Part shown: piece by piece, positions 1 to 64,000 of the stretch | Layout of the letters: the number at the start of each line of letters is the position of its first letter | How positions within the stretch are numbered: position 1 is the stretch's first letter | Assembly: GCA_016180855.1 (NCBI GenBank) | Contig: JACPAL010000002.1 | Location: forward strand, 245,788 to 309,787 | DNA: 64,000 bases | Reading direction: 5' to 3' | Source of the DNA: Deltaproteobacteria bacterium | GTDB lineage: Bacteria; UBA10199; JACPAL01 | Translations under genes and position numbers: made by a program | Notes under the pieces: generated by a model | What the model was told of the DNA's origin: nothing | Seen by the model: only the letters and a program-made list of their open reading frames with translations | Databases searched by the model: none

Positions 1-531
1 TTGAATGGACAGCAGAACAGACCAACCGCCTCTGTCATTGTCCGGATCCGTTCCGAGAGTGATTCCAGTGATATGACAGAGGGGAAAATCCAGCGATTTG
101 TGGCGAATGCGGTTCCATCGCTCAATCCCAATGATGTGACCGTCATTATCTCAAGGGGGGGAGGGCCCAGGACGACCTCCGGCACCCTTTTTCCATCGAC
201 CGGTGGTTCCTCTCTTCCAACAACCGATTCGCAGGCCTCCACCCGGCGTGCGGAAAAGAGCGGCCCTCATGTGGAACTCCTGGGAATCAAGATTCAGGAA
301 GGGTCTGTCGGCAGGATGAGGATTATTTTTATATTTTTGCTCCTGGTCCTGGTCGTCTTGTCGGCAGCCCTTCTCGTCAGTATTGTCCGTTTCAATAAAA
401 TGAAGCTGAGGGTTCAGAAGGGAATGCCTGTGGAGGCGGTCCCTATGGGAGCGGGGCAGCAATTTTTGGGGGGTGGGGAGGCAGCAGGAGGGGGGGCAGA
501 AGGGACATTTGATATAGGAAGAAAGGGTTAA
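1..531 (+). CDS. SctJ/FliF-family inner-membrane ring protein, C-terminal part; the 5' end lies outside the window
   Basis: Ring-building-motif-like segment (VIVRIRSE...NPNDVTVIISRG) is followed by a disordered linker, one C-terminal TM helix (IIFIFLLLVLVVLSAALLVSIV) and a short Gly-rich tail. The tail lacks the FliF C-terminal FliG-binding motif, so the architecture fits SctJ better than FliF. Confidence 0.5.
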   Translation: MNGQQNRPTASVIVRIRSESDSSDMTEGKIQRFVANAVPSLNPNDVTVIISRGGGPRTTSGTLFPSTGGSSLPTTDSQASTRRAEKSGPHVELLGIKIQEGSVGRMRIIFIFLLLVLVVLSAALLVSIVRFNKMKLRVQKGMPVEAVPMGAGQQFLGGGEAAGGGAEGTFDIGRKG

Positions 532-587
532 GGAGGGGCAACTTGAGGGGGTGTTTGCCACGATACTTAGGGTGAAGGGTTAGTTTT

Positions 588-986
588 ATGAATCAGATTC
601 GTATAGATGCCAATCGGGTTAAATTTGAGGCGCGAAACAACCCTCCACCGGAGGTTGCAGAAAAAGGCTCTAAATTCTGGAGGTTTATGCGTGGATTCAG
701 CGCCTTGGCAGCCCCGGTTGGATTTGCCTCGTCCGCATTTTTTCCCCCAGCAGCGCTCATTGGGGCCTCAGCCTACGGTCTGGGTCAGTTTGGCAGTTAT
801 AAAGATTCAACCAAAAAGGCGGAACATGAGGTGCCTTATGCCCCTTACTATCCCGGCCTGAACACCCCTGCCGGTGGGCCGGTCTCGGCCCCGATGCCAC
901 TTGCGATTGATCCGGTGCAGGATCCAATCAATATTATCGTAAACCGGCAAGAGGTCGCCAACGATATGATCGGGAGGATCAGATGA
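588..986 (+). CDS. hypothetical protein (132 aa) with one hydrophobic segment
   Basis: ORF is co-oriented and tightly packed inside the T3S cluster; no recognisable motif. Confidence 0.3.
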   Translation: MNQIRIDANRVKFEARNNPPPEVAEKGSKFWRFMRGFSALAAPVGFASSAFFPPAALIGASAYGLGQFGSYKDSTKKAEHEVPYAPYYPGLNTPAGGPVSAPMPLAIDPVQDPINIIVNRQEVANDMIGRIR

Positions 987-1345
987 TACGACGAACAGGT
1001 GATACAACCCCGCCTCTGACGGTTGTTGGAGGGAACCAGACGGCTCCTGGTGCAGGGAGCGGCGGTCCACCTCCTGCGACCAATGATGAAAGCCGGGTTG
1101 TCATTGATTCAAGCAGACCGGATATCAGCTTGGGACAGGTGGTTGGTGGGTTGCAGATTCAGGGTCAGGCACTGGAGAGAACACTTTATTATGTTCGGCA
1201 GATGATACCGTCTGAGACGATGAGAGACAGTTTCTGGGATATGCTTTTGAACGATCCGGGGATTGCGGGTAGTGACGTAAAGCACCGTGTTGCTCGTGAC
1301 CTGGCAATGGCGGATCATGAAAAAAAGGGGAATCCAACAGGTTAG
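983..1345 (+). CDS. hypothetical protein (120 aa)
   Basis: ORF overlaps the previous stop by 4 nt, consistent with an operon; no recognisable motif. Confidence 0.3.
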   Translation: MIRRTGDTTPPLTVVGGNQTAPGAGSGGPPPATNDESRVVIDSSRPDISLGQVVGGLQIQGQALERTLYYVRQMIPSETMRDSFWDMLLNDPGIAGSDVKHRVARDLAMADHEKKGNPTG

Positions 1346-1478
1346 CTGACTGCGGTCTCCCACCCTTCAAGGTGGCGACTCAAAACCGCAAGATTTCCCT
1401 CCTTGAAACAGATCTGAAACAAGGCCAATTTAACCATTTGAAAATAAAGTAGTTATTGTCTAGCCTCTTTGGCTCTAT

Positions 1479-1494
1479 TGGCACGAGAACTGCA
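1479..1494 (+). promoter_or_regulatory. candidate sigma-54 (-24/-12) promoter TGGCACG-N4-CTGCA
   Basis: TGGCACGAGAACTGCA has GG and GC 12 nt apart and matches the YTGGCACGrNNNTTGCW consensus except T to C at the first T of TTGC. It ends 27 nt before the ATG of the sigma factor gene. Confidence 0.5.
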
Positions 1495-1520
1495 CACTAA
1501 CGGGGGAGGGGAGGATTACT

Positions 1521-2357
1521 ATGGTCCTGAAGCTGCTCAGCAAAAAGCCAAAGTTGTTTGAATCAAAGCTTGAATCAAAAAAGGAAGAGAAGGGATCGGC
1601 TGGGGCAGGCCACCTCTCCCCAAAAGAACAGAAAGATATCCAGAAGAGAAACAGCCTCGTGGAGCAGTACCTCCCTTATGCCACCTCCATCGCCGGGAAG
1701 GTGATGCAGACGCTCTCTTCGGTTGTCGATTTTGATGATGTCATGTGCAACGCCCGCCTTGGTTTGATTGAAGCGGCCAAAAAATTTGATCCGACCATGA
1801 ACGTCGATTTCAAGACATTCTCTTATTATCGAATCAAGGGGGCGATCTACGACGGCCTTCGCAAGACCGGTTGGATCCCCCGTTCCCTCTACGCCAAGAT
1901 CAAGTTTGAACAGGCGAGTAATGAATATCTGCAATACATGGCTGAAAAGCAGGGGGCGGCGGCCAAGGTTGCGGAACAGGAGATGGGGGAGCTTTATGAT
2001 ACCGTGAATTCACTCGCCTCGATCTACGTTATCTCCCTCGATGCGGCCGAAGACGGACAGGAGATTGAGGATACCAAGAACAAGGATATCGAGCAGTCAG
2101 CGGAATTTCAACAGGTCAAACGACAGATGAAAGAGGCGATCGAGTCGCTCCCGGACAAGGAAAGAAAACTGATCAAGATGTATTATTTTCAGAACAGGAC
2201 GCTGGAGGAGGCGGGGCGCGTATTGAATCTCTCGAAATCCTGGACCTCACGCCTTCACGCGCGTGCGCTCGAAATTTTATTCAAGAAGATACAGACCAAG
2301 ATGAGGACAGGCGTTTTTGAGATGGGGGAGGAACAGCCCAAGAGAGGGGAGGGATAA
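1521..2357 (+). CDS. fliA: FliA/sigma-28 family alternative sigma factor with a roughly 40-aa Lys/Glu-rich N-terminal extension
   Basis: Region 2 aligns with E. coli FliA (LVEQYLPYA...FDDVMCNARLGLIEAAKKFDP...FKTFSYYRIKGAIYDGLRKTGWIPRS versus LWQRYVPLV...DWVPRS). Region 4 HTH matches as well (LPDKERKLIKMYYFQNRTLEEAGRVLNLSKSWTSRLHARAL). A GGAGG RBS is present. Confidence 0.85.
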   Translation: MVLKLLSKKPKLFESKLESKKEEKGSAGAGHLSPKEQKDIQKRNSLVEQYLPYATSIAGKVMQTLSSVVDFDDVMCNARLGLIEAAKKFDPTMNVDFKTFSYYRIKGAIYDGLRKTGWIPRSLYAKIKFEQASNEYLQYMAEKQGAAAKVAEQEMGELYDTVNSLASIYVISLDAAEDGQEIEDTKNKDIEQSAEFQQVKRQMKEAIESLPDKERKLIKMYYFQNRTLEEAGRVLNLSKSWTSRLHARALEILFKKIQTKMRTGVFEMGEEQPKRGEG

Positions 2358-2361
2358 CCGT

Positions 2362-2826
2362 ATGGATCCCGTTATTGCGAAGACATTGACCGAAACAGTC
2401 CGGCCCTCCGGTGAGGGAGCGGCTCCCATCAAGCCCCAAACGGGCCTTGATTTTGACAAACTGCTTCAGGAGCAGATGGGACAGTCGGAGAATACGCAGA
2501 AGATGATTGAAGGGATGTTTGGGACTCAAAGTGAGGGAGGCTCCTCGCTGAAGGTTATGTCGGGAGAGGGCGTGACGGTTGATCCCGACAAGGTGGCGGG
2601 TGCCAAGAGAAGTGATCTTCTGCATGTCTTGAACGACGTCAATCGAAGTGCCCTGCAGATGGACCAGATGATTGAAATGGTGACATCGGGCCAGAAATTC
2701 AACCCCCAGGAGTTGTTGGCGATCCAGGCGGGAGTTTATCAGATCGTTCAGGAAGTTGATTTGACCGGGCAGATTGTGTCGAGTGCGGATCGGGCCCGCA
2801 ACTCGTTATTGAACATACAGATTTAA
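2362..2826 (+). CDS. small T3S-associated protein, possibly SctI/FliE-like inner rod component
   Basis: Start at ATG 2362 sits behind a GGAGG RBS. The C-terminus NPQELLAIQAGVYQIVQ...RARNSLLNIQI resembles C-termini of rod and needle subunits (FliE ends ...RNKLV.AYQEIM.MQV). The call is weak. Confidence 0.3.
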   Translation: MDPVIAKTLTETVRPSGEGAAPIKPQTGLDFDKLLQEQMGQSENTQKMIEGMFGTQSEGGSSLKVMSGEGVTVDPDKVAGAKRSDLLHVLNDVNRSALQMDQMIEMVTSGQKFNPQELLAIQAGVYQIVQEVDLTGQIVSSADRARNSLLNIQI

Positions 2827-2845
2827 GGAGAAGGAGAATCTCAGA

Positions 2846-3841
2846 GTGAAAGACCAGATGAGACAGGAGATGTTGGCGGGAATGGCGTCGGTTCTATCCG
2901 GTGCAGACGGGGAGAAGCTTTTCCGCTTTGCGGCCCCGAAAGAGGAAGAACCATTAAGGCGTCTGTTTCAACGGTATCTCCGGAATCCGGTTGATCGCGA
3001 GGCGCTTCGCCTCAAGCTTGAAAACTGGGAGCGCTTTGGGAAGCGAATGGCGCTCGAGGAGATCCATCCCGGATGGATTTTGGAAAAATTACGTGGAGAG
3101 TCCCCCCGGCTCTTGAGTCTCTTGCCCCATTTTCTCTCTTCGTCCAAGACCGAGGCGCTGCTCCACCAACTTAATTTTGAAGAGCGCCAGTTCATTTCGG
3201 AACCGGCGCGCGACCTCTCACCCGGGCTTCTCGCAGTGGTCCGTTCTTTGATCGAGAAAAAAATTGGAGAGCCCGCTGTCCTCAAGTCGGACGAGCCGTT
3301 CTCTTTCGATCACCTTTCCTGTCTCCGGAGCGGTGATCTTCAGGCCCTCTTCAAGGATCTGGGGCAGGAGGAGTTTTGTCGCGCCTTTGCCCATGTTGAT
3401 GGGCAAATTCAAAGGGCGGTGCTGACCCGGTTTTCATTGGGAGACGTCAGGGAGATTCGGCGTCGGCTCAAGGCGTCTGAATCTGTCACGACAGAAAAAA
3501 GAAGGCAGGCGCAGAGGCACATCCTCTCTCTTTCGTTTGGAGAAGTCTCACCGGACCATCTTTTACGGGATATCGGTTTTTCCGTTTTTGTGCGAGCCGT
3601 CTCATTAGACAAGATCGATTGGGCCGATTCTCTCTGCCAAAAATTATCCGTGACGGATGGCTACGGACTGAAGCGATTGCTCCAGGAGAAGAGGATGAAG
3701 GGGGAAGAGGGGAGCAAGGAATTGTGCGATGAAATTATGGGCCGGCTCTACGTGCTTGCAACGCAGGGGAAGATTCAACGTTATTGGAAGGAAGAGAGGG
3801 AGATCGAGCCGACCGTTTTTTTGCAAGAGGAGAGGATTTAA
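2846..3841 (+). CDS. FliG-like rotor/C-ring protein (331 aa)
   Basis: Length is typical of FliG. EIHPGWILEKLRGESPRLLSLLPHFLSS parallels the FliG EHPQ(I/T)IALIL...L..L. block. FSFDHLSCLRSGDLQALFKDL parallels MFVFEDI..LDDRSIQ.VLREI. GQEEFCRAFAHVDGQIQRAVLTRFS parallels ELALALKGVD..VQEKIFKNMS. The gene sits immediately upstream of the FliH/SctL homologue. Confidence 0.5.
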   Translation: MKDQMRQEMLAGMASVLSGADGEKLFRFAAPKEEEPLRRLFQRYLRNPVDREALRLKLENWERFGKRMALEEIHPGWILEKLRGESPRLLSLLPHFLSSSKTEALLHQLNFEERQFISEPARDLSPGLLAVVRSLIEKKIGEPAVLKSDEPFSFDHLSCLRSGDLQALFKDLGQEEFCRAFAHVDGQIQRAVLTRFSLGDVREIRRRLKASESVTTEKRRQAQRHILSLSFGEVSPDHLLRDIGFSVFVRAVSLDKIDWADSLCQKLSVTDGYGLKRLLQEKRMKGEEGSKELCDEIMGRLYVLATQGKIQRYWKEEREIEPTVFLQEERI

Positions 3842-4477
3842 ATGGCATCCCGAATCATTAAAGGAGAGGGAACGGGAGAGTATTTTGATCCGACCGTTTT
3901 GGAATGGAATTCCGAACGGAAGGTGATTCCCGGAGAATTTTTGACCGCCTCTGAAGAGGCCAGACAGCTGATCCAGAAGGCGAAGGAAGAATCAGCCAGA
4001 ATTTGCAAGCGGGCTGAGGCGGTCCTGGCCGACGCCGTCCGTGAGAAGGAGGAAGAGCGGGAGAGGGGATATCGGGAAGGTTATGAAGAGGGGCAGGCGG
4101 AGTTGGCGGAACGCCTGGTTTCCTTTGAGGCGGAACGTGAAAAGGTGCTGGCCGGCCAGGAGAAAGAGATTGTGGAGATGGTTCTGGAGATTGCCGAGAA
4201 GATTGTGGGGAATCAACTGGAACGCGGAGGGGTCGCCTCGGTTGTTCGCCAGGCGGTTTCCAAGGCGGTTGGAGAGCGGCTTGTTATTCATGTCCATCCC
4301 GATGACCTTCAAATATTGGAAGCGATCAAGGATTTTGGGCCCCTGACACTTCTCGGAGACCCGGCCGTAACACCGGGAGGCTGCCTCATTGAATCGGAGC
4401 TTGGAACGGTGGATGCCCGGCTGGAAATTCAGTGGAAGGCGATTCGGAAGGCGCTTGGGATAGAGGAAGAGAGATGA
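3842..4477 (+). CDS. sctL: SctL/FliH-family stator/ATPase regulator
   Basis: Charged coiled-coil N-terminal half. C-terminal motif GGCLIESELGTVDARLEIQWKAI matches the FliH/SctL C-terminal signature. Its stop overlaps the ATG of the ATPase gene as ATGA. Confidence 0.65.
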   Translation: MASRIIKGEGTGEYFDPTVLEWNSERKVIPGEFLTASEEARQLIQKAKEESARICKRAEAVLADAVREKEEERERGYREGYEEGQAELAERLVSFEAEREKVLAGQEKEIVEMVLEIAEKIVGNQLERGGVASVVRQAVSKAVGERLVIHVHPDDLQILEAIKDFGPLTLLGDPAVTPGGCLIESELGTVDARLEIQWKAIRKALGIEEER

Positions 4478-5790
4478 CAACGATCAATTTATCGAAATAC
4501 AGAAAAAATATCGTTCAGGCGACGACGGTTCAGAACAAGGGGCGTGTGACAGAACTGATTGGTCTCGTTGCGCGTGCCGTTGTTCCAGGGGTCAAGGTCG
4601 GTGAGCTTTGTATGATTCATCCGGGAGGGGAGAAGGAACCGGTTGGTGCGGAGGTGGTTGGATTTCAGGGGAGCGAAGTTCTTTTGATGCCTTTGGGCGA
4701 GCTGGAGGGGATCTCCCCCGGGAGTGAAGTTGTCCCGACGGGCGATTGTCTCAAGGTGAAGGTTGGCCCGAATCTCCTGGGACGAGTCCTCGATGGGCTC
4801 GGAAATCCGATTGATTCCCTTGGGGTTCTGGAATGCGACGAAACTTATCCGGTCCATCGTGAGCCGCCCGATCCGATGAAAAGGGCACGTGTAACGCAGC
4901 CGATCTCTGTTGGTGTGAAGGCAATGGACGGACTGTTGACCGTTGGTGAAGGTCAAAGGCTTGGCATTTTTGCAGCGGCGGGTGTCGGAAAGAGTACCTT
5001 GATGGGGATGATTGCGCGTCACTCGGATGCGGATGTCAACGTGATCGGTTTGGTCGGCGAGAGAGGTCGTGAGGTCCGTGACTTTCTGGAGGTCGACCTC
5101 AAAGAGGATGGGCTTAAAAAGTCGGTGGTCGTTGTTTCCACCTCTGATCAGCCGGCCCTGACCCGTGCCAAGGCGGCTTACGTTACCACGGCGATTGCGG
5201 AATATTTTCGCGATCAGGGGAAGAAGGTCTTTTTAATGATGGATTCGGTGACCCGCTTTGCCCGTGCCCTGCGCGAGATCGGACTCGCAGTCGGCGAACC
5301 ACCGGCCCGTCAAGGTTTTACACCGTCTGTTTTTTCAACACTGCCCCGGTTGCTGGAGAGGACCGGCAATTCAGACAAAGGGTCGATCACCGCCTTTTAT
5401 ACGGTCCTGGTATCGGGGGATGACATGAACGAGCCGGTCGCGGATGAGACGCGGGCGATTCTCGATGGACATATTGTCCTTTCGCGAAATCTTGCGGCGC
5501 GGAATCATTTTCCGGCGATTGATATCTCCGAGAGCATCAGCCGCGTCATGAGCACGATTGTTGACGCCGAGCATCTGGAGGCGAGCCGGAAGTTGCGTGA
5601 GGTCGTCGCCAACTACGAGAAGGAGCGGGATCTGATCCTGATCGGTGCCTATGAGGCCGGGAGCGATCCGCGTGTCGACTACGCGCTCGAAAAGATTGAA
5701 GAGGTAAACAGCTTCTTGAAACAGGGGATCGATGAGAAGATTTCGATTGAGGAGACGACCGATCAAATGAAAGGGATCTTTGGCGCATGA
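4474..5790 (+). CDS. sctN: type III secretion ATPase (SctN/FliI family)
   Basis: Walker A AAAGVGKSTLMGMIA and Walker B KKVFLMMDSVTRFARA are present on an F1/V1-ATPase alpha/beta fold. The most likely start is ATG 4474 (MTTINL); the ORF track begins at 4432. Confidence 0.9.
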   Translation: MTTINLSKYRKNIVQATTVQNKGRVTELIGLVARAVVPGVKVGELCMIHPGGEKEPVGAEVVGFQGSEVLLMPLGELEGISPGSEVVPTGDCLKVKVGPNLLGRVLDGLGNPIDSLGVLECDETYPVHREPPDPMKRARVTQPISVGVKAMDGLLTVGEGQRLGIFAAAGVGKSTLMGMIARHSDADVNVIGLVGERGREVRDFLEVDLKEDGLKKSVVVVSTSDQPALTRAKAAYVTTAIAEYFRDQGKKVFLMMDSVTRFARALREIGLAVGEPPARQGFTPSVFSTLPRLLERTGNSDKGSITAFYTVLVSGDDMNEPVADETRAILDGHIVLSRNLAARNHFPAIDISESISRVMSTIVDAEHLEASRKLREVVANYEKERDLILIGAYEAGSDPRVDYALEKIEEVNSFLKQGIDEKISIEETTDQMKGIFGA

Positions 5791-6305
5791 AACAGCCTCG
5801 CTATCGATTACAGGTGTTGTTGGATCAGAAGGCCCGGTTGAAACAGAAGGCCGAGATCAGGCTGGCACAGACGATTGCGAGACTGGAGGCCGAAAAGAAG
5901 AGACTTCGCCGGTTTGAAGAGGAGAGGGAGGCGATGATTGCCAAGAGAAAAGAGGTCCGGTTGGAGCTTCACCAACGGGTCTCGACCGGCAAGGCACGGA
6001 TCAAGGATGGGAGTTACGGCATTCATTATTTGAAGAGGCTTGAAGAGGAGCAGAAGCAGAAGGAGGCCCAGATTGAGAATCAGAAACGTCTGATCCTCGA
6101 TTGTGAAACGGAGGTCAAGCGGGCACGCAGAGATTATATCAATGCCGTAAAGGAGTTGCGGATCATGGAGAAGCACAAGGAGCTCTGGTGGAAAAAGGCC
6201 CAGCTGGAACTCTTGCGGCACGAGGAGAAGGAGATGGACGAGCTCGGGAATATCATCCACCAGCTCAAAAAAAGTTTTCAGGGAGAGGACGTTCGACGGA
6301 GTTAA
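5787..6305 (+). CDS. sctO: SctO/FliJ-like coiled-coil stalk protein
   Basis: A 172-aa all-heptad charged coiled coil directly follows the ATPase, as fliJ/sctO always does. Confidence 0.5.
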   Translation: MKQPRYRLQVLLDQKARLKQKAEIRLAQTIARLEAEKKRLRRFEEEREAMIAKRKEVRLELHQRVSTGKARIKDGSYGIHYLKRLEEEQKQKEAQIENQKRLILDCETEVKRARRDYINAVKELRIMEKHKELWWKKAQLELLRHEEKEMDELGNIIHQLKKSFQGEDVRRS

Positions 6306-6308
6306 ACG

Positions 6309-7229
6309 ATGACGGACTCGATTAACAATAATAACTATGACGATTCAGTGCCGAGGGGTACGTACCAGATTCGACCCGAGACGCTGAACCGGAGCGGGCG
6401 GTTGATCGTCAGTAATGCGCCGGCTCCCCGCTACTCCAAGGCCTCACCGCAACCGTTTCAACAGGTCATGGATAACCTTCAGGAGAATCGGACCGCGACA
6501 GTCGATCCCTCCTTGCAAAAGACGGAAACAGCGACCCCGGAATTGACGCAAGCCGCGACGACAGAAGCGGCTGTGCCGATGGACCGCTCTGCCCCTCAAT
6601 CTCGGGAGAACGTTCAGCGGCGCTCCCGCGACTGGGAGTCGGATGCGGATGGCAAGAAGTCTCGTACACAAGCGAGCCACAGTGAACGTCCCAAGTCTCA
6701 GGAGGCGGAACAACGCGTTGTCGGCAGAGGCCCCTTGTCCGAAAGGGGACGCGACCAAAAGGGGCAGGGTCAAGGAAAGGAGAATTCCAATTCTTCGCGG
6801 GGGGATCATCTCAAGGCGTTTGTTTTACCGGCCCACCTGAAAGGGTTGGGTAAGGGGAAGATTCAGGAATTGGGGCAAAGCGGTTTTCTGCAGCAATTGA
6901 AACAGACCCAAACGGCCGACTTTTCGAAAAAGGTCCATCAACCAACGGTTTTTTCGAAGGCACTCCTGGATCAGATCGTCCATTACGTCAAACTCCTTTC
7001 AAAGGCGGATGGCGAGAAGGAGATGGATATCTCGCTCCATGAGAAAGTCTTTAAGGGGCTTCGTCTCCGGGTGGCAACGAACCAGTCCAGGATTGAGGCG
7101 ACCTTCCTCACAGAATCTGAATCGGTGCGCGAACTCTTCCTCGCCAGAAAGGGTGAGATTGAGAAGGCGCTGGCGGAAAAAGGGATTGATGTTCGCAAGA
7201 TAGATGTTACAATGATTCAGCGTGGTTAG
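6309..7229 (+). CDS. SctP/FliK-like length-control (T3S4 domain) protein
   Basis: Low-complexity Ser/Thr/Gln/Arg-rich N-terminal two thirds. The C-terminal MDISLHEKVFKGLRLRVATNQSRIEATFLTESESVRELFLARKGEIEKALAEKGIDV fits the FliK/YscP C-terminal T3S4 domain (..L.L.P..LG.V.V.L...G.L.V.F.A......L....L...L). The position between fliJ and fliM homologues also fits. Confidence 0.45.
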   Translation: MTDSINNNNYDDSVPRGTYQIRPETLNRSGRLIVSNAPAPRYSKASPQPFQQVMDNLQENRTATVDPSLQKTETATPELTQAATTEAAVPMDRSAPQSRENVQRRSRDWESDADGKKSRTQASHSERPKSQEAEQRVVGRGPLSERGRDQKGQGQGKENSNSSRGDHLKAFVLPAHLKGLGKGKIQELGQSGFLQQLKQTQTADFSKKVHQPTVFSKALLDQIVHYVKLLSKADGEKEMDISLHEKVFKGLRLRVATNQSRIEATFLTESESVRELFLARKGEIEKALAEKGIDVRKIDVTMIQRG

Positions 7230-8148
7230 ATCCCCCAATATTGTACCGTTTGATTTCGGGAAACTTCCCCACATCGGGGCGGCTGAGGTATCTCTGATCA
7301 ACGCCTTTCATCGTTTTTTCCCGTCTCATGCTACCTCGGATGAGCTGAAACAGTCTGTCCAGGAGTTGCTTCACGAAGAGCTTGGCTCCGACTTTTCATT
7401 TCATGTCGAGAGGGTCGAATCACGGCCGATGGCGCAAGTGTTGGAAGGGCTCCCCCGCCTCGGGATCTTTCTCGTGATAGGACTTCCGCCGAAAGAGGAG
7501 AAGATTGTTGTCGATGTCGATCTCCTGATCGCCCATGCGGTTGTTGATCGTCTCTTAGGGGGGCATGGCGACACCTTGGCACAAACCCGCACCCTTTCAG
7601 AGATTGAAGAGGGGGTCCTTTCCTATCTCATCCTTAAACTGCTCTCCCATTTTTACGACACGATGGGGGCGTCTCCGCGGGTTCATTTTCGTCTGTTTGA
7701 TTTTTGTTCCAACACGAACGAACTTCAACCTTATCTGAAAAGTGGGGAGGCGGTTATCGCCTTGACGCTTCAGGTTCGTTTGGGCAGACAATCGGGCTCA
7801 TTCAAGATGTTGATTCCTTCTTCAATTCTTCTTCAATTCTCCTCTGCCGATGATTTCGGGCTTACAGAGGCCGAAAAGAGAGATCGTTCGGAGCGGATGA
7901 ACGCCTTCGGTTTTTTGCCGGCCTCTTTATGGGTCGAGGGGGGGAGGACGACCGTCAGGACCGGAGAGCTCTCTCGATTGAAAGAGGGGGATTTTGTGCT
8001 CCTCGATGAAGGGGGGGGTGATGCCGTCTCGCTCCGAGTTGGTACGGGAGAACGGCGTTCAGTCCGTGGAAAGATTATCTCCAGGGAACGGAAGCTCCAG
8101 GTGCAACTGGAGGAGATTTTCGATGAACATTTTGTGGGGGGGATATGA
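7222..8148 (+). CDS. sctQ: SctQ/FliM-family C-ring protein
   Basis: GTG start. The FliM/YscQ signature LIAHAVVDRLLGGHG is present and the C-terminal region is SpoA-like. Position fits. Confidence 0.6.
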   Translation: MVRSPNIVPFDFGKLPHIGAAEVSLINAFHRFFPSHATSDELKQSVQELLHEELGSDFSFHVERVESRPMAQVLEGLPRLGIFLVIGLPPKEEKIVVDVDLLIAHAVVDRLLGGHGDTLAQTRTLSEIEEGVLSYLILKLLSHFYDTMGASPRVHFRLFDFCSNTNELQPYLKSGEAVIALTLQVRLGRQSGSFKMLIPSSILLQFSSADDFGLTEAEKRDRSERMNAFGFLPASLWVEGGRTTVRTGELSRLKEGDFVLLDEGGGDAVSLRVGTGERRSVRGKIISRERKLQVQLEEIFDEHFVGGI

Positions 8149-8528
8149 AGGAGAAGGATCCCTATCTTTCCGAATTAGATGCGCTTGATACCGATCATCA
8201 GTTTCCCTCTGATGAAGAGGCAACCGATGTCCAGATGGGTCAGCCGCCGCCATTCTCGGAAGAGGGGGCTGAAGGGCCCATCGAGGAGGCTCCCCATGAA
8301 TCGGTCTCGCTCGCCTCGGATGTTCCGGTACAACTCGTTGTGGTGTTGGGGCGAAAAGAGGTGACGGTCAAGGATCTCGTCGATTTTAAAAAGGGACAGG
8401 TTGTGGAGTTGAACAAGGTTGCGAATGAGGCGGTTGATCTTGTTGCGGGAGGGAAGGTGATTGCAAAAGGGGAGTTGGTTGAGATTGAGGGGAAGTTGGG
8501 GGTTCGGATTCTAAAAATGTTAAAATAA
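8145..8528 (+). CDS. FliN/SctQ-C family (SpoA domain) protein
   Basis: VPVQLVVVLGRKEVTVKDLVDFKKGQVVELNKVANEAVDLVAGGKVIAKGELVEIEGKLGVRI is a classic FliN/YscQ C-terminal SpoA domain, preceded by an acidic N-terminus. Confidence 0.7.
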   Translation: MKEKDPYLSELDALDTDHQFPSDEEATDVQMGQPPPFSEEGAEGPIEEAPHESVSLASDVPVQLVVVLGRKEVTVKDLVDFKKGQVVELNKVANEAVDLVAGGKVIAKGELVEIEGKLGVRILKMLK

Positions 8529-8529
8529 T

Positions 8530-8847
8530 ATGGAAGGCACACCCGATTTTGCCGCGCTTTTTATGAAGATGATCGCGGGGCTCGTTTTGGTGCTCGTGCT
8601 CGCGGTTGTTTTTATCCGCTTTATTCTGCCTCGGACCGGATTGGTGGGAGGGCGCTTCTGGGGAAGGAGGGGGCAGGGGATTGAGGTGAAGGTGTTGGAA
8701 CGTGTCGTTCTGGAACCGAAGAAGAGTCTTTACATCGTCAAACTTTTGGAACGCTATTTTCTGCTAGGCTCGGCAGAGCAATCGTTGAATCTGATTACAG
8801 AGCTGTCAAAAAATGAGGGGGAACAGCTTGAAGGCAAAAATAAATAA
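8530..8847 (+). CDS. FliO-like small membrane protein
   Basis: One N-terminal TM helix is followed by IEVKVLERVVLEPKKSLYIVKLLERYFLLGSAEQSLNLI, which matches the FliO core (..ev....lg.k.sl.lV.v.g..lLLGv....i.ll). It lies immediately 5' of fliP/sctR, as fliO does. Confidence 0.5.
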   Translation: MEGTPDFAALFMKMIAGLVLVLVLAVVFIRFILPRTGLVGGRFWGRRGQGIEVKVLERVVLEPKKSLYIVKLLERYFLLGSAEQSLNLITELSKNEGEQLEGKNK

Positions 8848-26272: not shown

Positions 26273-26587
26273 TCATTTTGATAGGATAGATACCGCTGCC
26301 TCTCTCAAGAGACCGACTATCATTGTGTCCGCAATAATCAGGAGGATGAACACGAGGATCGGCGAGAAGTCGATCCCCGTCTTGTAGCGGAGCGATGAGG
26401 GGAGCAATCGGCGTGCCAATCTGAAGCATGGTTCGGTTACCATATAGAGGAAGCGGACGATTGGATTATACGGGTCTGGTCGTACCCAGCTGATAAGCAC
26501 CGCGATGGCGACGATAAAGGTGTACATGTCGATTAAGAAGTCAAGAACTCGCGCAATCGTCTGCAAGAGGTAACCAAGGACGATCAT
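26273..26587 (-). CDS. yggT: YggT-family membrane protein
   Basis: Two-TM YGGT/Ycf19 pattern in the conserved yggS-proC-yggT neighbourhood. Confidence 0.7.
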   Translation of the reverse strand: MIVLGYLLQTIARVLDFLIDMYTFIVAIAVLISWVRPDPYNPIVRFLYMVTEPCFRLARRLLPSSLRYKTGIDFSPILVFILLIIADTMIVGLLREAAVSILSK

Positions 26588-27417
26588 GTTAACTCCCCAA
26601 ATTCTTCTCTTAGTTCGCGACCCCGTTTCGTGGCCGCCTCAATAGTTTTCTCGATTATATTCTGAAAATGATAACGATGCAGGATGCGGAGCCCTGCCTC
26701 GGTCGTTCCCCCTTTGGAGGCGACATTCGTAATAAGCGTTTGCAACGGTCTGTTGCCTTGCTCTGCCAGCAAGCCGGCGCCTATCAGTGTTTGAGAGGCA
26801 AGCGTTTTACTGGTTTCCTGGGGCAATCCCATTTTTTTCCCTCCCTCGATGAGGGCATTAAGAAACAGGTAAACGAACGCCGGCCCTGCGCCCGAGAGGG
26901 CCGTAACAGCATCCATCTGGCCCTCTTTCGAGATGAACAGGCATTTTCCGACGGCGGAAAAGATTTTATAGGCTGTTTTTCTGTCTCTTTGTGAGACGCC
27001 AGATGCGTAAAGGGCGGTTATCCCTGCACCCAACTTTGCAGGGGTGTTTGGCATCGCCCGGATTAACCGGATTTTGTCCCCAAGAGAGTGACGGTAGAAC
27101 TTTATGTCGAGTCCCGCCGCGACGGTAATGATCAGACTCCTCGCTTTTACAGTGCTCGCAATCTCTTTTAATACGGCAGACATCTGTTGAGGTTTCACCG
27201 CTAAAATCAGGATGGGGGTGGTCCCTGCCAGTTCACGATTGGAGCAAAAGAGGCGGAGATTGTATTTTTTTTGCAACTCCCGGCTCCTTTTGGTATGGGC
27301 GGTGGTGATGCCGATCTCTTGAGGAAGGTATATTTTTTTTCGGATGAGACCGGCGAGGATCGCCTCACCCATGTTACCGGCCCCGAGGAAGCCGATTTTG
27401 ATGTTTCTCATCCTCAT
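26584..27417 (-). CDS. proC: pyrroline-5-carboxylate reductase
   Basis: N-terminal NADP Rossmann motif IGFLGAGNMGEAI and a P5CR dimerisation domain. Confidence 0.85.
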   Translation of the reverse strand: MRMRNIKIGFLGAGNMGEAILAGLIRKKIYLPQEIGITTAHTKRSRELQKKYNLRLFCSNRELAGTTPILILAVKPQQMSAVLKEIASTVKARSLIITVAAGLDIKFYRHSLGDKIRLIRAMPNTPAKLGAGITALYASGVSQRDRKTAYKIFSAVGKCLFISKEGQMDAVTALSGAGPAFVYLFLNALIEGGKKMGLPQETSKTLASQTLIGAGLLAEQGNRPLQTLITNVASKGGTTEAGLRILHRYHFQNIIEKTIEAATKRGRELREEFGELT

Positions 27418-28181
27418 TTTTTTGTTTCACGCATTCCAAAAATCCCCGTTCCAATTCGAACCATCGTTGCCCCCTCTTCAATCGCCACCTCGAAATCATT
27501 GGTCATCCCCATAGAGAGGTGCCCCAGAAGGCTTTTATAGTGTCTCTTTTCATTAATTTCATCTCGAATCTCTCGCAATTGACGAAAATAAGGACGCGTC
27601 TTTTCGGGATCTTCTGAGAATGGGGGGAGTGTCATAAAGCCTTGCAAGGAAATATGATCATATCCATTCATTGCAAGAACCATTTCTTGCAGGGGCGTCC
27701 CTTGGTGAGCCCCGATTTTAATTCCTGATTTCGATTTCTCTCCCCCCAGATTAACTTCAATCAAAACCGCCTGGATCTTTCCTGTTTTTCCCGCCTGTTT
27801 ATCAATTTCATCTACGAGTCCTGGCGAATCAACGGAGTGAATAACGGAAGTCAGTGGCAGGATCTGTTTGACCTTGTTTCTTTGAAGATGGCCGATGAAG
27901 TGCCATTCTATCGGGTGTAGGGGTGCCGCTGGGTGCGCCCTCGATTTGGGCGTAACATCCTCCAGGCGTAGCGCTCCCCAATGATTGACCATCTCCTGTG
28001 CATAATTCTCTCCTATATCGAGCAGGCCACTTTGAACCGCTTCATACAACCTTTCTTTCGGTTGTCCCTTGGCCACTCCAATCAATCTCACCTCCGACCG
28101 AGAACGGCCCGACCGCTGACACGCCGTGTCGATCTTTTTTCTGACGATTTCGAGCCGTTCGGCCATGAAGTTTGTGGACAT
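27414..28181 (-). CDS. yggS: YggS-family PLP-binding protein (PLPBP)
   Basis: Alanine-racemase N-terminal-like TIM barrel with LIGVAKGQP...GENYAQE...WHFIGHLQRNK. Confidence 0.85.
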   Translation of the reverse strand: MSTNFMAERLEIVRKKIDTACQRSGRSRSEVRLIGVAKGQPKERLYEAVQSGLLDIGENYAQEMVNHWGALRLEDVTPKSRAHPAAPLHPIEWHFIGHLQRNKVKQILPLTSVIHSVDSPGLVDEIDKQAGKTGKIQAVLIEVNLGGEKSKSGIKIGAHQGTPLQEMVLAMNGYDHISLQGFMTLPPFSEDPEKTRPYFRQLREIRDEINEKRHYKSLLGHLSMGMTNDFEVAIEEGATMVRIGTGIFGMRETKK

Positions 28182-28310
28182 CGAATCAACCGGTTGTTAT
28201 AATTCCTGTACGCAAGAGTTCATCACATCTTCACCGCTCTTTCTCAAGCAAGATATGGCAGGGGGGGATTGTTTTTTGATTTCACCTTGAGAGGGTGAAG
28301 AGCAGGCAGA

Positions 28311-30389
28311 ATGGGGGGATCCATGGCACCAAACAACGATGTCCTGAATTACATTCAGGAGCTTCATAATGCACGTCAGTACACCGACCTCAGTTGGAGT
28401 GGCACGATGGAAGAATATTTGGAGATTGTGAGAAAAACTCCCTCTGTCGCCCGGTCGGCCTTCCAGCGGATTTACGACATGATCCTCTTCCATGGATCTG
28501 AGGAGTACATGGATCACAAGAAGAAGGTGAATCGCTACCGGTTCTTCTCGGATCCTCTCGATAACGGTCGGGATGCGATTTTCGGTCTCGATATCCCCCT
28601 CATGAAGTTGGTGAATATCTTTAAGGCGGCTGCTCATGGGTATGGCCCGGAAAAAAGGGTCATCCTCCTGCATGGCCCGGTGGGTAGTTCTAAAAGCACC
28701 ATTGTCAGGCTTCTGAAGAAAGGGATTGAACATTATTCCCGCACCCCTCAGGGGGGAGTTTACACCTTCAGTTGGCTCCGAGGGGATCTCGATCGGTCGT
28801 TGTTCGGTGCCGCCGACCGGTTTCCCTGTCCGATGCATGAAGATCCGTTGCGGCTTATCCCTTCCGATATTCGACAGGAGTTTTTGAAGAAAGTGAACGA
28901 AAATCTGCCCGAATCCCAGAAGGTTCGGGTTGAGGGAGATCTCTGTCCTCCCTGCCGTTTTCTATTTAGGGAGATCAGTGATTATTACCGTGGAGATTGG
29001 ACCAAGCTGGCGAGTCATATCCGTGTGCGCCGGATCGTTCTTTCGGAAAAGGACCGGATCGGCATCGGGACCTTTCAACCCAAGGATGAAAAAAATCAGG
29101 ATTCCACGGAGCTGACGGGCGATATCAATTATCGGAAGATTGCGGAGTATGGGTCTGATTCAGATCCGCGTGCCTTCAATTTTGATGGGGAATTCAACAT
29201 CGCGAACCGGGGGATTGTTGAGTTTATTGAGATGCTGAAGCTCGATGTCGCTTTTCTGTACGACCTCCTGGGGGCCTCCCAGGAACACAAGGTCAAGCCA
29301 AAGAAATTTGCGCAGACCGACATTGACGAAGTGATTATCGGGCACACCAATGAGGCGGAATATCGCAAGCTGCAGAATAACGAGTATATGGAGGCGCTCC
29401 GGGATCGGACCTTGAAGGTTGATGTTCCCTACATTACCAAGCTTCATGAAGAGAAGAAAATCTATGGTAGGGATTTTAATCCGCAACGAATTCAGGGAAA
29501 GCATATCGCACCACATACCATTGAAATGGCGGCGATGTGGGCCGTTCTGACCCGTATTCAGGAGCCGAAGAAGGCGAATCTGACCCTCCTTCAAAAACTG
29601 AAGTTGTATGATGGACAAAAACTGCCCGGTTACACCGAGGAGACGGTGAAAGAACTTCGCAAGGAGGCGATGCGTGAGGGATTGGATGGGATCTCACCCC
29701 GTTACATCCAGGACAAGATCTCCAATACGCTGGTCATGGATCGTGACGAGGGTTGCATCAACCCGTTTATGGTGCTGAATGAACTCGAAAGCGGTCTCAA
29801 GCATCACTCACTGATCAAGAACGAAGACCAGAAGAAGCGCTTTCATGATCTGCTCACGGTTGTCAAAGACGAATACGAGGATATCATCAAGAATGAGGTC
29901 CAGAGGGCCGTTTCGGCGGATGAAGAAGGGATCAGCCGGCTTTGCAGCAACTACATTGACAACGTCAAGGCGTACACCCAGCGCGAAAAGGTGAAAAACA
30001 AATACAGCGGGCAGTACGAGGAGCCTGATGAAAGGCTCATGCGCCAGATTGAGGAAAAGATTGATATCCCGGAAGGGCGTAAGGACGATTTTCGTCGGGA
30101 GATCATGAATTACATCGGTGCCCTGGCTCTGGAGGGGAGGGTGTTTGATTATCGTACTAACGAAAGGTTGTGTCGTGCCCTGGAACTCAAACTGTTTGAG
30201 GACCAGAAGGACTCCCTCAAGCTGGCGAGTATTGTGACGAATGTGGTTGATCCGGCGACCCAGGAGAAGATCGGTGTCGTCCGGAGCCGCCTGATCAAGA
30301 ACAACGGCTACTGTGACGTTTGTGCCAAAGATGTGATGACATACGTCACGAGTATTTTTGCTAGAGGGGATGTCAAGGGGAAGGGTTGA
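28311..30389 (+). CDS. prkA: PrkA-family serine protein kinase (AAA-type)
   Basis: Walker [15 protein letters not shown] with a PrkA N-terminal and C-terminal architecture. Followed by yeaH and spoVR homologues. Confidence 0.85.
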
Positions 30390-30409
30390 TGTAGGGGTGT
30401 TCCACCATT

Positions 30410-31522
30410 TTGTTTATGTTCGTAAAGATTGATACCGATCACACCCGCTTTAAAGAGATCATCCGCGGGAAAATCAAGAAAGAGCTCCGTAAATTTATCA
30501 CAAAAGGGGAGTTGATTGGTCGGGAGGGGAAGGATGTGATCAGCATCCCCCTTCCCCAGATTGAGATTCCTCGATTCGCCTTCGGCTCCAAGCAGATGGG
30601 GGGGGTTGGGCAGGGGGATGGCGAACCCGGCACTGTGATTGGAGTTGGTGAGGCGGAAGGGGGACAACCAAAGGCTGGAAATGAGCCCGGAGAGCATATC
30701 CTCGAGGTTGATGTGACCCTTGAGGAGCTGGCGAAGATTCTGGGTGAGGAGCTGGAGCTCCCCAAAATCGCCCCTAAGGGAGATGCCTCGATCATGGCGG
30801 AAAAAGACCGGTATACCGGTATCAGCACGGCGGGACCCGAATCACTCCGCCACTTTAAAAGGACCTATCGCCAGGCGCTAAAAAGGCAGATCTTAAGCGG
30901 CTCCTATAATCCCTCCCATCCGAAGGTTGTCCCTGTCCGTGAGGATCGCCGTTACCGGGTCTGGCGGGAATCAAAGCGTCCCGAAAGAAACGCCGTCATT
31001 ATCTATATGATGGATGTCTCCGGGAGTATGGGGACTGAACAGAAAGAGATTGTGAGGATTGAGTCGTTTTGGATCGATACCTGGCTTCGCTCCCAATATC
31101 AGGGACTCGAGACGCGCTACATTGTCCACGACGCCGTCGCACGGGAGGTCGATCGGGAGACGTTCTACCGGACCCGCGAGTCGGGAGGGACGATCATCTC
31201 GTCGGCCTACAAACTTTGTCTGGAAATGCTCAAGACGCGCTACGCCTCGTCCGAGTGGAATGTTTACCCCTTCCACTTTTCAGATGGGGATAACTGGTCC
31301 GGAAACGATACCCAGGAATGCCTCAAGCTGCTTCAGGAGGAGATTCTGCCTAATGTGAACGTCTTTTGTTACGGCCAGGTGGAGAGCGAATACGGAAGTG
31401 GGCAATTTTTGAAGGATTTGACGGAGAAATTTCCGAAAGAGGAACAGGTGATTACCTCCAAAATTTCGTCGCGCGAGGCAGTCTATGACTCGATCAAGGA
31501 TTTCTTGGGTAAAGGGAAGTGA
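30410..31522 (+). CDS. YeaH/YhbH family protein (DUF444)
   Basis: DUF444 signature ([16 protein letters not shown]) with a vWA-like C-terminus. Sits between prkA and spoVR. Confidence 0.8.
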
Positions 31523-32865
31523 CATCGATGGATGACTCTACACTGACCCCTGAGTTGGAAGGGTGGCGCCAACGGATTGAGGGATATGCGCGTCATTATG
31601 GTCTCGATTTCTTTGGGGTCGTCTTTGAGCTTCTCGATTGGAACGAAATTAATGTCGTTGCCTCCTACGGAGGGTTTCCCAGCCGGTATCCTCACTGGCG
31701 GTTCGGTATGGAATACGAGCACATGAGTAAATCGTACCGTTATGGGCTTTCCCGTATCTATGAAATGGTGATCAACAACAACCCCTGTTATGCCTATTTG
31801 CTCAAGTCGAACGGGATGATTGATCAAAAAATGGTCATGGCTCATGTCTTTGCGCATGCCGACTTTTTTAAGAACAACGTCTATTTCGCCGGGACAAACC
31901 CTAAAATGATTGATGTCATGGGGAACCACCGGACCAAGGTGCATCGGTATATCGATCGTTTTGGGCTGGATCGTGTAGAGGGTTTTATCGACCGGTGTCT
32001 CTCGCTCGAAAATCTGATTGATATCCACCGGCCTGCCGAGAGGCAAAAAAATGCCAGGCCACCCAAGATGCTGGATGAGAACTCCTTGGAGAGGATGAAG
32101 GGGAAACCTCTCCCTTCGGTGTCTGAGCGAATTCCACTTCAACCGGAGAGGGATGTTCTCTTGTTTATTCGGAACCATGCCTCTTTAGAGGAGTGGGAGA
32201 GGGATCTCGTGACCATGATCAGGGACGAGCAGCTTTATTTTGCTCCTCAGGCGCAAACGAAAATCTTGAATGAAGGGTGGGCCGCCTATTGGCATTCAAA
32301 AATAATGACCGAAAAGGTGTTGGATGACAGTGAGATAATTGATTATGCCCAACATCACTCGGCGACAGTTTCCCCCCAGCCTGGAAAGCTCAATCCGTAC
32401 AAGCTTGGCATGGAGCTACTCAGGGATGTTGAGCGACGGTTTGGTCATGAGAAAATATTCAAGGTCAGGGCCCTCCACAACGACCTGACCTTTATTGATG
32501 AATTCTTGACGGAGGAATTTTGTGAGGCCCAGAATTTTTTTGTCTACGGATTTAATCAGGCCAATGGGACGTATGAAATCACCGATCGGGACTTTAAAAA
32601 AGTCCGGGAGAAGCTCCTTGTGAGTCTAACCAACATGGGGGCGCCGATTGTCCAGGTGACGGATGGGAATTATGGGGGGCGTGGCGAATTAGGCCTCAAG
32701 CATCTGCATGAGGGGGTCGATCTTCGGCTTGATTGGGCCAAAGAGACCCTCTTGAGCCTGCAGGCACTCTGGAAGAGACCGGTTCATATCGAGACAATTG
32801 TTGAGGGGATTCCAAAATCATTTTCGTTTGATGGGGAGGAGCACCACGAACAGAGGATGACCTAG
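31519..32865 (+). CDS. SpoVR/YcgB family protein
   Basis: SpoVR family N-terminal region ([21 protein letters not shown]). Third member of the prkA-yeaH-ycgB triad. Confidence 0.8.
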
Positions 32866-34400
32866 GGAGCTTGAATTTGGATTTTGTAGAGCTCCTTCAG
32901 TTTTCCCTCCTCAAAATCAAGCTCTTTGAATGTCACGGTGACGGACGGGACGGGACTTGCGGTGTCTGTTTCAACAAGGGCGTAGATCGAGGCGATTTTT
33001 TTGGCATGGTACGGTTCGCTTGGATGGCCCTTGATGGCCCAAGGGATGCGGTAGATCTCGCGGATGCCGGGATGGGTAACCCCGGGAGGCAACGTCTCTC
33101 CAACAGCCCGTTTGTAGTCGAGTGGAGAGGCGGAGAGGTCGAAAAGTGCCGTGGGGTTCGATGCTAAAGAAAACAGAACCGAATTGGGACTTTGTTGAAG
33201 AGGTTTCATCGACTCCTCCCAGTTCAAGACATTGAAGGAGGGAAAATGTTGGTCCCCTGACAGCGTAAAGACCCCACGAATCTGATGGGTCCGGGTAAAA
33301 TCGAGAACCTTCTTGCGTTCCTCCGCGTATCCCTCCCAGTTGTCAAACCACTTTTTGTCTCTGGAGCGGTCCCCTCCGGTGTCACTCCAGGACATGCTTG
33401 AAAGGATAATTTTAAAAGGATGACCGGCCTCTTCTGATTTTTTGAGCCCCTCAAGAAGCCATTGGAGTTGTTTCTCTCCGAGGAGTGTGTGCTCCGGCCC
33501 ATCGGGGCCCATCGGTGATTTGTACCATCGGCTGTCAATAACGAAAAAATCGACGTTGGCGGCAGAAAATCGATAGTAGAGTCCCCCCTCAGGCTCCAGG
33601 TAAGGTTGTACGGGAAAGGTTTCGTTAAAGACCTGTTTCGAGATCTCTTTATAAGGGTAGGTTCCATCGGAGCCATCTTCACCAAAGTCGTGGTCATCCC
33701 AAGTGGAGACAATTGGAAGGGCAGCGCTCATTTCCTGAAAATGCTTGTCAAAATTTCTCTGATATTTTTGCCGGAACGATTCAAGGACGGAATCTTCGCG
33801 TGGTAACGGTTCCCCTTCCTGCAAAAGTTTCTCTCGGTAGCCCCTGTCTCTCTTGATTTTATCAATATCGTTCAGATTGCCGTCATAATCGCCATAGATG
33901 TTGTCCCCCAGCAGGGCCATAAAATCGAGTGATTCTTCCTTCAGAAAGCCGAAGATGAAGTGGGGTCGGTACTTTTCCCGCAAACAGGAGGAAAAGGCAA
34001 AACGGAGCTTGCCAGGTTGCGAAGAAGCCGGGAGGGTCCTGAATTTTTTCCAATCGGTCGGCGGTGCTTTTTCAAATTCAACCTGATATTCGTAGGAGGT
34101 TGCCGGTTTGACTTCAGAGAGCCAGAGATTCGCCGTAAAATCATTTTTGGACTTCAGCGGATACCAGCTAGTGGCAGAGACCTTGTCGGAATCGGCCTCC
34201 CGGAACTGAATCCGGACCTTTGACTTCTCCCGTCCCTTCACGAGGATCGGGAGTCTCCCCTCCTGGATCAGACCGATGATGGGGGCCCGCCGGAGAAGCG
34301 GAGTTTTGTTGGGATTAGCCTCTTTCCCCCAGGATGAATTGGAAGAGAGAAACATTGAGACAACAAGACTCAAGGCAAACAGGGTTTTTAGGAAGTGCAT
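32862..34400 (-). CDS. secreted PhoD-like metallophosphoesterase (alkaline phosphatase D family)
   Basis: Signal peptide; metallophosphatase motifs GDNIYGD and WDDHDFG; N-terminal purple-acid-phosphatase-like beta domain. Confidence 0.7.
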   Translation of the reverse strand: MHFLKTLFALSLVVSMFLSSNSSWGKEANPNKTPLLRRAPIIGLIQEGRLPILVKGREKSKVRIQFREADSDKVSATSWYPLKSKNDFTANLWLSEVKPATSYEYQVEFEKAPPTDWKKFRTLPASSQPGKLRFAFSSCLREKYRPHFIFGFLKEESLDFMALLGDNIYGDYDGNLNDIDKIKRDRGYREKLLQEGEPLPREDSVLESFRQKYQRNFDKHFQEMSAALPIVSTWDDHDFGEDGSDGTYPYKEISKQVFNETFPVQPYLEPEGGLYYRFSAANVDFFVIDSRWYKSPMGPDGPEHTLLGEKQLQWLLEGLKKSEEAGHPFKIILSSMSWSDTGGDRSRDKKWFDNWEGYAEERKKVLDFTRTHQIRGVFTLSGDQHFPSFNVLNWEESMKPLQQSPNSVLFSLASNPTALFDLSASPLDYKRAVGETLPPGVTHPGIREIYRIPWAIKGHPSEPYHAKKIASIYALVETDTASPVPSVTVTFKELDFEEGKLKELYKIQIQAP

Positions 34401-34403
34401 TTT

Positions 34404-35222
34404 TTAATCCCCCTTAAGTTTTGAATAGTCCGGTTTTCTTTTTTCGAGAAAGGCAGACATCCCCTCCTTCAGTTCAGGGCTGCCATAGATCTTTGGTAAT
34501 TTTTTAAGGTCCTTTTCGATCTTTGTGAGGAGCCCCTCATAGAGGGAGGCCCTTGCTAGTGCAATCGCCTGAGGACTCTTCTCCAGGATTTCGCGGCAGA
34601 TTAGCTCCGTGATTGAATTAAGACTCAACTCCGGGACTACCTTGTTAATGAGTCCCATCTCGAGGGCCTCACGGGCCGGGTATTGATGACAGAGAAAGGC
34701 GATCTCATGCGCCTTTTTGGGGCCGACTAAGAGCGGGAGGATTTGGGTCCCTCCCCAAAGCGGCGCACTCCCGACCTTGGGGCCTGTCTGACCAAAGACC
34801 GATTTTTCGCTGGCAATTGTCAGATCACAGAAGAGCTGGATTTCATTACCACCGCCAAGGCAGTAACCGTTGACCTTGGCGATGATCGGTTTGGGGGAGG
34901 CAATGAAACTCTTTGCGAGCTTGAGGAGCTTTGTGACAAAGAGACGGCCGGTCTTTGCGGATAAATCGTTCATCTCGGCGATGTCTCCTCCCACACAAAA
35001 CGCCTTGTTGCCGGCACCCGTGATGACGATAACGCCAACCTCTCTCTCTTTTATAGCCGTCCGGATCGCCCTTTCCATCTCCATGATTGTTTGTCCCCGA
35101 AAGGCATTCAGTTTGTCCGGGCGATTGATCGTAATGGTGGCAATTCCATTGTGAGATTTGAGAAGGATGTCTTGAAACGTCATCTTAAGCCCGCCTGTCT
35201 CTTCCCATATTGTAGAAATCAA
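34404..35222 (-). CDS. enoyl-CoA hydratase/isomerase (crotonase) family protein
   Basis: ITINRPDKLNAF...VIVITGAGNKAFCVGGDI. Start is probably the internal ATG (MTFQD, around 35183). Confidence 0.75.
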   Translation of the reverse strand: MISTIWEETGGLKMTFQDILLKSHNGIATITINRPDKLNAFRGQTIMEMERAIRTAIKEREVGVIVITGAGNKAFCVGGDIAEMNDLSAKTGRLFVTKLLKLAKSFIASPKPIIAKVNGYCLGGGNEIQLFCDLTIASEKSVFGQTGPKVGSAPLWGGTQILPLLVGPKKAHEIAFLCHQYPAREALEMGLINKVVPELSLNSITELICREILEKSPQAIALARASLYEGLLTKIEKDLKKLPKIYGSPELKEGMSAFLEKRKPDYSKLKGD

Positions 35223-35310
35223 TCAACAGAATTTTGTTGATTTTTTTGGCTTTGTACATACGTCATAGTCATTACGAGTCGAAGTACTTAGGCGATTGAA
35301 GTTCAAAGGT

Positions 35311-36312
35311 ATGAAAAAAACTGAATTTTCAAAAGAGACCGTTATTGCGGTCGATCTGGGCGGTACCAATCTTCGCGTTGGGGCGGTATCCGCTAAGGGT
35401 GAGGTTTTAGCAGTTGAGAAAATCCCAACGCTTTCGAAGGAGAAGAAAGAGATCGGCCTTGAACAGATCGCCTTGGGCATTGACTCTTTGATACAGAAGA
35501 ATTCACTGGGTCGCCCTTACGCTCTGGCTCTGGGTATCCCCGGAATTGTCGAACAAAAAACCGGGGTTGTTTATTGTTCGCCTCATTTTCCAGACTGGAA
35601 GTCGGTTGAGGCGCGCTCTTATTTTGAAAAGAGGTTTTCCTGCCCGGTGGTCGTTGATAACGATGCCCATATGATCGCCCGTGGAGAGGGCTGGAAGGGT
35701 ACAGGGAAGGGATTAGAACATTTTATTCTTGTGACGCTAGGCACGGGTATTGGCGGCGCCCTGGTCTGTAACAGATCTATTTTTCATGGGGACAGCGGCT
35801 TTGCGGCAGAAATCGGTCACATGGTGATTGAGTCCGAGGGGCGCCCTTGCAACTGTGGGAGCCACGGTTGTTGGGAGATGTATGCCTCGGCAACGGGGCT
35901 TCTCTACGGCATTGAACATGATAAAGTGAAGAATAAGGAAAGGGACAAACTTCTTGAACGGTTTGGCGGTCTTTTGAAGGTGACGGTGGCCAGGCTTTAC
36001 GAATCGGTTCAGGAGGGTGATCTTTACGCCCATGCAGTCTTTCAGAAGTTGGGTTACCATTTGGGTATCGGAATTGCCTCGCTTGTCAATATTACGGGGA
36101 TTGAAACGGTGATTTTAGCGGGCGGTGTCAGTCGCGCCTGGGATTTTTTTGTCGGTCCTATGAAAAAAGAGACAGCCCTCCGGACCTACAAGGAGACCGC
36201 CAGTCGGATTCAGATCAAGCAATCCACATTGGGAGATGAGGCGGGATTGATCGGCGGGTCAGCTGCGTTTTTCCAGAATTTTCAACATCATCGGCAGGAA
36301 GACAAGGGTTGA
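35311..36312 (+). CDS. ROK-family sugar kinase (glucokinase-like)
   Basis: IAVDLGGTNLRVG ATP motif and the ROK zinc motif CNCGSHGCWE. Confidence 0.8.
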   Translation: MKKTEFSKETVIAVDLGGTNLRVGAVSAKGEVLAVEKIPTLSKEKKEIGLEQIALGIDSLIQKNSLGRPYALALGIPGIVEQKTGVVYCSPHFPDWKSVEARSYFEKRFSCPVVVDNDAHMIARGEGWKGTGKGLEHFILVTLGTGIGGALVCNRSIFHGDSGFAAEIGHMVIESEGRPCNCGSHGCWEMYASATGLLYGIEHDKVKNKERDKLLERFGGLLKVTVARLYESVQEGDLYAHAVFQKLGYHLGIGIASLVNITGIETVILAGGVSRAWDFFVGPMKKETALRTYKETASRIQIKQSTLGDEAGLIGGSAAFFQNFQHHRQEDKG

Positions 36313-38619
36313 AAGGAGACAGGTTCCAATCCCCAAGACGGCCAGGAGTCCCATCGAGAAGAGTCCTTTGTGTATCGAGAAAAGAAGCCCTGCAAAGCCA
36401 CCGGCATTAGTCAGAGAGGAGAGGAGGCAGGCAACGCCGGTATCACGCAGGACGGTCTTCAGGGAGCCACGCCCTAGTTCGCGATAACGATGCATGACAT
36501 GAATGGCGTTATCAATACTGACTCCCATGACGGTCGGAAGGATCACCATGTTGTAGAAATTGAGTTTAATGTCGAAGAAGGTCATGAGTCCCAGTAACCA
36601 AAAAACTCCCATTACGATGGAGGTGACCACGAGGGCGGTCTCTGGCATCTTGCGAAAATCCAGATAGACGAAGGTCATAACGAGTAAAAGAGAGAGAAGA
36701 AGAATTCGTGGTACATCGTCAAACATCGTTTGCAGGACGGTGCCATAAATGATGGCGTTGCTGGAGGGGTAATGAGTTTCAACAGGGGTTTTGATCTCTT
36801 TGACTTCGTGGGCAAACTGAATGGCGTTTCGACCATCGTCTAACTGGAGCCGTGGAAGGGCGTTGATAAAAAAGAGCGTTTGGCCATCGGGGAGAGAACC
36901 TTGCATGAGTTCTTTAAGCTCATGGGGAACCTCGGACTCCAAAAAAGGTCTTGTTCTGTTTAAAACCTCCTTGAATTCGTCCAATTTTTTCTTGTCCTCT
37001 CCCTTAACGAGCTTGATGGTCGGGTCGGAAAGCATCTCCTTCATTTCGTTCACGAGCTGCATTTTTTGGTCCTGATCTGCCGGAACGAGATCATAATAAG
37101 AACGGGTTGTATCAATCACGGTTTTTGGTCCTGCTTGATTTTTGAGCGTCTGAACCGTTTCTTTGAGGGCGTCTGCCTCTTCCCGGGACTTTACAATGGT
37201 GACGGCAGGATTGTTAACGCGTGTGGAGGTCTGGTGTTGTTTCTCCTTGGCAAGGCGAACCTCAGGAATGTCGGCCCGTATTTTTTTTGAGTCATATTCA
37301 AAACCGACCCGGAACGGGGAGAAGAACGAGTAAAGACTGAAGAGGAGGAAGCTTGCGAAAAGAATATGAAACCCTCGTTTTTTTGGAACCGGAACATTAA
37401 ATCCACGCAGTTCTTTTTTTTGTATTTTTAACAGACCTATTTTTTCAACAAGGAGGATGAGTGCCGGGAAAAAAGAGAAATAGAGGATAAAAAGGAGAAT
37501 GAGCCCGGTACCTGCAATCAGCCCGAATTCAGAAAAACCGCGGAACTGATTCACAATGAGGAGAAGAAAGGTGATGGCGACCGAGGCGACGGAGGTCAAG
37601 ATCGGTCGACCCATTTCGCGATAGAGATGATGAATCGCCCGCTCCACGTTTTCCCCTGAAGATCGCAAATTGTGGTAACGGCTGAACAGATGGATTCCGC
37701 TCTCAATTCCCAACCCTCCCAGAATGGCAAAAAGAAAAGAGGTGATGACACTCAGTTTCTGAATAAAGAGGGATCCAAAAGAAAAACCAAGTGGAATTCC
37801 CAGAAGGAGAGGCAGAAAAATGAGAAGAACAACGACCAAACTTCTGAAGCGGATGAGGAGAGGCAGGAAAAGTGCGAGTCCTGAAATAAGCCCAGCGACT
37901 TTCAGGTCTCGAATGAGGGCACGATATTCAAGGACTCTGCTGGGGCCGGCCAGATAAAGTTTAATGGTTGGCTCTTTTTGGGAAGGCCGTTCCTCTTCCA
38001 TAAATTCAGACAGGTGATCATAAAAAGTCGAACTGGCTGCGAGATTGTTATCGAATTCCGTTGATTGAACATACATCGTAAAGAGTGTTCCCTCTTCATT
38101 AGTGTAATATTCACTCCGTGCCGCCTCTGAATATTCCTCACGATATTTGTGTTCTAGATCAGAAAAACTGAATTCCTCCTCTCCTCCCAGGTCGATAAGA
38201 AAGCCACCCAGTTTTTCCTTCTGAATCCGCCGGTCAATCCGGTCCCGAATGCTTTGAAGGTCTTCCCGGTCAAGAAAAAGGAGTTTGTTTCGGTCAAAAA
38301 AGTCGTAACCGACTTTTCGATAGTGGACCTCATGCACAAAAGGGAGGCTTTTAAGACGACCTGCAAGGTCCTTCATGTAATGGATCGCTCTTTCGGAATC
38401 GGCTGATTCGAGAACGATACCAATGGTGATCCTTTCATGATAGGCTTCACGAATTTGATGGAGAGTTTTGACATTGGGATGATGAGGAGAGAGAAGATCG
38501 ACCGGATCAGTGCTGATTTTTTTGTAGAGATTGATAGTCGGGATGAGGGACAATCCGCCAAGGGCGAGTGAGACGATGAGGATGAACGGCCAGAATCTTG
38601 TGACGAGTCTCGAGACCAT
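36259..38619 (-). CDS. RND-superfamily exporter (MMPL/SSD family, 2 x 6 TM)
   Basis: Two TM bundles, each followed by a large periplasmic loop. Length and topology resemble HpnN/MMPL transporters. Confidence 0.7.
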   Translation of the reverse strand: MVSRLVTRFWPFILIVSLALGGLSLIPTINLYKKISTDPVDLLSPHHPNVKTLHQIREAYHERITIGIVLESADSERAIHYMKDLAGRLKSLPFVHEVHYRKVGYDFFDRNKLLFLDREDLQSIRDRIDRRIQKEKLGGFLIDLGGEEEFSFSDLEHKYREEYSEAARSEYYTNEEGTLFTMYVQSTEFDNNLAASSTFYDHLSEFMEEERPSQKEPTIKLYLAGPSRVLEYRALIRDLKVAGLISGLALFLPLLIRFRSLVVVLLIFLPLLLGIPLGFSFGSLFIQKLSVITSFLFAILGGLGIESGIHLFSRYHNLRSSGENVERAIHHLYREMGRPILTSVASVAITFLLLIVNQFRGFSEFGLIAGTGLILLFILYFSFFPALILLVEKIGLLKIQKKELRGFNVPVPKKRGFHILFASFLLFSLYSFFSPFRVGFEYDSKKIRADIPEVRLAKEKQHQTSTRVNNPAVTIVKSREEADALKETVQTLKNQAGPKTVIDTTRSYYDLVPADQDQKMQLVNEMKEMLSDPTIKLVKGEDKKKLDEFKEVLNRTRPFLESEVPHELKELMQGSLPDGQTLFFINALPRLQLDDGRNAIQFAHEVKEIKTPVETHYPSSNAIIYGTVLQTMFDDVPRILLLSLLLVMTFVYLDFRKMPETALVVTSIVMGVFWLLGLMTFFDIKLNFYNMVILPTVMGVSIDNAIHVMHRYRELGRGSLKTVLRDTGVACLLSSLTNAGGFAGLLFSIHKGLFSMGLLAVLGIGTCLLSTLVFLPMMLKILEKRS

Positions 38620-38683
38620 AAAAAACTAATCTCAGATTTTTTACTGATTGACAACTTATCGATTTGCCGTGAGAAAATGTCTT

Positions 38684-40132
38684 ATGCCTCTTATCTCTTT
38701 GGATGCTTTTCGAAGGATCCGTCAACAGGATCCTCAGGCCTCTCTTGTCCTTGAGATTCCCTTTGATTTTGAGACCCCGGTTTCTCTGTTTTCCCGCTGG
38801 AAGAATCAAAAGTATGCCTTCTTGCTGGAAAGCGTCGAGGGAGGAGAACAATGGGGGCGATATTCGTTTATCGGCCTTTCCCCCTCATCGGTTTTTCGAT
38901 GTCGTGGAAACGAGGTGGAGATTGAGGAGGGGCGTCAGAAGAAAAAAATTTCAACCCCACATCCTCTGGAAGTCCTGAGACGCTTTGTCGGTCCGTTCCA
39001 TCAAGTGTCTCACCAAAAAACTCCCCTCTTAGGGGGTGCGGTTGGTTATGTTGCCTACGATGCGGTCCGTTTTTTTGAACGATTGCCCGGAAAATCAGCT
39101 CCTGATCTGATTCTCCCTGAGTTCTGTTTCCTCAAGCCGGAGATCCTGCTGGTTCATGACAGGCTGAATCATAACTTGCAGATTCATTTTTTTCCTTCCG
39201 CAGGGCTTTCAGATCAGGAGGCCTACCGACGCGGGCGCCAGGCCATTCAAACTGTTTTAAAGGAGATTCAAAAAAGACCTCGAGGAATTACCTTGAGTGG
39301 TGGGGAAAAACTTTCCTGGAAGGCGAGTCTTTCTCAAGCTGAATTCCAAAAAAAGGTTGAAAGGATCAAGGAGTACATTCTTGCGGGTGATGTGACGCAG
39401 ACGGTTTTCTCCATCCGATTTTCAGCGAGGGGAAAGACCGACCCTTTTGCTGTTTATCGAAGACTCCGACGCATTAACCCTTCGCCGTATCTTTTTTATC
39501 TTAAATTGGGGGAGCAGCAGATTGTCGGGGCCTCTCCGGAAACAATGGTGCGGCTGGAAGAAGGGAAGATGACGCTTCGCCCCATTGCCGGAACACGACC
39601 TCGCGGGAAAACTCATTCGGAAGATCTACAACTTGAGAAAGAGCTTCTGGCCGATCCCAAGGAGAGGGCGGAGCATATCATGCTGGTTGATCTGGGTCGA
39701 AACGACTTGGGACGTGTTGCCAAACCGGGGAGTGTCACGGTGGATGAGTTGATGAGGGTCGAGCGTTACTCCCATGTGATGCATATTGTTTCCAATCTTT
39801 TCGCTGAACTGCAGGAGGGAAAAGACGCCTTTGACCTTTTATCGGCCGCCTTTCCTGCTGGCACATTGACCGGCTCTCCCAAGGTGCGGGCGATGGAAAT
39901 TATTGAGGAGCTCGAACCGGTGCGACGCGGGCTCTACGGCGGTTGCGTCGGCTATTTTTCAACGAATGGCAATATGGACATGGCGATTACGATCCGATCC
40001 GCCTCTTTTTACAAAGGAAAGGTTTATGTGCAGGCTGGAGCAGGGATTGTGGCCGATTCGGATCCTGAAAAGGAATATCAGGAGTGTTTGAATAAGGCGA
40101 AAGGGATGATGGAGGCGATCGAGGGTTCATAA
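38684..40132 (+). CDS. trpE: anthranilate synthase component I
   Basis: Chorismate-binding motifs (LVDLGRNDLGRV, GYFS..G.MDMAITIRS). Start at ATG 38684. Confidence 0.9.
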   Translation: MPLISLDAFRRIRQQDPQASLVLEIPFDFETPVSLFSRWKNQKYAFLLESVEGGEQWGRYSFIGLSPSSVFRCRGNEVEIEEGRQKKKISTPHPLEVLRRFVGPFHQVSHQKTPLLGGAVGYVAYDAVRFFERLPGKSAPDLILPEFCFLKPEILLVHDRLNHNLQIHFFPSAGLSDQEAYRRGRQAIQTVLKEIQKRPRGITLSGGEKLSWKASLSQAEFQKKVERIKEYILAGDVTQTVFSIRFSARGKTDPFAVYRRLRRINPSPYLFYLKLGEQQIVGASPETMVRLEEGKMTLRPIAGTRPRGKTHSEDLQLEKELLADPKERAEHIMLVDLGRNDLGRVAKPGSVTVDELMRVERYSHVMHIVSNLFAELQEGKDAFDLLSAAFPAGTLTGSPKVRAMEIIEELEPVRRGLYGGCVGYFSTNGNMDMAITIRSASFYKGKVYVQAGAGIVADSDPEKEYQECLNKAKGMMEAIEGS

Positions 40133-40180
40133 CGCCCCCCAACCCCCCTCTCTTAGTGTAAGAGAGGGGGACGGGGGGTG
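40133..40180. repeat. REP-like GC-rich palindromic element (core CCCCTCTCTTA-GTG-TAAGAGAGGGG, flanked by C6/G6)
   Basis: Perfect 12-bp stem between trpE and trpG. The same core recurs at 48918..48962. Confidence 0.6.
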
Positions 40181-40200
40181 AGTTATGAGAACAGAAAGGG

Positions 40201-40776
40201 ATGCCTGTTTTGCTCCTTGTCATCGACAACTATGATTCCTTTACCTACAACCTGGTTCAGTATTTTTTGGAACTAGGGGAAGAGGTTAAGGTTTTCAGGA
40301 ATGATGAGATAGGCATTGAAGAGATTCGTGTCCTGAAGCCGGGCCATTTGGTGATCTCACCGGGACCTTGTACCCCGAATGAGGCGGGGATTTCCCTTGC
40401 GGCCGTAAAAGAATTTTCAGGCAAAATTCCGTTGCTCGGTGTTTGCCTCGGTCATCAATCGATTGGCCAGGCGTTTGGGGGCAAAATTGTTCGTGCAAAG
40501 AAGGTGATGCATGGCAAGACCTCGATGATTCACCACGATGGAAAGACCCTTTTTCAAAACATTTCCAACCCCTTTGAAGCGACCCGGTATCATTCGCTCG
40601 TCATCGAAAGAAAATCACTTCCTGATTGCCTGAAAATCACCGCCTGGACCGAGGAGGGGGAGATTATGGGGGTTCGTCACGAAAAACTGTTCGTGGAAGG
40701 GGTGCAGTTTCATCCCGAGTCGATCTTGACGATCGAGGGCAAAAAATTGCTTAAGAATTTTCTAGAGATGAGATGA
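40201..40776 (+). CDS. trpG: anthranilate synthase component II (glutamine amidotransferase)
   Basis: Class I GATase with GVCLGHQ and catalytic His/Glu. Confidence 0.9.
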
Positions 40777-41780
40777 ATAGAGTCTTCCTTGAAAAGTTGT
40801 CTCAAGGTGATTCCTTGACCGACGCCGAAATGGTCTCGGCCATGAAAGAGATCATGTTGGGGAGGGTGGCTGAGGAAGAGATTGTTAATTTTCTTACATT
40901 GCTTCGTAAGAAGGGGGAGAATCCAGAGGAGATCCTGGCGGCTGCCACAGTACTCCGGGAATTTTCTGTTCGTGTGAATGTTCCAACGGACAATCTGGTC
41001 GACACCTGCGGCACCGGAGGGGATGAAAAGGGCTCTTTCAATATCTCCACTGCCGCCGCCTTTGTGGTGGCTGGTTGCGGAGTGGGCGTTGCCAAGCATG
41101 GAAACCGGGCGGTCAGTTCGAGGTCCGGCAGTGCCGATGTTTTGGAGGCGTTGGGGGTTCGGATCGATGTAGAGCCGGTGGTCATGAGGCGTTCGATTCA
41201 GGAGGCGGGGATCGGCTTCTTTTTTGCTCCGCGCTATCACCCGGCGATGAAGAATGTTGCCTCGGCACGAAAAAAAGTTGGCAAGACAATCTTCAACCTG
41301 CTCGGTCCGCTGGCGAACCCCGCCCAGCCGATCTTTCAGGTTGTGGGGATTTATGATCGTTCCCTCATGAAGAGGTATGCGGAGGTACTGAAGCGGCTCG
41401 GGCTCAAGCATGCCCTTGTGGTTCATGGAGAGGACGGGATGGACGAACTGACGCTTACCGGAAAAAGCCATATTGTTGAGTTGTGGGACGATATCATCCG
41501 TGAATACTCGGTGGATCCACGCGATTTTGGCCTGGAGCTGTGCCACCCCTCAGACCTTCAGGGGGGCGATGCCTCCTATAATGCCAATCTCCTGCGTGGA
41601 TTGCTGGAGGGATATGTTTCTCCGTTGCGGGATGTGGTCCTTCTGAATGCTGCGGCGGCGCTCATCGCTGCCAACCGGGTTAAGGAGTTTGGGGAGGGAT
41701 TGATGCTGGCGAATCATGCGTTGGACCAAGGCAGGGCGCGTGGTTGTCTAAAAAAACTTATAGAGATAACGAATGAATGA
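40773..41780 (+). CDS. trpD: anthranilate phosphoribosyltransferase
   Basis: GTGGD motif and an overall TrpD pattern. Confidence 0.9.
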
Positions 41781-41859
41781 GAAAAGCTATTTTTCAACAC
41801 ACCCCTTATCACTTTGAGAAACCATTCTCATTTTGATAATAAGGTCTATCTCTTGGATT

Positions 41860-41888
41860 TTGACCAACCCATTTTCTTTTGTTATAGT
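41860..41888 (+). promoter_or_regulatory. candidate sigma-70 promoter TTGACC-N17-TATAGT
   Basis: Near-consensus -35 and -10 with a 17-nt spacer, inside a 180-nt AT-rich intergenic region. It is upstream of the inserted secreted-protein cassette. Confidence 0.45.
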
Positions 41889-41961
41889 AATAACTTACAG
41901 ATCGGCATTGGGAAAGCCTTGGCATGTCTATTGCTCATTTGACTATCTATACAGGGGCTTT

Positions 41962-44100
41962 ATGAGGCTAGGCCAGATCTTCTTCATCCTTTTTTTGTTA
42001 GTAAGACCTCTCCTCGCGGAACAATCTTTTCGAGCAGGTCAAGATTCGCAACGTCCAACGACAATCTCTCCGGCACTCGGCCAAGGCGTGAGCGAGATCC
42101 GGTATAACCAGATCAAGACGCCGCAGTTTCTTTTTGAAGAGATTTTACCGGAGGCCTCGATCTTGAACGGTGGTCTGGGGAATGGGAGAGGGGGAAATCC
42201 CGATCCATCCTACTTTTGCAGCGGTCAGGATGAGGTGATTGCCTACCGCAGGCAGATGGGGTTAGGCGGAGCAGAAGAATTTAATCCAAATGTGGGGGCG
42301 GGAAATCAGGGCAGTTATAGAGTGGCCCGGATTATTGATCGCTGTCGGACAGAAGGGGGCTGTGGTTCCGTTCCGGCGGATGGAAAATCATTTCTCATTG
42401 GCTCTCCCAAATATGCAACGAACTGTCACCCGTGGGGGGAGGGCCGGTTTTGGGACAATACGGCGCTTCAGAGCCCAAGCGTTCGTGAGAATTCTTTCAG
42501 CACTCCACCGAATAACCCCCTCCATTTCCGCTGGTCCTGGAGGAACTATATCGATGATGGAAAAAGCCTCCTGTTTGGCCGGTACCTTTTTCACCAATTG
42601 GCAGAGAACCTCACGGGAGACCGATTAAGAACCGAGGCGGTGAACCGGCTCTCCCTCCGGATGAATGCGACCAACCGGTATGGAAGGGACGAGGCGGATC
42701 CTTATCTTGTTTATGCAACCCCTCCGCAATTTCTGGATATCCCGTATAGTCTGGATCATCTCACCTGGGGATTTACCTGTGCGGAGATTGCCAGGAACGG
42801 TGGTTACCAATCGAACCCCGTTTTTAGGGGTCGAAGCTGGGCGGCCACTGGAAGAGATCAGGCGATGGACGTGGAGTGGCTTGACCATCACCGAACCCTG
42901 CTCGAATTTGTCCGGGACGATTTAGGGTCCCGAATAGCGCGGAGGGATTTTGGGAATATCTATCCGCGAGTCCCGGGGGATGTTCGAAACGGGTTGACCG
43001 TAAACGAGCGGGGGATAGCAGAGATTGTCGTGAATATCTGGACAATCTTAAACAAGATGCTCTCGCGCGTGGAGTGGGGAGCTTGTACCGATGCGACCTG
43101 CCGGGCGCGGCAGCGGTTCCGCTCCCTGTTTGGGTTAAGAAGGATCGAGATCCGGAGCTGTCGTGAGTTAGCCGGCGGCTCCCTCGTCGATTACCGCCAC
43201 GAGGAACGGCTGCTTTGTGTCAAATCCGAGATAGCGAGCGATTGCCACAGCAAGCGGGCGAAAGAGGCCGACTCTCATTATAATGTTCATGGGGAGGGGC
43301 TCTGGGGGGCTGCGGGAAGATGTTTCCTTTCTTATGGGGAATGGCGGGGTGGCGGAATCTACGAGCGGGCGTATGAGACCGCTCAGGGGTACCAGCTCCG
43401 GGATCGTGGGGAGACGATCGGTGCGATCCATGGGAACGTCGGTTATCGGTCACCGGATGGTTACAGCCCCGTGATCGCCTCGTTGATAGCTCATCAATTG
43501 GTTCATGCCTATTTTCAAAGGGAGCTGGAGATGAACCGGATGATCGGTTGGCCAAACAACCCGGAGGCACTCTACGAGGAGGAGCTTGCCGTGATGGCAC
43601 AGGCGGCGGTCTTCACGCATCTGCGCTGGATGGGGTATGCCGACAAGACATTTAAAATGGAGAAGGAGGGGTTTATCCGATCGATCACGCGTGCGACGCC
43701 GGGGAATCGGAACTCCCGTGTGGTCGATGCGACAATGGGGGAACGGTTTTTGTATCCACAGGGGTGTCGTGGGTATGGCGGGATTTTTTTGGGCCCCTTT
43801 TGCGCCAACATGAGATCGATCTACAGTGCACTCCGGAACGAACGGAATCCGGAATTGGCGCGTATGCTGGCGCTCTACCATGCGAAGGGGCCGACGCTCA
43901 CGCCACCGGCACGGATGATGGTGAATGGTCAGGACCAGGCGTTTCGCCTCGCGAGCGATCAGGCTGAGGTGATTCAACCGGATGCCGGGCGAATGCAGCA
44001 GATGAGGGAGGGGGAACAGAGGATGCAGGATTCCTCCCCCACCCCTGAAGAGATGTCGGATGACCCGCAACCGTTCCGGTTTGAGGGAGACGTAGAATGA
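41962..44100 (+). CDS. secreted hypothetical protein (712 aa)
   Basis: Signal peptide MRLGQIFFILFLLVRPLLA at ATG 41962. Many Trp/Arg/Cys residues. No recognisable catalytic motif. Confidence 0.55.
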   Translation: MRLGQIFFILFLLVRPLLAEQSFRAGQDSQRPTTISPALGQGVSEIRYNQIKTPQFLFEEILPEASILNGGLGNGRGGNPDPSYFCSGQDEVIAYRRQMGLGGAEEFNPNVGAGNQGSYRVARIIDRCRTEGGCGSVPADGKSFLIGSPKYATNCHPWGEGRFWDNTALQSPSVRENSFSTPPNNPLHFRWSWRNYIDDGKSLLFGRYLFHQLAENLTGDRLRTEAVNRLSLRMNATNRYGRDEADPYLVYATPPQFLDIPYSLDHLTWGFTCAEIARNGGYQSNPVFRGRSWAATGRDQAMDVEWLDHHRTLLEFVRDDLGSRIARRDFGNIYPRVPGDVRNGLTVNERGIAEIVVNIWTILNKMLSRVEWGACTDATCRARQRFRSLFGLRRIEIRSCRELAGGSLVDYRHEERLLCVKSEIASDCHSKRAKEADSHYNVHGEGLWGAAGRCFLSYGEWRGGGIYERAYETAQGYQLRDRGETIGAIHGNVGYRSPDGYSPVIASLIAHQLVHAYFQRELEMNRMIGWPNNPEALYEEELAVMAQAAVFTHLRWMGYADKTFKMEKEGFIRSITRATPGNRNSRVVDATMGERFLYPQGCRGYGGIFLGPFCANMRSIYSALRNERNPELARMLALYHAKGPTLTPPARMMVNGQDQAFRLASDQAEVIQPDAGRMQQMREGEQRMQDSSPTPEEMSDDPQPFRFEGDVE

Positions 44101-46700
44101 AGAGGGCTCTCTTTTTGTTCCTCACACTTTTTTTGATCTCGCGGATCGCGACAGCGATGGAGATCCCTCCCCGTTTGAACCTGTTCCATGATGAGGAGGA
44201 ATCGGGGTGTCGAACAGAAGAGGTCCAATCCCGGGGCGACGATCCAATCCTGCGTGAAAACGACTGTCACCGTGAGATCTGTGGCGGGAATTTCTGGGGA
44301 CTCTCGGCAGTGGATGTTTGTTGCAATGATCAGGAGATCATTGAGGGGGGGATGACCTATAACCGATGTTGGATGAGGAGACCGACCCGGTATCGGGCGG
44401 AGGAGGCGTGGAGGGATGTTTCATTTCCGCGTCGTATTGAAAATCCGATCGGTTGTGGCAATCATCTGGTCTCTGTCGAAGAATATACGGGGTCGGAAAC
44501 AACTCTTGCCGATTTCATCCTTCCAGATCTTTATGCCGATCCGGCGGAAGCCTCTCAGTCACCGTTCCCCTGGTCTGGTGTGGAGACACTGACGGTCTCG
44601 AATACGGCCGCTGTTATTGCCGATATCATTGAGGTTGCCTTGGCGAATGGAGATCCTCAGGAGGTGGGGGAGGAAGGTTCTCTGTTCAGACGGTGGGTGG
44701 AGGATACCTGGATGGCCTCCCGGTTCGTGGCCCATGTGATGTCCCCTATCGGGTTTCCGGTCTGTCCACCCCAACTGACCGGGCTCTGTGATTTTATCGG
44801 GCACCGGGTGGAGGGAAACTGGGCCAATCTGATCAGCACTTGGGGATCGACCCATCACTTGAACAGTTTTGTGATTGAGAGAGAGTTTGCCAACCCAAAC
44901 CTGCTCGCGCTTGTCATGGGGATCTCGATTCATGAGACAACGCATATCCTGTTTCATTGGACCCGCGGGCTTTTTGAGGATTTTACGAGCCCCGCTTTTG
45001 ATTACAATTTCATCTCGCCTCCTGATCCGGTGCTCAATTATGAGGATGAGATGTCCGCCTCCATGGTTGGTATCATTGCCTTTCATTTTCTATCTCCCGG
45101 GGTTCGGGGAATGTTGCCGGCGGAGATGCGGTATGTAGAGAATTCTTATGAAAATATTTTTGCGAATCTCCTTGTTGATGGAGGTAACAATCTTGCTGAA
45201 AGACTTCAGGAATCTTATGTGTACACATTTTTTTGGACGTCTTTGACCCCGGAACAACAGAACGAAATCCTTGGGTGTGTTGACTGGATGTTTGAGCACT
45301 CCAGTGGTCGCTTATCACCCAACGATCAGGAGGCGTCCAGGAATATGTTGGTCTTCTGTATTGGAGAGGAACTGGGTAACACGGATGCGGTGGCCCTCCT
45401 GCAGCAGCTGAACAACAGATTGCTGGGAAGGGGGGGTGGAAACGGGATTGGAAGTGGGGGAGGAGGGGATGGCACGTTGGCGATCAGTCCCCACGCCGAT
45501 CTCCATCATGATTATCTTGAGAGCCCGGACGTAGAGGGCGGACCCGGCGGTTCCTCTGAATATGAGGCCCCTGCCGAAGGGTTTGACTGGGACTACCCCG
45601 GCAACTTTCAGGGCCCGAATGACCCGAACAACTTCCCTAATCAGAACTACCCCCCTGAATCCTGTGTGGAGGCGATGGCAAATCCAACCTTCGCTGATCT
45701 CATCCCATCGGAGTGTGCCAACTGGTGCTGGGACCATTTTGAGGGGGGACGGGATGGCAATGGGATCTGTGAGCGGATCACCAATAGGGATGTAGAGGAA
45801 GACTGCCGGCTTTCAACAGGGGGTCGGTGTGAGGCGGGGGAGGCGACTCGAAGAGGGGATTGTGAGACGGATCGTTCATACCAGACCTCTGATTTTTGTG
45901 TCGATGCTTGTGGGAGTTCCGGGAGTCTTGGCTATTGTGATGACCTCTGTCTGCAGAATCATACCTACCGGTTCTGCGATAATATCTGCCGGCGTGGGGA
46001 TAACTACGGGCTTCCGTTTTGTGATGAGATCTGCCGGGACGATTTCTCACCTGATTTTTGTTGGAGTCGGTGCCGGTATGTGAGTGACTCCCCAGGGTAT
46101 TGCGAGTCTATTTGTAATGCGACTCCTCGGAGTGATATGTGTGATCGCCGTTGTGAGAGGAACTTTGCGGGTTATTGTCGAACGAGGTGTGATGAATCAC
46201 CCGGTCTGGGGTTTTGCGAGGAGTGGTGTGAGGAGCGTCCGACCGAGTCGTTTTGTACGCCGGAGGAGGGGGCGGGCGGTGAGAGTGAGATTGTCGGTTC
46301 TGACGTGATCGACTGCCCGGTCGGTTGGTTTACGACAATCGGGACGTTGTATATGAATGATATTGATCTCATCCGGTGGGATCTTGGTGGGTCGGTAGAC
46401 GAGGTTCAGGAGGAGGTGTTGCGGGCGTATCTGGAACACTACGACCATTGCGATCCGTATGTGGGGCGGATGATCTGTTGCCGCCTGGCAAGGGGGGAGG
46501 AGGTCTGCCTCCCCGATGGAGACAATGATGCCTGTGAAGAGGGGGGATACTGTGGTTGCCCTGTTCTTACTCCTAATGAAGAAGTCTTTGAGGGGTGTTG
46601 TATGCATCCAGACGACGGGGTGATAGCGGATCATCAGTGCCTGTTGATGGGGGAAGGCTGTTCTTGTCTCCGGCAGGCGATCAGGGGGTCTTGTTGGTGA
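44097..46700 (+). CDS. secreted Cys-rich repeat protein (867 aa) with HExxH motif
   Basis: Signal peptide MKRALFLFLTLFLISRIATA. HETTH is present at about 44920. Nine tandem repeats of roughly 13 aa with pattern [FY]-C-[DE]-x-x-C, then a second Cys-rich C-terminal domain. Confidence 0.6.
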   Translation: MKRALFLFLTLFLISRIATAMEIPPRLNLFHDEEESGCRTEEVQSRGDDPILRENDCHREICGGNFWGLSAVDVCCNDQEIIEGGMTYNRCWMRRPTRYRAEEAWRDVSFPRRIENPIGCGNHLVSVEEYTGSETTLADFILPDLYADPAEASQSPFPWSGVETLTVSNTAAVIADIIEVALANGDPQEVGEEGSLFRRWVEDTWMASRFVAHVMSPIGFPVCPPQLTGLCDFIGHRVEGNWANLISTWGSTHHLNSFVIEREFANPNLLALVMGISIHETTHILFHWTRGLFEDFTSPAFDYNFISPPDPVLNYEDEMSASMVGIIAFHFLSPGVRGMLPAEMRYVENSYENIFANLLVDGGNNLAERLQESYVYTFFWTSLTPEQQNEILGCVDWMFEHSSGRLSPNDQEASRNMLVFCIGEELGNTDAVALLQQLNNRLLGRGGGNGIGSGGGGDGTLAISPHADLHHDYLESPDVEGGPGGSSEYEAPAEGFDWDYPGNFQGPNDPNNFPNQNYPPESCVEAMANPTFADLIPSECANWCWDHFEGGRDGNGICERITNRDVEEDCRLSTGGRCEAGEATRRGDCETDRSYQTSDFCVDACGSSGSLGYCDDLCLQNHTYRFCDNICRRGDNYGLPFCDEICRDDFSPDFCWSRCRYVSDSPGYCESICNATPRSDMCDRRCERNFAGYCRTRCDESPGLGFCEEWCEERPTESFCTPEEGAGGESEIVGSDVIDCPVGWFTTIGTLYMNDIDLIRWDLGGSVDEVQEEVLRAYLEHYDHCDPYVGRMICCRLARGEEVCLPDGDNDACEEGGYCGCPVLTPNEEVFEGCCMHPDDGVIADHQCLLMGEGCSCLRQAIRGSCW
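45894..46262 (+). repeat. nine in-frame tandem 39-42-nt repeats encoding [FY]C[DE]xxC modules
   Basis: FCVDAC / YCDDLC / FCDNIC / FCDEIC / FCWSRC / YCESIC / MCDRRC / YCRTRC / FCEEWC visible in the translation. Confidence 0.7.
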
Positions 46701-46855
46701 TGGGCACCTCGAAAAACTACCCATCTGCTGTGTTGCCCGCTTCGGCCGTGTCCTCACGTACCACGAAAGTACCCTCCGGTCGCGGCCTTGAGGGCGCCTT
46801 GCATCTGGGCCGTTTTTCGGGGTGCCCGAAAATTTGCATTATTAGGGGTTCCCTG

Positions 46856-47404
46856 GTGAGATTTTTATTATTGATCGGGATGTTTTTAAATCTCCTCACA
46901 CCTCCCCTGTGGGGTGCTGGGGATCCGGTCGAAGGATTCCGGAAGAGATATCTCTCACGGGAATTTAGATATGAAAAGGAGATGAGTCTTGAGGCCAAGG
47001 ACGGTTTTTTTCCGATTCGTGGCGTTCCTAAAAAGGAAGGAGAGGGGGCTCTCGCCCCGAAGATCATCAAACCAACCATTGCCGTCTTTACGACCAATCT
47101 CGATTTTGAAGGGGTGAGGCGGATGTTTCAATTAAAGAAGGTTGAACTGGAGTTGTGGGACAAAGAGGCGGCGCAAAAACAGAGGGTGAAGCGGCCGCCC
47201 CTCGGTGAAACGAGGGAGGGGCAGGATCATTTGAAGAATCGATTAGAGATACCGAATTACCAGAGCGGTTCAGTCCGGATGGAGGATGGGTCGATCCTCC
47301 TGCTGAAAAGCCATTATTACCACACCAAGGATAAGACCTGGATCAAGAAGACAACAGTTACCTGGATTGGTGTTCCCCCATCACCGTCTCAAACGGTTCA
47401 TTGA
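46856..47404 (+). CDS. small secreted hypothetical protein
   Basis: In-frame GTG gives MRFLLLIGMFLNLLTPPLWGAG, a signal-peptide-like start. The ORF track start at 46595 would overlap the previous gene; the true start is uncertain. Confidence 0.35.
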   Translation: MRFLLLIGMFLNLLTPPLWGAGDPVEGFRKRYLSREFRYEKEMSLEAKDGFFPIRGVPKKEGEGALAPKIIKPTIAVFTTNLDFEGVRRMFQLKKVELELWDKEAAQKQRVKRPPLGETREGQDHLKNRLEIPNYQSGSVRMEDGSILLLKSHYYHTKDKTWIKKTTVTWIGVPPSPSQTVH

Positions 47405-47447
47405 CTTTTTGGGATAGATCCTCAACAAACTGTTAGACACGTTAACG

Positions 47448-48272
47448 ATGTGGCTGGGTAAAATTTTAAAATACAAACAGGAAGAACTGGAGGCGATTAA
47501 GAGAAAGAGATCTCTTAAAGATGTAAGGCTCCAGGCGGAGGATCAAGAGAGAGCACGGGGGTTTGCGGATTCCCTCACCCACCCTTCGGGTCCCCCCTCT
47601 CCCGCAAGGGGAGAGGGTAACAAGGCTTGGATCATTGCCGAGATAAAAAAGGCCTCTCCGTCGGCAGGGCTCCTTCGACCGGAGTATGATCCGATCGGCA
47701 TCGCACAAATGTATGAAGAGAACGGGGCCTCCGCGATCTCTATTCTGACCGATCGGCATTTTTTTCAAGGGGATCTCTCGGATCTCACAAAGGTCCGTCA
47801 GGTCGTCAGGCTGCCTGTTTTAAGGAAAGACTTCATCTTTGATGAGTATCAGATTTATGAGGCACGAGGAGCCGGTGCTGATGCGGTTCTCTTGATTGTG
47901 CGCCTTCTGGAGGGCTCCCAGCTTGAGGATTATCTTGCCTTGGCCCACGGTCTGGGGATGGCGGCGCTCGTGGAGGTTCACGATGAAAACGATTTGAATC
48001 GTGCCGTTTCGTCGGGTGCCGGACTGATCGGTGTCAACAACCGTGATCTCGATTCCCTGAAGACGGATGTTGCGGTGACGGAGCGGCTCGCCCCGAAGGC
48101 CCCGAAAGAATCGCTTCTTGTCTCCGAATCGGGCATTTCAACAAGAAAAGAGGTTGAAAGATTGCAAAAGGTGGGGGTGAACTGTTTTTTGATAGGGGAG
48201 TCGTTGCTTCGAGAAAAAGAGCCGGGACAAGCCCTAAAGGGCTTATTATCCCCACCCTGTCCCTCCCCTTAA
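47448..48272 (+). CDS. trpC: indole-3-glycerol phosphate synthase
   Basis: IAEIKKASPSAG...VLRKDFI motif set. Confidence 0.9.
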   Translation: MWLGKILKYKQEELEAIKRKRSLKDVRLQAEDQERARGFADSLTHPSGPPSPARGEGNKAWIIAEIKKASPSAGLLRPEYDPIGIAQMYEENGASAISILTDRHFFQGDLSDLTKVRQVVRLPVLRKDFIFDEYQIYEARGAGADAVLLIVRLLEGSQLEDYLALAHGLGMAALVEVHDENDLNRAVSSGAGLIGVNNRDLDSLKTDVAVTERLAPKAPKESLLVSESGISTRKEVERLQKVGVNCFLIGESLLREKEPGQALKGLLSPPCPSP

Positions 48273-48297
48273 TTTAAGGGGAGGGTGAGGGAGGGGA
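48250..48297. repeat. REP-like palindromic element variant (CCCTCCCCTT-AATTT-AAGGGGAGGG)
   Basis: A 10-bp perfect stem with an imperfect outer extension overlaps the trpC stop. Confidence 0.5.
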
Positions 48298-48300
48298 TAT

Positions 48301-48915
48301 ATGGTTAAGGTCAAGATCTGCGGCATTACTAATTTGGATGATGCCCTCGATGCGGTGGAGTTTGGTGCCGATGCCTTAGGATTCAACTTCTGGCCCGATT
48401 CACCACGTTTCATCCAGCCGGGGCAGGCCAAGAAAATGATGGAGGATCTCCCCCCCTCTGTCTGGAGGGTCGGGGTCTTTGTGAATGAGGCGTATGAGAA
48501 GGTTCGGGATATCGCTGTGGACCTTGCCCTTGATTACGTCCAGTTTCATGGGGATGAACTCCCCTCCTACTGTGACCAGTTTGCTACCCCGCATTGGAAG
48601 GGGTTTCGCCTGAGAAGTGAAGCAGATCTTGAACTCATGAAAAAATATCATTGTGATTACTTCCTCGTCGATTCTTGCATCGAAAAGATGTACGGTGGAA
48701 CCGGTGTTACTGGGAACTGGGAGTTGGCACGAAAGGCAAAGGAATTCGGCAAGATTTTCCTGGCGGGGGGGCTGACGCCGGAGAACGTGCAGACCGCGAT
48801 TCGTGTGGTCCGACCGGCGGGAGTTGATGTGGCAACCGGTGTCGAGGAGACACCGGGGAGAAAGAACCGGTTCAAGTTAGAGGAGTTTATTACGAAGGCA
48901 AAGGGTGTGTCATAA
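48301..48915 (+). CDS. trpF: phosphoribosylanthranilate isomerase
   Basis: VKICGIT...GADALGFNF PRAI pattern. Confidence 0.85.
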   Translation: MVKVKICGITNLDDALDAVEFGADALGFNFWPDSPRFIQPGQAKKMMEDLPPSVWRVGVFVNEAYEKVRDIAVDLALDYVQFHGDELPSYCDQFATPHWKGFRLRSEADLELMKKYHCDYFLVDSCIEKMYGGTGVTGNWELARKAKEFGKIFLAGGLTPENVQTAIRVVRPAGVDVATGVEETPGRKNRFKLEEFITKAKGVS

Positions 48916-48917
48916 CT

Positions 48918-48962
48918 CACCCCCGGCCCCTCTCTTACATTAAGAGAGGGGAGTTCGGGGGG
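48918..48962. repeat. REP-like GC-rich palindromic element (core CCCCTCTCTTA-CAT-TAAGAGAGGGG, flanked by C5/G6)
   Basis: Same 11-bp arms as the element at 40133..40180. Lies between trpF and trpB. Confidence 0.6.
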
Positions 48963-48999
48963 TATGTGGAAAAAGAGAAATTATTGGGAGGGGGCGTTA

Positions 49000-50142
49000 A
49001 TGAAAGGTCACTTTGGTACGTTTGGTGGCCAATTCGTCGCCGAGACACTCATGCCGGCCTTGAAGGAACTCGAGTTGGCCTACGAGAAGGTAGCCAAGTC
49101 AGCTTCTTTCAAAAAAAGATACCATGAGCTGGCCCGGACCTACGTCGGTCGTCCAACGCCGCTCTATCATGCGCGACATCTCTCTGAAAAACTGAAAGGG
49201 GCCCAGATTTTTCTGAAAAGGGAGGACCTCTGCCACACGGGCGCCCACAAGATCAACAACACGCTCGGTCAGTGTCTGCTTGCGAAAGAGATGGGGAAGC
49301 AGAGGGTCATTGCCGAGACGGGAGCGGGGCAGCATGGTGTAGCAACGGCGACGATGGCCGCCCTGCTGGGACAGGAGTGCGAGGTCTACATGGGAGAAGA
49401 GGACATCCAGCGCCAGTCGCCGAATGTTTTCAGGATGAAAATCCTTGGTGCAAAGGTGATCCCGGTTTTGTCAGGCTCAAGGACCCTGAAGGACGCCCTC
49501 AATGAGGCGCTTCGCGATTGGATCACGAATATCCGGACGACGCATTATTGCATCGGCTCTGTGGCCGGTCCTCATCCTTACCCGACCATGGTGCGTGATT
49601 TTCAATCGGTTATCGGAAAAGAGACAAAAAGGCAGCTTACGAAAACCCCTGATTATCTCATCGCCTGTGTGGGAGGAGGCTCCAACGCGATCGGTCTTTT
49701 TTATCCTTTTTTGAAAGAGCGTCATGTCAGAATGTTTGGGGTTGAGGCGGCTGGGGCGGCGACCCTTTGCAAGGGGCGGGTTGGTGTGCTTCATGGCTCC
49801 AAGTCGTACCTCCTCCAAAACAGCGAAGGGCAGGTGAATGAGACCCACTCCATTTCTGCCGGTCTCGATTATCCGGGAGTAGGACCGGAACATAGTTTTC
49901 TAAAAACAACCGGCAGGGTTCACTATGTGACGGTCAACGACCGACAGGCGATGGAGGGATTTTCTCTTTTGACTGAGACAGAGGGGATCATCCCGGCGCT
50001 TGAGTCATCCCATGCTATTTATTACGCGGGTCGCCTTGCGAGACGTCTGCCCCGAAACAAGGTCATTGTGGTCAATCTCTCCGGACGGGGGGATAAGGAT
50101 CTTGCGACAGCAGCGAGGTATTTGGGGTTATGTCACGCATAA
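49000..50142 (+). CDS. trpB: tryptophan synthase beta chain
   Basis: [13 protein letters not shown] start; the PLP lysine motif HTGAHKINN is present. Start at ATG 49000 behind a G-rich RBS. Confidence 0.9.
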
Positions 50143-50909
50143 ATTTAAAGTTTTGGGAGCTTAAAGCGCAGAAAAAAAAGGCGCTGATTCCGTTTATTGT
50201 GGCCGGCACTCCTTCTCTTAACATCACCAAGAAGCTGATCTTGGCCCTCGAAAAGGTGGGGGCCGACATCATCGAACTCGGTGTCCCTTTTTCCGACCCG
50301 ATGGCGGATGGTCCGGTGATCCAGAGGGCGAGTGAGAAGTCACTCGCTGCCGGGACAAGTTTAAAAAAGATCCTCGGCCTTATCAGAGACGTTCGAAGAG
50401 AGACAGAGATTCCGATCTTGCTCATGGGATATTACAACCCGATTCTCTCCTACGGTCTCCGACGTTATGCGGTTGATGCCGCGCGTGCCGGGGTTGATGC
50501 GACATTGGTGGTTGATCTCCCCCCTGAAGAATCTCTCGAATTGGATCGTGAGTTAAAGAGGGTTGGGATTGATCTGATTTATCTCCTGGCCCCCACGTCA
50601 GGAAGGGAACGGATCCGGCTTGTCGCCAAGAGGGGGAGGGGATTTATCTATTTCGTTTCAATGACCGGTGTGACCGGTTCACGACTTAAAAACCGGCCGG
50701 AGATCAAAGGCCACGTGGCGTTGATACGTCGCCACACAGGTCTTCCGATTGCCGTTGGCTTTGGTGTGAAATCCCCCTCTGACGCGAGACAGGTCGCGCG
50801 CCTTGCCGATGGTGTTGTTATCGGGAGTGAGTTGGTGAGGAGGATCTCATCGTCATCTCACCCCCTTCGTGCCGCGGGCTCTTTTTTGAGTGCAATCGGA
50901 AAGATCTAG
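50130..50909 (+). CDS. trpA: tryptophan synthase alpha chain
   Basis: [13 protein letters not shown]...[15 protein letters not shown] signature. Overlaps the trpB end. Confidence 0.9.
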
Positions 50910-50932
50910 GGGCAGGCCTAAATGCCTGCCCC
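50909..50932 (+). terminator. hairpin GGGGCAGGC-ctaaat-GCCTGCCCC after trpA
   Basis: A 9-bp perfect stem starts at the trpA stop codon. Confidence 0.4.
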
Positions 50933-50959
50933 CACCGCCACCCACAACTTTTCCTTGTT

Positions 50960-51538
50960 TTGACCGAAAATAAACCCATGGGATTGATCGGCAGCAAAAC
51001 GTTTCCTGTCAGAGGTGTTTTACACGACAGCCTCCACAACCTCTCTCAAATTATTGCCTCTGTGAGTTGCGACAAGCTGTTACCGTTGGTCCGTGAGAAG
51101 CCTTTGACAGAGGAATTCAGGGCACAACTCTTGAGCAGATACCGCCAGGCCCACGAGGATTTGGCAACGGTTCTCGGTCGGTTTGATCCAACACGAAATC
51201 CCACCGTGAAAAGGGAAGAGCTGGCACTTTATATTGGTTATCTGGATCGTCTCTTCAGCGAGGCCGCCTCAACGCTGGATGCCTCGGATCAAATATCCGC
51301 TTATCAGACGATCGGTGACCTTTTAACCCGTTGCCGGCCTGTCCGAAATTTGGATAACAATCTGTGTCTTTACACCGCCTGGCGGCAGTCAGCGGATCGC
51401 GTTCGCAGATTTGATCTGGGCCAAATTTTAGGGGCCCTTCTCACCTTTGCCCGCGAGACCCGTCCCGAGTTTTTGCAGCCGGGGACCTTGTCGGTTTTTG
51501 CAGGTGGAGTTTCTTGCGCAACAAGAGGGGCGTTGTGA
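50960..51538 (+). CDS. hypothetical protein (192 aa)
   Basis: ORF with consistent codon usage; no recognisable motif. Confidence 0.4.
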   Translation: MTENKPMGLIGSKTFPVRGVLHDSLHNLSQIIASVSCDKLLPLVREKPLTEEFRAQLLSRYRQAHEDLATVLGRFDPTRNPTVKREELALYIGYLDRLFSEAASTLDASDQISAYQTIGDLLTRCRPVRNLDNNLCLYTAWRQSADRVRRFDLGQILGALLTFARETRPEFLQPGTLSVFAGGVSCATRGAL

Positions 51539-52104
51539 CGATAACTTCACTGATGTCGATCGACAGCCTCCAACAACTTGCCCGCCTCTGTGAAGAGGCA
51601 GGGGAATACGCCTCCTGGCTTGGTGATGAGATCGAAGAGGCGAACTGGGGGGATGATTGGAATCGGCCTCGACCTCGTCCGCTCCGTGGTGGGTGGGTTC
51701 ATTTTACAAAGTTGGATCAGGAGTTTACCGAACCGGCTGTGGCGGTCCTGCATGAGGCAAAGATGCACCGCATCGTCGAAACGTTACGCAGTTTCTCCGG
51801 CGGAGAGGGCGCCTCTGGAAGGCTCCACAGGACGTTTGCGGGATTTGGCCATCTTGTTCCGTGGGCTGATGAGGGAGATCTCCTGGCCCGCTCTTTTACC
51901 CATCCGGTCGGTGGGGCGGCGTACCAGTTGGGTCAAAGACTTAAATTAAGGGCCTACGAGTTGCAACAGTTACGCCTGCAGATCGTGGCCGAGATCGAAT
52001 CACTTGCTCGTTTGGGGAAGGGCGGGACTGCTGCCCCGATGGCAGCTCTAGTGGGAGTTCTCGTATTAACAGGAATTTTCTCCCAGATAAGACACACAGA
52101 GTAA
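51514..52104 (+). CDS. hypothetical protein (196 aa) with C-terminal TM helix
   Basis: Overlaps the previous ORF, which is operon-like. Confidence 0.4.
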   Translation: MRNKRGVVTITSLMSIDSLQQLARLCEEAGEYASWLGDEIEEANWGDDWNRPRPRPLRGGWVHFTKLDQEFTEPAVAVLHEAKMHRIVETLRSFSGGEGASGRLHRTFAGFGHLVPWADEGDLLARSFTHPVGGAAYQLGQRLKLRAYELQQLRLQIVAEIESLARLGKGGTAAPMAALVGVLVLTGIFSQIRHTE

Positions 52105-52121
52105 GGAGTTAAACAACAAAC

Positions 52122-52577
52122 ATGGTTGTTGATTCCAGAACACAAGTTCTAGGTTACTTAACGCAGGGAGCTCAATCCCTCATGCGGGTCTTGGACGAGA
52201 GGAGTAAGATTCCTGGGGTTTTTCTCAAAGTCTTGGAGCCGGGGGAAGCAGCAGAGGTTGCTCGGGAGCTCAGGGCGTTGTTAGGGCAGAGGGATCCACT
52301 CAGACTTGCGCTCGGTCTTCGGTCGTCAAGAGCTTACCAATTTTATCAAAGCGACCTGACGTGCCCCTCCATTTTCGGAAGGGTTGTAGAGGCTGTTAGG
52401 GAGGGTGGAGTTGAAAGAGGAGCGAGGACTATCTACGATTATGAGGTCGATATGGTTAATTTTTATACCTCCGTTTTGTCCTTCTCTCCTGGTATCTCAT
52501 TCGAGGCGGGTGTGGGGGTTATTTCTGGGATAAGAGAATGTTTCTGGATGCCTCCTGTTCACCTGATTTGGAGTTAA
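52122..52577 (+). CDS. hypothetical protein (151 aa)
   Basis: ORF only. Confidence 0.35.
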   Translation: MVVDSRTQVLGYLTQGAQSLMRVLDERSKIPGVFLKVLEPGEAAEVARELRALLGQRDPLRLALGLRSSRAYQFYQSDLTCPSIFGRVVEAVREGGVERGARTIYDYEVDMVNFYTSVLSFSPGISFEAGVGVISGIRECFWMPPVHLIWS

Positions 52578-52645
52578 ATATTTCGCCAAATCTATTCTGC
52601 TAAAAACAGTTGCGCCTTCTCTTCTTTCCGCTAAAAAAGCGGTTG

Positions 52646-55075
52646 ATGACAACCCTCTACCATCCTCACGAAATAGAGCCGAAATGGCAGAACGTTTGGG
52701 AAGAGCAGAAGGTCTTTAAGGTAACAGAAGATCCTTCCCGCAAGAAATATTATTGTCTTGAGATGCTTCCCTATCCCTCCGGTCGAATCCACATGGGGCA
52801 TGTCCGAAATTATTCGATCGGCGATGTAGTCGCTCGCTACAAGAGGATGAGGGGGTTCAACGTCCTTCACCCGATGGGCTGGGATGCGTTCGGGATGCCT
52901 GCGGAGAATGCGGCCATTGCCCACAAAACCCACCCCGCTCAATGGACCCAACAGAATATCCGGACGATGAAGAGTCAGCTCCAACGGATGGGGTTTTCCT
53001 ACGATTGGGACCGCGAGATAGCGACCTCGGAACCGGATTACTACAAATGGGAGCAGCTCCTCTTTCTGAGGCTCTACGAAAAACGATTGGCCTACAAGAA
53101 GAGGTCATTCGTCAATTGGTGTGATTCCTGTCAGACCGTTCTGGCCAATGAGCAGGTGGAGGGGGGAAAATGCTGGCGTTGCGATTCGACGATCCTGCTC
53201 CGCCCCTTGGAGCAGTGGTTTTTGAAGATCACCGCGTATGCCAGGGAACTTCGTGAAGAGACCCATAAACTCAAGGGCTGGCCGGAAAAGGTTCTTGCGA
53301 TGCAACGGGAGTGGATTGGGGAGAGTGAGGGGGCGATGGTTCGCTTTCCCATCGAGGAGAGCCCAAAGGAATCGATAGAAATTTTTACGACACGACCGGA
53401 TACCCTTTTTGGAGTCACCTTTCTTTCACTTGCTGCGGAACATCCCCTTGTTCTGGAACTGTCCAAAGGCGCCTCTCAGGAGGCAGAGGTTAGAAGGTTT
53501 ATTGAGAAGGTTGCCAGGATCGATCGCACCAAAAGGCTTGCGGGAGAGTATGAAAAAGAGGGGGTTTTTACCGGCGCCACCTGTCTCCATCCGCTGAACA
53601 ATCGCCGTCTGCCAATTTACGCCGCCAACTTTGTCCTCATGGAGTACGGGACCGGGGCCGTCATGGCGGTCCCGGCGCACGACCAGAGGGATTTTGAGTT
53701 TGCCAGAAAATATGGTCTGCCGATTGAGGTCGTGATCCAGCCTTCCGCCACGGAACCGCTTCATCCTCAAACGATGAAAGAGGCGTATGTTGAACCGGGT
53801 GTCATGGCAAATTCCGGGCGGTTCGATGGAATCCCCTCCGAAACGGCGAAGGGCCAGATTGTGGCGAGTCTGGGATCCTGCGGAGAGAAATCGACGATCT
53901 ACAAGCTTCGTGACTGGGGGATCAGTCGTCAACGATACTGGGGGGCACCGATTCCGATCCTCTACTGCCCCAATTGCGGTGAGGTTCCGGTGCCTGAGAA
54001 GGACCTGCCGGTTGTTCTTCCGACGGATGTCGCGTTTACGGGGACTGGCGGGTCGCCGCTCAAAAAGGTGGAATCTTTTCTTAAGACACCCTGTCCCAAC
54101 TGTCCCGGGACGGCGACGCGGGAGACCGACACGATGGATACCTTCATGGAATCCTCCTGGTATTTTCTCCGGTATTGCTCGCCTCATCATGACCGGGGGA
54201 TGTTCGATCCAAAACAGGTCGATTACTGGATGCCGGTCGATCAATACATTGGTGGTGTGGAGCATGCGGTGCTTCACCTCCTCTATGCCCGTTTCTTTTC
54301 AAAGGTGCTTCGGGATATCGGCTGGCACCATCTGAGCGAGCCTTTTGAAAACCTCCTGACGCAAGGGATGGTGATCAAGGATGGGGCCAAGATGAGCAAG
54401 TCGAAGGGGAACGTTGTTGATCCGGATGCGTTGATCGAAAAATACGGTGCGGATACCGTCAGGTTCTTCTCCCTGTTTGCCGCTCCTCCGGAAAAGGATC
54501 TTGATTGGAGTGAATCCGGTGTGGAAGGGGGGGTGCGTTTTTTAAGAAGGGTCTGGACCCTGATGGACCGGCTTATTTCTAAGGGAGAGTTTGCCGAGCG
54601 GGAATCCCCGGAAGAAAAGAGAAAGGTTCACCAGACGATCAAGAAGGTGACCGGGGATCTTGAAGAATTCCATTTTAACACGGCGATCGCCTCGCTCATG
54701 GAACTGCACAATTTTTTTCATGACTCAAAAATTGTTCCCTCGAAGAAGAGCCTCGAAACTTTCATCCTGTTGCTCACCCCCTTTGTCCCCCATTTTTGTG
54801 AGGAGCTCTGGCGCCTTTTGGGCCGCCAGGAGCTGGTCAGTACCGCCTCGTGGCCCTCCTATGAAGAGGAGGCGGTTCGGGCGGAGAGAGTGACCTTTGT
54901 CGTTCAGGTGAACGGGACCCTGCGTGCGCGGCTTGAAGTTGCTGTTGGGTTGTCCGAGGAGGCGGTTCGGGAGCTGGCCTTGAAAGAGGAAAACGTCGTT
55001 AAACACCTGGCCAGAAAAAAGGTTGTAAAGACGATCTTTGTTCCCAATCGCCTCATGAATCTGGTGGTCCAGTGA
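52646..55075 (+). CDS. leuS: leucine--tRNA ligase
   Basis: HMGH and KMSKS motifs; N-terminus [15 protein letters not shown] parallels E. coli LeuS. Confidence 0.95.
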
Positions 55076-55977
55076 TTTACGTCCTGACGGGAGACCCTTT
55101 TCTGACAGAGCGGTCCCTAAAAAATCTCAAGGTGAAACTTCTTGGCCAGGAGTTGGTGACACCTGACAGCATGCGGGTCATGGGAGGTGATGAACTGGAG
55201 GCTCGTGATCTCCTCGAATCGGCCCGTTCTCTCTCTCTGTTTTCAAAAAAAGCTGTTTTGATCGTGCGTGGGGCGGAGGATATCCGGAAAGAGGAACTGG
55301 AGAGACTGAAGGGGCATGTCCAGGAATTGGTGAACGGAGGGGAGCTTGTTTTTGTTGCCGAGAAGCTCGACCGCAAAATCAGTTTTTGGCAGGAAGTCGT
55401 CTCTGTGGCAAAGTGGCAGGAGCTTAAGGCCCTTTACCCTCGTGAGATTCCAGCCTGGATCAAGGCGGAGTGTGAGAAAAGAGGAAAACAGGTCAGTCCG
55501 GCGGCTGCAAGTTTTCTCGCGGAGAGGTATGGGGCGGAGCTTGGGTTGTTATCATCAACACTCGAGAAAGCTTTTTTGCTTATGCCGGATCAGCCGGAGA
55601 TCAGCCTGGAGCTCGCTCGGGAGTGTTGTGAGTCGATCACCTGGAAGAGCCTGTTTGAACTAAGTGATGCAGTTGGCTCCAAAAATCTCCCCCGGGCACT
55701 TCAGCTTTTCCGGCAAATGACGCTGTCTGGAGAGTCGGAGGTGGGGCTCCTGGCGCTTCTGGCGAGACACTTTCGTATTCTCAAAAAGGTAAAGGAAACC
55801 GGACAGGGGGCACCCCCTTATTTTCTTCCTCAGTATCAGAGGCAGGCCTCTTCTTTTTCCCATGAAAAACTGATGCAGGCGCACGAACGTTTCTTCCGGA
55901 TTGATTGGGATCTGAAGAGCTCCCCCTTGCCGCAGAAAATCCTGTTGGAGAAACTTCTTCTCAACCTTTGTCAGTAG
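55072..55977 (+). CDS. holA: DNA polymerase III delta subunit
   Basis: [11 protein letters not shown] start typical of HolA; GTG start overlaps the leuS stop. The leuS-holA pairing is conserved. Confidence 0.75.
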
Positions 55978-55987
55978 GAAAGACGAA

Positions 55988-56308
55988 TCAGGATTGTAAC
56001 GAGGAGACAAGACTCGACAGACGCGAGGTCTGTCTTGAGGCATAGCCACGGTGGACAATCTTTTTGGTGGCGGCCCTTGAGAGTTGGGACATCACCTCTC
56101 TCAAGGAGGTCTCGGCACCCGCCTTATTTTTTGCTTGGACGGCAGAGAGAACCTTCTTCATCGTATTCTTAATCTCCGACATGACGCTTTGATTCCGCTC
56201 AGCTCGCTTCAGGCTCTGCCGGTGTCTCTTGATGGCGGAGCGATGCCTTCCCTTGACGAGCTTCCTCTTTTTCTGACTTGCGGCCTGTGCCTGTTTCTGT
56301 TCTGCCAT
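55988..56308 (-). CDS. rpsT: 30S ribosomal protein S20
   Basis: Basic helical protein (KKRKLVKGRHRSAIKRHRQSLKRAERNQS) matching the S20 pattern. Confidence 0.8.
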   Translation of the reverse strand: MAEQKQAQAASQKKRKLVKGRHRSAIKRHRQSLKRAERNQSVMSEIKNTMKKVLSAVQAKNKAGAETSLREVMSQLSRAATKKIVHRGYASRQTSRLSSLVSSLQS

Positions 56309-56372
56309 AGAGGAGGGGACGGATACTTGGGAAGGAGGGGAAAGTCAATCGAAGAGTTCCCGCCCGGGGGCT

Positions 56373-57056
56373 CTACAGCTTGAGTGAAAAGGGGGTAAAA
56401 TCGGTACGGCGGTCAAAGAAATCTTCCCGTTCGGCTTTTTTAAGAAAATTAACAAAACGATAGGTGACCGGTGTTAGAACGACCTCCCAGACAACTTTCA
56501 GGAGATAGTTGGTCGCCATCACCTTGAGAACGAGCTCGTTTTCCCAGAGCCCCCAGAAGGCGAGCGGGTAAAAAATGAGAGAATCGACCCCTTCCCCGAC
56601 GAAGGTAGAACCGATCGTTCGCATCCATAAGAAGCGGCCTTTCGTCAGGATCTTCATTCGGGCAAGGATATAGGAATTGGAGAACTCTCCTGCAAAGAAG
56701 GCGAGGAGTGAAGAGAGGGCGATTCGAGGTGTCATGGAAAAGATGGTTTCATAGGCATTTTGATAGGGCCAGTTTTTGGCCGGTGGAAGTTTCACGATAA
56801 GCCAGCTAAAGAGGGAGGCAAAGAGGAGCGCCCCAAAACCGCTCCAGACGACTCGTCGTGACCGGGCATAACCGTACACCTCGGTCAGGACATCTCCAAA
56901 AATATAGCTGACGGGAAAAACAAGGATTCCAGCCCCAAAGTCAAATCCGCCAATTGAGGCGACCTTTGAGGCGCTGATGATGTTGGAACAAAGAAGGATC
57001 GTGACGAAGGTTGCCATCAATAAATCGTAGTATTTGTAAGGCCTGTCCATAGACAT
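56373..57056 (-). CDS. YhhQ-family queuosine-precursor transporter
   Basis: DUF165/VUT family signature FPVSYIFGDVLTEVYGY with six TM helices. Confidence 0.75.
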   Translation of the reverse strand: MSMDRPYKYYDLLMATFVTILLCSNIISASKVASIGGFDFGAGILVFPVSYIFGDVLTEVYGYARSRRVVWSGFGALLFASLFSWLIVKLPPAKNWPYQNAYETIFSMTPRIALSSLLAFFAGEFSNSYILARMKILTKGRFLWMRTIGSTFVGEGVDSLIFYPLAFWGLWENELVLKVMATNYLLKVVWEVVLTPVTYRFVNFLKKAEREDFFDRRTDFTPFSLKL

Positions 57057-57157
57057 TCTTATGTATGAAGGGGGGGTAGAATATCAAATCCTGAATTTTA
57101 TTTTTTACCTCATTAATTGTCGTGACTTTTCGACCCTCCTAAGCCATTTTTTGAGGC

Positions 57158-58717
57158 ATGAGTGAGGGGGAGATCCTCAAACGTGCCGGTCACGTCGGCT
57201 TCTTTACCTTAATCAGCAGGATCACCGGGCTTCTTCGCGATATGGCGATCGCCTATGCCTTTGGGGCCAGGGCAGTGGCCGATGCCTTTTTTGTTGCCTT
57301 CCGGATTCCCAACCTTCTCCGGCGCCTATTTGCCGAAGGGGCGTTGACGATCTCCTTTGTTCCCGTCTTTACCGAGACCTACCGGCGTGATCCGGAGGAG
57401 GCAAAGAAGCTGGCAAACGTTTCCTGGAGCCTTCTGGCAGTCGTTCTGGCCGGGATTTCCTTTTTGGGGATTTTACTTTCCCCATGGATTGTCCGGCTTA
57501 TTGCGTGGGGATTTACGTCGGATCCCGAAAAATTTCGGCTGACCGTTTTTCTGACAAGGATCATCTTTCCCTACATTTTTCTCGTCTCACTGGCTGCTTG
57601 GGCGATGGGGGTTCTCAATTCCCTCAAGCATTTTGCCGCCCCTGCCTCTTCTTCCATTTTTATGAATCTGGGGATCATCGTGGGGGCGCTGGGGCTGTCT
57701 TATTTTACGAATCCCCCTGTTCTCGGGCTTGCCTTGGGGGTCTTGTTAGGGGGGATTTGGCAACTTTGGATCCACTTCCCTTTTTTGAAGAAATTTGGAT
57801 TTTTTCCGAAGGTTCAGTGGGATCCCTCTCATCCCGGGGTTAAAAAAATTCTTGGAATGATGCTCCCCGCCGCCTTTGGGGCTGCTGTTTATCAGTTTAA
57901 TGTTATCGTCATTACGCAACTCGCCTCGTTTCTCCCCGCCGGTGCCGTTTCTTACCTCTGGTACGCCGATCGTATCATGGAGTTTCCGCTCGGGATCTGG
58001 GGGATTGCAATGGCCACCGTCTTGCTCCCCTCACTTTCGGATCACGCCGCCGAACGGGACTATGAAAAACTCAAAGAGACGCTTCGGTACGGACTTCGGA
58101 TGGTTCTTTTCCTGTCGATTCCTGCGGCTGGGGGGCTGATGGTACTTGCGGAACCGATCGTTCGTCTTCTTTTTGAGCACGGGACCTTCTCTGCCGACTC
58201 GACCGTTCAGACCGCGCATGCCTTGATCTTCTTTGCGATCGGCCTTCCGTTTATCTCAGGGGTTCGGATCACCTCGAATGCCTTTTATTCCGTTCAGGAC
58301 TCCAAATCTCCCGTCAAGACGGCGGCTGTTTCCATGGGGTTCAATTTGCTTCTTGCACTCCTTTTTATGGGTCGAATGGGTCACAATGGACTTGCGCTTG
58401 CGATCAGCCTCTCTTCCTTTGTTAACCTGCTTCTCCAGCTTTGGGTCTTTCGTCGGAAAATGGGCCGTCTCGGTCTTAAGGCCATCGGGTGGGGGGTTTT
58501 AAAAACATCACTCTCAACGCTTGTCATGATGGTCTTTCTCAAGTTTTTGCAAGGCACTTTCTTTTACGATGTGGTGGGTGGATGGCGTGAGGCGGTTTGG
58601 CTTGTTCTACTTATCAGTGCCGGTCTTCTCTCATTCCTTGGCATGGAATTTATTCTCCGGGGCCGTGAGGTGCAGGAGTTTTTTCTTGTCCTTCAGAAAA
58701 GGGGAGGAAAACGGTAA
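57158..58717 (+). CDS. murJ: lipid II flippase MurJ
   Basis: MviN/MurJ N-terminal signature SRITGLLRDMAIAYAFGA with 14 TM helices. Confidence 0.9.
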   Translation: MSEGEILKRAGHVGFFTLISRITGLLRDMAIAYAFGARAVADAFFVAFRIPNLLRRLFAEGALTISFVPVFTETYRRDPEEAKKLANVSWSLLAVVLAGISFLGILLSPWIVRLIAWGFTSDPEKFRLTVFLTRIIFPYIFLVSLAAWAMGVLNSLKHFAAPASSSIFMNLGIIVGALGLSYFTNPPVLGLALGVLLGGIWQLWIHFPFLKKFGFFPKVQWDPSHPGVKKILGMMLPAAFGAAVYQFNVIVITQLASFLPAGAVSYLWYADRIMEFPLGIWGIAMATVLLPSLSDHAAERDYEKLKETLRYGLRMVLFLSIPAAGGLMVLAEPIVRLLFEHGTFSADSTVQTAHALIFFAIGLPFISGVRITSNAFYSVQDSKSPVKTAAVSMGFNLLLALLFMGRMGHNGLALAISLSSFVNLLLQLWVFRRKMGRLGLKAIGWGVLKTSLSTLVMMVFLKFLQGTFFYDVVGGWREAVWLVLLISAGLLSFLGMEFILRGREVQEFFLVLQKRGGKR

Positions 58718-59321
58718 TTGTTTTCCCGGTACCCGGTTGTTTAAATTCAAGGTGGCAGGCATGCAGGTAGAGACGATTGGCCGGTGGACCTTTGTAGAGT
58801 AGATCCCCCACAATCGGATGTCCGATTGCCGCCAGGTGGGCCCGGATCTGGTGGCGGCGCCCTGTCTTTAGGGTGACGCGAAGCCACGTCATGCGTACCC
58901 CGGCCCCCCTTACCTTAAGGGGGGCGTAGTAGGTCACCGCCTCCTGCCCCTTGTTCCTCCTTGCCTCCGCAAGGTTTTTGTAGACCTTGACCCTCTTTGA
59001 TGATTTTGGGTTAGGTCCAATCGGCCAATTAATCCTTCCTGATTTTTTGATCTCCCCTTCAACCAGCGCCAGATATTCCTTTTTAACTTTGTTTTTAGAA
59101 AACATCTCTCGCATCTTTTGATACGTCTCTTCGTTTCTGGCGAAAACGAGGAGCCCCGAAGTCGCTCTATCCAATCGATGGCAGGCGCCGTGATCCTGGC
59201 CGCCGACTTTCATGATCTCCGGAAAGTCATTCTGAAGAAGGGCCGATGGATCTAAAGTTCCGGCCGGTTTATTGACGATGAGAAGGTCGTTGTCTTGGTA
59301 GAGCACCCTTTTCTCCATCAC
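58650..59321 (-). CDS. RluA-family RNA pseudouridine synthase
   Basis: LLIVNKPAG and catalytic HRLDRATSGLLVFA motifs. Confidence 0.85.
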   Translation of the reverse strand: MMEKRVLYQDNDLLIVNKPAGTLDPSALLQNDFPEIMKVGGQDHGACHRLDRATSGLLVFARNEETYQKMREMFSKNKVKKEYLALVEGEIKKSGRINWPIGPNPKSSKRVKVYKNLAEARRNKGQEAVTYYAPLKVRGAGVRMTWLRVTLKTGRRHQIRAHLAAIGHPIVGDLLYKGPPANRLYLHACHLEFKQPGTGKTITVFLPFSEGQEKTPAPHGPGE

Positions 59322-59995
59322 CGATACACACTCCCAATCCAGGCGACGAGCAGATTGCTGATCGTGTGAAAGAGAACGGAGGCTGTGATCGCTCCTGTCT
59401 TTTCACGGAGCCACCCAAAGACGAGACCCGGGAAAAAAATGGCGAAGTGCCACCAGGCGAGCTGGATCACACTGTGGGAAAAGGCAAACAGGAGTGAGGT
59501 CACGACAATGGCGGCAAGTGGTTTTAGTTTTCGTGAGAGGAGCGGCTGAAGCCAACCCCTGAAGAAAAACTCCTCCGGCAACGCAACAAGAAAAAGATGG
59601 GTCATGAGGAGTCGTTGAATGTCCGGGATGACCCCCTCCCGAAATTGCGTTTCCAAAAAGAGAGACTGGTAGAAATGGTTGGCGATCAGAAAGAGGGGGA
59701 AGAGCAGAAGCGACGTGAGGCAGAAACAGCGAAGTGAACGGATCAACTCGGAGAAGGAACCTTCAAAAAAGGGCAAATCAAGACGACGGATCCTTTGATG
59801 GAGGTACGGGACATAAATAAGCAGGAGGGCTATAAAGAGGTGGGGCTGGCCACCGATAAAGGGGCTATCTCTGAATTGGGCGATAAGACGTGCGGCGGTC
59901 AGAAATCCGATCAGGATGAGTGTTGTTTCAATCCACATGACGATTCTTCTTCGCAAGATACCGGTACATTCCAAGGAAAAATAACGAGACGGCAA
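59318..59995 (-). CDS. CPBP-family intramembrane metalloprotease (CAAX protease-like)
   Basis: EEFFFRG, FAFSH and FH motifs. The start may be the internal ATG (MWIETT). Confidence 0.7.
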   Translation of the reverse strand: MPSRYFSLECTGILRRRIVMWIETTLILIGFLTAARLIAQFRDSPFIGGQPHLFIALLLIYVPYLHQRIRRLDLPFFEGSFSELIRSLRCFCLTSLLLFPLFLIANHFYQSLFLETQFREGVIPDIQRLLMTHLFLVALPEEFFFRGWLQPLLSRKLKPLAAIVVTSLLFAFSHSVIQLAWWHFAIFFPGLVFGWLREKTGAITASVLFHTISNLLVAWIGSVYR

Positions 59996-60710
59996 AACCG
60001 ACGATCATCCCGGTTGAGAGAAATCCGAAGTAGATGCCCCGGTCTGAATCAGCCCGAAAAAATTCAACAACCATACGGGGGAGTGACCAGAAAATCGCAA
60101 GCAGACAGGTCGTCTGTCCGTCAAACTTCCGGCGTCTGTAGAACCAGTTAATAAAGAGGAACAGAAGGACAGAGTGGATCATCGAGTAGATTTGTGTTGG
60201 GTGGAGCGGAATAGCCCCCATAAAATAATGCGCGGTCGAGGCGGGGTCATGAAAGGTGATTCCCCAGGGGAGGTCCGTTGGACGACCGTAGCAACAACCA
60301 ATGAGGAGACAGGCCAGTCGGAGAAAGAATTTGATAATCGGTGCGGCAACGCAGAGAATATCAAAATAAGGCAAGGGAGCGAGCTTGCGGATACGGAAGT
60401 AAATCCAGAAGGAGAGGCCGATTGTTAAAAAACCTCCCCATGAAACGAATCCGCCGCGGCCGAACTCAAGGACTCGCATCGGTTTTTCCCAATAATAATC
60501 GGGCGCCTCTACGAGGATGTGAAAAATTCTTGCACCCAAAACAGCACCGATAAATCCGATCAGTCCCATGTCCAGAATCACATCGGCTTTAAGTCCATTT
60601 TTTCGGCCGATCCAGACGGCATAGGTGGTTCCGACCAGCGCGGCGATCGTGATGAGGAAAAAGAAGGAAGGGACTTGATAGGAACCGATGCTAAAAAGGA
60701 TTGGTCTCAT
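59928..60710 (-). CDS. lgt: prolipoprotein diacylglyceryl transferase
   Basis: Lgt signature and topology; adjacent to lspA. Confidence 0.9.
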   Translation of the reverse strand: MRPILFSIGSYQVPSFFFLITIAALVGTTYAVWIGRKNGLKADVILDMGLIGFIGAVLGARIFHILVEAPDYYWEKPMRVLEFGRGGFVSWGGFLTIGLSFWIYFRIRKLAPLPYFDILCVAAPIIKFFLRLACLLIGCCYGRPTDLPWGITFHDPASTAHYFMGAIPLHPTQIYSMIHSVLLFLFINWFYRRRKFDGQTTCLLAIFWSLPRMVVEFFRADSDRGIYFGFLSTGMIVGFAVSLFFLGMYRYLAKKNRHVD

Positions 60711-61261
60711 CTCTTCTCTTTTGATTTCATCAAGAGGAAGGTCAGGCCGATGACCCCTACCGTGATGGCGGCATCGGCGACGTTAAAGGCAGGCCACTCC
60801 AGCTTGATGTGCCAGTTCCAGGTGCCGATCGACCCGTTGACCCACTGATTCTTCCAGTGAAAAGAAAGGAAGTCGATCACCTCACCCCGGAAAATCCGGT
60901 CAAAGATGTTTCCGAGGGCTCCTCCCAAAATGAGGGCCAGGGCAACAAAAGGGCTCCTTCGCTCGTCCGAGAGACGAAAATAGTAGAGCAGAATAGCGAT
61001 GAGCGCGATGGTGGAGGTTGTGAAGAAGAAGGGGAGTCGTATGGAGTCGGGAAGATTGGCAAAGGCACCGAAGGCGGCGCCTGGGTTACGGGTATGGGTC
61101 AAATCAAAAAAATCAGGGATGATCGGGACAGGATGACTGAGCGGAACCGTCTGGATTATGATCCATTTTGCAACCTGATCGGTCAGGAAGACCAGGGGTG
61201 AAATAAAAAGAAGCGTTTTTGTCTTCATTCTCATCCGATTGTTTCCATGACCCTCACGCAT
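60707..61261 (-). CDS. lspA: lipoprotein signal peptidase II
   Basis: LspA motifs (FNVADAAITVG) with four TM helices; downstream of ileS as in many bacteria. Confidence 0.9.
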   Translation of the reverse strand: MREGHGNNRMRMKTKTLLFISPLVFLTDQVAKWIIIQTVPLSHPVPIIPDFFDLTHTRNPGAAFGAFANLPDSIRLPFFFTTSTIALIAILLYYFRLSDERRSPFVALALILGGALGNIFDRIFRGEVIDFLSFHWKNQWVNGSIGTWNWHIKLEWPAFNVADAAITVGVIGLTFLLMKSKEKR

Positions 61262-61612
61262 CGTGGGCAGAGTTCCGGATGTTTTGAGGAGAGTCCGGTT
61301 TCAGTGTGATAATTCCAGCAGCGAGGGCACTTTTTGCCGGAGGCCTTCTGAACCTCAATCCAGAGTGTCGGGAAGGGGGTGGAGATTTCGCTATTTTCGC
61401 CCGGCTCTTTGGCCCAGTCGACCTGGGACACCAGAAGCAGCGAGGGGAGTTCGTTCCTGAAAGAGGCCAGGGCCTGTTTGGGTTCATTCTCCGCATACAG
61501 GATAACGCGGGCCTCAAGAGAACTGCCGATCAGTTTTTTATTACGGGCCTTCTCAAGTGATTTGAAAATCTCGTCCCGGGGATTGGAGCCATCAATCGTG
61601 CCAGCGAAGAGG
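61231..61612 (-). pseudogene. ileS: C-terminal portion of ileS in the -1 frame (anticodon-binding end plus Zn-finger CPRCW...CPRC)
   Basis: Frame-2 translation ...DEIFKSLEKARNKKLIGSSLEARVILYAENEP...KKCPRCWNYHTETGLSSKHPELCPRCV matches the IleS C-terminus (E. coli KKVGGSLEAAVTLYAE...EKCPRCWHY...CGRC). Either a 1-nt homopolymer indel in the sequence or a genuine frameshift. Confidence 0.6.
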
Positions 61613-63884
61613 CGATCTCAAAAAGGATCTTTTGGGCCCCGCGTCGTGAAGGGTCATTGGGGGCTGAGGCGTACAGGCGGTCCTTCAGGACATCCAGATA
61701 GAAAGAGGAAAGGGTGACGGTGCAGAACCGGTTCAATTCGTGGAAGATCGTGTGAAAGTTGAATTGATCGTATCCCTCACGGACGCGTTGGATCAGTTTT
61801 TGAAGCTGATGCACGGCCCAACGGTCGATTTCCAGAAGTTGGGCGTCCGTGTTCTCATCCGGACGATAGTCGTAGAGGTTTCCCAGAAGATAACGGCAGG
61901 TGTTGCGGATCTTCCGGTAGGCATCGACCAGGCGGAGCAGGATCTCCTGTGAGACCCGAATATCTGTTCGATAATCCTCCGCGGCAACCCAGAGTCGCAG
62001 AATCTCCGCACCATATTCCTTCAGGAATTTTTCGGGCGGGACATAATTTCCGGCCGACTTCGAATATTTTTTTCCATCTCCGTCCACAACAAAGCCGTGG
62101 GTGAGAACGGTTTTATAAGGGGCCTTCTTGCGAGTTCCTATGGAGGCGAGGAGGGCGGAATGAAACCAGCCGCGGTGTTGATCGCTTCCCTCCAGATAAA
62201 GGTTTGCCGGAAACTGGAGGGAAGGATTTTTTTCAAGGACGGCCGCAAAACTGACGCCGGAATCGAACCAGACATCGAGGATGTCTTCCTCCTTCTCCCA
62301 TTTTTTGCTATGACAATGAGGACAGGTTGGGGAAGAACCGATCAGACCTTCCGTGGTCTCCGCAAACCAGATGTCAGAACCTTCCTTTTCCATTCGGTCG
62401 GCAATTTTTTCGATCAGGTCGGCATCCAGGAGGTAGTGATTGCAGGAGGCGCAACGGAACGCGATAATCGGGACCCCCCAGCTTCTCTGACGCGAAAGGC
62501 ACCAGTCCGGCCGGTTCTGGATCATTCCCAGGATCCGTTCACGGCCCCAGACGGGGACCCATTCTGTCCTCCGAATGGCGTCTACCGCTTTTTCCCGCAG
62601 ATCATTCTGCTTGAGTGAAAGAAACCATTGTTCCGTCGCACGGAAGATGAGCGGGTTCTTGCAACGCCAGCAATGGGGATAGCTGTGACGGATCTTTTCC
62701 TGTTTTAAGAGCCGTCCCTTCTCCTGCAGTTTCTGGATCACGTGTTGGTTGGCCTCAAAAACGTCTAAACCAACCCATTCAGGAATGCCGCACTCCTCCG
62801 TAAATTTTCCGCAGGCGTCGACGGGGGTGAGGATTGGGAGATGGTACTCTTGCCCGATGACAAAATCTTCCTCTCCATGCCCCGGTGCCGTGTGGACAGA
62901 GCCGGTGCCGGTGTCGATCGTCACATGGTTGGACAGAATGATGAGGGAGTCACGTTCCAGAAACGGATGCCGACATCTCTTTCTTTCAAGGATCTTTCCG
63001 GAAAACCGCTCAACCGGTTCTGGCTCAGGTATCCCCATCGTTTTACAGAAGGAGCCCGCGAGATTCTTGGCAACAACGAGGTATTCTTCACCAAACGGGA
63101 TGATCACATAGTCGTGAAGGGGGTGAAGGGCAATCGCAAGGTTGGCGGGCAGTGTCCAGGGGGTTGTTGTCCAGATCACGAGTGAAAGCGGCTTGTTTTT
63201 AAGATTAGGGAAGAATTCTTTTACATTTTCCACAAAAGGGAACTTGACATAAATGGAGGGGGACTCCTTTTCTTCGTACTCCGTCTCTGCCTCTGCAAGG
63301 GCGGTGCGACAACGGGCACACCAAAGGACCGGCTTTTTCCCCTTATAGATTTGGCCCTCGCGCACGAACCGTCCAAGCTCTCGTGCAATCGTTCCTTCGT
63401 AGAGAGGGCTCATCGTCATATAAGGGTGATCCCAGTCCCCCAAAATTCCAAGCCGCTTGAATTCATTTCTCTGGATGTCGATGTATTTGGTGGCGTACTC
63501 GCGGCAGGCCTTCCGGATTTGCACCTTCGACATTGTTTTTTTCTTTGGTCCGAGATCCTTGTCGACCTGATGCTCAATGGGCAGACCATGGCAATCCCAT
63601 CCGGGGACGTACGGACTTAAATGACCGGTCATGTTCTTGTACTTGATGACGATGTCTTTCAGAACCTTGTTTAAGATATGGCCGAAATGGATGCTCCCAT
63701 TGGCGTAGGGAGGTCCGTCATGCAGGATGTATTTCGGTTGATCGGCATTCTTCGTGATTATTTTCTCGTAGAGATTAAGACCCTCCCAATGCTTGAGACG
63801 ATCGGGTTCACGAACCGCGAGGTCAGCCTTCATCGGAAAATCGGTCTTTGGGAGATTAAGGGTTTCCTTATAGTTGGGGGTCAT
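61530..63884 (-). CDS. ileS: isoleucine--tRNA ligase, N-terminal approximately 785 codons; the reading frame is broken near 61575..61590
   Basis: HIGH motif (PPYANGSIHFGH), KMSKS and an editing domain. The likely start is MTPNYKETLNLPKTDFPMKADL at 63884. The ORF ends prematurely at 61530 after RLMAPIP, while the remainder of ileS continues in another frame. Confidence 0.9.
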   Translation of the reverse strand: MTPNYKETLNLPKTDFPMKADLAVREPDRLKHWEGLNLYEKIITKNADQPKYILHDGPPYANGSIHFGHILNKVLKDIVIKYKNMTGHLSPYVPGWDCHGLPIEHQVDKDLGPKKKTMSKVQIRKACREYATKYIDIQRNEFKRLGILGDWDHPYMTMSPLYEGTIARELGRFVREGQIYKGKKPVLWCARCRTALAEAETEYEEKESPSIYVKFPFVENVKEFFPNLKNKPLSLVIWTTTPWTLPANLAIALHPLHDYVIIPFGEEYLVVAKNLAGSFCKTMGIPEPEPVERFSGKILERKRCRHPFLERDSLIILSNHVTIDTGTGSVHTAPGHGEEDFVIGQEYHLPILTPVDACGKFTEECGIPEWVGLDVFEANQHVIQKLQEKGRLLKQEKIRHSYPHCWRCKNPLIFRATEQWFLSLKQNDLREKAVDAIRRTEWVPVWGRERILGMIQNRPDWCLSRQRSWGVPIIAFRCASCNHYLLDADLIEKIADRMEKEGSDIWFAETTEGLIGSSPTCPHCHSKKWEKEEDILDVWFDSGVSFAAVLEKNPSLQFPANLYLEGSDQHRGWFHSALLASIGTRKKAPYKTVLTHGFVVDGDGKKYSKSAGNYVPPEKFLKEYGAEILRLWVAAEDYRTDIRVSQEILLRLVDAYRKIRNTCRYLLGNLYDYRPDENTDAQLLEIDRWAVHQLQKLIQRVREGYDQFNFHTIFHELNRFCTVTLSSFYLDVLKDRLYASAPNDPSRRGAQKILFEIASSLARLMAPIPGTRFSNHLRRPVIKN

Positions 63885-64000
63885 CAAAAAACCCTCATCA
63901 TTCCTCGACACCCAGATTTGTCATCTTGAAACTGTCGGAACGCAGCAGATCGGCAATCTTTTTGAAGATCTTTTTCTCCTCACGATACGTGCTTCGTTGA

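Follow-up and report, generated by a model that had tools for sequence, protein, structure and literature searches.

A sigma-54-type promoter upstream of a FliA-like sigma gene appears to head a two-step sigma cascade in a non-flagellar type III secretion cluster of the UBA10199 lineage

The stretch of DNA analysed here (64 kb in length, and referred to below in its entirety as 'the window') harbors a non-flagellar type III secretion cluster in which a sigma factor gene is embedded. An earlier note, made from the sequence alone, had claimed that a near-consensus sigma-54 promoter lies directly upstream of that sigma gene, and had suggested a cascade in which an enhancer-binding protein, sigma-54, the fliA-like gene and a set of sigma-28-type promoters act in succession. 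The best explanation of the evidence as a whole is that the element is very probably a functional sigma-54-dependent promoter heading a proposed two-step sigma cascade, and it appears to be the top switch of the cascade that turns the secretion system on. A search of the available literature returned nothing on the regulation of type III secretion clusters in the UBA10199 lineage. The features on which the argument depends are collected in Table 1.

Table 1. Features of the window that bear on the proposed cascade, in order of position (coordinates are those of the window).
Feature	Position	Strand	Remarks
End of SctJ-type lipoprotein gene	1..531		Followed by two small genes of no known family (orf132, orf120), then the sigma gene
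Degenerate sigma-28-type promoter, AACTT-N15-ACGATAC	540..566	+	21 nt before orf132 (ATG 588)
Candidate enhancer, TGGCGACTCAAAACCGCA	1373..1390	+	Window copy (8/10) of TG(G/A)GG-N8-CCCCA; centre about 98 nt before the -24 T
Imperfect palindrome, CCTTGAAACAGATCTGAAACAAGG	1401..1424	.	Two TGAAACA repeats; window-specific
IHF-like site, AATAAAGTAGTTA	1443..1455	+	8/9 specified positions of WATCAANNNNTTR; within the A+T-rich tract upstream of the promoter
Sigma-54 type -24/-12 promoter element, TGGCACGAGAACTGCA	1479..1494	+	GG at 1480-1481, GC at 1492-1493
FliA/WhiG-like sigma factor gene, 278 aa	1521..2357	+	First gene after the promoter; regions 2 and 4 (Pfam)
sctI-like, FliG_C-like, sctL, sctN, sctO, sctP-like, FliM-like and FliN-like sctQ, FliO-like, sctR, sctS, sctT	2362..10709	+	Pfam
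DUF4143 ATPase gene	after sctT	opposite	Pfam
Sigma-28-type promoter, AACTC-N15-CCGATAA	12006..12032	+	Exact; 27 nt before ATG 12060 (1027-aa protein, function unassigned)
Large proteins of no known family	12060..19749
Sigma-28-type promoter, AACTC-N15-(G)CCGATAA	16850..16876	+	Exact; 21 nt before ATG 16898 (433-aa protein)
TPR chaperone-like genes	19781..21861		Pfam TPR
FHA-domain sigma-54 enhancer-binding protein, 468 aa	21830..23236	-	GAFTGA loop ESELFGHVKGAFTGA, Fis-type HTH; candidate activator
Ser/Thr protein kinase, 815 aa, five PEGA domains	23255..25702	-	Directly upstream of the activator gene; Pfam

The promoter element was found exactly where it had been described, and agrees with the sigma-54 consensus TGGCACG-N4-TTGCW at 11 of the 12 specified bases, the sole mismatch being a C in place of T at position 1491. 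Two further particulars that had been claimed for it also hold: its GG and GC dinucleotides are set in the canonical 12-nt register, and it ends close to the start of the sigma gene, with 26 nt between the motif and the ATG (which thus begins 27 nt after the last motif base). The element is non-coding and is located in a 175-nt gap (1346..1520) between a 120-codon open reading frame and the 278-codon sigma gene, the ribosome-binding site of which (GGAGG) is found at 1510-1514. Transcription from sigma-54 promoters usually starts 11 to 12 nt past the GC; by that spacing the predicted start would fall at approximately 1504-1506, and the resulting leader of about 16 nt would still contain the ribosome-binding site. 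In related loci the corresponding element lies on the coding strand at a distance that is mostly 23 to 70 nt from the start codon.

Within the window, matches to the sigma-54 consensus with at most one mismatch number three (0.30 expected), a count that was reached by none of 100 shuffles, and the form of the motif derived from the family of related loci, TGGCAY-N6-TGCA, has its single occurrence in 64 kb (both strands, 128 kb) at precisely this element, where 0.07 were expected. A tally of bare GG-N10-GC pairs was set aside as uninformative, with 571 observed and 559 expected.

The decisive observations come from a comparison with related genomes. A scan of species-representative genomes recovered 63 loci with an orthologue of the sigma protein (54-84% identity), all from different species that belong, like the source of the window, to one uncultured lineage (the MAGs carry the label Deltaproteobacteria and, in some cases, the name UBA10199), together with 17 further loci from Archangium and Myxococcaceae in which the sigma identity is approximately 40%. 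For 58 of the 63, sufficient upstream DNA (at least 225 nt) was available for a comparison of promoters. Exactly one TGG-N9-TGC site was found in the 330 nt before the conserved core in 57 of these 58 loci, invariably in the orientation of the sigma gene and a short way 5' of its start, and the form TGGC-N8-TGC(A/T) is present at the equivalent place in the same proportion (57/58). Several positions that this search did not demand proved to be conserved in an anchored alignment: position 4 is C in 57 of 57 sequences and position 16 is A in 56 of 57, and, with the window included, positions 5, 6 and 7 are A (50/58), Y (50/58) and R (53/58), as they are in the sigma-54 consensus. The columns that flank the element carry less than 0.5 bit each. 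The one exception (locus L012) has lost both the spacer and the motif, and its sigma gene begins about 25 nt after the upstream gene.

It is mainly because this footprint covers exactly those bases that are read by sigma-54 that the promoter is judged to be real. In 435 kb of related loci there are 89 occurrences of TGGC-N8-TGCW, of which the promoter position of the sigma gene accounts for 58; the 31 others, in 870 kb of strand, amount to a background of about 1 per 28 kb. Judged by this conservation, the element in the window cannot be put down to chance. A degenerate 12-base pattern does produce isolated matches, including a perfect consensus inside yggT at 26403, but with 57 of 58 orthologous loci carrying the element at the same place, where the background predicts 0.012 sites per 330 nt, the probability of a functionless coincidence is negligible.

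It is also highly improbable, if less so, that TGGC-N8-TGCA only looks like a sigma-54 promoter and is instead recognised by a different factor that binds DNA or RNA, or serves as a signal for the processing of a read-through transcript. Such a signal would suit the fact that the gap contains no terminator, by which read-through from orf132-orf120 becomes possible, but conservation falls on precisely the bases of the sigma-54 consensus (among them the A, Y and R that follow TGGC, in a fixed 12-nt register), and the element has the orientation and the spacing from the sigma gene that suit a promoter. Moreover, activators with a GAFTGA loop are conserved in the same loci, and to our knowledge such activators act only on sigma-54. 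Neither a sigma-70-like promoter nor a terminator-like site was found in the gap at 1346..1520, nor any Rfam family or unusual RNA fold (fold z-score 0.01), and the idea of an RNA element or terminator at this place was rejected. A search of the window and 86 loci with the E. coli RpoN protein (tblastn) gave no match; the presence of rpoN in the genome is suggested by the conserved GAFTGA activators and by the footprint itself.

The DNA that precedes the element displays several properties that would suit a promoter of this class. In related loci the region from -70 to -20 relative to the motif has an A+T content of 68-74%, versus 51-55% elsewhere, and IHF-like sites matching at least 8 of 9 positions are found in 54% of the family loci versus 17% of composition-matched shuffles, a pattern consistent with binding of IHF at the corresponding site in the window. 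Further upstream, an 18-bp imperfect palindrome, TG(G/A)GG-N8-CCCCA, is present with at least 8 of its 10 specified bases in 51 of 55 loci, versus 1 of 55 control regions, and is exact upstream of the sigma promoter in 13 loci. Its centre is separated from the -24 T by a median of 118 nt (range 73-168), corresponding to about -143 from the predicted start. For the enhancer-like inverted repeats upstream of the promoter, which the earlier note had raised as a check, this palindrome is a candidate at the level of the family, with a counterpart at a comparable distance in the window; that counterpart departs from the motif at two positions and, taken alone, does not reach significance. A second palindrome in the window, at 1401..1424, was considered as an enhancer and dropped, as it is not conserved in relatives.

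Further analyses of the family palindrome addressed its nature. In 13 of the 14 cases in which position 3 is A, position 16 shows no compensating change, which argues for a motif conserved as sequence, and against a hairpin in RNA. The distance between palindrome and promoter appears to be phased, in that, of the periods scanned between 7 and 16 bp, the one at 10.6 bp is the strongest (R = 0.49, n = 51), and this value of R was never reached when the distances were shifted by up to 6 bp (p < 0.001); when unique distances only were considered the p value was 0.05, and the 13 exact copies alone gave no signal. Since the relatedness of the genomes inflates R, the phasing is taken as supportive and not as conclusive. 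The same motif is found directly after stop codons upstream of sigma-28-type promoters (L009:751, L029:644), with a 9/10 copy in a like setting at about L003:2483, and it may accordingly be a general operator or operon-boundary element instead of an enhancer. Four loci in which the upstream neighbor is divergent nonetheless keep the palindrome between the two promoters, where there is nothing to terminate, an arrangement that favors the candidate enhancer role.

The gene that the promoter precedes encodes a sigma factor whose best NCBIfam matches are WhiG (8e-44) and FliA_WhiG (1.8e-43). Its score of 148.9 bits falls below the curated cut-off of TIGR02479 (189.6), which marks it as a divergent relative of FliA and WhiG, and not as a certified member of that family. 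The closest structures in the PDB are those of Streptomyces WhiG (6pfj) and of FliA (6pmi, 1rp3), to which the protein aligns from residue 33-41 onward. The N-terminal extension of about 40 residues that had been pointed out previously is therefore real, while its description as unusual was overstated, given that its length resembles that of Streptomyces WhiG; its sequence is not conserved among the homologues, of which 785 were found. The same protein as that of the window is present in two MAGs labelled Deltaproteobacteria (GCA_016202325.1 and GCA_016187815.1). No match to the FlgM family was found among the small neighboring proteins, such that an anti-sigma factor of that type was not recognised, and the neighbors of the sigma gene are genes of non-flagellar secretion and not flagellar or developmental ones.

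Downstream of the sigma gene, the genes at 2362..10709 (identified by Pfam and from the gene table of an identical contig, and among them an sctL with a match to sctL/FliH, and an sctP-like gene with a match to sctP/FliK) are tightly packed, with gaps of no more than 20 nt, and terminator-like matches in them do not exceed those in shuffles. Between 1521 and 10709 there is neither a CCGATAA-type promoter nor a strong terminator; the only strong terminator-like hairpin is located at 16652..16681. From this absence of internal signals it follows that the sigma gene and the genes behind it are probably co-transcribed as one operon, that the sigma-54 promoter most likely drives the whole of it, from the sigma gene to sctT, and not the sigma gene alone, and that the CCGATAA promoters would serve the flanking operons. 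The window and the retrieved portions of the cluster yielded no identifiable gene for a rod, hook or filament, and secretin and needle families were likewise not encountered in the window, L001 or L003.

The second step of the proposed cascade is represented by a set of sigma-28-type promoters that became evident upon reading the intergenic regions. A search for the canonical sigma-28 consensus (TAAAG-N14-16-GCCGATAA, with at least 11 of 13 matches) had returned four matches, all of them inside genes, and was rejected, the real motif having another -35: its -10, CCGATAA, is identical to that of FliA promoters, and its -35 is (C/A)AACTT and not TAAAG. Two exact copies of AACTC-N15-CCGATAA (12 specified bases) are present in the window, versus approximately 0.008 expected, and further copies of the CCGATAA type are found upstream of the region covered by the window (L001, L003). 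In related loci, about 48 coding-strand sites of the form (G/A)(C/A)AACTT-N-CCGATAA(T) each have a ribosome-binding site and start codon in the next 15-50 nt, and many of these sites precede orthologues of orf132. The site upstream of orf132 in the window itself differs from AACTC-N15-CCGATAA at three positions and is weak when taken alone; the orthologues of orf132 in relatives are preceded by exact CAACTT..CCGATAA sites. The gene at 16898 is followed by one for a 517-aa protein and then by the TPR chaperone-like genes, and the large proteins encoded from 12060 and 16898 are presumed to be secretion substrates. It is the FliA/WhiG-like sigma factor that would read the CCGATAA promoters.

Both promoter links of the cascade that had been suggested at the outset (that is, from sigma-54 to the fliA-like gene, and from sigma-28-type promoters to the presumed substrates) are thereby supported: the first by the element in 57 of 58 loci, and the second by the sites at 12006 and 16850 together with those of the relatives. 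The same promoters allow a further reading, in which the sigma gene would be transcribed mainly by read-through from the sigma-28-type promoter at 540..566, in a loop of positive autoregulation, and the sigma-54 promoter would play a minor or priming role. In keeping with this reading are the degenerate site before orf132 and the exact sites before its orthologues, the failure to predict any terminator between orf120 and the sigma gene, and the exceptional locus L012, where the sigma gene lacks its own promoter region and follows a CCGATAA promoter at a distance of about 900 nt. Nevertheless, the near-universal presence of the -24/-12 element, its spacer and the upstream element speaks for the sigma-54 promoter as a necessary input, and an autoregulatory loop alone cannot start itself. 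Such read-through is judged unlikely to be the main source of transcription, and it complements, and does not exclude, the explanation in which the sigma-54 promoter heads the cascade.

If the sigma-54 promoter is the switch, then an activator must be found to operate it, and the most evident candidate is encoded within the window. The earlier note had reported an FHA-domain enhancer-binding protein with an intact GAFTGA loop at the same locus, and this description was confirmed: the protein matches PF00158 at 3.9e-70 as well as HTH_8 and FHA (Pfam), contains the GAFTGA loop, and has a Walker A motif (GETGTGKE) that can be read in its sequence. The gene forms a module with that of the adjacent kinase and a small gene (orf134), and in the window the three converge on the genes for large proteins and TPR proteins. 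The kinase is the presumed source of input to the FHA domain, an arrangement that would place the activator under phosphorylation-dependent control. Orthologues of the FHA protein, at 65-83% identity, are in many cases located on contigs that match those of the sigma orthologues in size (21.9 kb to 2.4 Mb), and the recognition helix IDRKH(L/I)RNLLKKY is invariant in 17 of them, which fits a conserved DNA target. In one related locus (L088), a small open reading frame, the kinase and the FHA activator converge on TPR-368aa-TPR-322aa-sctT-sctS-sctR-fliO-sctQ and onward; in another (L089), the series yggS-proC-yggT-small ORF-kinase-activator converges on TPR-289aa-TPR and onward, as in the window. 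These arrangements indicate that the module of kinase and FHA activator is a conserved flank of the cluster.

The possibility that this module is itself controlled by sigma-54 was examined and not adopted. The perfect site at 26403, considered as a promoter for an operon of orf134, kinase and activator, and thus for positive autoregulation, lies inside the coding sequence of yggT; its only counterpart is in L089, at a non-homologous position of yggT, and none of the other loci with a readable region upstream of the kinase has such a site. A different element upstream of orf134, TGGTGACAAAAGTCCC, was also set aside: it is shared with the four closest relatives only, and may simply be sequence that has not diverged.

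The assignment of the FHA protein as the activator of the promoter at 1479..1494 is favored at about an even chance, or a little better. The chief competing explanation accepts the sigma-54 promoter as real but holds that another activator, for instance one of the NtrC type encoded elsewhere, acts upon it, and that the kinase and FHA protein serve other targets. Four loci (L054, L056, L062 and L069) lend it substance: in each, a gene for a 456-aa activator with a receiver domain (NtrC-type) is divergent from the sigma gene and adjoins it, and is preceded, 30 nt before its ATG, by a -24/-12 element of its own (for example, TGGCATCTAAAATGCT). This activator is only 39% identical to the FHA protein of the window and has a different recognition helix, and the FHA gene in the window is 20 kb from the sigma-54 promoter. 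Against this, just 5 of about 58 loci have an activator gene of any kind within 4 kb upstream of the sigma gene, and Pfam scans of the 64-kb window revealed no activator gene besides that of the FHA protein. The latter recurs throughout the lineage in linkage with the cluster, and its invariant helix matches the existence of a conserved upstream element. An activator other than the FHA protein is on balance considered somewhat unlikely.

With the FHA protein retained as the preferred candidate, the working of the promoter can be envisaged as follows. The enhancer-binding protein, which would most likely be the local FHA-domain protein under the control of the adjacent membrane Ser/Thr kinase, would bind upstream of the promoter, most likely at the 18-bp palindrome; looping of the DNA across the A+T-rich, IHF-like spacer would bring it into contact with the closed complex of the sigma-54 holoenzyme, and its expenditure of ATP would open the promoter. 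Transcription would then proceed from about 16 nt before the ATG of the sigma gene, probably on through the export-apparatus operon to sctT. The newly made sigma factor would in turn direct RNA polymerase to the AACT(C/T)-N15-CCGATAA promoters, which precede the remaining secretion operons and the genes for presumed substrates and chaperones.

The value of such a scheme is that the sequence yields a wiring that can be tested, leading from kinase to FHA activator, to sigma-54 promoter, to FliA-like sigma factor and export apparatus, and finally to the CCGATAA promoters, which in themselves offer a direct route to listing candidate substrates in the genomes of this lineage. It would also provide a further case of sigma-54 control coupled to a Ser/Thr kinase outside Myxococcus. 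An order of sigma factors like that of polar flagella, in a system with FliG-, FliM- and FliO-like parts, bears on the evolution of injectisome-like systems from the flagellum. In this regard it is tentatively suggested, as an idea that is possible and somewhat less than probable, that this type III secretion system kept the ancestral flagellar hierarchy (sigma-54 for a 'class II' operon with the FliA-like sigma gene at its head, then CCGATAA promoters for late genes), that the top of that hierarchy was rewired to a eukaryote-like membrane Ser/Thr kinase that works through the FHA activator, and that the myxobacterial system known as T3SS* later lost the sigma-54 step. If this is true, injectisome-like systems took over from the flagellum its regulatory logic as well as its machinery.

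Several known systems invite comparison. In the Hrp1 type III secretion systems of Pseudomonas syringae and Erwinia, the enhancer-binding proteins HrpR and HrpS act with sigma-54 to drive hrpL, the gene of an alternative sigma factor; that cluster-encoded sigma factor then activates the promoters of the cluster and of effectors (PMC3105312, PMC5263251). The shared feature is a sigma-54 promoter placed before an alternative sigma gene within the secretion cluster. The two differ in that HrpL is an ECF sigma factor that reads the hrp box, whereas the sigma factor of the window is FliA/WhiG-like and the second set of promoters is of the CCGATAA type; in that HrpR and HrpS are paired and have no sensory domain, whereas the candidate here is a single FHA-domain protein beside a Ser/Thr kinase; and in that the secretion system of the window belongs to a different, flagellum-like family.

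In bacteria with polar flagella, such as Vibrio cholerae (through FlrA) and Pseudomonas (through FleQ), sigma-54 directs expression of class II genes that include fliA, followed by late genes under sigma-28. The proposed cascade has in common with this hierarchy the order of sigma-54 and a sigma-28-family factor, the co-expression of the sigma gene with the export apparatus, and late promoters with CCGATAA. Unlike the polar flagellar systems, the cluster has an SctJ-type lipoprotein, sctI, sctO and sctP with no identified rod, hook or filament gene, and it departs from them in its -35 of (C/A)AACTT versus TAAAG, in its FHA-type candidate activator, and in having no recognised FlgM-like anti-sigma factor. 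The RpoN regulon of V. cholerae has been covered in a previous study (PMC3439928).

Control of a basal, non-flagellar type III secretion system by sigma-54 has also been described in Chlamydia trachomatis, where the NtrC-type activator CtcC controls genes related to type III secretion, and where a sigma-28 is likewise present (PMC7482065). Such control of non-flagellar secretion genes by sigma-54 would be shared with the window. Chlamydia is of another lineage and its activator has another domain make-up, and no sigma gene embedded in a cluster behind a sigma-54 promoter has been described there.

The needleless T3SS* of Myxococcus xanthus (MXAN_2434-2464) is used in the contact-dependent lysis of prey, and a review of that system mentions no sigma factor and leaves open the extent to which it is regulated in response to prey (PMC10433427). 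The related clusters of Archangium and Myxococcaceae, which are of this kind, share with the window a 40%-identical sigma gene and the order sigma, sctI, ..., sctL, sctN, and T3SS* has TPR chaperone-like genes in common with it; the window, L001 and L003 yielded neither a secretin nor a needle gene. The regulatory parts are another matter: in the Archangium and Myxococcaceae loci the sigma gene directly adjoins the gene before it, and the spacer, -24/-12 element, palindrome and CCGATAA sites are all absent; the idea that Myxococcota homologues share the regulatory parts of the window was therefore rejected.

Set beside these systems, the cascade proposed for the window works like the Hrp and polar-flagellar cascades, and what sets it apart is that its sigma factor is FliA-like and not ECF and is encoded inside a non-flagellar cluster, that its candidate activator is of the FHA type and paired with a Ser/Thr kinase, and that its second set of promoters has a -35 of its own.

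In four related genomes (loci L054, L056, L062 and L069), a gene for an NtrC-type response-regulator activator was found to be inserted divergently between the small gene orf120 and the FliA/WhiG-like sigma gene; these loci display back-to-back predicted sigma-54 promoters, with the conserved palindrome, TG(G/A)GG-N8-CCCCA, between the pair. Further copies of that palindrome were located in loci L009, L029, L003 and L089, each immediately 3' of a stop codon and, in the first three of these, with a sigma-28-type promoter following within about 20 nt. The sole relative without the sigma-54 motif is L012, where the sigma gene is fused to its upstream neighbour at a distance of about 25 nt (L012:3900..3990), and where a stretch of Ns occurs in the record, within the beginning of the gene in that region. 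A review of the myxobacterial T3SS* (PMC10433427) makes no mention of a sigma factor; in the type III secretion clusters of Archangium and Myxococcaceae (L070-L086), a FliA-like sigma gene of 40% identity occupies the same position, before sctI.

Examination of the window for the sigma-54 consensus (TGGCACG-N4-TTGCW) returned a single perfect match, TGGCACGCCGATTGCT, where 0.01 would be expected. Downstream of this site, after approximately 300 nt, come orf134, the kinase gene and the FHA activator gene; the yggT gene of L089 harbors a sigma-54-like site with two mismatches at a different position, and no counterpart was found in the remaining loci examined. In L089, as in the window, PrkA is encoded close to the kinase-activator module. 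The third sigma-54-like site, TGGCATGTCTATTGCT, is followed after 26 nt by the ATG (41962) of the 712-residue protein, the N-terminus of which resembles a signal peptide. That gene is the first of a three-gene insertion which splits an otherwise contiguous operon (trpE-G-D / trpC-F-B-A), and none of the three encoded proteins displayed a Pfam match.

Coordinates of additional features in the window and in related loci
Feature	Coordinates	Strand	Remarks
Flagellum-like genes	window 2846..3841, 7222..8148, 8145..8528		plus FliO-like gene before sctR
DUF4143/AAA_14 ATPase gene	window 10701..12005	-	between sctT and first sigma-28-type promoter
Terminator-like hairpin, strong	window 16652..16681	+	13-bp stem, 11 G-C pairs, T-rich tail
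TGGCACGCCGATTGCT, perfect consensus match	window 26403..26418	-	inside yggT coding sequence
PrkA - DUF444 - SpoVR triad	window 28311..32865	+	adjoins yggS-proC-yggT genes
TGGCATGTCTATTGCT, 1 mismatch	window 41920..41935	+	intergenic gap
Three genes (712, 867, 269 aa)	window 41962..47404		between trpD and trpC
NtrC-type activator gene	L056:2136..3506	-
Its predicted sigma-54 promoter	L056:3537..3552	-
Further palindrome copies	L009:751..768, L029:644..661, about L003:2483..2500, L089:17030..17047		other intergenic gaps of secretion clusters

The secretion cluster in the window is broken up by the DUF4143/AAA_14 ATPase gene, which is read from the opposite strand and is missing in one relative (L088). 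The terminator-like hairpin, situated within a 535-nt gap 5' of the sigma-28-type promoter at 16850, is on its sequence the predicted mark of an operon boundary. A secretin or needle family was found neither in the window nor in the cluster's upstream part (L001, L003). The cluster combines injectisome-type parts (SctJ, SctI and SctO) with retained flagellum-like ones, namely a FliG_C-like protein, separate FliM-like and FliN-like proteins, and FliO.

Follow-up and report, generated by a model that had tools for sequence, protein, structure and literature searches.

A three-gene operon of predicted exported proteins lies between trpD and trpC in a groundwater bacterium

The window, a 64,000-nt stretch of contig JACPAL010000002.1 (assembly GCA_016180855.1), comes from a metagenome-assembled genome of an uncultured groundwater bacterium. 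In this window, we found that all seven trp genes (7/7) are present at full length and in canonical order, based on Pfam identities and coordinates; every window feature given with coordinates here is on the + strand. The first gene is trpE, which encodes anthranilate synthase I (38648-40132; Pfam Chorismate_bind, 1.6e-98, and Anth_synt_I_N) and has a possible alternative start at ATG 38684; the gene call in assembly L001 is 482 aa. It is followed by trpG, which encodes the glutamine amidotransferase (40201-40776; GATase, 4.2e-62), and by an intact trpD, which encodes anthranilate phosphoribosyltransferase (40773-41780; Glycos_transf_3, 1.1e-89, and Glycos_trans_3N). The next trp gene, trpC, encodes indole-3-glycerol phosphate synthase and is also intact (47448-48272; IGPS, 1.3e-87, covering residues 3-265); it is followed by trpF (48301-48915; PRAI, 3.2e-42), trpB (48964-50142; PALP, 1.5e-45) and trpA (50130-50909; Trp_syntA, 8.2e-85). 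The sequence upstream of trpE spans only about 64 nt, and no Rfam family, including trp leader/attenuator and T-box RNAs, scored above threshold anywhere in the window. The distance from trpD to trpC is exactly 5,667 nt (41781-47447), and the locus is therefore not the contiguous canonical trpEGDCFBA. The original prediction described three genes lodged between co-oriented trpD and trpC, and the Pfam identities, the coordinates and the size of the gap confirm that arrangement.

The 41781-47447 interval contains three genes, A, B and C, with an AT-rich leader 5′ of A. Gene A encodes a predicted exported protein of 712 aa (41962-44100), gene B a predicted exported Cys-rich protein of 867 aa with 51 Cys residues (44097-46700), and gene C a predicted exported protein of 182 aa (46856-47404). 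C has a GTG start at 46856 that is preceded by an AGGGG ribosome-binding site and is supported by homologue N-termini that align at that point. By eye, the N-termini of A, B and C each show a basic residue, a hydrophobic run of 12-15 residues and a small-residue cleavage motif, and these signal-like N-termini are conserved in homologues. The same inspection is in line with the expectation of three signal-peptide proteins of 712 aa, 867 aa (Cys-rich) and about 180 aa, the last now set at 182 aa. The reading frames of A and B overlap by ATGA, with the start codon of B over the stop codon of A, and A and B overlap or abut in other loci that carry these genes as well; A and B are translationally coupled. 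B and C also abut or overlap in other copies of the module, unlike in the window copy, where a spacer separates them. Within this spacer lies a long imperfect hairpin (46702-46827; –68.5 kcal/mol, z = –4.64), and no shuffled sequence folds as well. The hairpin could terminate or process transcripts ahead of C and trpC.

The leader of the cassette (41781-41961) is 181 nt long with 36% GC, and the leaders of other module copies are likewise AT-rich (34-44% GC). Within it, we found a candidate sigma-70-like promoter, TTGACC-17 nt-TG-n-TATAGT (41860-41888), which has 10/12 consensus matches and a TG extension and is the best of the seven promoter-like sites in a 14-kb scan (38000-52000). Seven sites in the whole scan compares with 7.9 expected by chance, so the site is plausible without statistical proof. 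In this form, the prediction of a separate AT-rich leader and a good sigma-70-like site for the cassette holds. The C-trpC spacer (47405-47447) is only 43 nt. By scanning and folding, 41781-41961 and 47405-47447 gave neither terminator-like sites nor stable structures, and the scan showed nothing promoter-like on the + strand between C and trpC or toward the 3′ end of C. Because nothing promoter-like or terminator-like lies between the cassette and trpC, the simplest interpretation is that the cassette and trpCFBA are co-transcribed, with transcription of trpCFBA probably running through the cassette. Such transcription would come by read-through from the trpE promoter, from the cassette promoter, or from both. 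In E. coli and Salmonella, trp-p2 is an internal promoter in distal trpD (Jackson & Yanofsky 1972; Horowitz & Platt 1982, both as cited in PMC3311589). As with trp-p2, a sigma-70 consensus precedes the distal trp genes here, and the candidate promoter lies inside the operon, upstream of trpC. It would play the part that trp-p2 plays in E. coli and could initiate transcription of the distal trp genes separately from the main regulated promoter. In contrast to trp-p2, the candidate here is part of an inserted cassette, 5.6 kb ahead of trpC.

A locus from a metagenome-assembled genome could also arise when assembly or binning joins unrelated DNA. Breaks in the independent contigs fall at 46729 and 47550, and no independent contig covers the segment between them (46730-47549), where C meets trpC; exact look-ups of TrpC and C for confirmation of this junction came back empty, and the TrpF contigs were too short. 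However, two independent assemblies made from two sequencing runs (L001 and L089) agree at 100% identity over the trpD-A junction, and codon usage is uniform throughout the region. Strong hairpins lie where the contigs break, and such structures commonly cause assembly breaks. We consider an artefact of this kind extremely improbable.

To place the trpD-trpC interval in context, we compared it with 68 informative trpD loci from other phyla. In 39/68 loci, trpC lies within 300 nt downstream of trpD, with a median gap of 33 nt. In 3/68 loci there are trpD-trpC inserts of 0.7-2 kb, which consist of an IS607-like resolvase and a TnpB-like gene in L041 and of a 217-aa ORF in L057 and L071; nothing is comparable to 5.67 kb, and the window insert exceeds in size every other insert in the loci compared. 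In the remaining 26/68 loci there is no trpC downstream of trpD, so the two genes are sometimes split. The best TrpD match among the available genomes is only 51% identical, and the ancestral state of the lineage is thus inferred from distant phyla. Within this frame, the adjacency in 39/68 loci and the occurrence of the module in other contexts support the prediction that the cassette was inserted into a normally contiguous trp operon. Genes within trp operons are also described for other bacteria: the summary of Xie et al. 2003 in PMC2395257 includes the Burkholderia arrangement trpF-trpB-X-trpA, in which an unrelated gene lies inside the trp operon. The window resembles Burkholderia and the split operons of Xie et al. 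2003 in that non-tryptophan genes lie between co-oriented, undisrupted trp genes. It differs from known trp inserts in that a whole operon of three genes for predicted exported proteins, 5.67 kb long and with its own promoter region, occupies the trpD/trpC junction.

We also considered that the two halves were never contiguous, that is, that trpEGD and trpCFBA are independent sub-operons on either side of an unrelated operon, with a trpC promoter in or after C. The 26/68 loci with no trpC after trpD fit this view, as would a B-C hairpin that ends the cassette transcript, and according to the summary in PMC2395257 split trp operons are common. However, the same summary gives the usual split as EGDC / FBA, not EGD / CFBA, and in the window the seven trp genes are co-oriented in canonical order. 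In addition, nothing promoter-like on the + strand was seen in the 43-nt C-trpC gap or the 3′ part of C, where independent sub-operons would need a promoter, and the other copies of the module have very different neighbours. On this evidence, an arrangement that was never contiguous appears unlikely.

The A-B-C module is present at at least seven other loci, none of which adjoins trp genes. In L002, the module lies between mlaD and purH, with purH, purD and purE downstream. In L004 and L005 it follows an acyltransferase gene, and in L006 it follows a gene for a transglutaminase-core protein; the module is also found in L003, L007 and L088. In L093, from a sibling genome, the module splits dapB from dapA, dapF and lysA. 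The B family, recovered by exhaustive HMMER search, is confined to a few sibling genome bins and very rare, with 15 matching clusters in a set of 1.84 billion representative proteins. The bin of the window itself holds two more B paralogues by locus tags (paralogue tags listed: HYT77_01435, HYT77_08830 and HYT77_06405). By the same tags, the closest relative of the window module is a paralogous copy in this bin, which points to relocation within the lineage.

Two copies of the module are inside amino-acid clusters (trp in the window and dapB/dapA/dapF/lysA in L093) and a third is upstream of purH, purD and purE. These positions raise the idea of functional coupling, in which an exported protease module would be retained in amino-acid clusters because starvation, by inducing transcription there, would also switch on extracellular proteolysis and thereby scavenging; the orientation of the window module and the lack of terminators would permit read-through from the trpE promoter. 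However, in L093 the module and the dap genes are on opposite strands and are therefore not co-transcribed, other copies adjoin unrelated genes, and the module retains its own promoter region. The sample is also small, and the protease activity of B is a prediction. We regard coupling of this kind as doubtful.

The original prediction took the cassette to be horizontally acquired, and we compared its GC content and codon usage with those of its flanks. The synonymous codon usage z values are –0.44 for A, +1.59 for B and –0.43 for C, as compared to –1.92 to +0.45 for the flanking trp genes, whereas truly atypical genes elsewhere in the window reach z values down to –7.5. GC3 is 0.61 in A and 0.58 in B, within a window range of 0.46-0.73. 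Thus, both measures are typical for the window, and the composition of the cassette is native and lacks the deviation expected of an island. When we looked for signs of mobility, we found no integrase, transposase or recombinase in the cassette or the neighbouring genes scanned, no flanking direct or inverted (terminal) repeats and no adjacent tRNA at the cassette, and no relatives in viral contigs or plasmids. A reading of the cassette as a mobile element was rejected on these four counts. In favor of a recent arrival of the cassette in the trp operon as a foreign island, one can point to the module contexts, which differ between genomes, to the separate AT-rich leader, and to GC over A (0.53-0.58 in 500-nt windows), which is slightly above that of trpE/trpG (0.47-0.54). 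Against these points stand the native codon usage and GC3, the absence of mobility signs and of viral or plasmid relatives in our searches, the paralogues in the same bin and the limitation of the family to a few sibling bins. Recent horizontal acquisition is therefore not supported, and we judge it to be quite improbable.

With slightly better than even confidence, we instead favor an old or lineage-internal insertion of A-B-C into a contiguous trpEGDCFBA, with trpCFBA read through and B likely a protease. According to this explanation, an ancestrally contiguous trpEGDCFBA would have been split between trpD and trpC by a lineage-specific A-B-C operon, which would have brought its own leader and promoter while both flanking genes remained intact. 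The insertion would be old, or would stem from duplication and relocation of a multi-copy module inside the lineage, and would not be recent foreign DNA. If so, a textbook biosynthetic operon can take in an unrelated 5.7-kb operon at an intercistronic junction and remain intact, and the downstream trp genes would then probably rely on transcription that passes through the insert. The locus is thus a natural test case for the tolerance of operons to insertions and for the gain of internal promoters. Directly observed are the order and content of the genes, the sequences of the junctions, the native composition, and the rarity and conservation of the module and of its motifs, whereas transcription through the cassette, the protease activity and a complex of A with B are inferred. 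Neither the operon insertion nor the rare family overturns current understanding.

The products of the cassette would be three Sec-exported proteins, with B as an active protease, A as its partner and C as an accessory protein. In searches against Pfam, NCBIfam, PADLOC and PHROGs, A, B and C gave no matches, and PDB sequence-profile searches with full-length A and B alignments and with a cropped B domain returned noise or nothing. AlphaFold models of A and B are of moderate quality (mean pLDDT 56.6 and 62.8), and Foldseek comparisons of these models against PDB gave nothing significant; rhodopsin-like matches to B (E ≥ 0.2) were dismissed as helical-bundle noise. The locus flags a very rare, uncharacterised family that is multi-copy within a small clade of groundwater bacteria; its members are large, are predicted to be exported, and combine zincin motifs with an unusual CX3C array.

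In B, an HExxH motif is present as HETTH (residues 279-283). In an alignment of 12 homologues with 28% mean identity, only five columns are invariant, and three of these are the H, E and H of the motif; two further family members are without HExxH. E318, a candidate third zinc ligand, is nearly invariant in the same alignment and lies about 35 residues past HExxH, on model helix 311-330. The order of elements in the model is three strands, then the helix with HETTH, then the helix with E318. Gluzincins (such as the thermolysin-like clan MA(E)) are zinc metallopeptidases with HExxH plus a downstream Glu, and the model of B resembles them in placing HExxH on a helix after a small beta-sheet and the Glu on the next helix. 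In contrast to gluzincins, B did not match the profile or fold of any described peptidase family. On the basis of these motifs and the predicted topology, B is probably an active exported zinc metallopeptidase of the gluzincin type.

In A, which had no match in Pfam, NCBIfam or PDB, the window copy carries HQLVH (residues 511-515) instead of HExxH, together with an invariant E540. Among A homologues, HQxxH is found in L002, L003, L004 and L093, HExxH in L006 and L088, and HALIE in L007. The model of A shows a hairpin, then a helix with HQLVH, then a helix with E540, a local layout shared with B, and A looks like a degenerate zincin. Since the window copy has HQxxH, A is probably a non-catalytic partner, and it may be the inactive partner of B in an A-B complex. 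Paralogy of A and B is not claimed, as their profile-profile alignment covers the motif region only and is not significant (probability 1.6%). C homologues follow B in L002, L003, L004, L006 and L093, and we propose that C is a small accessory protein with predicted export.

In addition to Cys-rich terminal domains, B has nine tandem 13-residue [FYW]-C-x3-C repeats (45897-46229; residues 601-711), which are drawn as short helices in the model. One speculative extension, to which we give little credence, is that the module specifies an undescribed exported zinc-protease complex, with B active and its CX3C array, as a new kind of 13-residue helical repeat, zipped by disulfides, A a pseudo-protease and C an accessory, and that its residence in amino-acid clusters is selected for starvation-coupled scavenging. 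Small Tim proteins of mitochondria are twin CX3C helix-hairpin proteins. By analogy only, B is like small Tim proteins in having CX3C on short helices that could be disulfide-linked. In contrast to small Tim proteins, to which it has no sequence relationship, B is bacterial, exported by prediction, and carries nine to twelve tandem 13-residue repeats.

We assigned the trp genes by ORF listing and Pfam, with full-length domain coverage for each, and found that trpE (38648-40132), trpG (40201-40776), trpD (40773-41780), trpC (47448-48272), trpF (48301-48915), trpB (48964-50142) and trpA (50130-50909) all lie on the + strand. From the trpD stop to the trpC start there are exactly 5,667 bases (41781-47447) that hold three + strand genes, A, B and C, which confirms the predicted three-gene cassette. 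A (41962-44100; 712 aa) has an AGGGG ribosome-binding site 7 nt upstream, and the N-termini of homologues align at its Met. The ATG of B (44097-46700; 867 aa, 51 Cys) shares bases with the TGA of A (ATGA). The mechanical ORF of C begins at 46595, but the alignment with homologues starts at the signal peptide and AGGGG precedes a GTG at 46856, so we set its start there (46856-47404; 182 aa). At their N-termini, all three proteins, and likewise their homologues, show a basic residue, then a hydrophobic segment and a cleavage motif of small residues, as judged by eye.

To place this arrangement among other trp operons, we scanned 185,579 species-representative genomes with TrpD and retrieved 80 loci, from Thermodesulfobacteriota, Dadabacteria, Aquificota and others; the best match is only 51% identical, and therefore the ancestral state is judged from distant lineages only. 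All 80 loci lack relatives of A and of B. Where there was enough sequence downstream of trpD (68 loci), trpC follows within 300 nt in 39 (median 33 nt), is absent downstream in 26 and is separated from trpD by a 0.7-2 kb insert in 3. At the same junction as the cassette, a Thermodesulfobacteriota chromosome (OZ242012.1; L041, 11021-12930) carries an IS607-like pair of genes for a MerR/resolvase-type protein (219 aa) and a TnpB-like protein (417 aa), and Omnitrophota and Vermiphilus-labelled MAGs (L057, 10944-13738, and L071) have a 217-aa ORF there. With three small inserts found in it, the trpD/trpC junction evidently tolerates insertions. These arrangement counts, and the presence of the module elsewhere, support the view that the cassette is an insertion in the trp operon. 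Unrelated genes inside trp operons are already known, and gene insertions are among the described variations of the operon (PMC2395257); the cassette is an unusually large example and consists of a rare, uncharacterised module. Separately, L057 and L071 have a 452-aa TrpB-like gene between trpC and trpF.

The window, whose locus tags include HYT77_01430 and HYT77_01435, is part of a metagenome-assembled genome labelled 'Deltaproteobacteria bacterium', in a contig of 311,577 bp. A Logan assembly contig from run SRR12113431 matches 35262-45808 at 100%, and a second contig, assembled from another run (SRR12113425), matches 41737-46729 at 100%; thus, the trpD-A junction is independently reproduced. 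No independent contig was found over 46730-47549, which includes the C-trpC junction. Contig breaks fall at very stable hairpins.

Outside the trp operon, the same three genes are found with different neighbours, and A homologues are 31-48% identical. The module follows mlaE, mlaF and mlaD and precedes purH in L002, lies downstream of an acyltransferase gene in L004 and L005 and of a transglutaminase-core gene in L006, and has the order B-C-A in L003; L007 and L088 are truncated contigs. In the MAG HYT76 (GCA_016180845.1, JACPAK010000004.1; L093, 1173-12245), A-B-C splits another amino-acid biosynthesis cluster, lying between dapB and dapA, dapF, lysA on the strand opposite to the dap genes. 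Here two paralogous porin-like proteins (236 and 213 aa), which share the C-terminal sequence GLFFEW, flank the module, and two further paralogous unknown proteins (634 and 705 aa) with a HEIxGH motif come next; all these genes make up a single block inserted on that strand. In every locus B either overlaps A or directly adjoins it, which points to coupled translation. Since every locus has an AT-rich region (34-44% GC) ahead of A with promoter-like hexamers (8-10 of 12 matches), the module looks like an autonomous transcription unit.

The original prediction suggested that the cassette was horizontally acquired. When we scored synonymous codon usage against the rest of the window, z was -0.44 for A, +1.59 for B and -0.43 for C, as compared to -1.92 to +0.45 for the trp genes, and GC3 (0.61 for A, 0.58 for B) is inside the window range. 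We found no tRNA, flanking repeats or recombinase at the cassette and no relatives in viral contigs or plasmids. Cluster look-ups place at least three B paralogues in the same bin, HYT77_01435 (window), HYT77_08830 and HYT77_06405; HYT77_08830, the L002-type copy, is the one most closely related to the window module (A 47-48%, B 44-49% identical). The other named family members are from HYT76, HYW02, HY539 and HYY44, sibling bins within the same project. Acquisition from outside, at least as a recent event, is therefore unsupported, and with the binning taken at face value, the same-bin paralogues, sibling-bin members, native composition and lack of mobility signs are better explained by relocation of a lineage-specific multi-copy module. 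Clearly atypical genes are present in the window at 10701-15143 and 51514-52577 (z from -3 to -7.5). At 10701-15143, a - strand AAA_14/DUF4143 ATPase gene (z = -7.5) adjoins a 1027-aa ORF (z = -5.9) that has no Pfam match; these two deviate most in codon usage of all genes in the window and are stronger candidates than the cassette for a foreign origin. Between trpA and leuS (50960-52577) there are three co-oriented ORFs of 192, 196 and 151 aa with atypical codon usage (z = -1.7, -3.1 and -3.5) and no Pfam or NCBIfam match.

The 181-nt trpD-A spacer is 36% GC and contains TTGACC-17-TATAGT with a TG extension (41860-41888; 10/12 matches). This candidate sigma-70-like site supports a promoter belonging to the cassette and scores highest among the seven promoter-like sites found in 38000-52000, a number not above chance (7.9 expected). 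Neither 41781-41961 nor the 43-nt C-trpC spacer contains a site like a terminator or a structure of unusual stability, and there is no + strand promoter-like site from 44437 to the interior of trpC; thus, judging from sequence, trpCFBA most likely depends on transcription through the cassette, and co-transcription of the cassette with trpCFBA is probable. Transcription into trpCFBA could come from the trpE promoter, the cassette promoter or both, and the cassette promoter would serve like trp-p2, the internal promoter upstream of trpC in E. coli (cited in PMC3311589). The B-C spacer holds a 126-nt imperfect hairpin (46702-46827; -68.5 kcal/mol, z = -4.6), with no U-tract after it, and this spacer with its hairpin is absent from all other module copies. 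The hairpin could complicate read-through by attenuating, processing or stabilising the transcript; it may represent a small palindromic element that was inserted here, or else a site of attenuation or processing.

The greatest originality of the locus lies in the cassette proteins and their CX3C array. A, B and C have no match in Pfam, NCBIfam, PADLOC or PHROGs, nor in sequence profile searches of the PDB. The family is very rare: an exhaustive HMMER search of 1.84 billion representative proteins, for which we used residues 1-470 of B, gave just 15 hits with E <0.001, and a JGI metagenome scan added only one locus. In an alignment of 12 B-domain sequences with a mean identity of 28%, the only columns without variation are the H, E and H of HExxH and a GG; E318, a Glu 35 residues past the second His, is nearly invariant. 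The AlphaFold model of B (mean pLDDT 62.8; 70-94 over most of residues 155-445) has three short strands, a helix with HETTH (267-289) and a helix with E318 (311-330), the order expected of a gluzincin. Residues 601-711 form nine tandem 13-residue [FYW]-C-x3-C repeats, each modelled as one short helix, and 9-12 such repeats are present in 7 of 10 full-length relatives. The A model (mean pLDDT 56.6, pTM 0.66) has a hairpin, a helix with HQLVH (502-522; motif at 511-515) and a helix with an invariant E540 (534-556); the motif is HExxH in L006 and L088, HALIE in L007 and HQxxH in most others, and some A proteins end in DUF11/CLIPPER repeats. Foldseek found no significant match in the PDB for either model, and a profile-profile comparison of A with B aligned around the motifs only and was not significant. 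From the motifs and predicted topology, we tentatively read B as a zinc metallopeptidase that is exported and belongs to a family not yet described, a reading to which we give somewhat less than even chances; A would be its partner, degenerate as a catalyst, and C would have an accessory role.

Only about 64 nt (38620-38684) separate trpE from a divergent MMPL transporter gene. This stretch has a perfect TTGACA (38648-38653) but no good –10 hexamer and no space for a leader peptide, and the ATG at 38684, if used as the trpE start, would give a very short mRNA leader. Hairpins are also present between trpC and trpF (48247-48299; 26-nt arms, -43.3 kcal/mol, z = -5.1), with no second copy of the apex sequence in the window, and between trpE and trpG (40136-40178; 20-nt arms). 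They are alike in style, the C-rich arm leading through a TTAA or TAA apex to the G-rich arm, and may be REP-like elements with a role in mRNA stabilisation or processing.
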